This document shows positions 1-64,000 of a stretch of DNA of 64,000 nucleotides, piece after piece. The notes under the pieces are model-generated. The model saw only the letters and a list, made by a program, of their open reading frames with translations, was not told where the DNA came from and made no database searches. Both the position numbers and the translations under genes were made by a program. Source of the DNA: Azolla caroliniana (taxonomy: Eukaryota > Plantae > Polypodiophyta); the NCBI GenBank assembly GCA_043228905.1, contig JBHGNT010000020.1:10850001-10914000 (forward strand), given 5' to 3'. The stretch's first letter is position 1. Each line of letters opens with the position of its first letter.

Positions 1-46
1 CCCTCATACAACCCGGTGCATGTTCAGAGAGAAGCTTCGTTAAACC
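1..46 (-). CDS. FEN1: Flap endonuclease 1, coding exon following the MGIK exon (runs off the window)
   Basis: After a pyrimidine-rich ...ttttgatAG acceptor (48-47) the minus strand reads GLTKLLSEHAPGCMR. Spliced to MGIK this gives MGIKGLTKLL..AP, the canonical plant FEN1 N-terminus. Confidence 0.85.
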
Positions 47-362
47 CTATCAAAAAAAGAAAAAACTGTCAAGAATAAAAACGAATGACAAGAGAATAGA
101 GAGAGAGAGAGAGAGAGAGGAAAGAAACCAGAAAACAAATGAAAAGAATAAGTGAATGAAAGAAAGAAGAAAAGGATGGGACTTCACATGTTCAAATGTT
201 AAGTGAAAAATTTGTTAAATTCTTAACAGAAAGCAAACAAGATTCAGAAAAAAGACGAAGGGGAAGAGTAAAAAAGAAAGAAAGAATTAACTGAAAGGCA
301 AGAAAAGCATAAAACAGTGCTCTGAAGGAAGGAAGAACAAAAAGAGAGATGAAAAGAAATAC

Positions 363-533
363 CTTGATTCCCATGGTGATAGTTGTGAAACGCTGGCGAT
401 GGCGATGGCGATGGCGATAGGAAGGAGGAGAGAATCTGAGGTTTAGAGAACAAGCTGAAGCTGATTTAACAGAAGTAATCTCCATGAAAGCATACTGAGT
501 ATCTGAGAAGGAGAGGGATGGGGATGGGGGCAT
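363..533 (-). CDS. FEN1: FEN1 first coding exon: canonical ATG at 374 (MGIK) plus in-frame upstream ATGs at 485 and 533 (possible targeting peptide)
   Basis: ATG GGA ATC AAG|GTATTTC donor at 362-361, with a 316-nt GT-AG intron at 47-362. The frame stays open upstream to ATG485 and ATG533. A ttttctgcAG acceptor lies at 537-536. Confidence 0.75.
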
Positions 534-595
534 TTCTGCAGAAAATGTGTATAGAATGTGTAAATGGAGATATGATTATTACGGTTGGAACACAG

Positions 596-1361
596 ATGAT
601 GAGCAAAAGAATAAGAGATTAATAAGGAAAAGAATGGATTAAGGTTGCTTAATGATGAGTACAGGAATAAGAGATTATTACTTACACCCATAATTAAGGG
701 TGTTTAATGATGAGCAAAAGAATAAGAGATTAATTAGGAAGGGAATAGATTTAAGGCCACTTAAGCACATCAATCATTAAAGGTGCTTAGTAATGAGCAA
801 ATGAATTTAAAGAGATTAATAAGGAGACGAATGGATTAAGGGTGCTTAATCACACCAATATTTAAGGGTGCTTAATGATGAGGCAAAAGAATAAGATATT
901 AATAAGGAGAAGAATGGATTAAGGGCACTTAATCACACCCATGATTAAGGGTGCTTAATGATAAGCAAAGGAATAAGAGATTAATTAGGAGGGGGATAGA
1001 TTAAGGTTGCTTAAGCACATCAATCATTAAAGATGCTTATTGACAAGCAAAGGTTATACCTTATGTTATACTTGGGTTGTTGTACCTTGAAGAGAAGAAT
1101 GGATTAAGGGCACTTAATCTCACCAATATTTAAGGGTGCTTAATGAGGAGGAAAAAGAATAAGATATTAATAAGGAGAAGAATGGATTAAGGGCGCTTAA
1201 TCACACCCATGATTAAGGGTGCTTAATGATAAGCAAAGGAATAAGAGATTAATTAGGAGGGGAATAGATTAAGGTTGCATAAGCACATCAATCATTAAAG
1301 ATGCTTATTGACAAGCAAAGGTTATACCTTATGTTATACTTGGGTTGTTGTACCTTGAAGA
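596..1361. repeat. AT-rich repeat array built from ATTAAG-N4-CTTAAT palindromes, including a ~268-bp tandem duplication (~825-1092 / ~1093-1361)
   Basis: Repeated units such as attaagggtgcttaat and gaataagagattaat; two near-identical long copies both end in gttgtaccttgaaga. Confidence 0.85.
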
Positions 1362-3146
1362 CCATGGTGGTCTTGGATTAGGGAGGATGCAAAGACTAAG
1401 AGGGCACGGACATTTGGAGACTTGAAGGCTCACCGAACTCGAAGGCTCTTTAGAGTCTAAGGATTCATCAATCAAAACTTTGCGAGTATATGTAATTATG
1501 CGCTCGGTGGTCGGAATTAAGGTTCGAGAAGTCATATTGGCGTGATGAATTTCGAGAAAATTCGATGGCTTGATTTATGTTGCGTTCGACAAAATTCACG
1601 TAGCTTTATGTCCCAAGCTCGAAATTCCAAGCCGAAAAATTCAGGCGCGATCCTCGTGGCGAATTGTTCGTGTCAGATACTCAAATTACAAAGATTTGCA
1701 CAAAATAGTGAAATAAAAATTATGTTAAGATTTGGTGAGCAATAGTAAATTTGAAGAAAGTGAAAGTAAAATGAGAAAATTCTCGGCTTTGTTACATGGA
1801 TGCAATGAACAAGTGATAGAAGAAGGATAGGAATAAGATAGGAGTAAATGGAGAGGGTAAGATCACGAGTAGGGTATCATTTCGGCGGCCTTGGCCGATA
1901 AAGACTACTTGATCAGGATGGAAGTGATAATCGAGACAGATTGCCTATCGATTCTCAGTATGGTTTCCAGATGTGCGACTCCAGACCTGGTGATGCTCAG
2001 GTGGATCACGCACATCAAGTCCCTGAATCCGGAGATGCAACACATCTCCATAAAGGACTTGTAACACCATGGCCGATATGCTCTCAAGAGCACGGTTCGA
2101 GAACGAGGATGGCATGGTGTCGGAAGACGAAGAGGTCGGCATGGACTTCTTTGAGTCGGCTCAAATGTTAGCAAACAAGCGGAGCACTCCGGCCCTGAAC
2201 GAGTTCGACGATAACGACTATGACGGGGAGGGGCTCCAGATTGGTAAGTTCCTAAGCACAATGGGGCCGGACACGACGTGGACGAAAGACAAAGCGATCC
2301 GGATCCGGAAGAAGGCTTATCGGTTCTTCCTACGGAATGGTAAGATATGGAAGCACCCGAAGAGACGAACCGACACACCACTCCGGGTGGTGACGAAGGA
2401 AGATGAGTAGGCGGTGCTCCTGGGGATTTCACGAAAGCCCCTGGTCTGGACACCGGGGAACATGGGCCACATTCGAGAAACTGAAGGAGAAGTATTGGTG
2501 GCCAGGGATGTATCGTGACGGGCATCACTTCGTGACAACATGCGAAAGCTGTTAAACGCATTCCGGTGTCCAACACTGCGACAAGCTGTACCCGACCTAC
2601 CCTCCAACCATCCACTTCAGATGGGGGTAGGACAGATGCGATACCTGGTGCTCGTGAGAGAAGATCTGATGAACCAGGTGGAGGGGTTGATTTAGTGATG
2701 ATGTCGATGGGGGTAGGACAGATGCGATACCTGGTGCTCGTGAGAGAAGATCTGATGAACCAGGTGGAGGGTCGAGCCTTAACGATCAAGACAACTGCTG
2801 CGGTTTGCTGATTCCTGATCGAAGACGTGATTTGCTGGTATGGGTGTGAGCATGCGATGGACGAGTCGGGAACTGGCCGAGACTACTTCCTTATGCGCTA
2901 TGGGCCGACTGAACTACACACAGTTTAGTAACCGGGTACATGCCGATATAACCGATGTTCGGACAAAAACCGATCATGCCGGTGGAGAGGACGATTTCGT
3001 CGTGGTTAGCGGTCGACTGGTCGGAAGAGATGAGCCAGGAAGAGTTGCTCACGGCGCGGACCCGACAGCTCAAGCGAAGGCTGGACGACATCGAGCGAGC
3101 GACGACAAGGGTAGAAGAGGCGAGGAAGAAGAAGAAGGGCCGGTTT

Positions 3147-3654
3147 TGTCACAGACACACCAAGCGCGGACTAGGACGGAGCATAGATGATGGGGGCTAC
3201 GAGCGACGGATGAACTTGGAGCTAGATGTGACAAGGCTAGGAACTCTAGATGTTGTGAGAGATATGAGGGCATGAAGACAGAAATAAAGATCAAGGAGAC
3301 AAAGATGAGGCGAAACGAGAATACTAGATTGATGTGTCAATGACTGGTGTTGAATCCCTTGAAAGGGATCAAGGATGTTACAAGCATTTATACAATTTCC
3401 GAGATTGAATATCTCTAGAATATACTCAAGAAATATCTCGAGAATATACCCGTTTCAAATATACCGTACAATATCTCTAGTATATACTAACGACTAGAAT
3501 ATTTTGATTCTGAAATGTACTATACGTTAGACCATAGAATACTACACCATTATATACAAATGTATGCTTATAGGTTGAGGATGATGTCTTGGAAATGTGA
3601 GGTTGTAGGTTCAATCCTCACAAACTATGTATTTGATGTCACTGTGTCGTGATA
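3147..3654 (-). mobile_element. Solo LTR (chromovirus-type layout) with 5-bp TSD GGTTT
   Basis: TGTCAC...GTGATA termini; GGTTT at 3142-3146 and 3655-3659; interrupts the Gypsy integrase frame. Confidence 0.8.
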
Positions 3655-5346
3655 GGTTTGACTGAACGCACCGACTCCGGCATCAAGGAGGGTGATTGGG
3701 TGCTGGTCTACGACAACAGCCTAGACAACCAACACTGGTCGACTCAGAAGTTTGCGAAGAGGTGGTTCGGGCCATACGTGGGGACAAGCGCCAACAACAA
3801 TGCGACATACCATCTTGCTGAGCTTGACGGGATGAGGATCGCGGTGCCGGTTGTGGGGAAGCGGATAAAGGCATGTTGAGAATTGAACTCAACTCCCATA
3901 GAAATAGGTTTCACACTAGCTCATGGACATACCGGTCTAGTCTTGTAAATAGTAGAAAGGGCCCTTGCCCTAGTTTAGTTGGTATTTAAACCAACCTTTT
4001 GTAACTTTGTTATTGTTGGAAGTAATACAGAGTTTTATCATCTTAAGAGTCTCTCTCTCTGTTTCTCATAAGTGTTCACACATACACCCACACAGTCCTA
4101 CCGTTGCATACAATCACTCTCCTTTCTTTACATGGTATTAGAGTGTGGTTTTCTGATCAACATAATCGGTCCAAGAAATAGAGAAGAAATCATCATGAAT
4201 ACTCATATGCAAAGCGCTCTTCCTACAGAGAAGCTCGACAGGACAAACTTCGCATCTTGGGAGTACAAGATGCATTAGTACCTTGTCAGACAAGGATATT
4301 GGAGCTATATTGAAGGAGCTCACGAAACGCAGCCCAAACCAACACATGCTGACTATCCCGTTTGGGAGCAGGTCGCAAGCCATGTGTTGTATTGCCTTGC
4401 ATCATGCGTACAGGATCACATGCTCGACTATATTCGAGAGGCGAAACGCCGAAAGAAGCTTGGGGCAATCTCAAGAAGATCTTCACGCCCAATATGGCTG
4501 CCTGTAAGCTTCAACTTCTTCAGGAGCTGAACAATATTCATCAAAGGGACATGCCAATCGATAGCTATACCTTGAAGATCAAGGAGCTATGTGACACCCT
4601 CGGATCGATCGATGTCATCATTGATGACGACGAGATGGTGCAAATATGCCTCGGTGGCTTAGCACCCCAATTTGGCTCGATTAGATCGGCCATCCTTGCA
4701 AGGGAGAATCCTCCTTTATTTTTCGATCTCCAATCAATATTGCCGATCGAGGAAAATCACGCCCAACAAAGGAGCAACGCATCAGAGGGTCATATGATGT
4801 ACTCCCAATCGGATGATAGAAGAAATTTTAGCCGTGGAAATAGAGGTCGATTCGGACAAGGCCATCACGGTCAACAGACCCAAGAGCGTAACTCCCACCA
4901 ATGGCAAGCGGACAGGAACAATCCTAGAGAGTTCGACAGAAGGGGGGGGGAGCAATCGCAATAACCCAATCGAATGCGGATATTGCGGAAAACTCAGACA
5001 CCATGAAGAGGAGTGCTGAAAGAAGAAGCGAGACTTCGCTTTGACTGGTCGACAACTCACGAATTACGCATTGAATTCCGATTACGACAATCGTAGCGGA
5101 ATGTTCACGAATTATGCGTCGAATTCTGAGTATGACGATCATAGCAGAATGTTCATGATGAGGCACAAAGCGCACTTAATGGCGACACAAGGTGAAACAA
5201 GCACCACGCCCTCAGATAATGTATGGTTCGTCGACTCGGGAGCATCCAATGATATGCCATCTCATGAAGATTGGTTCCGGGAATTATGAAACCCCGAACG
5301 ACCCGGATATGTTGAAACAAGCGATGACACGACTCATTCAATACAG

Positions 5347-5813
5347 TGTTGCCGATTAGGAACACAGTCTACTCTCAGTCCTTCGAGGTAGACTTCAAGG
5401 TGATTGCGGCGAAAGGAATAGACCCGTATGTGCGTGAATCGTAACAAGCTTACAAAGCAAAGCGTATCGTCAGGCGTGAAGGGAGACGACTACAACCGAA
5501 GCTCACCAATGCGTGATCTCATATGCACACTTACCGTACGCTTACTAGCCTACAATTACCAATAGAGTACTACACTAAATCAATAGATGATTTGCACAGG
5601 CAAGGGAATATGAGAAGATAGTATTGTATTACAGAAGGTAGCTCTCAAAATACACGCTAGCTCTTTACAGAGGATTTCTGCCCTTTATATACCCAAGGTT
5701 TTTAGTCCATTATGCTCCTAGCGTGAACCGTTACATGCGTTTCTTTAACGCTTGTAATAATATATTCTATTCATTTAAGTGTTAGGTCCGGTGGACAACA
5801 CCGGCAGACAACA
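5347..5813 (-). mobile_element. Solo LTR inserted in the Copia protease region
   Basis: TGTTG...CAACA termini; decayed TSD TACAG/TACGA; the host frame HSIRHIG rejoins on removal; TATA on the minus strand. Confidence 0.7.
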
Positions 5814-7060
5814 TACGACATATCGGGAAAGTCCCATTCGGAAATGAAAGCAAACAAACCTATCTCAAAAATGTCTTGCATGTCCCAACCATCACAAAAA
5901 ACCTAGTCTCGGTTGGCTAGATTGTCGAACAAGGCAGCAAGTACGATTGAACATTGACAGACGCTTCATTGAAAAAGACGATCGAGTCATAGCTCACGAA
6001 CATCGAGAAGGCTGAATGTTCATCCTCGAGTCGAGCGAGGTGAAGTCCACTATGTTTGCTAATGACATCAAAGTCGAAACTGACTTGAAACTGTGGCACA
6101 ATCGAATTGGCCACATCAACCTCCAGAAGCTCCAAAATATGCAATCAAAAGGTGTCGTAATCGGACTCCGAACTTTACCGCGAAGGAGATTACGGGCGTA
6201 TGCGAAGTGTGCCAGTTCGGAAAGCAATGCCAACATCCATTCCCGAAAGAGCGGAATGTGAGCAAAGGGATCCTGGACGTCGTACACTTAGATGTTTCGG
6301 GATCAGCCCAGATGGCAACATTCGGAGGTTGGCCATATTATGTTACATTCATCGACGACTTCTCTAGGCATACCTGGATCTACCCGATGATGCAGAAGAG
6401 TGAAGTGTTCGGTCACTTCCAAAGGTTCAAAACCGAAGTCGAGAAAGCCACGGGTCGTCACGTACGATGCTTTCGATTGGATGGAGGCAAGGAATATTTT
6501 TCGGATGAGTTTACGACGTATCTCTGAAAGGAAGGAATCTGACGAGAATTCTCATGCCGTCACACACCTTAGCAAAATGGCGTAGCCGAGCGAAAGAACT
6601 GACACATAGTAGAGGTTGCATGGGCGATGATGATTGAGAAAAACCTGCCGAAATCATACTGGGTAGAAGCGGCAAACACGGCCGTATACCTCATGAATAG
6701 GTGCACAACCTCGGGAGTACACGACGTAACGCCCCATGAGAAGTTTTTTGGAAAGAAGTTGAACTTATCACATGTTCGTATTTTCGGCTCAATCGCGTAT
6801 GTGCACATCCCCAACGAGAAACGAAAAAAGCTCGACCCGAAGTCGGAGAAATGTATCCTCGTAGGATACTCACTGGAGCAAAAGGGGTACAAATGCTATA
6901 ACCCCTGAACTCGAAAATCTCGAGTAAGTCGAGACGTCATTTTCGATGAGTCCGCATCCTGGTAAACACTAGAGACGACTTCGACTTTGATTCTGCTTGA
7001 CGGGCGCTTGACCCGGAATATGCCGAAATAGAGATAGAATCCAAAGATCGGCTCACACGC

Positions 7061-7772
7061 TGTCGGGGTTGCTACGCCCTTGCGTGTAGAAAGGAGGAGG
7101 GACCACGGGGGTCTCGAACCGAAGAGCAAGAGAGAGAGATAAGAGAGAGACCCGGTTACACAGAACCGAAGATCCGATTGCGCAGAACCGACAATCGCAC
7201 AGGGACACGGCCCAACAAACAGAGATCACAAATAAACGCCGACACAGATGGACGCAACAACGAGAGATATGTACTTATGAATGCAAGAAAATAACAAGCT
7301 AAAGCATTACAACCCACAGTGGGGCACAAAATAGATACTAACGAAAACGAACAGGGCGGCGAACAGCTGCCGACCCCCGTATGTCGCGACGCACAGAAAG
7401 GGAAAACAGGTCGGAGGTGCTGCAGGACGCACTCGGGCGTTCCACGGAACAGCGCAAGCCTCCTCGAAACCTGCACAGGTACGCGATGGAGCAGAAGACA
7501 GAGAGAGCAGGAGTGAGAGAGAAGCTCCGAAATCGGTTCGGCAGCACTTCGTCCTCTCCGCGGGAGATCCCCACTTCTCGTCTTCCTCTTCCTTTTATAG
7601 CCCGTCAAGAGGCCGTTTGGCATTAACTGCACACCAACCGAATCTCCTGCCTAGGATCCCCGTATGTACCTACCTCGTCCTTAGGTACTTCTTGGCGCGC
7701 GTGTGTGTGTGTAGAGCCGTTTCCCACGCCTTGTTCCTCCGATTCCTCTCGCGGGCGGTTTTCTTCACGACA
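7061..7772 (-). repeat. 3' LTR of the young Gypsy
   Basis: Direct repeat of 13504-14215 with TGT...ACA ends. Confidence 0.95.
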
Positions 7773-7844
7773 TCCGCCCCCACCTAACCGCGCATCCACC
7801 GGCATGCGCCAAACTAAGTTGGCACGGAGAAAACCGGCCCGCCT

Positions 7845-10800
7845 TTACTCTTCGCCTGCCGGCCCTTCCTCGGCCTCGGATCGGTCGTCGCTGCTGTCCA
7901 GGAGAATCGGGTCGGGTTCGTCGTCGTGCCGCTTCTTGAAAGCTTTGATCCTCTTCCCGGCCACGGGTATCGCTATTCTCGTACCGTCGAGTTCCGCCAG
8001 ATGATACGTCCCGTTGTCGTTGGCGCTCTGTACCGTGTACAGCCCGAACCATCTCCGTGCGAACTTCCGCGTTGCTCGGTGCTGGTTGTCGAGGCTGCTG
8101 TCGTAGACGAGCACCCAGTCACCTTGTTCGATCTTCTTCGGTCGGAGTCGGTGCGTTCGGTCGAACCTGGTTTTGTTCTTTATCCTCGCCACTCGGATCC
8201 TTTCTGCAGCTGTCTCCACGTCCTCCGGTCTCCGCTCGAGCTGTCGTATACGCGCGGCCAACAACTCCTCCCGGCTCATCTCGTCCCTCCAGTCGACCGC
8301 TGCCCATGAGGAGATTGTTCGTTCCACCGGCATGATCGGCTTCTGGCCGAACATGAGCTCTGTCGGCATGTACCCGGTTACCGAACTGTGCGTAGTCCGG
8401 TCGGCCCACAAAGCATAGGGTAGAAGTCGCGGCCAGTTGCCGACTTGGCCTCCGCATGCCCGAACCAGCGCCTTAACGATCGGCCCGTGTCCGCGCTCCA
8501 CCTTTCCATTCGCCTCCGGGTTGTACGCAGTGGTGAGCGAGAGTTTGACTCCCAGCCGATCGAACAGCTCCGCGGCTTCCTCGGCGTCCAACTCCCCTCG
8601 GTCAGCCACGATCTTCCCGACGCACCCGTACCGGCATATCACATCCTCGATCAGGAACCGACACACGGCCGCGGTCGTCTTGTTCTGAAGGGCTCGGCCT
8701 TCCACCTGGTTCGTCAGGTCTTCCCGCGCTAGCACCAGATACCGCATCTGTCCTACCCCCATCGGCATCGTCACCAGATCTACCATCCATTTGAAGTGGA
8801 TAGTCGGAGGGTACGTAGGGTGAAGCCCGTCCCGGTGTCGGACTATCGAGTGCATCTGACAACTCTCGCAAGTTGTCACGAACCGATGCACGTCCCGGTA
8901 CAATCCCGGCCACCAGTACTTCCCCTTCAGCTTCTCAAACGTCGCCCACGTTCCACGGTGTCCACCCCAAGGGCTGTCGTGGTAGGCCGTCAGCAGCTCC
9001 TCCTGTTCTTCCTTCATTGCCACCACCCGGAGCGGAGCGCCGTCCCTCTTCTTCGGGTGTTTCCACAGATAGCCATCCCGGAGAAAGAATCGGTATGCTT
9101 TCTTCCGGATCCGGTTGGCCTCGTCCTTCGTCCATGACGCATCGGGCGTCATCGTCTTCAAAAACCCACCGATCTGCAGCCACTCCCCGTCGTACTTGCT
9201 CGCGTCGAACTCGTTAAGCACCGGAGTGCTCATCCCGTCGGTCGTTATGTATGCCGCCTCGAAGAAATCCACGCCGACTTCTTCGTCCTCTGAAACCATG
9301 CCGCCCTCGTCGTCGAACCTCGCCCTCGAAAGCATGTCGGCCATGGTGTTGTCTTTCCCGGCAACGTGTCGTATTTCCGGGTCCAGGGACTTGATGTACG
9401 CTATCCACCTGAGCATCGCCAGGTCCGGAGTCGCGCATCCGGAAACCATACCGAGAATCGGCAGGCAATCCGTCTCGATGATCACTTCTGCCCCTATCAG
9501 GTAGTCTTTGTCGACCTTAACCGCCGAAACAATACCCCAGAGTTCGCGTTTAACCTGGGCGTATCCTCGTTGCCGTTTACTGAGGACTTTCGCGCCGAAT
9601 CGGATCGGAAACCGATTGCCGTCCTCGTCTTCCTGGTTCACGACCCATCCGATCCCGGTCGGACTGGTATCCACCGTTATGAATACCGGGGTACCCTTCC
9701 CGTATACCGCCTTCCGGAGTGCCGGTGCCGCTGCAAGGGCTTCTTTCAGCTTCCGGACCGATTCCGCGTGCTCGTCTAGCCATTCGAACCTTCGCCCCTT
9801 TTTCAGCAACCCGTACAGTGGCTCCGCGAGGTGTGCGTAATGCGGGATCCATATGTGGTAGAACGCGCATGCCCCCAGGAATCTTCCGTACTTCCGTGAC
9901 CGAGCTGCAGTCGGGCTTCATCGCGGAGATGGCTTCTACCTTTGCCGGAGACGGCTTCCGGCCATATGGTCCGCACAGGTGTCCGACCACCATGATTTCT
10001 GACTGCCCGAAGGCCGACTTCTCCCCGGAGAAGGTGAGTCTCGCATCCTCTAGCCTTTGCAGCACCTTCTCGCAGTCGTCGATGTGCGTCGCCACGAATC
10101 GCCGGCACCCGTCCGGCCCGATCGTCTCGTCCTTTTCTTCCACCGGGCATCCCTTGATCGGGATGTCGTCCAGAAACGGCATGGTGATGTCCGGGATACA
10201 GTCCCTCAGAACCTTGTTCATCGCATTCACCATGTGGGCCACCGAGTTGGTCCCTCCTTGCGGCAGTGTACACATCCGAACTAGGCCGAGGGGAGTTCGC
10301 ATCGTCGTAATGTCTCTGCTCTCCACGGCTAGCTGGAACTGGTCGTACCCTGAGTATAGATCCCCGACCGAGTAAATTGACCTTCCGGCGAAGGCCTCCG
10401 CGAACTCGTCTATGGTCGGTCCGATCCCTGCGTTCCGAATGGTCACTCGATTGACCGGCTGCAGGTCCTGGATGAAGCGCAACGAACCGTTTTTCTTCGG
10501 TACGGTAAACCATCGATTCGAATATGGGGCGCTCGACGGCTCGAGAATTCCCATATCAACCTTCTGCCTCAGCAGCTCCATCAACTTCGGGATGTGAGCT
10601 CTCGGCACCGGGATTGGCTTGAGATTCCATGGTACATGCGGTACCGTGAATATCACCATCGGCTCCACGATCGTCGGGTTAACGCACCCGATTTCCTCCG
10701 GCGAGAATGCGAAGGCTTTCCCGTGCCTTCCGAGCATTCCCCGAAACCGGTCTTCCTCCGCCGGCAGTAGGAACCCGCCCCCACCGATTTTGAGCTCTCG

Positions 10801-11343
10801 GAGCGTCTCGTCGGTGAAGGTGTGCCCTATGCAGGCCGGATCTCGTAGACTAGGGTCCGATGCAACCCCTTTGATTCTCGACGCGCTGTCCTCCGGTAAG
10901 GGTGCCGCGACTGGCCTTACCTTCCGGTCCACAGTCTTGTACTTGGTGCTTACGTGGGCCGTCCGAACTGACTCGAGCCCTCGACCGAAGTCCGCGATGA
11001 CTCCGTACATCTCCTCGGAACACACCGGTATCGTCCGGTCTTCGTTAAGGCCTTCTTCGACTACCTTTCCCAGCATTCCCAAGGTGTCGTCGAATGAGAC
11101 CGCCTCCACGGCTCCGTTGATTTCCTCGTCAGGGCCGAGAACTCCGCACGCTCGAAGTCTCCCCTCCGCCTTTGTCTTTTCTCGGCCGCCGATGCCGACT
11201 ATCGTGCACGCTCCGCTGCCGGAGAACAAAAATTCCCTACCTATGGTACAAGGCTTCTTCGGTTTTATCGTACAGGTGTGGGGTTTTCCCGGGGTGTCCG
11301 GACTGTCGCGGCCCCACGCCTTGACAGCCCTCTCTAAAAATCC
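7845..11343 (-). CDS. pol: Gypsy pol (RT-RNaseH-integrase), entered by -1 frameshift and broken by a 1-nt insertion at ~9884
   Basis: RT motifs LPQG and PFLDD; RNaseH VDTSPTGIG; INT H..PWGGH, CESCQ, ADRGE and NPEANGKVERG. The paralogue at 42440 reads TEVRRFLGAC where this copy has an extra A. Confidence 0.9.
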
Positions 11344-13460
11344 TCTCGGTTATCGGAGCCGAGGGAGTCGCGGTTACGCTCGTGGTTCGGCCTGACCGTC
11401 AAAAACTGGACAGAATGGCGCCCGTCCTGGCTCTTGACCCTCGCATAGGCCGAACCGTTGTCCAGCACCTTGGTCTCCATTCGAGCCGCCGTGATGTACG
11501 GCTCTCCCAGTATGACGGGGTGCGATGACGACTCCTGCACGAAGAAGTGCTGGTCTATCTCGACATCGCCGATCTTGACCCGTACATTCGGGCAGGCCCC
11601 GTGAAGTTCCTCGGTGGCGCGCGTCGCCGCCCTTATCTTCCACCCGTGCTTGGTGTTGATCGGCCATTTGCCCTTCTTATAGAAGTCCATGGACATCAGG
11701 TTGATTTCCGATCCGTGGTCCACCAAAGCTACTACCGGTTCCTGGACATCGCCGATCTTTACCGGGGTTTCCGTGGTCGCTCGGGCCCAGTGTGGCCGCG
11801 AATAGTGGCTCTCCGCCCACTCGTCTTCCAGCGCCATGTCGTCCAGGTGCGTCGTTCGCACTTCCACCGGTCTTTCCGGTTCTGTCTCCGTTGACAGCCT
11901 CTTCCGTTTCACCAAGTCCACGATGGAGTCGTGGAACTCCTTCTTGGCGATTCCCAGCACCTCCCGTAGCGACAGCTCCACCTTGCTGTCGAGGATCCGT
12001 TCCTCCAGGACCTTTCGCAAGTCCGTGGTTCTTTCTATCTCCGTCCCCAGACGGTATCCGCCCTTCTGGGGTTTATCTTGCGTACCGGCCCCGCCGGCTT
12101 CGTCCCGTCGTGGCCCGGACCGGGTCTCGTATCGCTGTGAGGGCCCGGTCGTCCCGGGTTTCCCCACCCGCTTCTCTTCTACCAGAGCCTCGTAGTTCCG
12201 GCAAGCGGCTTCCACGAAGCCCGTCTTTTCCTCGACCGGGTCGCTCCACCCGGTCATCTCCCGTACCCGTCTCTCCGCACGGTCCGATTCCTCCCTTTTA
12301 AGCCCTGCACCGGCAAGGCCTTCCAGCATCGTCGGCCAGAATCCGGCTTTGCTTTCCTTTCGGGCCTCGCCACCCCCGACTCGAATACCGGCCGACGCCG
12401 AGTAGTGGACGGTTTCCGCATGTCGGGCCGCCGCCTCTTCCATCAACCTCTTCATTCCGCCTCGCCCGTCGTTTCGGTTCAGGGCCCTTCTCGTGTCGTT
12501 GGCGTGAACCCGGCCTTCCCATAGGTACACCACCCGGTTCGTCAGCGCCTCTGCGAAATCGCCGCAGTCTTTCCGGATGTGGCCGACCCCGTCGCACCAC
12601 ATGCACCTGTTCCCTGCCGCCGGCCGTCGGTCACGAGCAGGACCTCCGCCTTCTCTGCGGGCTTGTGCGATTTGGAGGTCTTTTATCGCCCTCGTCAGTT
12701 CCTCCAACGCAGCCCCTCCAGTCGAGCCTCTCATCACGCCGGTCGGATCTGAACCGGATTCCAGCCACTCCCGAGTCTCTTCCCTTCGCATCGGCTGCGC
12801 CGGCTCGAGTTTCCTCGCCGCGACTGAGCCCGACCCGGTTGCCCTGTCATCCTCCCATTCTCGCCGTTTGTCGAAACGGCCGCAGGCTCTCTTGACCGCC
12901 GCCCAGTCGGCCGTCAGCCCGTCTTCGGTTTCTAGCAGGGCGCCCACGTGACTCCGATCCCTCTCGTCAACCGATTTGACGAACAGCAGGACCCGGCTTG
13001 TATCCAGGACCATCCTGTCAAGCGCCGAAAGGCGCGCGAAGTTCTCCTCGAACTCCCGGAGGAGTGCCGACGCATTCCTTCCTTTCCCGGGAGACTCCAC
13101 CCACTCCATGAAGCTTCGCTTCGAAAGCCGGAGCGCGTCGTCCAGTCCGTATTTTTCCAGGAGCCGACCTTCGAACTCCTCCCAGGTACGGCTCTCCGCC
13201 CGCACCTCGAGCACCTCCGCGTGGATGCTCGGCATCGCCACTCGGGGAAAACCGGCAAGACGCCTGTCTTCCGGAATGTCCCGCATTAACATTTCCGCAC
13301 CGTAGGACGCCAGGTACTTCGTGGCATCTTTTTCGGTGAATCGACCGATCGTTCCGACGACCGCCTCAATAGCTCTATCGAGGGCGCCGGTGCCCTCGCG
13401 CGCGCTTACTATCCGATCCACGGCCGAAGCCATGGCCTCTGCAAGATCCGCCCCCTTCAT
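11334..13460 (-). CDS. gag: Gypsy gag-protease polyprotein (708 aa)
   Basis: CCHC knuckle CMWCDGVGHIRKDC; retropepsin motifs VVALVDHGSEIN and VILGEPY; starts ~20 nt after the PBS. Confidence 0.9.
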   Translation of the reverse strand: MKGADLAEAMASAVDRIVSAREGTGALDRAIEAVVGTIGRFTEKDATKYLASYGAEMLMRDIPEDRRLAGFPRVAMPSIHAEVLEVRAESRTWEEFEGRLLEKYGLDDALRLSKRSFMEWVESPGKGRNASALLREFEENFARLSALDRMVLDTSRVLLFVKSVDERDRSHVGALLETEDGLTADWAAVKRACGRFDKRREWEDDRATGSGSVAARKLEPAQPMRREETREWLESGSDPTGVMRGSTGGAALEELTRAIKDLQIAQARREGGGPARDRRPAAGNRCMWCDGVGHIRKDCGDFAEALTNRVVYLWEGRVHANDTRRALNRNDGRGGMKRLMEEAAARHAETVHYSASAGIRVGGGEARKESKAGFWPTMLEGLAGAGLKREESDRAERRVREMTGWSDPVEEKTGFVEAACRNYEALVEEKRVGKPGTTGPSQRYETRSGPRRDEAGGAGTQDKPQKGGYRLGTEIERTTDLRKVLEERILDSKVELSLREVLGIAKKEFHDSIVDLVKRKRLSTETEPERPVEVRTTHLDDMALEDEWAESHYSRPHWARATTETPVKIGDVQEPVVALVDHGSEINLMSMDFYKKGKWPINTKHGWKIRAATRATEELHGACPNVRVKIGDVEIDQHFFVQESSSHPVILGEPYITAARMETKVLDNGSAYARVKSQDGRHSVQFLTVRPNHERNRDSLGSDNREDF

Positions 13461-13482
13461 TTCCTACTCTTCTGCCGCCTCT

Positions 13483-13500
13483 TTCACGTCGGGTTCACCA
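13483..13500 (-). promoter_or_regulatory. Primer-binding site complementary to the 3' end of tRNA-Trp
   Basis: TGGTGAACCCGACGTGAA, 3 nt after the 5' LTR, matches the plant tRNA-Trp 3' end ...TTCACGTCGGGTTCA-CCA (recalled sequence). Confidence 0.8.
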
Positions 13501-13503
13501 AGA

Positions 13504-14215
13504 TGTCGGGGTTGCTACGCCCTTGCGTGTAGAAAGGAGGAGGGACCACGGGGGTCTCGAACCGAAGAGCAAGAGAGAGAGATAAGAGAGAGACCCGGTT
13601 ACACAGAACCGAAGATCCGATTGCGCAGAACCGACAATCGCACAGGGACACGGCCCAACAAACAGAGATCACAAATAAACGCCGACACAGATGGACGCAA
13701 CAACGAGAGATATGTACTTATGAATGCAAGAAAATAACAAGCTAAAGCATTACAACCCACAGTGGGGCACAAAATAGATACTAACGAAAACGAACAGGGC
13801 GGCGAACAGCTGCCGACCCCCGTATGTCGCGACGCACAGAAAGGGAAAACAGGTCGGAGGTGCTGCAGGACGCACTCGGGCGTTCCACGGAACAGCGCAA
13901 GCCTCCTCGAAACCTGCACAGGTACGCGATGGAGCAGAAGACAGAGAGAGCAGGAGTGAGAGAGAAGCTCCGAAATCGGTTCGGCAGCACTTCGTCCTCT
14001 CCGCGGGAGATCCCCACTTCTCGTCTTCCTCTTCCTTTTATAGCCCGTCAAGAGGCCGTTTGGCATTAACTGCACACCAACCGAATCTCCCGCCTAGGAT
14101 CCCCGTATGTACCTACCTCGTCCTTAGGTACTTCTTGGCGCGCGTGTGTGTGTGTAGAGCCGTTTCCCACGCCTTGTTCCTCCGATTCCTCTCGCGGGCG
14201 GTTTTCTTCACGACA
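13504..14215 (-). repeat. 5' LTR of the young Gypsy
   Basis: Direct repeat of 7061-7772, adjacent to the PBS. Confidence 0.95.
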
Positions 14216-15017
14216 ACGCATGTACGAAGAAAGCCCGATTATGACAAGGCTTAGTAGGCCACATGAGCCTCCAAGCAATCAAAGCACATCTCGGCTGAGT
14301 TCGAAGCTGGACAAAGGGAAGGTGAAAATGCCGGAGTATGAAGAAGATCACTTCGACAACAACGAATTGACTCACTCCCTCGGTAGTGAGTCCGAAGGCC
14401 TTGACATCCAGACAAATGGAGCGAAGAAAACCTTAGTGTCTGCAAATGAGAAGCTCCGCCGATCTACCCGTGAAAAGAACCCCGTAAGACGATTTGGCTA
14501 CAACAATTATATGGCGTACCATTACACCTTTATGATGAAGGTAGTGTTAGTACGGGAGCCAGAAACCCTTTCCGAAGCCATAACATATCTGCAATGGGTC
14601 GACACGATGAATGAAGAAATGGAAGCCCTATGCAAAAAAGAGACATGGGATCTCGTTCCTCACTCTCCGCACACGAAAGCGATTGGCTATCGATAGATTT
14701 ACAAAGTGAAACACAATGCCGACGGCTCCATAAATCACTTCAAAGCATAGCTCTTTGCGAAAGGATACGCACAAACACATGGAGTTGACTACGAAGAGAC
14801 CTTTGCCCCGGTGGCAAAGATGACAACTGTGCAGTCCGTGATTGCAATCGCGGCCGCAAAAGGGTGGCACCTCCACTAGATGGACGTCAAGAACGCCTTT
14901 CTTCAAGGTGAATTAGAAGAGGTGTACATGATCCAACCACCCAGTTTTGAATCACGCAATCATCCGAACGTCGTGTGTCGACTCAAGAAGCCACTCTACG
15001 ACCTCAAACAAGCATGG

Positions 15018-15198
15018 TTACGCAGTATGTTCATCAAATCAGATTTTGAATGTCGCACTCGAAGATTACACAGTATGTTCATCAAATCAGATTTCGAATG
15101 TCGCACTCGAAGATTACGCACTATGTTCATCAAATCAGATTTCGAATGTCGCACTCGAAGATTACACAGTATGTTCATCAAATCAGATTTTGAATGTC
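15018..15198. repeat. ~3.8 x 48-bp tandem repeat inside Copia RT
   Basis: Units start at 15018, 15066, 15114 and 15162 (ttacRcagtatgttcatcaaatcagattt...). Confidence 0.9.
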
Positions 15199-16836
15199 AA
15201 AATCGGATAATTCTTTGTACATCCGAAATGAGTTGGATAGCTCGATTGTCATCATCCTATACGTGGATGATTTGGTCATCGGAGGAAAGGATCTCGCCGA
15301 GATTAACAAGGTCAAAACACTTCTCTCCGGCAGATTCAAAATGAAAGACTTGCATAAGCTCCATTATGTCTTAGACATCAAAGTAATTCGGACACTAGTT
15401 GGGATAATGCTCTCACAACGACACTATGTCCTCAATTTACTCTACAAGTTCGGGATGACGGAGTGCAAACCTGTGTCCACCCCGCTTGACCGTAATCTCA
15501 AGCTTGATGTCGATTCTGGCACAGTTGAGTGCAAGCCAACTCAATATCGCCAATTGATCGGCAACCTCATCTACCTAACCATTACGCGATTCGAGCTCAG
15601 CTATTCGGTCCGCCTACTTACCCAATTCATGCAGAATCTGCAAAACCTTCATCTTGATATCGCTAAGAGGGTACTTTGGTACGCTAGTGGTACAATGGAT
15701 TACACATCATATACAGGTCAAATACGATAATTCGACTTGAAGGGTACACAGACGCGGACTGGGCAGGTTATAAAGCGGATAGATGGTCAACATTAGGATT
15801 TGTCTTCTCCCTCAGAAATAGAGCAATCCCATGGAGTAGTAAGAAGCAACCGACAGTCGCATTGTCGAGCACGGAGGTTGAATACAGGGGCGTGACAGTC
15901 GCCACGTGCGAAGCCGTATGGCTCAAGCGTATATTGAAGGATCTGGGCGTACCCATCAAGGATTTGATTCGTTTATACTACGATAACATGAGCAATATCT
16001 ACCTGGCATGGAACCCCGTATTCCACGCGCAGACTAAGCATGTCGAAGTGCATTACCACTTCAACCGCGAACGCGTGCAGGCCGGAGATATAGACTTACA
16101 TCACATCAACACGAATCTATAGGTAGTCGACATTTTCACGAAAGCCCTGGGTATCGACAAGCTGCGACAGTTCATGACGAATCTTGGCCTATCTATTCTC
16201 GACCAGACGAGCTTTAGGGGGAGTACAGAATAGTGAATTGATCGATTGATTGAAGCCGAACAAGGAGTACGCAACCAAAAAGCTGAACAATCAAAGTTCA
16301 AAGCATTCCAAAGACCGATCTGAAACAATTTTTTGGATATCCGGAAGTTGTGTTCGCAGGGGCGTGTTGCGAATCAAACTCAACTTCCCATAGAAATAGG
16401 TTTCACACTATCTCATGGACATACCAGCCTAGTCTTGTAAATAGTAGAAAGGGCCCTTGCCCTAGTTTAGTTGGTATTTAAACCAACCTTTTGTAACTTT
16501 GTTATTGTTGGAAGTAGTATAGAGTTTTATCATCTTAAGACTCTCTCTCTTTGTTTCTCATAAGTGTTCACACATACACCCACATAGTCCTTCCGTTGGA
16601 TACAATCACTCTCCTTTCTTTACAAGGCCTTCAAGAAGCGGTACGAGCCGGAACTAGATCTAGAGATGGGAGAAGGCGGGGGCGAGAGTGAGGAGCAAGA
16701 AGGAGACCTGGTCGGCGACGGTTTGGGAGAGGATGAATAAAGGTCGAGCCAGAATCCCCACCTCTACACTACTTGGCACATGTTGGAGGATGTCCGGTTT
16801 GGTGGGGGTGGATGTCGTGATGGATTCTGACCATAG

Positions 16837-19462
16837 AAAGAAAGAAAGAAAGTTATATTAATGTCTTCTAAGGCCAAAATTGGCCCATGAGATAGTTGGT
16901 TTACAGCAAGAATGAATATTTATCCAATCATCAAAACTAAAATAAAAGTAAAGTAAAAATAGCTTAAGCTAAAAGAGTTCTAGTCGTGTACAAAACATAG
17001 TATACTTGATAAAAAAGAAGTGACTTTGCACTAAGCCTAATTTCATTTCCACCCAAGCCTCTTGAAAAGAAGTGGGAGGTCAAAGGGTTTTGGTGTGGGT
17101 GTGACCCATGGCCCCAATGTATAGAGTGCCCCAACCATGGATTCTAGGCGGTGTAGCTCACATTCCCTTATTTTCTTTATTGCTTCTACATCACGTCGAG
17201 TTGCTTTGAAACCCGGCATCCGAGGGCGTTTGGTTCTTCTTTGATTTTCTACTTCATCAAGGAAAAGCTCGAGTGGTGCAGGCGTGTCGACATTCGTTGT
17301 CTCCCCCTGTTCCTAAAAGACTTCATTTGTTACATGTTGGTGAACATTAGCAACCCTATTGTCAACATTTTGTAACTTATTCTCTCTGTGTTGTTAAAGG
17401 CTTGATGGGATATTCTATCATGTGGTTGGCTATGTATCCTGTGGATAAAGACTACAAGTTGAAAAAGTGCTTCTACTAACATCAGGGGTAGAGTGAACTC
17501 ATCCCTAATAATGTCATGTGGGATTGTCGATTTGCTTCGGAGTTGGCGTGATAACATCATCACCAATGGTCTCTCTAATTGCGTCCACATGAAAGATGGT
17601 AGTCTTGGAGCCCAAACCACTGATGCATACATGAGGGAGGGAGTCACTAATGAGTCAAAGAGCCACCCCTGGAAGTATGCTTGATGGCATTGTCTTTCGA
17701 GGAGTGAGAGGGATGCATGTCCTCTCGTTAGTCTATTCTTCGTTGCTTGTGTCATCGAAAATTTACCTGAGCGGGCACTGAAAGTGACTCCGAGATAGAC
17801 ATATGATCCAACCACCTCAACTGGGCTATGGGAGATAGTTAGGTGAGACTTAGCTCTAACTTGGGCCGACGTGTGGAAGATAAGGACTTTAGTTTTCCCT
17901 AGATTCACTACCAATCCTCGTTGTGCACAAAAGTCATCTAAGGCATTAAGGTGCCTTTGTCGGTCGTGTTCAGATTTAGAGAGAAAGACTATGTCATTTG
18001 CATAGAGCAAGATACGAACCTGTGTATCCCCAAGGACTACTCCATTGCCTCCCTTATGATCAATAAAATCTGTGATCTCATCAATGTAGATTCCAAAAAG
18101 AGTCGGAGATAGGGGACAACCTTGTTTTACACCAATAATGCTAGTGAAACAATCGGATAGGCCACTTGGGCATCGAACACACCCGGACACTTGTTCATAT
18201 AGTGCGTGGATGGCCCAAACCATATCATCTGGTATCCTCAAGCTTTTAAGCCTATCAAACAACCGCTCCCTAGGGACCGTGTCAAAGGCTTTGTGGAAGT
18301 CCACAAAACAACAATATAATTTCTTCTTGTGAGCCTTAGTCTGGTCAATTAAGCATCTAAGTGTGAAGATATGATCAATAGTGGAGAAGGCTCGTCTAAA
18401 GCCAGCCTGTTTAGGTGCGTGAAGATTTAAGGTCTCTAGATAATTGCAAAGCTTTGTCTCCATTATTGCACCATATAATTTAGCAAGGGTATGACCTATC
18501 ATAATGGTCCTATATGTATTTGGGTCCATGGGGTCCCCCCGTTTATGTATAGGGGCCACTGTGTTCATGGTCCATTGTGGTGGAAAACCCTCAGCGAGGG
18601 CACGATTGAAGATTAGAGTTAGCAAGGGAGCTAAGCACTCTATCACATATATGATGTGTTCTGCTCGCAATCCTGTGTGGTCCATGCACTTCCTATGTTG
18701 TAATTTCTTTATGACCTTCGTGACCCTAGAGGTCATGAAGAGTGTCCCCACGGTAGGCCGGGGTGTAGAAGGCATTGGAATGGGTGGTTGGTTTGGGATT
18801 TGGTAAAGTCTCTTTGTATATGTGTGCCAAGTTTCGGGATCTTCGATGGGTGTTTGTGGTCTTGGTTCCCGTAATCTCTTCCATGCAGTGGCGCAATCGC
18901 TACTCATGAGCATATGGTAGAGTTCCCAATATTGGGATGTCTCCCATGCTCGTCTCTTATGACGTGTCATCTTGTGCATTTCTTTGCGAGCTTGTATTGA
19001 GGTAATGCTACCACTTAGTTGCAATATTGTAAGTTGTCTATGTAAGTAGCTACAGTCCTCATCATACCATCTATTTTGTGGCATAGATCCTAATCTACCT
19101 TGATTGGAGTGTTTCGTATATGGGAAACTGTTAACTGCTGCGGAGTGAAGGATGTGTGTGAGTTTCGTACTAAGGCTCTCTAAAGGTTGGGAGGGATCAA
19201 AGGAGGAGAGATGGGCTTGAACATGTTGAGCATATATGTCAGAGCGCTCATGTGTGAAATGTATTGTGGTGTGATGTCGTGGTTGACTAGAGTTGGTGAC
19301 GTTAGAGATATCACATTTTAGCTCGAAGTGTAAGAAACTATGGTCCGCGCCAATAGGGCATGGGGCCACCCGGAAGGAGTTAATCATGTGGGTAGCTTCA
19401 AGGCGTCCTATTAGATGATCAACTGTGCTTTCCCCTCCTCCATGTGGGAAACATGTGAGCTC
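16837..19462 (-). mobile_element. 5'-truncated LINE (RTE/RTEX-like) with (CTTT)n tail, inserted in the Gypsy LTR
   Basis: ORF 17330-~19460 carries the C-terminal APE motifs (STVD, ADH) and RT motifs QAGFR, GVKQGCPLSP and LLYAND (YADD mutated). (gaaa)n at 16836-16852; TSD-like tctgac(c)atag on both sides. Confidence 0.85.
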
Positions 19463-20360
19463 TCTGACATAGCCAGATGCGCGTGAACAGGTGTGTGCAC
19501 GGATGCACATGAACTTAAGTCATTGTGTACAAATATATGTAAATAGCATAAGACTAGTAAGTACTAGGGAGTAGGATTTAATAGGTACTTTAAAGACCTG
19601 CATGGATAGAGAGGATACATGGATTTGATGTGAAGAAATCAGGGAGAATCTCTACCCCTGATCATGATGTAATGGTCACCTCTTGTGCTATAAAAGGGGA
19701 GGCTTGAGCCTGTTTTGGGGATCGAGGGATTTGGGAGGAAAAAGTGTTGTTGATTTGAGTGCCGAGCTCTCTCTCTCTCTCTCTCTCTCTCACCTCTCTG
19801 TGTGCCGTGCGCTGTACTGATTTGAGGAAGAAGTTGAAGCTCTGCTTGTGTTGGAAGCCGTGTGCTCCCAACCAAAGTTTCATCATTCCACGCATGTGTG
19901 AGTGTGTGCAGCTCGTAGCTTTGTCTCCGACTGAGTCCGGTTGTAATCTCTTCTTCTCTGATAATCATTAATATTTTGCCGAGTCTTCCTTGTGTACGGG
20001 CATTACCGTGTTGTTCCTTCTTGTTTTTGTTGTGTGTGCATCAATGTTTGCATGCCCATGGGCTTATCGTTGTTGTCTGACATCTTGCCCAGAATAGTTC
20101 ACTCCTTCAATCCCTTGTGCTAACCATTCGGTATCTGGGAATCGTTCAGGATCAAACACGCGGTTGGAAACCGATTTGGCAAAGCCATCCAGACTTCCAC
20201 CCGGTCCTTCCTACTCCCACCCCGTTTCGACACATCCCCATGGAATACCGCGACAACGTGGTCTTCAACGAAGCCTCAATCCTCTCTAGCCTCAAGGGAG
20301 AACCGATTACAACAGTCTTTGTACAGAGTGTATAAGCCACACAGGGCCCTTGGCGTCTAC

Positions 20361-20886
20361 TGTTACACAGCTATGGTGCCGTTCACTCACGCACTCTCTC
20401 TCTTTCCTGCACTCTCACACTCTCACACTCTCTCTCAATTCCTATTCCGTTCTGTATCGAAGCACTTCATTATGTTTTGCATCGCACACTATAATGTTTG
20501 CCCTAGGTGGATTTATACTCATACACAATATGGGCTATTTACAAATATAGTTGTTATTATTATCTAATAATAATAATTTAAACTCAGTTAGACAACTAAC
20601 TAATCGACTCGTATGTCAATTATCCTATCAGCCCGACTAGTCGACTGCTCTGTCGACTAACCAGTCAGACCGACTGGTCGGCCTTTTCCTCGTCTTGGAG
20701 CATCCATGATGTAGTCGACTATTATAGTCCACTCTCTCTATCTCCATCAGAGTAGTCAACAACACTATCGACTCACTGGTCAATCCAATTGACCATCTAG
20801 TGTTTGGCTTGTCTCTGTTCGACTGTCGACTTCTCTCATAGACATTGATTGTTGACTTCTCCCATAGGAGGGACATATTCCTAACA
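20361..20886 (-). mobile_element. Copia-type LTR (solo or recombined)
   Basis: TGTTA...TAACA ends; shares the tttata...gggctatttacaaatat block with the LTRs at 31131 and 58371; no matching TSD. Confidence 0.55.
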
Positions 20887-23549
20887 CATCGGAGGTAGCA
20901 AAGGAAGTCATCTGGCTACAACGACAATCACCCAACTTCTTGGCAACAAGACAAATCGACCATCCAATGCTGATCGTCTATTGCGACTCTCAGAGCGCAA
21001 TACACCTCATTAGAAATCCAGTCTATCATGCGAAGATGAAGCACATTGAGTACGATTTCATCATATCTGCAAACTCGTAATAGAGAAGAAGCTTGAAGTC
21101 TGAAAGATCAACACCAAGATGAACATCATCTATTGCGACTCTCAGAATGCAATACACCTCATTAGAAATCCACTCTATCATGCGAAGAAGAAGCACATTG
21201 AGGTACAGTTTCATCATATCTGGGAGCTCGTAATAGAGAAGCAGCTTGAAGTCTGAAAGATCAACACCGAGGTGAACATCATCGATTTCTTGATGAAGCC
21301 ACTCCTAGATCAATGCTTTGGAGCGCTGAGGACAATGATGGGACTACGACAAGAGACCAAGCAGAAGAGAGCCGAACATACAGAAGCAAGAGAAAAGTCG
21401 AAGACCGGCCTGATCAAATGAGCCCAAAAGGCAAAGTTAAAAGAATCAGAATACCAAGAGGTTGAAGATGCAACACTGAGCGAGGATACCGATTGGATAG
21501 GAAACAATCAAGGGGTAAATGAACCCAAAGACAGATCGAAGATTCAACGAGGAGCACAAGAACAAGCGTATACAGGGAGCAAACAACTGACCAGAGGCCA
21601 AGAGTCAGAATTGGACACGAGCCAATCTAGACAAACGAGCCGATTCGAACGCAAGACGATTCGAATTAGTCGATCCAACCGACTCAGACATGCCAATCTG
21701 GATGACATGTGATCCGGATAGCTAACCAAATAAGGCTAGAGCCCGACTTCACCCTTGCAGATTCGGCTAAATGCCGATAGTCTTGTATGTATTCTTGTAA
21801 CTATAGATTAGATATGTAATCTAGGTTTACGGGGGAGTTAACCCCGAAATAAATTGTGTATATAGGAAAGCGTAGCCCTTTTACAGGTGAGTTTGTTAGC
21901 ATAAAAGGCCGACTCCTTCCGCTTTGTATCCTAAGTGTGAACACATTCTTAAGTTAGGGTTTAAGTATATAAGCCCAACCCTAACGTTGTAAAGATAGAT
22001 AGATAGATAGATAGATTATATTATCGTCTTCGGAGGTCAAATATGACCTATGAGACCAAAAATATTACATTTCACGTGATATGTGTGAAGGTGAGTAGCG
22101 ACTCTCGATGTTCAAGAACTTTACCAATGAATGTTGCAATCGAGAGTGCACATCGTGGTTGTGAGAGAAATTCGTGCAAGGATTGGGCTCAATCGAAGAG
22201 ATGTGGAAAGCATGGTCGAATATGATCAAAGGCAGAGCATTGTATCAAAGTGTGATACTTAGACTCTCGAACTTGTTTAGGGCAAAGTGTGCATAATCGG
22301 CCACTCTCATCACTTGTGCCCCAATGTCCCGTCTCACATCTCAATGCGTGCGAGCTAAGTCGCATGGAAGCAATGGTTCGAATGATAGATATCGGGATGG
22401 GTTCTAACATGTATCGATGTGTACGACTTCCCCGTTCCGCGAAGAATATGGTTTTGTAGTTAGATGCAACATTTGAAGTATAATGTGTGAAGCGTGAGCC
22501 ACCACATTTGTCCCATGTCATGATACATTGGCATTGCAAAAAGGCCTTATTTACAGAGGAATCTAGTGACGCAGCATGAAGCAAGTGTCTTGTATCCCAT
22601 CTACCAAACCATTTCTCTAAATCTTGCATCCAACCGGAACACAAAATTTTGCTTTTATGCGTCTTTTGGATCTTTTTGCTTGCTTTCCATGCAATTCTAG
22701 GAAGTTGATGTGAGGGGCTTTTTTGAAGCTTAAGCATGTATTCAACAACCCTTTCCATGGCCATGATCTCAATGGGAAGCGATCCCGTCTCAAGGAGGAG
22801 GAGGGTGTAGGGCGTTTGTTTCTTAACTTGTAGAAACTTTGTACGAAAATATTTTTGGACATTTTCAAACTCTTTCCACGTAGATTTAGGGATGCTACTG
22901 CCCCATACTTCCACCCCATAGAGAAGAACTGGGGTCACCAAAGTGTCAAAAAGATATTTCTTGAGGACCCAACACTTGATCTTTGTTTTAGAGCTATTGA
23001 CACTTAATCTAATAAGCTTTTGTGCATCTCCTGAAGTATTTGCAAAAAGCACTACATCATCTGCATATAACAAAAGCATAATCACAACATTCCCAATGAC
23101 AACTTCTTCAACACATTATTCCTTTACAAACTTGGTAACCATTTCTTCTAATTCATCAATGCATAGACCAAATAATGTTGGTGAGAGTTGGCATCCTTTC
23201 TTAACACCAATAGTGCTTTTGAAAAAATCTGAAAGTCTATCTCTCATATGCACACAACATATAACCTTCTCATATATTCGGGAAATTGCAAGAATATATT
23301 CACTTGGCACCTCAAGTTCTTCCATCCACCTCCAAAGATGCTCACGGGGTACCATATCAAAAGTTTTCTTGAAGTCTACAAAGAAAAGAGTTACAAAGAA
23401 GAGAATAAGAGAGAACTTCCATTGAAGCTTAATATGTGTCTATCGTCTACCTCTTCTTCTTGTTGCATATCTGTGTTGTTTGCTATACACATTTTACCTT
23501 ACCGGTCCTCATACACTCTTCCGCATTCATCTGTTCATACACTTCAACA
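20887..23549 (+). mobile_element. Copia 3' remnant: RNaseH (partly duplicated), 3' UTR and 3' LTR 21894-23549 split by a LINE
   Basis: YCDSQSAIHLIRNPVYHAK occurs twice. The LTR start tgttagcataaaaggccgactccttcc matches the LTR family at 53991/57124. Confidence 0.7.
21993..23383 (-). mobile_element. 5'-truncated LINE (RTEX-like) with (ATCT)n tail and C-terminal CCHC motif
   Basis: FVDFKKTFD, GVKKGCQLSP, LLLYADD and RLSSHALRCETG...CTLC...H...C; (agat)x6 at 21993-22016. Confidence 0.85.
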
Positions 23550-24750
23550 CCTCCTGCTCCTACTCAGGGTTGTGGCGACAGAGGACTTAGAGCTCGAGTA
23601 GATGGACATCAAGACAACATTCCTTAATGGAGATTTGGAAGAGGACATCTACATGTCCCAAATGGTAGGCTTTATGGCAACGGGGAAGGAAGGTCACCTC
23701 GTGTGTCGGCTAAAGAAGAGCCTTTACGGCTTGAAGCAAGCGCCAAGAATGTGGTATTAGAAATTTGATACCTACATTCAGTAGCTTAGCTACAACTGGT
23801 TGGACTCCAACCCATGTAATATGTATATTCGGAAATTGGCCGATGAGTCCCAAATCTACATGATTCTATACATCAATGACATGCTTATCACCGGCAATGA
23901 TAAAGCAGAGATCAGAAAGTTGACGCATAGCCTTCATGAATTTTTTTTGATGAAGGAACTCGGAGAAGCCCGACACATTTTGGGCATGAGGATAGAGCGA
24001 AATCGGACAAAGAAGATCCTCCGGCTCTCCCAATCCGATTGCATTTGGAAGGTGTTGAAGCGTTTCAACATGGAGCATGCAAAATTGGCAACAACAACGC
24101 TTCCAACGTTGCATCGACTATCGAACAGAAACTTTCCATCCAAAGAGGAGGAGAAATACTCATGAGCCGAATACCCTACGCATTACCGTAGGAAGTCTCA
24201 TGTATGTGATGGTGGCGACCTGACCAAACCTTGCTTACGCCATAGAAGTCACCAACCGCTACATGTCAACTCCAGGACGGAAGCATTGGGAAGCTATGAA
24301 GAATATATTTCGGTACCTGTGCGGCACCGAAGATTTGTAGCTAACTTTCGTATCGGTCAAGCCGACCAAAGTCGAAGGATATACGGATTCTGATTATGCC
24401 AACAACCCCGACAATCAAAAGTCCACGTCAGAATATGTCTTCACCTATGGAGGTGACACCATATCATGGAGGTCGAAGCTACAAGAGTGCATGACACTCT
24501 CGATGACAGAGGTCAAGTATATATCAGCATTGGAAACAACCAAGGAAGCCATCCGACTGCACCGACTGTCGGCCGAATTTTCGGCTAAGTGGTGAAACGA
24601 CCATCCGGCACTAACCTTGCATTGCGACTACTCTTAGAGCACAATACACCTCATCCGGAATCCAATATATCATGCCAAGATAAAGCATATTGAGGTGACA
24701 TACCACCATATCTAGGAGTTCATCACGGACAAAAACTCGACGTTCATAAA
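23550..24750 (+). pseudogene. Degenerate Copia RT-RNaseH fragment
   Basis: VVATEDLELE*MDIKTTFL, LKKSLYGLKQAPR, LYINDML and GYTDSDY, with stops. Confidence 0.8.
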
Positions 24751-24888
24751 CTAGATATAATGAGGTCAATGGGCCGATGCATCTCACTAGAAGGATGATA
24801 GGGAGAAAGGGTAATCTACAATGTGCCAAGGCAAAAGGATCAACATTTTGAGAAATTGTGCCTTAGCTTTATTGACACAAGAATTACT

Positions 24889-25033
24889 TGTCATATGTAA
24901 TATATGAATTTAATGTGAGTACTTCTACATTTAAAGGATTTTTATCATTCCAGAAATCTCCCGAAAATTCTATAAATTTCCATAACATGTACGCATATTT
25001 TTGGAATATTCCTTGTCTACATGTAGTTATCAA

Positions 25034-25066
<33 letters not shown>

Positions 25067-25411
25067 CACACATATGGTTGTTCATCTTGATCCCAATCAT
25101 GGTGAACAATACGCGTTATAGTCGTAAGCACAATTCATTATTTCCTTGTAAATATATTGTCTCCATTTTGATATGATCTATCAATGACAGATTCTTCGCC
25201 TTCCACCTTCCTAAGCCTACATACAATTATTAGGAACATGTCATACAATTATCAAGGACATGTATACATATGGTTGTTCATCTTTATCCCAATCAAGGTG
25301 AACAACACTAGTTACAGAATCGTAAGTGCAATTCATTCTTTCTCTCTAAACATATGTTTCCTTTCTTCTTTGATCTAACTATCATTGATAGGTTGTTCAC
25401 CTTCCTAAGCC
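24889..25411 (+). mobile_element. Old plus-strand chromovirus 5' LTR and PBS (R-U5-PBS duplicated, contains (CA)n); its gag resumes at 39636-40680
   Basis: 25261-25405 aligns with the element-strand R-U5-PBS of the LTR at 39305 (aatcaaggtgaacaacac...ttgttcaccttcc). A second copy lies at ~25072-25220. Confidence 0.6.
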
Positions 25412-28400
25412 TCATGAGGTCTTGGGTTTAATCCCTACCTTCCTCCGTGGCATATGTCTATGACATTATCCTTCCTCTAAGGTCGCCTCCTAGCATTCGC
25501 GGCCGGTTTATGAGGGTATCGTTGATGAAAAACGCGAATTGCTTCTGGTGCATTTTGTAAATGTGTAATTGGTTCCCATGTGGCATCCGAAAGAGGGTAA
25601 CCTTTCCTTAAGACCAAGTATTGAAGTCTTCGGCGACGCAAGCGGGAGTCGAGGATCCGGTCAACCTCATACTCCTCACTTGTCGATAATTCCACGGGCG
25701 GCGGCGAAGGAGGTTGTCGTCCCGGAATGTGAGAAGGATGGTAGGGTTCAAGGAGAGAGATGTGGAAAACATTGTGAAGCCGAAATGTGGGGGGAAGCAC
25801 TAACTGGAAGGCGACTAGGTTAACGCGCGCGAGGATACGGAAGGGGCCTAGCTTTCTGTAGTCGAGCTTCACGTAGGGACGAGTGGTTGCGATGTGGCGA
25901 CATAGCAACCAAACCATGTCACCAACTGCAAAGGTCGGTGCGACCAAGCGATGTCGGTCAACGTGAGCTTTATATTGTTTGCCAACGGCATGGAGCTCGA
26001 GGGAGAGGTCACGCCTCTCGGCAGACGGAAGTCTCCGGAATGGAAATGCTGAAATGAGGGTGGAAACTATAGTTTGCAAAGAATGGGGAAACCTTAGTTG
26101 AGGCATGGATATTATTATTGTAGGCAAATTCTGCCATGGCAAGGAAGTCCACCCAATCATCTTGTTGGAACCTGATTGTACACCGAAGGTATTGTTCGAG
26201 GATTTGGTTGACTCTTTCGGTTTGGCCATCAGTTTGAGGGTGGTGTGCAGTTGACAAGTTCACAGAAGTTCCGAATGTCTGTAGAAGTCGGCACCAGAAG
26301 TGAGAGATAAATTGAGGACCTCGATTAGAATGACATCCTCAAGGAAGTCGTGTAATTGGACGACATTTTTCAGAAAAAGTTCAGCCGTCTCCTCCCCCGA
26401 AATGGCTTTCACACATGGGACAAAGTGAGCCATCTTCAAAAACCGATTGATGACCACTAGCACTGTGTCATGGTCACTGACCCGAGGAAGGTCGGTGATA
26501 AAGTCCATGGAGAGAGATGCGCAAGGTCGACTGGGAATTGGAAGTGGTTGTAGAAGGCCGTATGGACGATGGTGAGCAGCTTTGGAGCGAGCATAGACGT
26601 CACAAGTTTTGATAAATTCTTTGACCAATTTCCAAGGTTGGGGCCACCAAAACCCCCGAGACAGCAATGCCAGCTTTTTCGTGACCCCAAAGTGTCTAAC
26701 AAGAGGATCATCGTGGCAATTTTGTAGTACTCGGATGCGACATTTGCCAACTGGTATATAGAGGGGGTGATTACGATAGAGTGGCCCATCTTGAGTTGTA
26801 AAGTGACTCAGATCCGAGCTTTGCATTTCCTAGGATGGGTTGTCGAGGCACGCCATGATGTTAGTAGCGAAATGGTCTGATATGGTTGCTTGGGCGATTT
26901 CGTTGAGCAAGGAATCATCATGCAACATATAGATTGTGAACATGTGGAGTTGATCGTGCCGCAATAAACAATGCAATTGTTGAGAATATGCGTCGTCACA
27001 TGGGCGTAGTGCAAAGTCAAGTCGCCGAGACAGAGCATCCGCTTTCCCATGTTGAACGCCGGGTCGAAATAAGATTTCGAAGTCGTAGTCGGCGAGAAAA
27101 GATGACCAGCGAGCCTGCCGCCGATTCAACGTACGAGTGATGGTGAAGTATATGAGATTCTTGTGGTCGTTCAGCACCTGAATACGATGTTGGGCCCCAA
27201 CCAGATAGGGTTGCCATTCGGTGAAGGCCGAGATGATAGCTGCAAGCTCCTTGTCGTAGACCGGATAATTGATTTCCGGGGTTGTAAACTTCCGAGAGTA
27301 GAAGGCGACCGGATGCACGGTGCCATCATCACTAGGCTGAGACAAGACGGCACCTATGGCAAAGTCGGAGGCGTCGGTTTCAACCTGGAAAGGGCGGGTG
27401 GGGTCGGGGTGGACTAACACGGGGGCGGAGAGAAAAGTTGCTTTGAGGGCATTAAAAGCATTGTGTGTCGCAGGGGTCCAAAGAAATGGAGTATCTTTCC
27501 GGGTAAGCTAGATGAGAGGTTGGACTAGGTAAGAGAACACGTTTATAAATCGTCTATAAAAATTTGCAAAACCAAGAAATGATTGTAACTCTTTCAGCCG
27601 AGTCGGGAGAGGCCAATCAGTGATTGCCGCAACCTTGTGTTCATCCATTTTGATCCTGGTAGGGGAGATCATGTAACCCAGGAATTCAACAAAGGTCCTA
27701 TCGAATTCGCATTTCCCACTTTTGGCGAAGAGCCCATATTCCCGGAGTTTGGTGCTGGTGTGTGTTCTCCTCCCAGTTGGAAGAAAAAAACTAAGATGTC
27801 GTCAAGGTAGATGACCACGAAATGATCGTGATACTCTCGAAAAATATCGTTCATCATGTGTTGGAAGACGGCCAGAGCGTTGGTAAGGCCGAATGGCATC
27901 ACTTTGTACTCGAAATGTCCATAGCGCATTCGAAAGGTCGTTTTCCACTCGTCTCGAAGCTTGATGCGCACCAAATTGTAGGCGCCCCGAAGGTCGATTT
28001 TGGAGAAGATATGCCCAATTTGGTGTCAGGAATAGTACTGAGACAGAGAAGAAATTAGTACTAAGAGGAATAGAGGGTGTAGAACACTCGAGAGAGAGAG
28101 TGTGAGATCGAGGGAGAGAAAATTATGACAACGATATATTATGTGAGAAGAATATACAAGGAAGGCTAGGAGGCTTAAGACTGGCGTTGAACCAATTTGG
28201 TTCGAAATAATGCCTTGTGCCTCCTTTTATAGTGTTCTTAGGAGTAGTCCTGAAGCTTCTAAAATGTTCTAGAGAAATTTGGAATATACATTAATTTTCT
28301 ATAGTAAAGCTTAAATAAAAATAATATATTATGTATTACAATAGATAGTGTAATGGTCAAGAGCTCGACCCATGTAACATAAGGTCATGGGTTCAAGTCT

Positions 28401-31400
28401 TGCTTTATCATGACACTATCCCCCCTTTAAAACGATGAGTGTCACGAGTCGTTTTGGATTGAGGACCTGGTTTATCTGGATATTGACAATGGAAGTTTTC
28501 AAGAAGAGCACGAGCATTGGTCACATTCTCTATTGGTTCCCAAGTACGCTCGCTGGGACTATATCCTAGCCAATCGACTAAATAGTAGAGGTTGTTGCGA
28601 ATAATCTTAGAATCGAGGATGGCGGTAACCTCGTACTTAGGTCCATCTTCAAGTTCGATCGGGGGTGGAGGTTGTGGAATACGTCCTGGGATGGTGTTGT
28701 CTTGATAGGGTTCGAGAAGAGAACTATGAAACACCAGATGTATGCGAAGTTGCGAGGGTAGATCGAGATGAAAAGCGATATCATTAATCTTTCTGATAAT
28801 ACGGAAAGGAACTAATCGCCGATAATCAACCTTCTCGCATGGGCAAGTAGTCTTGATGTGTCGTCGTAGTAGCCATACCCGATCTCCAATGTTAAAATTG
28901 TATGGAAGCTGATGACGATCCGCGTAAACCTTGTGTGTTTGTTGAGCTTGTTGTAGATGAGTAGATAAATCTGCTTGTATCTTGTGTAACCACTCCAAAC
29001 GATCCTCTGCGCAAGGATTTGTGGGTAACTCTAGGGTTTCTAAAATAGACCACCGGGGGTGACAACCCATATAAGCATAGAATGGCGTAACTTTAGTCGA
29101 TGAGTGGACAGAGTTATTATAGGCAAATTCGGCGAAGTGGAGAATATCCGCCCAGTCATCGTGATGATAACTTAGCAAGCACCGAAGATACTGCTCCAAC
29201 GTTTGATTTGTTCGTTCTGCTTGGTCGTCGGTTTGCGGTTAGTAGCCGAAGGAGAGGTTAATGGTGACCTTGAGCATATTAAAAAGGTGCTTCCAGAATT
29301 TCAAGACGAACTGGGGTCCACGGTCGCTGATGATATTATCAGGAAGGCCATGATGCCAAAATACTTCACGCATGACAATTTCGGCGGTTTCTTCACTGGA
29401 GATTTCCTTAGTAAATGGGAGGAAATGAGCCATCTTCGTATATCAATCTACTATTGTTAAAATCACATTGAATCCTTTAGAGACTGGAAGATCTGTGATG
29501 AAATCTAGAGCAATGGATTGCGACGGCTTGCTTGGAATTGGTAATGGTTCTAATAAACCATATGGATGATGCCTTGGCATTTTTGTTCTACAACATGTAT
29601 CACAAGTCTGAACAAAATCTTCGACAAATTGTCGCATACGGGGCCACCAGAATGATCGTTGTACTAAAAATAATGTCTTAGTACTACCAAAGTGCCAACT
29701 GTATATGTGTCATGATAGTTTTGGACTACTCGAAGGTGACAAGAACCATTAGGAACATACAAGAGTTTCTTAAAGAATAGTAATCCATCATGACATTCGA
29801 ATTGTCGATAGTCCGTACCTAGTTGTTGCGACTGTGAACAAGATGCTCGAGAGGGATCAATTTGTGCTAGAATGACTTGGGCGAAAGCATCTGACTTCAA
29901 GTCCTCACGTATGGTATCAATAACGTGGGAATCCAAGGGCATGCCGAAGACCTGTGTTGCTTGTAGTCATGCTGGTCCCAAGATTACTTGCTTTTGGTTA
30001 TCGAGAGTTGGCACGCCGGGATGTGGTGCTAGATACGAATGCCCTAACAAAGCATCTGTCTTCCCTTGGTGCTTCCCCGGATAATATTTAATTTTGAAGT
30101 CGAAACGCGTGAGGAATTGGGTCCATCGAGCTTGACGTCGATTTAACACACGATTACTCTGAAAGTAGGCAAGGTTTTTGTGATCACTGAATATGGTGAC
30201 TTGATGAGAGGATCCCTCTAGAAAATGCCTCCATTGCGTAAAAGAGTCCACTATTGCTAATAGCTCCTTATCATGAATTTCATAGTTGATTTCGGCGGTG
30301 TCAAACTTGCGTGAGTGGAAAACCACAGGATGTAGGTTTTCATCATTATCTTGTTATGACAGAATGCTGCCCAATGCGAAATCTGACGCGTCAGCTTCCA
30401 TGATGAATGGTTTTTCCGGATCAACGTGAGCTAGAATAGGAGCCGATGTAAATGCCTTCTTAAGATTCTCAAAATCCATGTTTGCTTCTTCAGACCAAAC
30501 GAACGATTGTCCCTTCTTAGTAAGTTGTGTGAGAGGCAGAACAAGCTTTGAGTAATCCTGTATAAACTTGCGGTAGAAATTGGCAAAGCCTAAAAAGCAT
30601 TGCACATCTCGCACCCGAAACTACATTTTTCCAGCTTTGCATTTCTTGAAGTCGTTTTAGTACTAACAGTACATGAGAATCATGCTCTTCTTGGGCCTTC
30701 GAATAAACCAGTAGATCATCCAAATAGATGATCAAACAAACATCCAAGAGATCTCAAAATATATCATTTGCCATGTGTTGGAAGACTGTTGGCGCATTAA
30801 TGAGGCCGAACGGCATGACCGTATACTCGAAGTGCCCATATCTGGTGCGAAACACGGTCTTCCATTCATCTCCTGGTCGGATCCGTACGAGCTTATATGC
30901 TCCCCGTAAGTCTATCTTTGTGAAGAACCTTGCACCATTGATCCGTTCTAAAAGACTTGAGATAAGGGGAAGTGCATACCTATGTCTGATGGTGACCTTA
31001 TTCAAGCCACAGTAATCTACAACGAGACGAAGTGATCCATCCTTTTTCTTGATGAAGAAAATGGGTGCGCTGGCTGGAGATTTCGAATGCCAAATGAAAC
31101 CATTTTCCAAATTCTCCTCTATATAGGCTCTGTTACACACAGTGCTCGGCCACAACCAAGGAATAGGATCAACTCACAGAAAACAGGAAATACAAAATGC
31201 ACGAAGACAATAGAGAGAAGAGTACACAGGATGTTTTACGTGGAAAACCCTAAATGGGAAAAACCACGGGAGTCCTCAGACTCCAACCATCACTATAAAC
31301 AGAGATGTACAATGGTGAAGCTACAAGGCAACAACCTTGAGCTCACTGTCTTCGCCACAGGCGGCGGTAATACACAGAGGCAACGACCTCTTCGTCTCTC

Positions 31401-31603
31401 TCTCTCTCTCTCTCTCGGCTGCTCACTTAGCTCCCTCTAAGTGGAAAACCAGAAAAATGAGTAACAGCAACGAAACTGTTTGCCCTAAGTCATATTTATA
31501 CACATATGACTTTCGGGCTATTTACAAATATAGCCTCGAGGGCCCTTGGCAAACATATTCACAAATATGTCCCCGCATCCGGATCTCTTTCCGGGTACAT
31601 TCG

Positions 31604-31687
31604 TCATCCGGCTCCGTAGCCGGGGTCTTCATCATCCGGCTCCGTAGCCGGGGTCTTCATCATCCGGCTCCGTAGCCGGGGTCTTCA
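31604..31687. repeat. 3 x 28-bp U3 tandem repeat in the Copia LTR (also present in the other LTR)
   Basis: tcatccggctccgtagccggggtcttca at 31604, 31632 and 31660. Confidence 0.9.
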
Positions 31688-31751
31688 TTCCCGATTCCCG
31701 GACATCTGACCATCCCATCCGGAGGGACCGTAATCCCAACAAACTCCCCCT

Positions 31752-34700
31752 TCACTTCGGCATGGGATGTCTTTCCAGTCCGACCCTCTTCCGGCACGCT
31801 TCCATCTTGTCGGGTGTGAGCGCTTTGGTCAGCATATCTGACCCGTTCTCGTCCGTGTGGATCTTCGTCAGCACGAACTCCTGGTCTTCTATCCTTTCCC
31901 GGATCCAGTGATATCTTCGCTGGATGTGCTTCGTCCGGGAGTGATAGGCCGCGTTCTTCGCAAGGTGGATGGCACTCTGACTGTCGCAGTAGAGTCGGTA
32001 CTCCTCCTGCCGGATACCGAGCTCTCTAATGAAGTCCTTCATCCATATTATTTCCTTGCCGGCTTCAACAGCCGCCATGTACTCCGCCTCCGTGGTTGAC
32101 AACACAACCGTCTTCTGCAGCCTCGACTGCCACGAAACAGCTCCCCCTGCATACGTCATCACATACCCTGATGTGGACCGGCTGGTATCTGCATCAGCCG
32201 ACATATCCGAATCGGTAAAGCCGTCGAGTTCGGGCTTACCGGAGCCGAATCGGAGGCACACGTTTGCCGTGCCCTTCAGGTATCGGAGTATCCACTTGAC
32301 CGCGTTCCAGTGCTCTTTGCCGGGATTGCTCATGTACCGGCTCACCACTCCGACTGCATATCCTATGTCCGGTCTTGTACACACCATTGCGTACATCAAG
32401 CTTCCGACGGCAGAGGCATATGGTACTTTCATCATGTCCTCCTTCTCAGCCTTTGTCCTGGGGCTTTGCTTGCTGGACAACTTGCAGTTTGCCGGGAGGG
32501 TTGACCCGACCGGTCTTGCTTCCGACATGTTGAACCGGTGAAGCACCTTTGTCACGTACTTCTCCTGTGACAGCCACAACTGCTTCTTCTTCCGGTCCCG
32601 GATGATGTGCATCCCTAGTATTTGCCTCGCCGGACCCAGGTCCTTCATTGAGAAGGTTCGGTGAAGCGCTTTCTTCATCATCCGTATCTTGACCTGGTCT
32701 CGTCCGACGATCAACATGTCGTCCACGTACAGGAGGAGTATTAGAAAGTCTCCTCCTTCGAACCTCTTCACAAACACGCAGTGATCAGACTGCGTTTTGT
32801 GGTACCCTTCGTCGGTCATGAAAGAGTCGAACTTCCGGTACCATTGCCGGGGAGCCTGCTTCAGTCCGTAAAGGCTCTTCTTCAACCGGCATACCAGGTG
32901 CTCCTTCCCTTTCTTCTCGAATCCTTCCGGTTGCTGCATGTAGATCTCTTCTTCGAGGTCACCGTGAAGGAATGTCGTCTTCACGTCCATCTGTTCTACC
33001 TCGAGGTCCATGCTTGCCGCTATGCTCAGCACCGTCCGGATGGAGGTCATCTTCACTACCGGGGCAAATATCTCGTCGAAGTCGACGCCCTTCTTCTGCT
33101 GGAACCCCTTCACCACGATCTTGGCTTTGTATCTCGGGGGGTTTCCGGCATCTCCCGGTTTCAGCTTGAACACCCACTTGTTTCGAAGTGCCCGCTTTCC
33201 TTTCGGCAACTCCACAAGTTCATATGTGTGGTTCTCATGCAGGGAATCCATCTCCTCCTGCATGGCACTTAACCATCTGCGGCTATGGGTGTCAAGCTTT
33301 GCTTCTTCAAAATTCTCCGGCTCCCCCTCGTCGGTTAGCAGCACGTGCTCTGGTTCCGGAAATCTCCGGGGGGGCCTTCTCTCTCTTAGGGGATATCTCC
33401 GTTCCGGAGCTTCGGTAACCGGCTCCTCCGTTTCCTCTTCATCCGAATCCATTTCGGGATCGGGGCCGGTTCCGGTATCAGTTTCATCTTCCTCGGCCGG
33501 TTCTGTTTCTTCACCGTCTTCGGCCGGATCCTCGAGTGCTAACCGGTCCCTTGCCGGTCGGGACTGCTCTTCGTAGAGTTGATCCTCACCGGTCGACTTG
33601 GAGCTCTTCATCTTCTTCTCCGACTCCCAGTCGGCGAGTGTCTTGTCCTCCATGAAGATGATATCACGACTCCGGAATATCTTCTTGTCGACCGGGTCCC
33701 ATACTCGGTAGCCGAACTCGTCATCGCCGTAACCGAGGAATATGCATGGCCGGGTCTTTGGATCTAGCTTTCCTCTCCGGTCCTTTGCCACATGCACATA
33801 TACGAGACACCCGAACACCTTCAGATGCCGGTAGGATGCTTCCCTACCGGTCCACACTTTCTGCGGCGTGTCTCCGTCCAAAGGTACTGAGGGTGATCTG
33901 TTTATCACGTATGTCGCCGTCGACATTGCCTCAGCCCAAAACCCCTTGGGTAGTTTCGCATGCGCCAGCATACTCCGGACCCTCTCCATTATGGTCCGGT
34001 TCATCCTCTCGGCCAGCCCGTTCAGTTCCGGCGTCTTCGGCACAGTAAACTCGAGCCGGATTCCCTTCGAGCGACAGTACTCCGCGAACTGCCCCCGGTA
34101 TTCCCCTCCGTTATCCGCTCGTATCGCTTTCAGCTTCTTGCCGGATTCCCTTTCCACTCTCGCGTGGAGTTCTTTGAAGACGCACAACACTTGGTTCTTT
34201 GTCTTCAACGGTGCCGTCCACAGCTTCCGGCTATGGTCATCTATGAATGTTATGAAGTACTGGGCTCCGCCATGTGACTTCGTTTCTACCTGACACACAT
34301 CAGTGTGTACCAACTCCAATGGTACACTACGTCTCATTGGTGGTCTTGAGCGGAAGGAGGTCCGGTTTTGCTTACCGGCCAGACAGTCGGTACACTTCCC
34401 CAGGTGTACGTGCTTTACCGGTATCAGGTTGTCTTCGGCAAGCCTCTTCATCCCCTTCTCGCTCATGTGGCACAGTCTCTTGTGCCACAGCTCACCGGTA
34501 GTGTCAGCTGCCACGTTCAGCTCCTCCGGACATAGCCGGGAATTCATCAGGTACAGTGTGTTGACCTTCCGGGCCCGAGCCACTATCAGGCTCCCTTTGC
34601 TGAACTTCATGACACCGTTCCGGATGCTACCCGTGTAGCCTTCATCGTCTAGCCTCCCGGCCGAAATCAGGTTCAATCAAACCTCCGGAACGTGTCGAAC

Positions 34701-35825
34701 ATCCTTCAGCAGCATCTTGCATCCGGTTGATGTCATCAGCCACACGTCTCCTATGCCGGCAATCCGGCATGTACCTTCATTTCCCATCCGGACACAGCCG
34801 TGCTCACCGGCTGTGTAGGATGAGAAGTATTTCTTCTCCGGGGTCAGGTGGAACGACGCTCCGGAATCGACCACCCAGGTCATCTCTTCACCGGCAAGGT
34901 TCAGCTCCCTCTCTTCGGTAATGAGCATTATCTCTTCTTCACTTGCCGCGAGTGCCGTCGTTCCTTTCCGGTCCTGCCCTCGCCGATCCGGACCTCTCCG
35001 GTCCGTGGCTCCCCGGTATGCACCGTTTCGCTCCGGTGACTTCTTCGAATCGGTACCGTCGGTTCCGTTGTCTTTCCGGAAATGCCGACAGTTCTTCTGG
35101 AAGTGCCCCGGCTTCCCACAGTAGAAGCATGTAGGTCTTCCCCTCGACTGCGACCGTGTCCCCGACTTCTCCCGTCTTTGCGGACTCCGGTTCCGTTGTC
35201 TTCCCCGTTCCGATTCGGTAAGCAGCGCCTTCGAGTCGGAGGCCGGTTCTTTATCTCTCCGACGCGCTTCTTCATTTAGAATACTTGTCTTTACCGTTAG
35301 TAAAGACAAGTTCTCTTCCTTACAGGAGGTGCTGAGAGTAACTACCAAGTTCTCCCAGCTCTCCGGAAGGGTACACATCAGCATGATGGCTTGCATTGCG
35401 TCATCCAACGGGAACTTGATCGCCGCAAGCTGGTTCACGAATCCCATGAACGTGCTGACGTGTTCGACCATGCTCTCGCCGTCCCGGTACTTAAGATTCA
35501 CTATCTTCCTCATCAGGGAGGTCCGGGTCAGAGCATTCTTCCTCTCATACAGTCCGGACAGCTTCTGCCACATCTCATAGGCGTTCGTATCGTTCGCCAC
35601 ATGTTGCAGAACACTTACATCGACATATTGCCGGATCGTCGCTACAGCTTTCCGGTTCAGGAGCTTCCACTCCGACTCTATTACCCCCTTGGGTGTCTCG
35701 GCATTGTCGATCGGTTCGTACAGGTCTTGGACGATGAGAAGGTCTTCCATCTTTATCTTCCAGTCGGCGTAGTTCTGTGAGTTCAACACCATCATGCCCG
35801 GAGGCCCACTACCGCCGCCTTCCAT
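31752..35825 (-). CDS. Copia gag-PR-INT-RT-RNaseH polyprotein with one in-frame TGA at 34677-34679
   Basis: CFYCGKPGH, WVVDSGAS, LWHKRLCH, FIDDHSR, MDVKTTFL, LYVDD, STTEAEY and CDSQSAIHL. The two ORFs are in the same frame, separated only by TGA. Confidence 0.9.
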
Positions 35826-38800
35826 TTTCTGTGTTACCGTCGCTCTGATACCACTTGTTACACACAGTGCTCGGCCACAACCAAGGAATAGGATCAACTC
35901 ACAGAAAACAGGAAATACAAAATGCACGAAGACAATAGAGAGAAGAGTACACAGGATGTTTTACGTGGAAAACCCTAAATGGGAAAAACCACGGGAGTCC
36001 TCAGACTCCAACCATCACTATAAACAGAGATGTACAATGGTGAAGCTACAAGGCAACAACCTTGAGCTCACTGTCTTCGCCACAGGCGGCGGTAATACAC
36101 AGAGGCAACGACCTCTTCGTCTCTCTCTCTCTCTCTCTCTCTCGGCTGCTCACTTAGCTCCCTCTAAGTGGAAAACCAGAAAAATGAGTAACAGCAACGA
36201 AACTGTTTGCCCTAAGTCATATTTATACACATATGACTTTCGGGCTATTTACAAATATAGCCTCGAGGGCCCTTGGCAAACATATTCACAAATATGTCCC
36301 CGCATCCGTATCTCTTTCCGGGTACATTCGTCATCCGGCTCCGTAGCCGGGGTCTTCATCATCCGGCTCCGTAGCCGGGGTCTTCATCATCCGGCTCCGT
36401 AGCCGGGGTCTTCATTCCCGATTCCCGGACATCTGACCATCCCATCCGGAGGGACCGTAATCCCAACAGGCTCGAAGGACTTCTAACTCGGTTGGTGACA
36501 AATTGTAGATCGGTCCCCATGGTGGCTCTTTTCTGGGCTGTAAATCGATGGGGCAATCATATGATCGATGGTGAGGAAGCGTATTGGCTTGTACTTTATC
36601 GAAAACATCGGTATAATGATGATACTTCTTTGGAAGTTGAATGGTGGACTCCTCTTTAGTGGTGTCGAAGGGTTTTATTGATATTGCGAAGAGAAACATT
36701 TCTTCCTTGCATCCTTCTTCCCGCAACTGATGTAGCGAAATGGTTGCCATCTTATGAGTAGATCCTCGGGCTTGTCAATACCAGATTTCTCTTGTTCTCC
36801 AATCTATGTCTAGGTTATGTAATTCGAACCATGGTAATCCTAAAACAATGGGATGTTTTGGGATACTAATTATATTAAATGATACTACACACACTATATT
36901 ATCTAGGACAATATTAACGGGCTCTAACTCTTCTATGATATTTCCGGAAGCAATGGGACAACCATCAATGACTACTACAGAGGCTAGACACATGAGTTTT
37001 CTGAGAGATATATGATGAGCTTGGGCAAAATTCCTATCCATGAAGCAAGAATTAGCTTCGGAATCTAGAAGTGCTAAGACATGTACTGGAGGGGTACTTT
37101 TAGTACTAACTGTTACTTGGGCTACGAACACATTGCTAACTTGCTTAGAGGGAATGGAACCACTAATGGGTTGCACATATCTAGGGTTGTCTAACCAAAC
37201 GACTCCTATTTTGGCTGAACTTAGTCGTTTAACTCTTCTTCTAACTGACTAAGGACATCAAATTTGTTCGCTAGATTTGGGCTATTAGTACTATTATGAC
37301 TATTAGATATTCCTACTAAAATAGACTTGGGTTTAGTACAATTAGAACTAGCAACTATTTGGTTTACTTGTCTTCTTGGCCTATGGGGACAGTTTACTAC
37401 AATATGCCCTGGTTCATTGCAATAAAGACATAGTCGATTTGCTCGACGTCGTTGCTTTTCTTCTTCCAAGAATGGTCCGCGACGACGTGTAGTGTCAATC
37501 TCCATCGGAGTCGAAGTATTCACTGGAGATGCATTATATGAATCCCTCGAAAAAGGTGGGCTGTGATCTTGCCCTCGACATTTGGAATTGTCATTCCGAA
37601 CGTCGTTCAAAAAGGCGGTTGTCGCATCTCTTCGCGCAACTGATTGCTTCTGTTAATGACTTTGGTTCTTCGGGGAAGGTCAAGAGTAAATCCTTGACAT
37701 CGTTGCATAAACCATAATGAAATTGCTCCATCAATGCTTTTGATCATCCCAAGGGATATTGGCGGTGAGTAGGTGGAAATCTACAGCATATGCGGAGGCT
37801 GGATGATCACCTTGGCATAATCGTCGAATTTTGTTGATTGTTGTCCTTATGTTGTCAGTGTCATGATATGGGTTCGAATCTTGTCCTAATACAATCGGAT
37901 GTCAGGGGGTTGCAATGAGGTAGAACGTGAGTTCTTCTTGGTGCACCCCGACTTGAACTACCAACGGGATAGTGGCTTCGGTAATAGCCCACAAAGAGAG
38001 AACCCGACCGTCGATCGCTTCAATGGATATGGGTTGTGATGTGCGGACGGTGGGGATATTATGTGCACGGACAAATGATTTATCGATAAAGCAAGTAGAT
38101 GCTCCAGAATCGAGCAAGGCATGAGAATTTATTGAAGTCAAACCAAAACAAAGACTTACTTGCAAAGAAAACCCTCCTAATGGCAGAACAGAGTTGTAGG
38201 AGCATGGAGAAGGTGAGTACGAGAAGCATCCAGTGGCATGGCTCCTATTGCAACCGGACTTGGTCGTTTTCCTGTTGTCGAGGAACCTCCGCGAGACGTG
38301 CACGATGAATTGGTGCCGCGGGCCCCGCACCGGGCAGTGGCGGATGACATGGTCGGGGTTGCCACAATAGAGACAGAGTCCATTGTCCCGATGATGTTGG
38401 CATTGGGCTTCAGTTAGTGGTTGGAACCAAGCATGGTCAATCTCCATCGGGGTATGGAAATTGAACTCCGTCATGGTATGGGTATCACTAGGTGATGGTA
38501 AGGTTGGTGTGGGAGACAACTAGGGCCTAGTGATTGATGTGTTTCGGGAAGCATGAGATCTGCGAGTCCCCCGTTCTTCTTGACGAAGTTTGAAGAGACG
38601 ATTGTCACACTGGAGAGCTTGGGAGATTACTTGAGACAATGATGTGGGCTCGGGGAAGTTTAAGAGAAGGGTCTTGATGTCATTTCAGAGATCGTGACGG
38701 AAATGTTTGCATAGGGCTTGGTCATCCCAATTGACATCGCAGGCAATTTGACAAAACTCTGAGGCATAGACCGAGGCTGGACGCGAGCCTTGTTGGAAAG

Positions 38801-39635
38801 AATAATCTTTGTGAGTGTCGTTCGTCGCCGATCTGTCTCGCCAAATGTCACTTCGAGCTCCTCAATGAAAGCGGTGAAGTTTTCTAAGAGAAGGGATGAC
38901 GTCTCGATCAAGGGTGCAAACCACACTTGCACCGGCTCGGAGAGATGCGTGCTTACAAGCCCAACTCGAGAAAAGTCACTAGCATAATGTTGGGGTTGTA
39001 ACCGGATGATAAGACGAATTTGGTTGATGAAGCCGCGAAGATATGCCCTCGTGCCGTTGAATTTGTCCGGTATGCTGATGGTTGGTTCGAGGACATATGG
39101 ATGGGAAGAGGATGTGGTTGGGCTTGGTGCCAACATTGGTTGTGACTCGGCGGGTGGTGGATTTCTTGAAGTGTCGAATTGCAACTCTAGTAATGATTCC
39201 CGAAGGATTTCATTCTTTAGTTGAAGTTGTTGCAAGGCTGTCATGATTTGGTTTAGGTTGTCGATGGTGTCGGACATGGTAGCAAGAAGGGAAGGTGAAC
39301 AAACTGTCACGGACAAGTATAATAGAGCAAAGAGAAGACAAGACTAGAACACAAGAGAGAGGAAAAGAACAAGAACTCAAATTATAGAATTCGTACTAAC
39401 TGGTGTTGTTCACCTTGATTAGAATCAAGGTGCACCTGAGTATTTATACAAGGCAAAGCTATGTAAGCCACCTAGAAATAGAGGATGCATGAGGATGCAT
39501 ACAATAGAGAATGCATGAGAATGTGTGCAACCTAGAAACTTCCAATGTTCAATCTACACTGGTAGGGTTACCCAATAGAGACCATCATGTCTTGGGTTCA
39601 ATCCCTACCTTCCTCCGTGGCATATGTCTATCACA

Positions 39636-40680
39636 AACAACATTGCAATAACTCCAAATAAAAAATGAAAACCTTCAAGAATTATTGTCGAAACTCCAAG
39701 ATGCTACTCTAATGAACCTCAAGTCCGCAAACCCCAACCATACATCAATGACCAACCTACAAAACTCGGTTCATTATCAATGGTTTCTTCGAAGCAAGGT
39801 TGTTAGGTACGCTAGATACGGTATGGATAAGACATTTGAACATTTCACATCCTAAAATACTTATAATATGGATGTCGACATTCACTTATTCTATAAATCA
39901 ATGTAAGTGTGTATCATGATGTTCTATTTCAAATTGTAATTATTTACGATTTTGCCATCATATATTGAAGAATCGTCTACAATGATCACACTCAAGATAA
40001 GTTTCTCTCTTCTTCATCATCTTCTTCATCTTCTTCTTCTATCTTTTGAGATTATCACAGTCAGGGTCAAGACAAGCTTCTGTCTTCTTTTCTCTCTTTT
40101 TCTTCTTCTTCTTCTTCTTCTTCTTCTTCTTCTTCTTCTTCTTCTTCTTCTTCTTCGTCGTCGTCGTCGTCGTCGTCGTTGTTGTCATCATCTCTTTTGT
40201 TCTTCTTTCTTCCGTCTTTTTGCTTCTTTATCAGTAAAAACTTTTTTTCTTTTCCTTTTTGTTGGGGTTTTACTTACATTTTTTTATAAATACGTATTAT
40301 ACCTATTTTTTCAAATGTACATTAAATACCATATTGGACAAATGTACATGATTTTTGACTGAACAACATTGAGGTATAGTACGTACTATACAAATTATGA
40401 GGTACTATACGTATTTAAACATTAAATACGGGTATGTAAACAACCATGCTTCAAAGCCTAATGTTTTGGAGCTTAAGGTCAGTCTATTAGACAAATTCAA
40501 TGGCACAAGGACACACTATTAAGATTTATCAATAAGATCTAACTTCTCATCCATCTACAACCCCAACATTATTCTGATGAGTTTTTGTCGAGTCGGTCTC
40601 ATAATAACTCTTCTTTCGTATTTGGCACAAGCCTGGTTCACACCTCTAGTTGAAACATTGTGACCTCTTCTCCAAAGAAC
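39636..40680 (+). pseudogene. Very degenerate chromovirus gag (continuation of the 24889-25411 element), split by a MITE
   Basis: LQIKNENLQE, DKFNGTR, LQPQHY, RVGL and AQAWFTPLVET align with the gag of element A. Confidence 0.6.
39795..40448. mobile_element. Non-autonomous hAT-type element (MITE) carrying a (CTT)n(CGT)n microsatellite
   Basis: TIRs CAAGGTTGTT / AACAACCATG; 8-bp TSD CTTCGAAG (39787-39794) and CTTCAAAG (40449-40456); subterminal TACG motifs. Confidence 0.7.
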
Positions 40681-40699
40681 AAGATAACCAGGATTTTAT

Positions 40700-41255
40700 G
40701 TTGTTGCTTTAGAATCTAGTAAATCTAGTGTTTTATTGAGGTAGATCCGAAACAAAGACTTACATTTAATGAAAACTTTCAAGGGATGTAGACTTGTAAA
40801 TGGTATGAACACAAAAAGGTGGATACCAAGATTCGTCTAGTTGCATGGCTCCTGTTGTAGCATAACATTGTCATTTTCTTGTTGGTGAGAGCTCTAAATT
40901 GTGTTTGCTTAGTAGATTTGTCATCACAAACCCTTCATTGGGCATTAGTGAATAAGGTGGTCGAGCAAAGCTAGTGTCAATGAAATAAGTTGTTTCTCTA
41001 GAACTTTGTAAGTTCTAGTGACTTTATCGAGGTAGATCCAAAACAAAGACTTACCTTGAATGAAAATTTTCCAAGGGATGTAGACAAATGGTAAGAGCAC
41101 AGTAAAGGTGGATATGAAGAGTTGTTTGGCTGTATGGCACCTACTCTAGCTAGACATTATTGTTTTCTTGTTAGTGGGAGCTCTAAATTGTGTTTGCTTT
41201 GTAGATTTGTCATCATAGACCATTCGTTGGTCACAGACAAATAAGATGGTTGGAG
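40700..41255. repeat. Diverged ~290-bp tandem duplication
   Basis: gaggtagatcc.aaacaaagacttac and gagctctaaattgtgtttgctt.gtagatttgtcatca each occur twice. Confidence 0.75.
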
Positions 41256-41267
41256 TCACCACAATAG

Positions 41268-41645
41268 TGTTACCCCTTTCTTCTGGAGGAACACACTCTC
41301 AGTTACTACTTCCGAGTAACCGGATCAAGGAAATTGTGGTAGGAAGGAGGAAGGGGCTTTGGGTCATCCCGTCAACTATGTACTTAGCCAAACGCGGGAG
41401 TTAGGGAGGTAACTTTACCCCAAGGGTTCCTAGATAACTCTCTCTGTGGATACCTGAGCTCTTCTGATCCACACGACACTTGGGGATACAAACAATTATT
41501 AGAACTTTGTAAGGATCGTAGTAACATATATCCCGTCGAATCGGCTACAACCGATTACAAGTTCACGATTACAAAAATATACTTTGGAGCAGACGTTAGA
41601 CACAGGGTTACCCCACAAGAAAGAATAAACGATTACGAATACACA
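41268..41645 (-). mobile_element. Probable truncated LTR fragment (U5 end)
   Basis: The minus strand ends in ...aaaggggtaaca, an LTR-like terminus; non-coding; abuts the Gypsy protease. Confidence 0.3.
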
Positions 41646-44600
41646 GAGACGCCGGTGAAGATCGGAGAGAAGAAGGAGACCGTGGTAGCCTTGATTGACC
41701 ATGGTTCGGAGATCAACCTCATGTCGACCGAATTCTACAAGAAAGGAAGATGGCCGATCAACACAAACCACAGATGGAAGATACGAGCAGCAACGAAGGC
41801 CACGGAAGACCTGTACGGAGCTTGCCCCAATGTTAAAGTCACGATCGGAGATGTGGAGATGGATCAACACTTCTTCGTGCAAGACTCGGCTTCACATCCC
41901 GTAATCCTAGGACAACCATATATCACATCGTCCCGGATGGAGACTAAGGTGTTCGATAACGGAGCGGCCTTCGCACGAGTCAAGAGCCTTGACAATCAAA
42001 GATCTGTTTAATTCCTTACGGTGCGGGCTAATCACGAAAGGAACCGAGATAGCCTTGGAGGCGAATCCTCGGATTTTTAGAGCGGACTATTGAAGCGTGG
42101 GGCACAAATAGTCCGAGCAGTCATAAGTCCCCACAAGGAGGCGAAATAAGTGGATCGCAAGGAGAAGCAACATGTGTGACACCTAGTGGCGCATGTAAAC
42201 TAACAGTACTCAAGAAGAAGGACAAGCGTAAGATACAAGACTTCGAGAAGATGCTGAAAGAAGAAAGCATAATCAAAGAAGAAGAATTTGTGTCTCATAT
42301 TCTAGAGGAAGCCTCATTTAACGACACCATCGGTGAAATCGAGGAAGTCGTGGACTTGAGCTACCCTCACGATCAAAATGTGATTTCGGTTAACTCCGTC
42401 AACATGTACGCTATCATCGATGAATATCATTGAGGCATCTTGATGGAGGAAGTTGAAGTCAACACAAAATATAAAACGGTGGATAAGAAGATCAAGCCAG
42501 TTGCGGTTCCGCTACCGGAAGATAGCTGGCAGAAGATGAAAGTTGCCAATGATCCGAGCTTAAGGGATCCAAAGGCAATAGGTCATGTCTTCACCAAAGA
42601 GACGAAAGGAAAGCTACAAGTTGGAAGGGAAGATTTCCTTCTCCCCGAAGAGGAGAGAATGTTCCGCGGAATGCTTGAGAGACATGGGAAAGCATTTGCC
42701 TTCTCTCCACAAGAGATTGGATGTGCCGACCCGAAGATGATAGAGCCGATGGTGATTTTTACGGTGACACATGTACCTTGGAACCTCAAGCCGATACCGG
42801 TTCCAAGAGCTCACATTCCAAAGTTGATTGAGCTTCTAAAGGAAAAGGTTAGGATGGGAATTCTTGAGCCATCCAATGCTCCCTACTCTAATAGATGGTT
42901 TACGGTGCCGAAGAAGAACGGGTCCTTACGCTTTATACAAGATCTCCAACCCGTCAACAAGGTGACGATCCGAAATGCCGGAATTGGTCCAAGCGTGGAT
43001 GAATTTGCCGAAGCCTTCGCGGGAAGATCGATCTATTCCATTGGAGATCTCTACTCGGGCTATGATCAATTTCAATTGGCCGTCGATAGTAGAGACATAA
43101 CGACAATGAGGACGCCGATCGGGTTGGTAAGGATGTGCACCTTACCCCAAGGTGCAACAAATTCCGTAGCCCACATGGTGAATGCCATGAATAAAGTGTT
43201 GAGGGATTGCATCCCCGATATCACAATGCCCTTCTTAGATGACATTCCAATCAAAGGATGCTTGATGGAAGAGAAAGATGAATCGAAAGATGAAGATGGT
43301 TGTCGAAGATTCGTCATCGATCATATAAAGGATAGCGAGAAGGTGTTGCAAAAGCTTGAGGATGCGAATCTCACGCTTTCGGGAGAGAAGTCTACATTCG
43401 GTCAACCAGAAATATTGGTAGTAGGACACTTATGTGGGTCTTATGGCCGGAAACCATCTCCATCCAAGGTGAACGCTATTCAAGAGATGAAAGAAGAATG
43501 TGTGTCTCAAACGGAGGTGCGTAGATTCTTGGGAGCATGTGCATTCTATCACATATGGATTCCACATTATGCCCATGTCGTTGAACCATTGTATGGACTA
43601 TTAAAGAAAAGGAAGAAGTTCGAATGGGAAGATGAGCATACCTACGCGATTCGAAAGCTAAAGAAACTATTATTGGAAGCTCCAGCACTGCGCAAAGCCG
43701 ACTACACCGATGGTACCCCGATATATGTGACGGTGGATACGAGCCCAACCGGAATTGGGTGGGTGATAAACCAAGAAGACAAAGAAAAGAATCGGTATGC
43801 AATCCGATTCGGTGCGAAGGTGTTAACCGAAAGACAAAGGAAGTATGCTCAAGTAAAGAGAGAGCTATGGGGAATAGTATCCGCGGTTAAAACTGACCGT
43901 GACTACCTTATAGGAACAGAGGTCATAATCGAAACCGACTGTCTACCTATTCTCGGAATGATATCCGGTTGTGCTACACTGGATATTGCTATGCTGCGAT
44001 GGATTGCCTATATCAAGTCCCTCAACCCCGAGATTCGGCATATAAATGGAAAGCATAATGTGGTGGCCGATATGTTGTCAAGGGCGAGGTATGAGGGTGA
44101 AGAAGATTTGCACTCCGACGAAGAGGATGTTGGCCTAAACTTCTTTATGGTTTCTTGTGGTCGGGTGCTAGCAATGTTCAAAGTAGAAGATTATGAGGGT
44201 GAATTCATCGAAATTGGCAAATACTTAAGCTCTCTTACAAAAGATGAATCATGGTCAAAGGAAGACTTCTACCGAATTAGAAAGAAGGCCTACAAGTTCT
44301 TCCTCAAAGAAGGACATCTATGGAAGTTTCCGAAGAAAAAGAATGGAACTCCACTTCGAGTGGTGTGCAAGAAACAAGATCAACAAACACTAATTGTTGA
44401 ATTTCATGATAGTGTGTGGGCAGGTCATCGTGGTATATGGGCAACATTTGCAACGCTCAAGGAGAAGTATTGGTGGCCGGGTGTTTACAAAGAAGTAGCA
44501 AGCTATGTTGAAACATTTGAGCAATGCCAATTATACTCGAATATTCAACATAGGGATGACCTTCATCCAACATATCCATTATCAATGCACTATAAGTGGT

Positions 44601-46924
44601 TGGTAGACATAGTGGTTATGCCAATGGGATTGGGGCAATTGAAATATCTCGTGCTAGCAAGAGAGGATCTCACCAACCAAGTAGAAGGACGGGCGCTAAG
44701 GAATAAAACAACTTCGGCGGTTTGTAGGTTTCTCCTTGAAGATGTTATTTGTCGATACGGATGTGTCGGCAAAATAGTGGCCGATAGAGGAGAATTAGAT
44801 GCGAACGAAGCTAAAGAGTTCTTTTCAAGAATAGGCGTCAAATTATCGCTCACCATGGCATAAAACCCGGACGCAAATGGGAAGGTGGAACGAGGACATA
44901 GTCCAATTGTAAAAGCTCTAGCAAAGGCTTGCGACGGCAAGATGGGAAATTGGCCACGATTACTACCTTATGCATTGTGGGCAGATAGAACTACACATAG
45001 CACGACTACGGGATATATGCCCGCCGAACTCATATTAGGACAAAAACCAATAATGCCTATTGAGCAAAGTGTTGCTTCGTGGACGTCTTTGCCATGACAA
45101 GAGGAAATGAGTCGGTAAGACTTGCTAGCCATGAGGATTCAACAATTAGAACGAAGGCCCGAAGATGTCAAGTTGGCAATAGAATGGTTGCGCCAAGCTC
45201 GATTGAAGAACAAGGAGAATTTTGATAGAAAGCATCGTCTTCGACAAAGAAAAATTGAAGAAGGAGATTGGGTTCTTGTCTATGATAGTAGTCTCGATAA
45301 TCAATATAGCACTGCTCGAAAGTTCGCAAAACGATGGTTTGGCCCGTATATGGTCAAGAAAGTAGAAAGCAATGCAACCTATTTTTTAGCGGAGTTGGAT
45401 GGAACTCGACTTGCTTTGCCAATCGCAGGGAAGAGGATCAAGATCTTTAAGAGAAGAGAAGCCCCAAATCTTGAGATCGAAGATCTAGATGATGTATCCT
45501 CAAACATCGAGGTTGAAGAAGAGTAATTAAAAAAGAGGAACCTCACCACAATTGGCACATACCGGTGGATGTGTAGGTTTGGTGGGGGTGAATGTCGTGT
45601 GGTTTTTCACACACGATATAAAAACTAGTAAAATAACTATTTACGATTAGCTTAATATATGGATATGGAAAGATAGATGTGTTAAAGAGCTTCATAGCGT
45701 ATTTTACTACGCATAAAACGGATAAACAAGTATCAAATTATGTGAGTGTGAAGTTTGAAGAAAAGAAAAGAAAAGAAAAAATTGTGAGATATCCCACATA
45801 GATAGGACAACATTGGAACCCAGAATATATAACGAAAACCAAAACATATTTATTCTATCAATGTGTGGAGCATAGGATGTTCAAGGTGACTTGGGCTACA
45901 CTATGTGGTGTGCACGCTTCGGGCGTACGCGTGTCTAAATGGCTGTGTGGACGTTCTCGGACGTACGTGCATGAATGTTTCGGACGGACGTGTATGTGCG
46001 GACGAGCGTGCGGACGCGTGGACATTTCGGACGGACACGTATGTGTGGCGCGGACGCGTGTGTGCACTTGCGCGCATGCGTGGATGCGTACACTACGGCG
46101 CGGATGAGACTTTTGTGCGCGGATGCGTATACGGTGCGGGTTGGACGCACGCACGCGTGGATGCGTACACTACGGCGCGGTCGGGACGTGCACATGCGTG
46201 GATGCGTACACTACGGCGTGGTCGAGACTTTTGCGCGCTGACGCGTCTACGGTTTGGTTGCGACGCACGTACGGATTGCGCACGAGCTAAACTTTATGGA
46301 TGATTGTGTCATTTGGCTGAATTATACGGACAATCGCGTGCAACCAAAAGCCAAGGCCATGCAACTAAAAGTAAAAAGGCATGCATCTAAAAATGGAAGC
46401 ATGCGACTAAAAGCAGAGGCCATGCAACTAAAAATAGAGGCCATCTGACTAAAAGTGGGCATGCAAAGTAACATTGGGGAGGAGGATCAACAAGGAGCTC
46501 GATATATGTCCCATTTTTTCCCTCCAAGTTTTCTTTTTCTTCTCTATTTTTTCCCCTTCTTTCTTCTTCCCTCTGGGATTCGAGAGGAAAATTATCTCAC
46601 ATATTGATATCAAACTCTTAACTTTGTTTACTTGAGCTTTCTTGTAAAAAATTATCTCTCGTATTCATATCAGACCACTCCTTGCATGATTGTTGGCTCC
46701 TTTCTTTGAAAAACTAATCTCTCATTTCCATACCCAACCCATTGTAACACGATTCTGAAATTATAAAGAATCGATTTTCTTTGCAATAAACAAATGATTT
46801 GTCTCTCCCACTTGTCTTATGCTTAAAACTTGCTTGTGTTGTACGTGTTGCACTAAATCCTTCTAGTCCAGAACCCCGGCGGTTCCACCTCACGATCCGC
46901 ACATAGTGACGGATTTTCATGACA
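41646..46924 (+). mobile_element. 5'-truncated Gypsy of the FLDD family: PR, pol with a few stops, PPT and 3' LTR 45593-46924
   Basis: VVALIDHGSEIN and PFLDD, with high protein similarity to 7845-11229. PPT ggtgggggtgaa|TGTCGTG; ends ...catGACA. Confidence 0.85.
42071..45526 (+). pseudogene. pol: Gypsy pol RT-RNaseH-INT (807-aa open core 42440-44863, flanked by in-frame stops)
   Basis: Same motifs as the young copy; premature stops at ~42431, ~44861, ~45095 and ~45116. Confidence 0.85.
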
Positions 46925-47480
46925 GCGCTCGATTCTCTTTGAAGACATGGTTGATCGTGTGGTAGTGGAGGCGAAGATCGCGCTTTTGTGCTTCGTGCTC
47001 TGTGTGCTTTGTGTGCTCTGTGTGCTCTGTACGCTCTTGTGTGCTCTTGTGAGTGAAATATGACGAGGTCTTCCTATTTATAGGGATTGACCACATTGGT
47101 TAAAGTAACCATAGTCACCTTAACCAAGGTTGGTAAGTTTGAGGATAGTTAGTTGGTAACCACAATCAAATTAACTAGAGTAACTTATGATTGCATTAAT
47201 GATTACAAAGTCAAACTAACATATTGATCAATCTTTTATAGTCATAACAACCTGCAATGACTTCAAAGGTCATGAAGGAGACAATGATAGAGGTTCATGA
47301 ATGTACCAATGATTGATTACTAAAAGCAACAATTTTTATGACTCTCAAATGTTGTGTATTAAAGATGTGGGCATGAATTAACCAATGATTGATAAGTCTA
47401 ATATTTAAAATGGTGAGCATTAAAGAACCAATGAGTGAGAGGTTCTATATCAAATATGGGTGCCATTAATTAGCCAATGA
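46925..47480 (-). promoter_or_regulatory. Putative Pol II promoter, 5' UTR and first 8 codons (MSSKRIER) of a gene cut by the Gypsy LTR
   Basis: TATAAATA at 47082-47075; CA-rich leader; caaccATG at 46948; four CCAATGA motifs at 47306-47480. Confidence 0.4.
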
Positions 47481-47783
47481 TTTTAACATTAATCCAACAT
47501 ATTTATGGCTTGGTAATGATTAGATTTATATTATACTTGATTTAACTTCATATAGATGTAGTTTAAATAATAATTGATATTTTAAATACAATTACTATAT
47601 TAAAAATAAAAATTTTATGTATTGTATTAATATAATAATACATAATATAGACATTCTATTGATTTGGCTTTTGTTTAGAGAGAAGTTTATGTTTAGAGAG
47701 GAGTATATGTTTAGAGAGGAGCTTATTAGTTTTTTTCCTTACCCTAAGCACATAACTTACAGAGCCCTATCTAGACCTTAAGC

Positions 47784-48935
47784 CATGAGTGAAGATTCAC
47801 CGTTCTCGATTGTTTGTCATCAGACTCATCGGTTTCTACTGAAGAGTATTGTTTGTCGACAGACTCACCATATTCTATTGAAGAATATTGTATGTCGACA
47901 GACTCACCATATTCTATCGAAGAATATTGTTTGAGCTCATCTACATGGAATATAAATAATGACACATGTGAAGAGTTCTCTATTGAAGAATACGATATTA
48001 ATAAAGATACGGAGAATGAAGGTAGTGCCAAGGAAACATTGAATAACATTGGTGATGGTCACAACAAAGAATTAGATTGTAACAAGGTTACACCAACCTC
48101 TATGCAGGAAGAGAAATCTGGGAGCCAATGCATATTAGAAGAATCCCACGAAGAATTCGTCTGGCTAGATTTAGCTTGGTGACATTAGATAAACAGATTG
48201 GATTTTATGTCAAAAAAATATGTTGTGCCCGTGGTTGTATGTCTATGATTGGAAAATCAAAGTTGTGAGAATTAAGGCGATACTATTTTTCGATGATCGG
48301 TGATGAGCAAGACACTTACCTCGAGTCACATATGCAACTAGTATCTGACAAATGTACGGGGATCAAAGTATCATTCGAGTATTATATCTTCCATGCGCAA
48401 CAGATATGTAGAGTTGCATTCAAAATGTGTTAGTAACATGCGACTACATAGAGTATAACAACGTCTACTTAACGGGGATCAGATGCTCAATTGTAAAGAG
48501 GTTCCAAGTATGAAAGGTGCAATTGGAAGACATGCTATTGGTTGGATGAAAACTTACTTTCAGTTAAATTGTGAAGTAATGCCCACTACAGGTAGGATGC
48601 ACCTTTCTGATAATTATACACGTCGGGAAGTTTATGATGTCTATCGATCTGATATGTTGGGCTCACGTAATAAGTCTATCACCTATAGCCAATTCACAAG
48701 ATTATGGAGAGCTCAGTTTTCAAATGTTATCATTCCTCGTAAAGTACGTATGGGGTATTGCTCCATTTGTGCAAATCTTAAAAGTTTGACTAAAGGTACA
48801 AAGACATCAATGGAAAAGGATATGAGTATGGAGAGCTCGGTTTTCAAATGTTATCATTCCTCGTAAAGTACGTATGGATTCACAAGATTATGGAGAGCTC
48901 GGTTTTCAAATGTTATCATTCCTCGTAAAGTACGT
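47784..48935 (+). pseudogene. Disrupted N-terminal part of the DNA transposase gene
   Basis: Acidic 13-aa repeats, CCARGC and ICRVAF segments with stops, then ORF 48483-48866, broken by a duplication/triplication at ~48690-49010. Confidence 0.55.
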
Positions 48936-50732
48936 ATGGGGTATTGCTCCATTTGTGCAAATCTTAAAAGTTTGGCTAAAGGTACAAAGACATCAATGGA
49001 AAAGGATATGAGTAAGAAGTTACTACAAGAGCATCGTGAGGCACAATCATTAGAACGAAAGAAGGCGATGCATCATAGAGAGAAGTGTTTGAAGAGGCCC
49101 AAACAATACATGTGCTTAATGATAGATGGCATGGACCAGAAGAAGACATGCTTGCCGAATATGCGGAGGCTCCCCAAAGATGTCAATGATGAGTGCCTTG
49201 TTCAAATGCACTTGGTGGGATGCTTGGCTTATAATAGGTTTGTTGGACCTCACGTCTTCATTACATACCCCAATGTTCACAATGACCCTAACCTAACAGT
49301 TACAGTCATTCACCGAGTTTTGATGTCTTGGGGCCAACCTTTCCCCCCTGTTCTATACATTCAATTGGACAATACTGCTAGAGAGAACAAAAATTCAACT
49401 GTGTTTGGCTATCTAAGTATGTTGGTCAACCAAGAATTGTTTAGGAAGGTGAAAGTCAATTTTCTTTTGGTTGGCCACACACATGACCATATAGATCAGA
49501 TGTTTAGCACATTCTCCAGACAGTTGTCTCGGCATGATGCTTTCACTTTACCTAAACTATTTGATGTCATTTGTGATGCATATACACCACGCCGAAAAGT
49601 GTTACACTTGAAGGAGGTATATGACTTTAAGAGATATATATCAAATGGGGGTGGTGGGAATGTTAAAGTGCTTGCTCAGTTAAACAATATAAGTTTCAAT
49701 CACATTTTTATGATAAAGAAAAATGGAATAAGTGGTTCTACACTTTTGTATGCTAAACAATATTCATCTTCTACAACATGGGAACCTGAAGGTGGTTGCC
49801 AGTTATTACTTTGTATGCCGAGTACAATTGTCCATGGAGCTAAACAAATGCCAATTGAGAAGAAAGGACAGTTGCAGAGCGACTTGGTATCAGAACAAAA
49901 ACGGTCATGGCTCCAAGCCTTAGAAGAAAAAAGAAACCATATTGAGGCCGCCAAGAAATATGCCGCACAACAAGACACGTCATGGTGGGATGTATTTTAT
50001 AGTGATCAGAAAGAAATTATAGACAATTGTGTATCTGGTGATAATTGGAATTTGGAAACGCCATTCACATGGTCGCTGCAACATGATCGCGTAAATAGAA
50101 CTCCGGAGCAACTAGCAAATGTGATTAATGACAGCTTAGTCCATCCACAACAAAGAGACATTTATGTGGAACCAAGGATGACCAAATCAGCCAAAGCTAG
50201 ATGGCAAGGCAATTTGCAAGAGCTCGCCGCGGGGATGTTGATTGCAACGCCGGCTGATGAGAACTCACATGGCCACCAATTTTGGGTTGGTAAAATTCTA
50301 GAAGTGCTAATGCATGAAATAGAAAACACAATCAAGTCTATAAATGTTCATTGGTACAACACTAGAAGTGCAAATGCTTTTACAGGTAAGTATACATTGG
50401 AGATGATTGAATGCCCAACAAGAAGGGGAGGTAGGAAGAGGAAGCGAAACATTCGTAACACCTCGACCCTTGATATCTCTGATGTGGATATCATCGTGTA
50501 CGACTTCACACTTACAAAAGCCGGACGATTAAGGAAGTCAACAATAGATATAATAAAAGAAAAATTACCAGGTCTACAAGGTGGCTCGAGTCAAAGGCAA
50601 ACGAGATCTGCTACATATAATCTAGAGTCAAACCATTTGGTTTATGACGAAGATAATGCACTGATTGGTACATCCGAGGATGACGAGGAGGAATCGTCAT
50701 TGTATATTAGTTATAGTAGTGATTCTCCGTAA
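48936..50732 (+). CDS. Sola-like (DUF7869-type) DDD transposase core with a C-terminal beta-barrel-like domain
   Basis: CSIC; IDGMDQKKT; LYIQLDNTARENKN; FLLVGHTHDHIDQMFS; basic NLS-like RRGGRKRKR. TIRs not located. Confidence 0.7.
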   Translation: MGYCSICANLKSLAKGTKTSMEKDMSKKLLQEHREAQSLERKKAMHHREKCLKRPKQYMCLMIDGMDQKKTCLPNMRRLPKDVNDECLVQMHLVGCLAYNRFVGPHVFITYPNVHNDPNLTVTVIHRVLMSWGQPFPPVLYIQLDNTARENKNSTVFGYLSMLVNQELFRKVKVNFLLVGHTHDHIDQMFSTFSRQLSRHDAFTLPKLFDVICDAYTPRRKVLHLKEVYDFKRYISNGGGGNVKVLAQLNNISFNHIFMIKKNGISGSTLLYAKQYSSSTTWEPEGGCQLLLCMPSTIVHGAKQMPIEKKGQLQSDLVSEQKRSWLQALEEKRNHIEAAKKYAAQQDTSWWDVFYSDQKEIIDNCVSGDNWNLETPFTWSLQHDRVNRTPEQLANVINDSLVHPQQRDIYVEPRMTKSAKARWQGNLQELAAGMLIATPADENSHGHQFWVGKILEVLMHEIENTIKSINVHWYNTRSANAFTGKYTLEMIECPTRRGGRKRKRNIRNTSTLDISDVDIIVYDFTLTKAGRLRKSTIDIIKEKLPGLQGGSSQRQTRSATYNLESNHLVYDEDNALIGTSEDDEEESSLYISYSSDSP

Positions 50733-51095
50733 AGGAGTGATCATGAATGTATATTTGGCTATTAAGTGTAACTACATTCCGCTTGTAACAAATCGAGTAA
50801 TATAAAAGCATGTGTTTTGAATTCTTATGATTTCTAAAAAATCGTTTGTTATAAAATAACATTGGTTGTAAAGTTTGTGATATAAATTGAGAATGTATCT
50901 TTTTGAAATTCATCTTTTTTTAGTTACTTCTAAATCACTAAAATAGTGGATTTTTAACCTTTTTCATAGTATGTTTGAACATGTATGATACTGGTATCAA
51001 TGTGTTTTGTAAAATCATTGAAAAAGCCCTAAAATCAACCAAAATTTCCCTTATCCTTCCATTTATGCGCGATCCTTCCACTTGTGAACGCGAAC

Positions 51096-52959
51096 GTGTT
51101 AACAAGACTCCTGACTCAACTGGTTCAACAAATGTCGATCGTCAAAAAGAACCAATCGAAGAATCCAAACCAGATATTACGGCACCCAGGAGATCTGGAC
51201 GAGCTCGAAGGCCAACAGAGTTTTATCAACCGGGCCTTGACTACATCAACTACACATGTGCAGGCGAACCAAGCACGTATGACGAAGCTATGGCCGCACC
51301 TGACGCCGAAACATGGTTGTAGGCCATGAAATCCGAAATGGACTCGATTCATCAGAATCAGACATGGGAGCTGGTCAAACTACCAACAGGAAGAAAGCCG
51401 CTACCTTGCAAATGGGTGTTCCGATACAAGTATGTATCCGACTCAGAGAAACCCAAGTACAAAGCTCGGCTTGTCGCGAAAGGTTTCAAACAGGAATACG
51501 GGGTCCTACGACGAGATATTCTCACCAGTAGTCAAGATGACCACCCTCCGACTCCTACTAGGAGTCGTTGCGACAGAAGATCTAGAGCTCGAGCAAATGG
51601 ATGTAAAGACGGCATTCCTACACGGAGATCTGGACGAAGACATATACATGTCTCAACCGGCAGGCTTCACGGCGACGGGGGAGGACAATCACCTCATATA
51701 CATACCAAAGAAAAGTTTATATGGCCTCAAACAAGCGCTGAGAATGTGGTACCAGAAGTTCAACTCCCACATAAGGCAACTTGGATACAATAGATCAAAC
51801 TCTGACCCATGCATGTATGTTCGGCAACTGGCCGACGAGTCCAGGATTTATCTGATCCTTTATGTCAACGACATGTTGATTGCAGGGAGCAATCAAGCAG
51901 AGATCGGAAAGCTCAAATGGAGTCTTCACGCAAAATTCGAGATGAAGGAACTAGGACAAGGCTGACATATATTGGGCATGAGGATAGAGCGAAATTGGAC
52001 GACCAGGACTCTCCGACTCTCCCAATCCGACTACATCTGCAAGGTGCTGAAGTGCTTCAACATGGAGAATGCAAAGCCAGCACCAACACCGCTTCCAAAG
52101 TCGATCAGACTATCGGACAGAGACTCTCCTGCAAACGACAAGGAGAGAGAGCTTAATGGAAAGATACCCTACGCATCGGCAGTAGGAAGTATCATGTACG
52201 CAATGGTGGCGACCCGACCCAACCTAGCCTATGCCATAGGGGTGGTCAGCCGGTACATGTCAAACCCAGGAAAGAACCATTGGGAGGTCTTCAAGCACAT
52301 CCTTAGGTATCTGAAAGGAACCACGGATGTACAACTGACATTCGATTTGACAACATCAACTGAAGTCGTGAGACGGTACAACAGCCCCTAGAATTGATCC
52401 ATATAGACATATGTGGGTTGATGCTCGAAAGATCACTAGGTAGCTCCCGATACTTCATCACTTTTGTCGATGATTGTACACAAAAGGTATGGGCCTATTC
52501 AATTAGGTCCAAAGATGAAGCGCTCGAGATCTTCGCTCGATGGTCAGTCGAAGTGGAGAACCAATCAGGATACCGAGTGAAGACACTTAGATCCGACAAC
52601 GGGGGTGAATATACCTCCTGATCCTTCAAACAATACATGTTCAACAAAGGGATTCAGCACCAAAAGACCTTTCCATACACACCCATGCAAAATGGAGTAG
52701 TTGAACTGATCAACCGAACAATCCAGGAGAGGGTGACAACAATGCTCCAACAAGTCGGACTAAAACTGGAGTTCTAGGCCGAAGCATTGCAAACGGCAGT
52801 CTATCTGATAAATCTATCACCGTCGAAAACAATAAGGCTCGAAGTGTCACAAGCACTATGGTTAGGCAAACAGAAGACCTATAATAGTCTCCATATATTC
52901 AAATGCGAAGCCTACGCATTTATCCCTAGGGGGAAAAGGGCCAAGTTGGCACCCCACGC
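51096..52959 (+). pseudogene. Copia fragments: RT (51096-~52365) followed by integrase (~52366-52959)
   Basis: PRRSGRARR, KARLVAKGF, MDVKTAFL and LYVNDML, then IHIDICG, FVDDCT and RSDNGGEY. Confidence 0.8.
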
Positions 52960-53250
52960 TGTCTTGAAAATCCATCACTATGTGCGGATCGTGAAGCGGA
53001 ACCGCCGGGGTTATGGACGACAAGGAAATAGGACTTACACGCACAACACAAGGAAGGCTTACACAAACAAGGCACGAGTATTCAAACGTGTTTGTGAAAA
53101 GGAGAGGTGCATGGGCAAGCCCGAATCAACCCCTAGTCACAAGCCGAACGAAGGCACGTGAGGAAGGCTTACACACGGTCACACAAGGAAAAGGCTTACT
53201 TACACACACTTTGTCTTCAGTCTTGTTTCACCATAAGATGAGCTAAGTGA
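52960..53250 (-). mobile_element. Partial LTR (U5 end) related to the LTR at 45593-46924
   Basis: tgtcttgaaaatccatcactatgtgcggatcgtga...gaaccgccggggtt matches the reverse complement of 46870-46924; preceded by ACGC. Confidence 0.7.
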
Positions 53251-53990
53251 TTGAGACCCTTCTTCACTAGATATAGTTGGGGCTCACAATGACTTTCTTC
53301 ACTAATTTGCATTTTAGCTTTGATATAACCAACAATCTAGTGAATCCATCTATAGAGGTGTGAGCCAAGATGCTAGTTGGGGCTCACAATGACCTAACAC
53401 ATTAACTTGCCAAGGCCCAAGCATGGTATCAAGAGAAAGTTTATTGGCACCAAGATGCACGCCTAACCTTAAGGTTGGTGACAAGGTTTGTCTTTTGCAT
53501 CAAATTAGATCATCTTGTTTTACAGGGAGATTAATTACAATTACATTTTCAATGTTCGTGGAGATGAAGGACATGGTCATTTCGATATGGGAGATTGTAG
53601 ATGGAGGCTATCCAAGGCAGCCCACCACGTTTTACCCCAAGCATCATGGACTGTTTTTTGTGTCTTCGACTGCAACAACTAAAGTAGATCTTGACGTACA
53701 AAGCATTTGCCAAATAGCAACACCTAGTGGACATCCAGGTGATGGTGAACAACTTCAGTATATGCAGAACCAAATGCAAACATGGAGTTTTTAGACTACC
53801 ACCCATGGTGGATAGCCAAGGTATGTTGAGTATGATTACTACCAAGATATGTATTCTCTGGGACCGCAGGAATTTGTTTATATGTTGAGTGTGGGTGTTG
53901 TTGGCAAAGGCTGAGCTTGTTTTCATGGATTATAATTAACCTTATCTTGCCAAATGCCATCGTTTATATTTGGTCCTTTTTTATGATAGA

Positions 53991-56900
53991 TGTGGGTACG
54001 AGTTCTATGTGAGGAAACGTGTATGGATCTGTAGTCACAACTGAACAACAAGCAACACATACAGAAAATAGAATAGGCGTGGAGACTTACACAGATGGAG
54101 ATTTAATGGAAAGCTTCTTATTACTTTGTTCTTTCTCAGAGATACAATAGTCTGCTCGTCATTACTCATTACAATGTTAGGTATTCGCTTATATACTAAG
54201 CCTTAACTTATTAACGAGTTCACACTAGGACGGATACAATTTGGAAGGAGTCGGCCTTTTATGCCAACAAACTCCCCCGTAAAAAGACTACTCTTTCTTG
54301 CATGTACAAGTGCTTGGGGTTATCTCCCTCGTAAACCTAGATTACAAATTTAACTAGATCTTATGTTACAAGTCTATCGGCAAGTAGCCGAGTCGGCAGA
54401 GGTATAGTATGAGTGTCGTTCAGCTCTTACTGAGCTCGTCCAGATCTCCTAGGTGTCATAATATCTTGTTCGGATCCTTCGATCAGTATTTGTTGAACAG
54501 TTGAGTCAGCACTCTTGTGAGGTGTCCTGCCCTCGGTTTGAGATTTCAGCGATGTCTGGTTGTTCTCCCCTACGGTTGTTGTCGACTCGGTTCTGACTTG
54601 CCTCTTAGTGACTCTGCCTTTGTCGACTCTTGTCGATTCGGCTGTGTCTTTGAAGACTCTGTCATTAAGTTCGACGATAGGACTTGTTGTCAATTCGGTG
54701 TCAGCAGGGATGTTGGCAGCTTGTTGGAGTTCAACTGTTTGTCGAGTCTCCAATTTGGCCCGGTTGGTCGGTCCTTCCACGACAATGTTGTCATCTTTGA
54801 AGGATACCTTCTTACCACCTGTTTTCTGTTGGTTCCGCTGAGAGAAGATAGAGTCTTCATTGAAGACTACCTCGCTGCTCCGGATCAATTTCCGGTTCTC
54901 TGGATCCCATAGCCGGTAGTCGAAGTCCCCATCGGTTCCATAACTGAGAAATATGCACTTTGTTGCATAGGGTGCCAACTTCGTCCTTTTGTCCCTGGGG
55001 ATGAACGCGTAGGCTTCACATCCGAATATATGGAGCCTATTGTAGGTCGGTTGTTTGCCTGACCATAGTGCATGTAGCACTTCGAGCCTGATTGCTCTTG
55101 ACGGCGCTAGATTTATCAGGTACACTGTCGTCTGCAATGCCTCAGCCCAGAATTCCAACTTTAGTCTAGCTTGATGGAGCATTGTCGTCACCCTCTCGTG
55201 GATCGTTCGGTTGATCCGTTCAGCCACCCCATTCTGCATGGGTGTGTAAGGAACGGTCTTTTGATGCCGGATCCCTTTTTCAGACAAGTAATGTTTGAAG
55301 GCTCTGGAGGTGTACTGACCTCCATTGTCGGATCGGAATGTCTTCACTTTGTGTCCCGACCAGTTCTCCACTTCAGATATCCATCGAGTGAAGACCTTGA
55401 GCGCTTCATCTTTGGACTTGATGGAGTATGCCCAAACTTTCCGTGTACAGTCATCTACGAATGTGATGAAGTACTAGGAGCCTCCTAGTGATCGCTCTGG
55501 CATGGGCCCACATATGTCTGTGTGCACGAGCTCTAGGGGTTGTCGTACCATCTCGTAGTGGAGAGAGTGCGAACTTCAAGTCTGTTTCCCATATCGACAA
55601 TGCTCGTAGAAGTCCGTCTTTGCCTGGAGTTTCGGGATGTAGCCAACCAACATCAGTCGATCAAGTCCGGCTTGAGACATGTGGCCAAGTTGGACATGCC
55701 ATAAGTTCAGGTCGGTTTTCTCGGCTACACTCACGGCCCCTTCAAGGTTGATTGCCATCAATGGGTATAGATTATTATACTTATGCCCACTACCGATAAA
55801 TTTGAGGTTTCCTCGACTGATCGCCCATGTTGACTCATGTAGAGTCGTTTGATACCCGTCTTCGACTAACATGCCGATGGAGACCAGACTCCACTTTAGA
55901 TCGGGTACGTGTCGAACTCGGTGCAGGGTTATTGTGTTGCCATTTGGCAATCTGATGGGAACCTCCTCGGTTCCGGCTATCTTGCACTCCTACCCGTTTC
56001 CCAATCGGATTGTGCCGCTAGCGTCGACTGAATAGTTCAAGAACCATTCAACATTGGGGGTCACGTGAAATGTGGCACCAGAGTCTAGTAGCCACGTACG
56101 TGCAACTTGTGCACTATAGAGGACTTCTCCGATCATCGAATCCTCTAGGGAGAGGATTTCTCCGGATCGGGTGTCGGCAACATTGATCTGGTTGCCGACT
56201 GGAGAGTGGTCCGAGTCCGAACGTCCCCGATTCCGCTCGGATCGCCGACCACTCTCTTTTCTTTTTATTGACCAGCAGTCGGAAATATTGTGGCCAACTT
56301 TCCTGCAATGTGTGTAGTACTCACTTGTTCGGCCCGTTCTCGACTTCGACCGCTATCAGTCACCCCTTGTTTTCGATCGGTTGTAGCAACGACTTGTTCT
56401 GTCGGCTTGTTCTTTCGTTCAACTCTATCAGTCGTACAACTTGGTCGAGTGATGGGCTTCTGCCGACTCATCGATGGTTAGTCCCATCGATTTTCGCATG
56501 ATGTCCTCTGTGAGGACTTGGCCGGCTATTGGTGTAAGTCGTACATAATACCTCCCAACTCGCCGGCAAGCTCAATAGGAGGCAAGGGCTTTCACTTATT
56601 CTTCAAAGTTGATCCCTTGTGACGAGAGCTCTGACAACACCCGGTTGAAGGTGTTGATGTGGGAGGTTGCCGGATCAGTCTCTTTCATCCTCATGTTGAA
56701 CAATTGTTTGATCAATATCAGTTTCGAAGATGAGGACTTCTTCTCATAGGTTGCTTGTAGCTTCTCCCACAATGAGAACAATTTCGTCTCTTTCACCATG
56801 CTGAAATAGACGTTTTCGGCCAGATGCATTCGAATGGTGGAGTGTGTGATTTCGTCCGTTGATCTCCACTCCTCGGTTGTCATTGAAGTAGGTTTTTCAC

Positions 56901-57402
56901 TATGTCGAATGGCTTCAACCTGTCTTCGAATGATCAGCACATCTTGCATCATCTCCTTCCACAAGGCAAAGTTTTTGCCGTCGAATTTTTTGATTTCAAC
57001 TCCTATTCTAGATGTTGAAGTCGTATTCTGTTTGTGAACTTGAGATTTCTGGCCTGGTCTTTTCTTTCAGCTTCTTTTGTTGTTTGTTGCCGCCAAACAG
57101 CAAAGATTCGCTATGATACCAATTGTGGGTACGAGTTCTATGTGCGGAAACATGTATGGATCTGTAGTCACAACTGAACAGCAAACAACACATACAGAAA
57201 ATAGAATAGGCGTGGAGACTTACACAGATGGAGCTTTAATGGAAAGCTTCTTATTACTTCGTTCTTTCTCAGAGATACAATAGTCTGCTCATCATTACTC
57301 ATTACAATGTTAGGTATTCGCTTATATACTAAGCCCTAACTTATTAACGAGTTCACACTAGGACGGATACAATTTGGAAGGAGTCAGCCTTTTATGCCAA
57401 CA
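53991..57402 (-). mobile_element. Copia with both LTRs (53991-54269, 57124-57402) but RT-RNaseH deleted; TSD ATAGA/ATAGG
   Basis: 279-bp LTR pair; PBS TGGTATCATAGC; PPT acgggggagtt; gag, PR (WLLDSGA) and INT (RSDNGG, QNGVAER). The sequence jumps from PRRSGRAQ* to the 3' UTR. Confidence 0.9.
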
Positions 57403-57485
57403 ATAGGTACTTGTGGAGTGGAAACTATTATGTACAATTTGTAGTTTGCCTTTGGCATTGTTAATTTTAATACCAATGGAGCATA

Positions 57486-58200
57486 TTGTTTATGGGGAAA
57501 AAAAGGAGATTGGAACCCTTCCACCTCTCTAGACATATTAATCTCGTAGCCTTCCGTCTTGCCCTACCAACACATTTCCAAATCCACGATGTGCTACCAT
57601 ATTATGAATCTCCAATTCTCAAGAGACAATCTATAGAGCCTCCCACCACACAACTTGAGGATGGGGAAGAGTACAAACTCAAGGATAATTTGGACTCAAG
57701 AAAAATTCATCATTGGCACACTACTTCATCTCTTGGAAGGTTATCCTTCATCAGAGGCCACTTGAAACCGAACTTCCACCTTGATAATGCAACCTAATAT
57801 AGTTTCCAAGTTCCATTACTATTATCCACACAAGCTCATTCCTACTTGAAGTCGGTGAAGAAGGGGATGATGTCATGACCTGTGAATGTGTCATCTCACT
57901 AATGTAAAGAGTTAGAGAGGATGTGGTATTGTAAAGTTGGGAGGGGTGTATTTGTTGGTTGTCATGTGTAAGGCTCTAAAGTCACATGTTAATTCATGCA
58001 TGGCTTATCAATTGTATAAAAGGAGGTCTTCATCGTAGTTTATTCTCAAGATGATCAACACATGTCATTGAATTCAAGCTTCTTATTTGTGTCACCTCCG
58101 TGAATTCATCCAATGAAAAATTTTACCCTTTTATTCCATGCCCAATTTTGCATTCTCAAATCCTACAAGCTACAATTATTAAGTAGAAAATATGCAACAT
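57486..58200 (+). mobile_element. Very old chromovirus 3' remnant (GPY/F region, chromodomain, PPT, LTR from 57871); upstream piece at ~53420-53520
   Basis: INLVAFRLALPTHFQIHDV and LEDGEEY; aagaaggggatga|TGTCATGA; PNLKVGDKV at ~53460. Confidence 0.55.
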
Positions 58201-58370
58201 TTCAGTATAGAACTTAGGCGTATTTATTTTATTTGTTCAGTAACCAAACACCTAACAAATCGCATAGAATGGTACCATTGGCACTACAATGCAACACAAT
58301 AACTTCCTTGAATTGATATTTGCCATATTGATTTTAATCCTCTGTTTGTTCCACTATAAGTGCATCCATG

Positions 58371-59184
58371 TGACGGGAACTCAACGCTCCTTATGCACAA
58401 AGCTCGGCCTCAACCGAGATTCTTTTCATACACAGAAAACAGGAAACGAAAAACACGACTCAAAGGAGAGGAAGATACACAGGAGGTTTACGTGGAAAAC
58501 CCAAAGAGGGAAAAACCACGGCAGCCCACAGGCTGCAAACTGTCACTATGTGAGAATGTACAACAGTGAGTTCACTGAGGCAACGACCTCGTGCTCACAG
58601 ATCTTCGCCACAGGCGGCGGTTACAACAGAGGCAACGACCTCTTTCTCTCTCTCTCTCTCTCTCTGTACACTATTACGTGCTCTCTCTTCTTCTTGCACC
58701 AACAAGGAAAAATGACAACAACAGTTACTAAAAGTTTGCCCTAAGTCATATTTATACTAATATGACTTTTCGGCTATTTACAAATGTAGCCTCGATGGGC
58801 TCTCAGAAACATATTTACGAATATGTCTCTTCATCCAGTTCTCACCGGGTCTGTACCATCCGGCTCTCCGTAGCCGGGTATACCTCATCCGGTCTTCACC
58901 GGGTCTGTATCATCCAACTCTCCGTAGCCAGGTACTCCTCATCCGGTTCATACCGGGCCTGCACCATCCGGCTCTCCGTAGCCGGGTATTCCTCATCCGG
59001 TTCATACCGGGCCTGCACCATCCGGCTCTCCGTAGCCGGGTATTCCTCATCCGGTCTTCATACCGGGCCTGCACCATCCGGCTCTCCGTAGCCTGGTCCT
59101 CCTCATACGGTTTCGGCCTCGGCCGAGTTTGTTCATCGGCACTGTTCTTCTCCCTTCCCATCCGGAGGGACCTGTCTCCCAACA
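58371..59184 (-). mobile_element. Solo LTR related to the Tork-like Copia LTR, TSD CCATG, with ~5 x 54-bp U3 repeats
   Basis: TG...CA ends; CCATG at 58366-58370 and 59185-59189; shares tttacgtggaaaaccc, gccacaggcggcggt and cccatccggagggacc with the 31131 LTR. Confidence 0.9.
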
Positions 59185-61449
59185 CCATGTCTTATAGGGG
59201 CTTTTACATTATAGATTTGCATTTTATCTTTGAAACCTTTATTTGATGGTACTGTAATGTGTCCATCATAAATTGGTAGTGATGAGTAGGGATTCCTCTC
59301 TTTTGTTTGTCTCCTTCCTTCCAAACACAAGACCTCCAATGTATACCATAACTATCACACATACACCTCTAAAAAATGAACACAATGTTAAAAGAGATGT
59401 GTAATGTATCCTCACGCAAATTGAGGGGAGACAAGATTGTACCGTATGTCTTCCACATGGTCCATAATTTGTTGTGCATCGTTTTCCAGTTGAATCCAAA
59501 GTAGCTTGCAAATTTCCCAAATTATGGGAAATATGTCAAATAATGATTTTAGAGTTCCATAGGACAAAATAAAGTTCATCTCTTCCTACCAAGCTTTTAA
59601 ATTTCCTTCTCTTGGGTACACCCAAGCTTTGGCAAGATAAAAATTAAAAGCATGTATTGATGGTATAGAAATATACTTGTTTAATTATATTTTTGAATTA
59701 TCTCAATTCTTCAAGCAAGAGAAGGAAAACGTTTGTATTTATGTGTGTCTCATAGACCTTTGCCTTTAATATACATACATATGCATATATTTCACTTTTG
59801 TGGACCTAGACGTTTTGTGCACACAATTCAGTATTGAATGGCTTCTAAAGGTCATTTGAAAAGAAAGGGAAATCAATGACCCACTCAATCTAGCAATGAT
59901 TATAAGTTCAATTATAAAATAATATATTTAAATTTCCATGTAGCTATGCAAAAAAAAAGGTTCACATCAACCTCATTGGTTAGAACTCAAGACGATTAAC
60001 TTCCTCGAACATTATGTTAAAGAGCGGGTACGTGAAAAGTTATGGCATAACAAAAGAAACTTGTTAGAACTTGTATTTACAAACCTCAATGAGACAAATC
60101 AAGCGTACATGAAGAAAATTAACTAATTGCGTGTCATAGTAAATGGACTCGTATTCCATCATGGGAAAGAGATGTTAACCTCGAGATATGAGGGAGAAGA
60201 GGGGGGGAGGTCCGAGGGAGGTTGTTTTCCAATAATGATATTTAAGAAGTTGTGTTGTAAGTGCACAACATTATGAAATAGACTTCAATCACACCAAACG
60301 TCCAATCAGAGTCATAGATGAAATTTCATAAAAGATAAAGAACCTTTAGTAGTTCAATATACACCTATCAATGCCATAATAGTTTCCCATGGTTTAATAA
60401 ATATTTGACATTTGTATAATATATTAGTGCACACTCAAGTGACAGGAAGTGAATTGAGATAATGATATGATGCTATATTACACATTCGTAGGCAAATTTT
60501 TCAACAGTTATTATACGCTTACCATTAGAGGATGTCTCCACATTGTATAGATACCTTAAATAGCTTTAGAGTAAATTACAAATGGGAAAATAAGAGTTAT
60601 GTCGCAATAGCTCTTTCAAATATTTGTATAATTGACCACAACATGGTGCATGCTTATCAAATTTATGTTCACATTCGATTGAAGGAAACTCTATGCATTC
60701 GCAATAAATGAATAAAACAAGCAATGGGTATTTATCTACCATCAAATATGACAAAATATGTATTAGGTGCCCCATCATAAAGAGAGGGAAAAAGATAGGG
60801 CAATGGTAGCTCAAGGAAACCAATGCATGTGAATATACTCAGCTTCAAATGGTAAAAGGAAGTACATATTCTAAATGCAAGTTTTTATTGCATTGGCCGA
60901 GTACAATATTTTAAGTTTAATGAACAATTAAAGTCAAAATGGAGGAAGCCAATGTTTAAATGTTTGATAACAATAAAAAATGAAGTGAATGACCTGCTCT
61001 TTCTTGGAAGCGGGGGGACTCAGGTGGGAGTGGTGATGCACATGGGCTATCAAAATAAAACATAAGGATGAGAAAATGACCACTAAACATGTTAGTTGAA
61101 TGATGATTGTGTGTTTGTTGGTTTGCTTTGAGGGTGTCTGAGATTGCCCTATCTCACTAACTATTTGAATTTGACTAATAATGGTGTATTTTTCCAAGGA
61201 CTAAACACATATCATATTAAGGTCCTATAGAATATGGAATGAATTGTGGTAATTGTGTATTTGCATAAAAGGAGACAAAGAGTGTGGTGTGTACATGTGT
61301 GCATGTGCTATTCATAGTATAGTACAATACCAAAATTTGAAAATATTGATGATATTTTTTGAAGGGCCTAGCAAACACTATGAGTCATGCGTTCAACCCG
61401 CGTATTTCACATGATTTGAACCAAGTCTAGATATTAAAATTAATAGGTC

Positions 61450-62460
61450 AATGTTCTAATGTGAATATGCGTGGTTGGCCATCATATCCCATTCTGTGAG
61501 TATTTCTTGTCATTCCTTCTTCTGCCTAGTGTCCACATCTTATTTCCTCATGTGCTTCATTGAGGATCATCTACTACTCATGTTGAACAACTCCCTTTAA
61601 CCAAATCTTGTCTACACCTTTGTCATATGATACCCTTTCCAACAACTATACGTGCACCTCCAACCTCTTTGACTTGTCTTTTGTGAGCCCTTATAGTGGG
61701 TGTTTCTTCTCGAGTAAGAATGTCATTTCCAAGACCCATTGGTTTGAATCCATGTCAATGTTGAAGTTGTGCATTGCCCCTTAGAGATGGAGGATTGCTC
61801 CATCAAAGAATTTGTTTGACACTTTGGTTCCTACTCTCATATTTCTAACTTGAACAGCAATCCACTATTGAGTGATTAGCTCTTCGAAAAAGATAGTGAA
61901 TTTAAACTCTTGGAGGATCAACATGGATCCTAACAATTTTGTTGTTAGTGTTGATTTGGTGAATTCGATACAGGAACTTCATGCCCATTTAGTGTAAGAA
62001 AAAATGGTGAAATTGTATAACATGTTGAGTACTTCTTGCGCAAATGTCGTGTAATTATGTTAGTCGAAAGGGAGGTTTCCCCATGATTATGTTGGGAGGA
62101 TGAAGAGGGAACCAAACTAGGGTGTTATGGCTTCTTCTTGGGGATGTACACTATTGTGTACCACTTCGGTTCATACATCAACATTATTACCCTCTAGTTT
62201 GTATTATATACAACCACACCCCACTAAAGATCAACGTATAATTGAGAGTTTACAACATTCATCTACTTTAACATGCATGTAAACTTCGCGCTCCGATGGC
62301 GACAAATTAAAAGTTGATTCCCATGGTAGCTCTTCCTTGGTTATATATCAATTTGACAATTATAAGGTCAATGTTGGCCTTCATATTGTCAAAGACCTTT
62401 GTGAACTCTTGATACATTCCTAGTATTGGAGCTTAGATTTCTACAACTTTGAAGATGGAG
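61450..62460 (-). pseudogene. Ancient Gypsy RNaseH-integrase remnant
   Basis: The minus strand gives MLILQEFKFT (RNaseH end) and MILNEAHEEIRCGH...WPT (integrase zinc finger), with stops and frameshifts. Confidence 0.5.
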
Positions 62461-64000
62461 TTGCCAACATTGAAATATAAATAATTCCACTTTCCATCCC
62501 ACTTCGCATAACCTCCATAAATAAATAAACAAGTTTTGATGATATGTATATTAAATATGACATCATCAAAGCGACAATTTGGGAGAGCTATTTATTATAA
62601 ACTCTTTCATTACTCACTTCCACCAAATGCTATTTGGATTATGGAGTTCAAACCAAACGAATATTTAAGGCTACTAATAATTTTGAAGGAAACCACACAT
62701 GCCAAATTAATAATAACCACAAAAATGGACTTTAATTCCACTTATCCCCCCTTAGTGTAACAAAGCTTCAAGAAATAATTGCCATAGAAGTTGGATGAGC
62801 AAACTTAATCAAGATTCAAGAGGATTTTTTGTGTCAAAGTAAATTCTCGATCCATGGAATAAGAGTTTGCTAATGAACCTTAAAGAGTAGAGGCAATTAA
62901 TCATATGATATATAGATGTACTAAGGTCAAATTGTACTAACTCAATTCAATGAACTAGAACCAATCCTAGGGTTTTTTTTTTGGGGGGGGGGGGACCAAT
63001 CCTAGGGATAGACTTAGCATATATTGAAGAGTCCAACCAAATGGTTCAAGTTTTAGTTGGACTTACTAGTCTAATACATCTTCTAGCTTATTTAAAACTT
63101 TAAAACTATTGTATTTGGTCGGGTTGTTGGGCCTGCTTAGGTTGGGTTGTGTGGACAAATCACCACTATCCATCTTGGATTATCACTATACAAACAACGA
63201 TGGTTTCATCAATGACATTGCTTTTAACTTCATATAAAGACCTCAACAATATGGTCCCTTGATTTGCATTGAAAATGGGTTGATTATTACAATAGTGTTG
63301 AGTGCTAGAGTAGAACATTGTTGACATAACAAGTTAATCACACCTTTTGTGTGAACACACATTGCTAATTAGGGCATGTGTGTGCTCAATTTTATCATTG
63401 ACTTAGTAAATGAGAGTTGCTTTTGCATGAATGATTTATAACTCTCCCATTCATTGCTAAATTAATTCTAGCTCTTAAGTGTGTTATCTTAGAGGCCATA
63501 GTGAGGGTTGATGAGAGGATTTTTTGGTGATCTATGATGTAATTTGTTTGCTAACTAATGCAAAGTAGTGTATTTTTTTTTTTTGGGGGGGGGGGGGGGG
63601 GGGAAGTGTGTTATCTTAGATAACCCACTCACTCTCCCATTCATACTAGATTGATCTTCAATTCTATGTGTATTTACACATGTTCTGTACATATAAACCA
63701 AGCCCCCCCCCCTCCCTAGCTAATATTGGTTATCCTTGATATATTGTTGATGAGTCATGACTATAATTCATTCATATAATTATGCTCTATTTTACTAATA
63801 TATTTTGTCTTTATGTAATTCTCTATCTGTCTCTAACGCACACGCACGTTACTTAATCTATCCTTGTATAAACTATATTATCTAAGTCTTTTACGTGGTA
63901 TTTGAGCGTGATGGTTATTTAGTATCACGACCTCTATGTCGTGTGAATGTTGTTCTTGAAGTCGTATTTGAAGAACTCATTCATGCACATCAACGTGTTC

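Follow-up and report, generated by a model that had tools for sequence, protein, structure and literature searches.

The window, a 64,000-nucleotide stretch of Azolla caroliniana DNA, contains two chromovirus elements, A and B, in which we found Pfam SH3_Tf2-1 and Chromo domains with RT/RH/INT upstream, the Ty3/gypsy order with a C-terminal integrase chromodomain. The features of element B and its 3' LTR are the following.

28024..28415, minus strand: LTR B, the 3' LTR of the Tcn1-like chromovirus element B, with TG...CA ends and loose contig ends, 85% to the LTR of locus L001
28226..28231, minus strand: probable TATA box of LTR B's own Pol II promoter
28252..28269, minus strand: heat-shock-element-like (HSE-like) TTCnnGAA repeats of U3, one intact in LTR B and three in L001
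28304..28323, plus strand: AT-rich patch, at the position of putative TFIIIB binding
28346..28356, plus strand: A box (tRNA positions T8-G19), antisense to element B, motif score 9/9
28382..28386, plus strand: AGGTC variable-loop motif, the best-conserved part across families
28390..28400, plus strand: B box of LTR B, ending 15 nt from the outer LTR end
28416..28429, minus strand: polypurine tract of element B
28411..29238, minus strand: integrase C-terminus of element B, SH3 (Tf2-1-like) plus chromodomain (28489-28635), with Y/W/Y cage residues

On the minus strand, the SH3/chromodomain ORF and the polypurine tract are followed by LTR B, whose limits coincide with loose contig ends at 28415 in four of four runs and at 28024 in one run. 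The A and B boxes are spaced by 44 nt, and the module reached 18/18 with short IUPAC A/B motifs; among shuffled LTR starts, 18 was reached in 0/660 and 16 in 1/660. In most copies related to LTR B, position 28395 is G, the canonical B-box base. In the LTRs that carry it, the module has the flanking DNA on one side and the zone of HSE-like repeats and TATA box on the other.

Other modules or parts of modules in the window belong to element A, a solo LTR and a rearranged fragment.

39305..39635, minus strand: 5' LTR of element A, with a B box at 39595-39605 and a deletion that removes most of the A box
39292..39302, minus strand: self-priming primer-binding site (PBS) of element A, complementary to R sequence 39406-39416
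25413..25465, minus strand: truncated 3' LTR of element A, only 53 bp, with a B box at 25425-25435 and AGGTC, no A box
25480..26259, minus strand: integrase C-terminus of element A, SH3 plus a chromodomain whose cage tryptophan is replaced here
3147..3654, minus strand: solo LTR of a third family, with an A box at 3563-3574, AGGTT at 3600-3604 and a B box at 3608-3618
37853..37893, no strand assigned: rearranged LTR-end fragment of about 40 nt where elements A and B meet, with a B box at 37871-37881, no A box

An earlier note on this DNA had proposed a tRNA-like A/B-box module in three chromovirus LTR families, and all motifs that it quoted are present where it placed them. In LTR A its B box stands, whereas its 'A box', ACACTGGTAG, straddles the junction at 39560/39561 of a deletion of 44 nt relative to L079; in family copies that escaped the deletion (L049, L060 and L079), the A box is present, at the 44-nt spacing. 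The B boxes that it reported near 25416 and at 37871 are likewise real, the former in the short LTR remnant and the latter in the rearranged fragment, each lacking an A box. Membership in a chromovirus family holds for LTR B and LTR A; for the solo LTR, which has a GGTTT target-site duplication (TSD), a B box of 9/9, a weak A box of 5/9 and a spacing of 45, we infer it from a TATA/R layout resembling family A. No coding sequence is attached to the solo LTR, and none of the 80 loci (the best 80 of 539 relatives) matched it. As the note had remarked for the old LTR at 57871, the module scan gave no match there, nor in the window's Copia and other Gypsy LTRs.

We then surveyed metagenome loci selected by integrase alone, the best 80 of 539 relatives. 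The module was found in 18 of 21 assessable host-type LTRs and in none of 37 other LTR starts, and 14 of the 17 sites scoring at least 16/18 on both strands of 446,216 bases were located at LTR outer ends, all antisense. A tRNA-type A/B unit that is always antisense, at the outer U3 end of protein-coding chromoviruses, is a clade-wide trait, which supports the earlier note. Among the host-type families, L018 lacks the module. The A boxes of L020, L021, L011, L048 and the solo LTR are weak, A-box G10 is replaced in several families, and the module copies of L011, L048 and window LTR A are degenerate. Of the 17 PR-RT linkers displayed, only that of L004 contained a second module, which we treated as chance or family-specific. 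All contigs behind the 24 host-type loci share one name prefix, and many are collapsed repeats, so that the hosts are not independently sampled; they likely represent one non-seed-plant lineage. Scans of viral contigs found nothing.

Judging from their sequences, the module hosts are autonomous, self-priming Tcn1-like chromoviruses. The module-bearing LTRs flank gag-pol, and a self-priming PBS, with a perfect complement of 11-12 nt located 31-33 nt past the TATA box, was recognised in window A, L004, L009, L011 and L018 (5 of 12 tried); in element A, the R sequence begins 32 nt past the TATA box (39441-39448). The aromatic cage Y/F..W..Y of the chromodomain, found in 95% of Tcn1 elements according to the available part of PMC6317226, is present in element B and in the related module-bearing loci displayed. 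Since the host elements self-prime, and since their own R/PBS shows no complementarity to the U3 B-box strand in A, L004 and L009 (compared by eye), we rejected the module as a priming device. A quick tree of the integrase C-terminus (38 of 80 rows, L031 and L039 left out) did not reject a single clade of all host-type elements (p-AU 0.117) and marginally rejected a clade of module-bearing and truncated elements without L018 (p-AU 0.038). Two groups of modules, one with an 11-nt and the other with a 12-nt A box (different D-loop forms), fall into separate starred clades of this tree.

The module has the layout of a type-2 Pol III promoter, with A and B boxes, tRNA spacing and an upstream AT-rich region. 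It is not a functional tRNA gene: ARAGORN, run on the window and on 37 loci, detected no tRNA, Rfam reported none in the window, and the best module, that of L034, matched the tRNA model with only 11.6 bits (E 7.4) against a gathering threshold of 29. In agreement with this, stem pairing compared with cross-family controls was at chance level for the acceptor (0.39/0.39), anticodon (0.42/0.37) and T(49-51) stems (0.55/0.56), indicating that the DNA boxes rather than an RNA fold are kept. The D stem showed a weak pairing excess (32/44; 141/5000 permutations).

Conservation was assessed with 11 family representatives of 41-76% integrase identity. Mean pairwise identity was 0.90 for AGGTC, 0.69 for the B box and 0.60 for the A box, as compared with 0.35 upstream, 0.33 in the anticodon arm and 0.28 downstream. 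In the A box, T8, G18, G19 and the next T are near-invariant. Two features that are not part of the scoring behaved in the same way: AGGTC occurred in 11/11 families and in 0/21 equally anchored controls, and the spacing was 42-45 nt in 11/11 families as against a scatter of 38-52 in the controls. The expectation that the boxes would exceed their flanks in conservation and keep a fixed spacing was thus borne out. Moreover, AT content reached 0.82 at A-42..-23 and 0.61 further in (10 pairs, p 0.004), while the same comparison gave 0.66 versus 0.61 in 15 module-less LTRs; this patch matches the position of TFIIIB binding on plant tRNA genes (PMC13578239, available part). What is kept across families is only the tRNA promoter positions, AGGTC, the 42-45 nt spacing and the upstream AT-rich patch.

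AGGTC is better kept than the A and B boxes themselves, an excess for which our preferred explanation does not account. W-box-like motifs have the core TGAC, and AGGTC as the best-kept word, together with the HSE-like arrays also present in U3, could point to Pol II cis-elements on the sense strand, the tRNA likeness being incidental. We regard this as highly improbable, because the TGACC/T form occurs in only 4/11 families, because T8, G18, G19, the T-loop letters and the 42-45 spacing would be left unexplained, and because the Rfam tRNA alignment, although weak, spans the whole unit.

The module presumably originated from a tRNA gene or the head of a tRNA-derived SINE, and it could be a passenger relic of one or several such captures that decays in U3, the shared letters being those common to all tRNAs. 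The separate starred clades with their different D-loop forms are compatible with separate captures, degenerate copies exist, and constraint within families was not significant (in family B, mean minor share 0.008 at invariant positions versus 0.054 in upstream U3; Fisher p 0.32). Neutral decay, however, would hit boxes and stems alike, and we found near-invariant boxes with stems at chance, as well as a module retained in the great majority of the host-type LTRs surveyed despite unalignable flanks. An independent tRNA-derived SINE insertion was rejected, in line with the earlier note: the module abuts the LTR end, and no SINE TSD, body or tail fits the remaining distance from the B box to that end, which is 15-48 nt across the module-bearing LTRs. 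Family conservation, stem pairing and the AGGTC and spacing controls largely refute a relic, which we consider very unlikely. We infer instead purifying selection on the DNA boxes, and the module is probably a selected TFIIIC-type site.

Such a site might be selected for its transcript. An antisense Pol III RNA would begin some 10 nt upstream of the A box, reading outward across the LTR end, from 3' LTRs into the strand of the polypurine tract and chromodomain and from 5' and solo LTRs into the flanks, where dsRNA/siRNA, interference or local transcription-linked effects could tune the element. The promoter architecture is complete, including the AT-rich patch, a weak CAA excess was seen in 5/11 families (77/2000 shuffles), T4 runs between the boxes occurred in only 1/16 loci, and the D-stem signal would also fit. 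We did not find a conserved oligo(T) terminator, however: the first TTTT lies 0 to 119 nt past the B box, and L001, L003 and L020 have none within the 400 nt searched; the acceptor, anticodon and T stems are randomised. The missing terminator weakens the case for a defined antisense transcript, and we consider it unlikely that such an RNA is the selected product.

The constant position beside the U3 end suggests a further possibility, in which the cDNA would be tethered or positioned with the help of TFIIIC/TFIIIB sitting 15-48 nt away from the U3 attachment site, or else the module would act as a landing pad for Pol III-targeting elements. Pol III genes are integration targets of Ty3, Tj1 and DGLT-A. 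Against this, the gap between B box and LTR end differs threefold among LTRs, and the 37 loci contained no tRNA gene, a weak test because most of them are collapsed contigs. LTR B, the solo LTR and the loci showed no element inserted upstream of their A boxes. Among the rows of loose contig ends listed, a large, mixed cluster formed only at the LTR edge (L001:5053, 32-65 contigs per run); sites preceding the A box had four or fewer in each run. A role in integration therefore appears quite unlikely.

The closest known systems are the Helenus and Cassandra TRIMs, and Helenus, which the earlier note did not name, is the closest published precedent. In the available text of PMC10886601, Helenus (TRIMp3; Kojima 2024), of which one plant family is known (Selaginella), carries tRNA-derived LTR sequence with conservation focused on boxes A and B, and is non-coding, shorter than 1.3 kb and tRNA-primed. 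The window-type elements share the tRNA-like A and B boxes in their LTRs, but they encode gag-pol and a chromodomain, self-prime and keep a Pol II TATA box. Their boxes are antisense and outward at the U3 edge, so that the module cannot make genomic RNA, whereas Helenus-1_SMo has its tRNA in sense, in mid-LTR, with an apparently intact cloverleaf (by eye). Kojima also obtained tRNA matches in other Repbase LTRs, but restricted the analysis to TRIMs and expected autonomous partners to be transcribed by Pol II. Cassandra and Ajax similarly conserve Pol III promoter motifs in plant LTRs, but of the 5S type (A-IE-C), in sense, driving the RNA of a non-autonomous element (PMC10886601, same text). 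The hosts themselves resemble non-seed-plant Tcn1 in gag-PR-RT-RH-INT-chromodomain order, cage, self-priming PBS, polypurine tract and 5-bp TSD, and the accessible portions of the Tcn1 literature (PMC2864245 with supplement S3, PMC6317226) do not mention a Pol III module; neither the SM-Tcn1 LTR (by eye) nor the 37 other Tcn1-like LTR starts have one. In the literature covered, mostly outside subscription journals and without Repbase and REXdb entries, no account of antisense A/B boxes turned up for LTRs of autonomous Tcn1 or other plant chromoviruses.

In the explanation that we prefer, the type-2 promoter (AT-rich patch, A box, AGGTC and B box) retained antisense at the outer U3 end is likely bound by TFIIIC and TFIIIB, and it would serve as a barrier, or as an anchor of open chromatin, situated between neighbouring DNA and the enhancer and TATA box of the LTR itself. 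The cage-type chromodomain may target the host elements into heterochromatin, and the module could prevent their promoter from being closed where chromatin is silenced. Barriers formed by TFIIIC/TFIIIB are an established phenomenon in yeasts, and the tDNA, ETC and B-box barriers of budding and fission yeast likewise place TFIIIC-type boxes at a boundary where a functional tRNA is unnecessary; these are host chromosomal elements not carried on a mobile element, whereas the putative barrier here is LTR-borne (PMC9540200, PMC13578239, in the parts available). For plants, the available part of PMC13578239 contains no description of a Pol III barrier function. Most Tcn1 relatives with the same cage chromodomain, including SM-Tcn1 of Selaginella (by eye), are module-less, and as these and the host-type L018 do without it, the module is not needed for the life cycle. 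That its main benefit is a role in chromatin has about an even chance of being right, and the same balanced judgement applies to the overall reading, in which Tcn1-like chromoviruses keep an outward-facing platform for TFIIIC/TFIIIB that works at the level of chromatin, either as a barrier or by anchoring an open state.

In the literature covered, LTR Pol III promoters are confined to tiny non-coding TRIMs, in which they drive the element's RNA. With backward boxes and a retained Pol II promoter in protein-coding elements, the module must therefore do something else, and the conservation pattern points to TFIIIC bound to the DNA. More tentatively, and with the balance of probability against it, a tRNA promoter might have been domesticated as a portable LTR-encoded barrier, gained or swapped in two separate Tcn1 clades of one plant lineage, with autonomous heterochromatin-seeking chromoviruses seeding thousands of TFIIIC sites. 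If true, retrotransposons would spread TFIIIC sites genome-wide in the host lineage. In a family of very high copy number, intact, degenerate and deleted modules occur naturally and offer a direct comparative test of tRNA-type barriers in plants, and if the barrier reading holds, the module would represent the first plant Pol III barrier and, for LTR retrotransposons, a new means of countering silencing.

Nested retroelements are stacked across the window. Element A, a Tcn1-like chromovirus, runs on the minus strand as 5′ LTR, gag, protease, then RT, RNase H, integrase, chromodomain and a truncated 3′ LTR of which 53 bp are left. It is interrupted between protease and RT by a second such chromovirus, element B, which is in turn split by a Copia element.

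39305-39635, minus strand: 5′ LTR of element A
28024-28415: LTR B, the 3′ LTR and terminus of element B after SH3, chromodomain and PPT

Contig loose ends confirm the edges of LTR B and show its family to be very high-copy in four runs. Named relatives of the Copia are confined to land plants (58-68% identity); the closest ones of the chromovirus integrase are Ceratopteris proteins (~50% identity), and no close named relative of it was found. The stretch also turns up in plant and leaf metagenomes and in several organisms listed by code, and its host is probably a non-seed land plant. The Copia (31131-36468), inserted in the RT of element B, is young (613-bp LTRs, 99.5% identical), its polyprotein ORF broken by a stop at 34677. 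Also young is a Gypsy element at 7061-14215 (712-bp LTRs, 99.9% identical), with a sense-strand B-box-like word close to the U5 end (7120, 13563) and no A box. At 25070-25412, two tandem, opposite-strand pieces of a related LTR (R/U5 plus PBS) are joined to what is left of element A's 3′ LTR. A long DUF7869 ORF (48459-50732, E 1e-50), preceded by short tandem duplications, is surrounded by retroelements, and an array of ~83-bp repeats at 567-1361 shows a higher-order duplication of 268 bp.

The earlier note had described a tRNA-type module, antisense at the outer U3 end of three LTR families, and every motif it quoted was found in the window. Scored out of 18 against short A- and B-box motifs, LTR B reaches 18/18, and 0/660 shuffles reach 17. 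What had been called the A box of LTR A is the junction of a 44-nt deletion; copies without the deletion have a proper A box at a spacing of 44. In the third family, the solo LTR at 3147-3654, the B box is good and AGGTT is present, the claimed A box being weak; this LTR gives 24 bits with a leave-one-out profile, where shuffled windows yield 0-1 matches at 16 bits. The further B box at 37871 is present, in the setting of a rearranged fragment.

The module is real and lineage-wide. Metagenome loci were fetched solely by integrase C-terminus alignment, and the best 80 of 539 relatives were surveyed. Twenty-four share a contig-name prefix (host-type), several being 85-93% identical to the window elements; L008, L010 and L015 end too early for assessment, leaving 21. 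The antisense module stands at the LTR start in 18 of these, with both boxes in 17 and AGGTC plus the B box only in L031; two others (L011, L048) carry degenerate modules and L018 has none. Among the other 56 of the best 80, none of the 37 with a located LTR start exceeded 13/18, and a module profile search of all 56 gave no match. Scanned blind in both orientations, 446,216 bases contained 17 distinct sites at or above 16/18, and 14 of these lay at the outer end of an LTR. By eye, SM-Tcn1 of Selaginella has no module (PMC2864245, supplement S3). Two of the loci also gave module-like matches elsewhere: an antisense A/B-like match within the lengthened protease-RT linker of L004 (1010-1063, minus), the one case among 17 such linkers, and a pair of neighbouring module-like units at L002:380-535, away from that element's 3′ LTR.

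When the 80 integrase C-termini were placed in a tree, module carriers fell into two distinct clades, both starred, which differ in D-loop length and have identical total spacing. The sister group of the A-type clade, from other sources, is without it, and L018 is the first branch inside the A-type host clade. In topology tests on 38 of the 80 sequences, a single clade of all host-type elements was not rejected (p-AU 0.117), and one that grouped module-bearing with truncated elements and left out L018 was marginally rejected (p-AU 0.038). A single origin with losses, LTR exchange among co-resident lineages, or two captures may each account for the distribution.

Representatives of 11 families were compared, 10 of which include integrase (41-76% identical). 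By region, their mean pairwise identity was: upstream 0.35, A box 0.60, anticodon arm 0.33, AGGTC 0.90 (0.94 between the two clades), B box 0.69, downstream 0.28. Since anchoring on boxes inflates box identity, 21 module-less LTRs were anchored identically: AGGTC-like words occur in 11/11 families versus 0/21 controls, and A-B spacing is 42-45 versus a scatter of 38-52. An AT-rich patch 23-42 nt upstream of the A box (0.82 versus 0.61, p 0.004, in an interval picked after inspecting the alignment) matches in position the stretch bound by TFIIIB on tRNA genes of plants (PMC13578239). Common variants of family B fall mostly off invariant positions (0.008 versus 0.054, not significant). The module is very likely under selection. 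Pairing of the acceptor, anticodon and outer T stems showed no excess over cross-family controls, and the D stem a weak one (p about 0.03). A decaying passenger relic is improbable, as the boxes are retained though the stems are lost.

The promoter is retained without its RNA fold, no terminator was found at a fixed position in module-bearing loci, and it faces outward from an element that carries a Pol II TATA box for itself; the module is best read as a putative DNA site for TFIIIC and TFIIIB. That antisense Pol III RNA is the selected product seems unlikely, and that the module words are a Pol II element least likely of all. An integration-related or landing-pad role, supported neither by contig loose ends nor by a tRNA gene search of the loci, is rather doubtful. 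Module-bearing elements encode a cage chromodomain, which binds methylated H3. Given this domain, and the module's position with the flank on one side and the HSE-like/TATA zone on the other, the TFIIIC/TFIIIB site would serve, by analogy, as a chromatin barrier or open-chromatin anchor. Such functions are supplied by tDNAs and B boxes in yeasts (PMC9540200, PMC13578239); the available text of PMC13578239 yielded no description of one in plants. The proposed model does not account for AGGTC being kept better than the boxes themselves.

Between module and TATA box, many module-bearing LTRs have HSE-like TTCnnGAA/GAAnnTTC arrays of at least three units (window 28252-28269; U3 of L001, L003, L005, L021, L025, L034 and L039), which are rare in other LTRs; the zone has no common variants in family B. 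Elements with these motifs may be heat-inducible.

The PBS of element A is an 11-nt complement of sequence 32 nt past its TATA box, and L004, L009, L011 and L018 likewise have self-complementary PBSs (5/12 elements tried, including element A). These five self-prime, as Tf1 does, and priming therefore requires no tRNA. In SM-Tcn1, sequence after the 5′ LTR is by eye complementary to the R region, as in a self-priming PBS (supplement S3); the paper's available text reports none found (PMC2864245).

Helenus, Ajax and Cassandra belong to the TRIMs and encode no protein, and Helenus-1_SMo has a tRNA in sense and a tRNA-type PBS (PMC10886601). The window elements share with them the idea of a Pol III promoter within the LTR; in coding capacity, promoter orientation and priming they differ. 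Kojima left other Repbase LTRs with tRNA matches unanalysed there, so unreported cases may exist. We found no mention of B boxes or Pol III in the available text of PMC3601003, and no description of the antisense A/B-box arrangement in the literature searched. The window elements extend the known LTRs bearing Pol III promoters with a new variant, whose putative chromatin role is directly testable.
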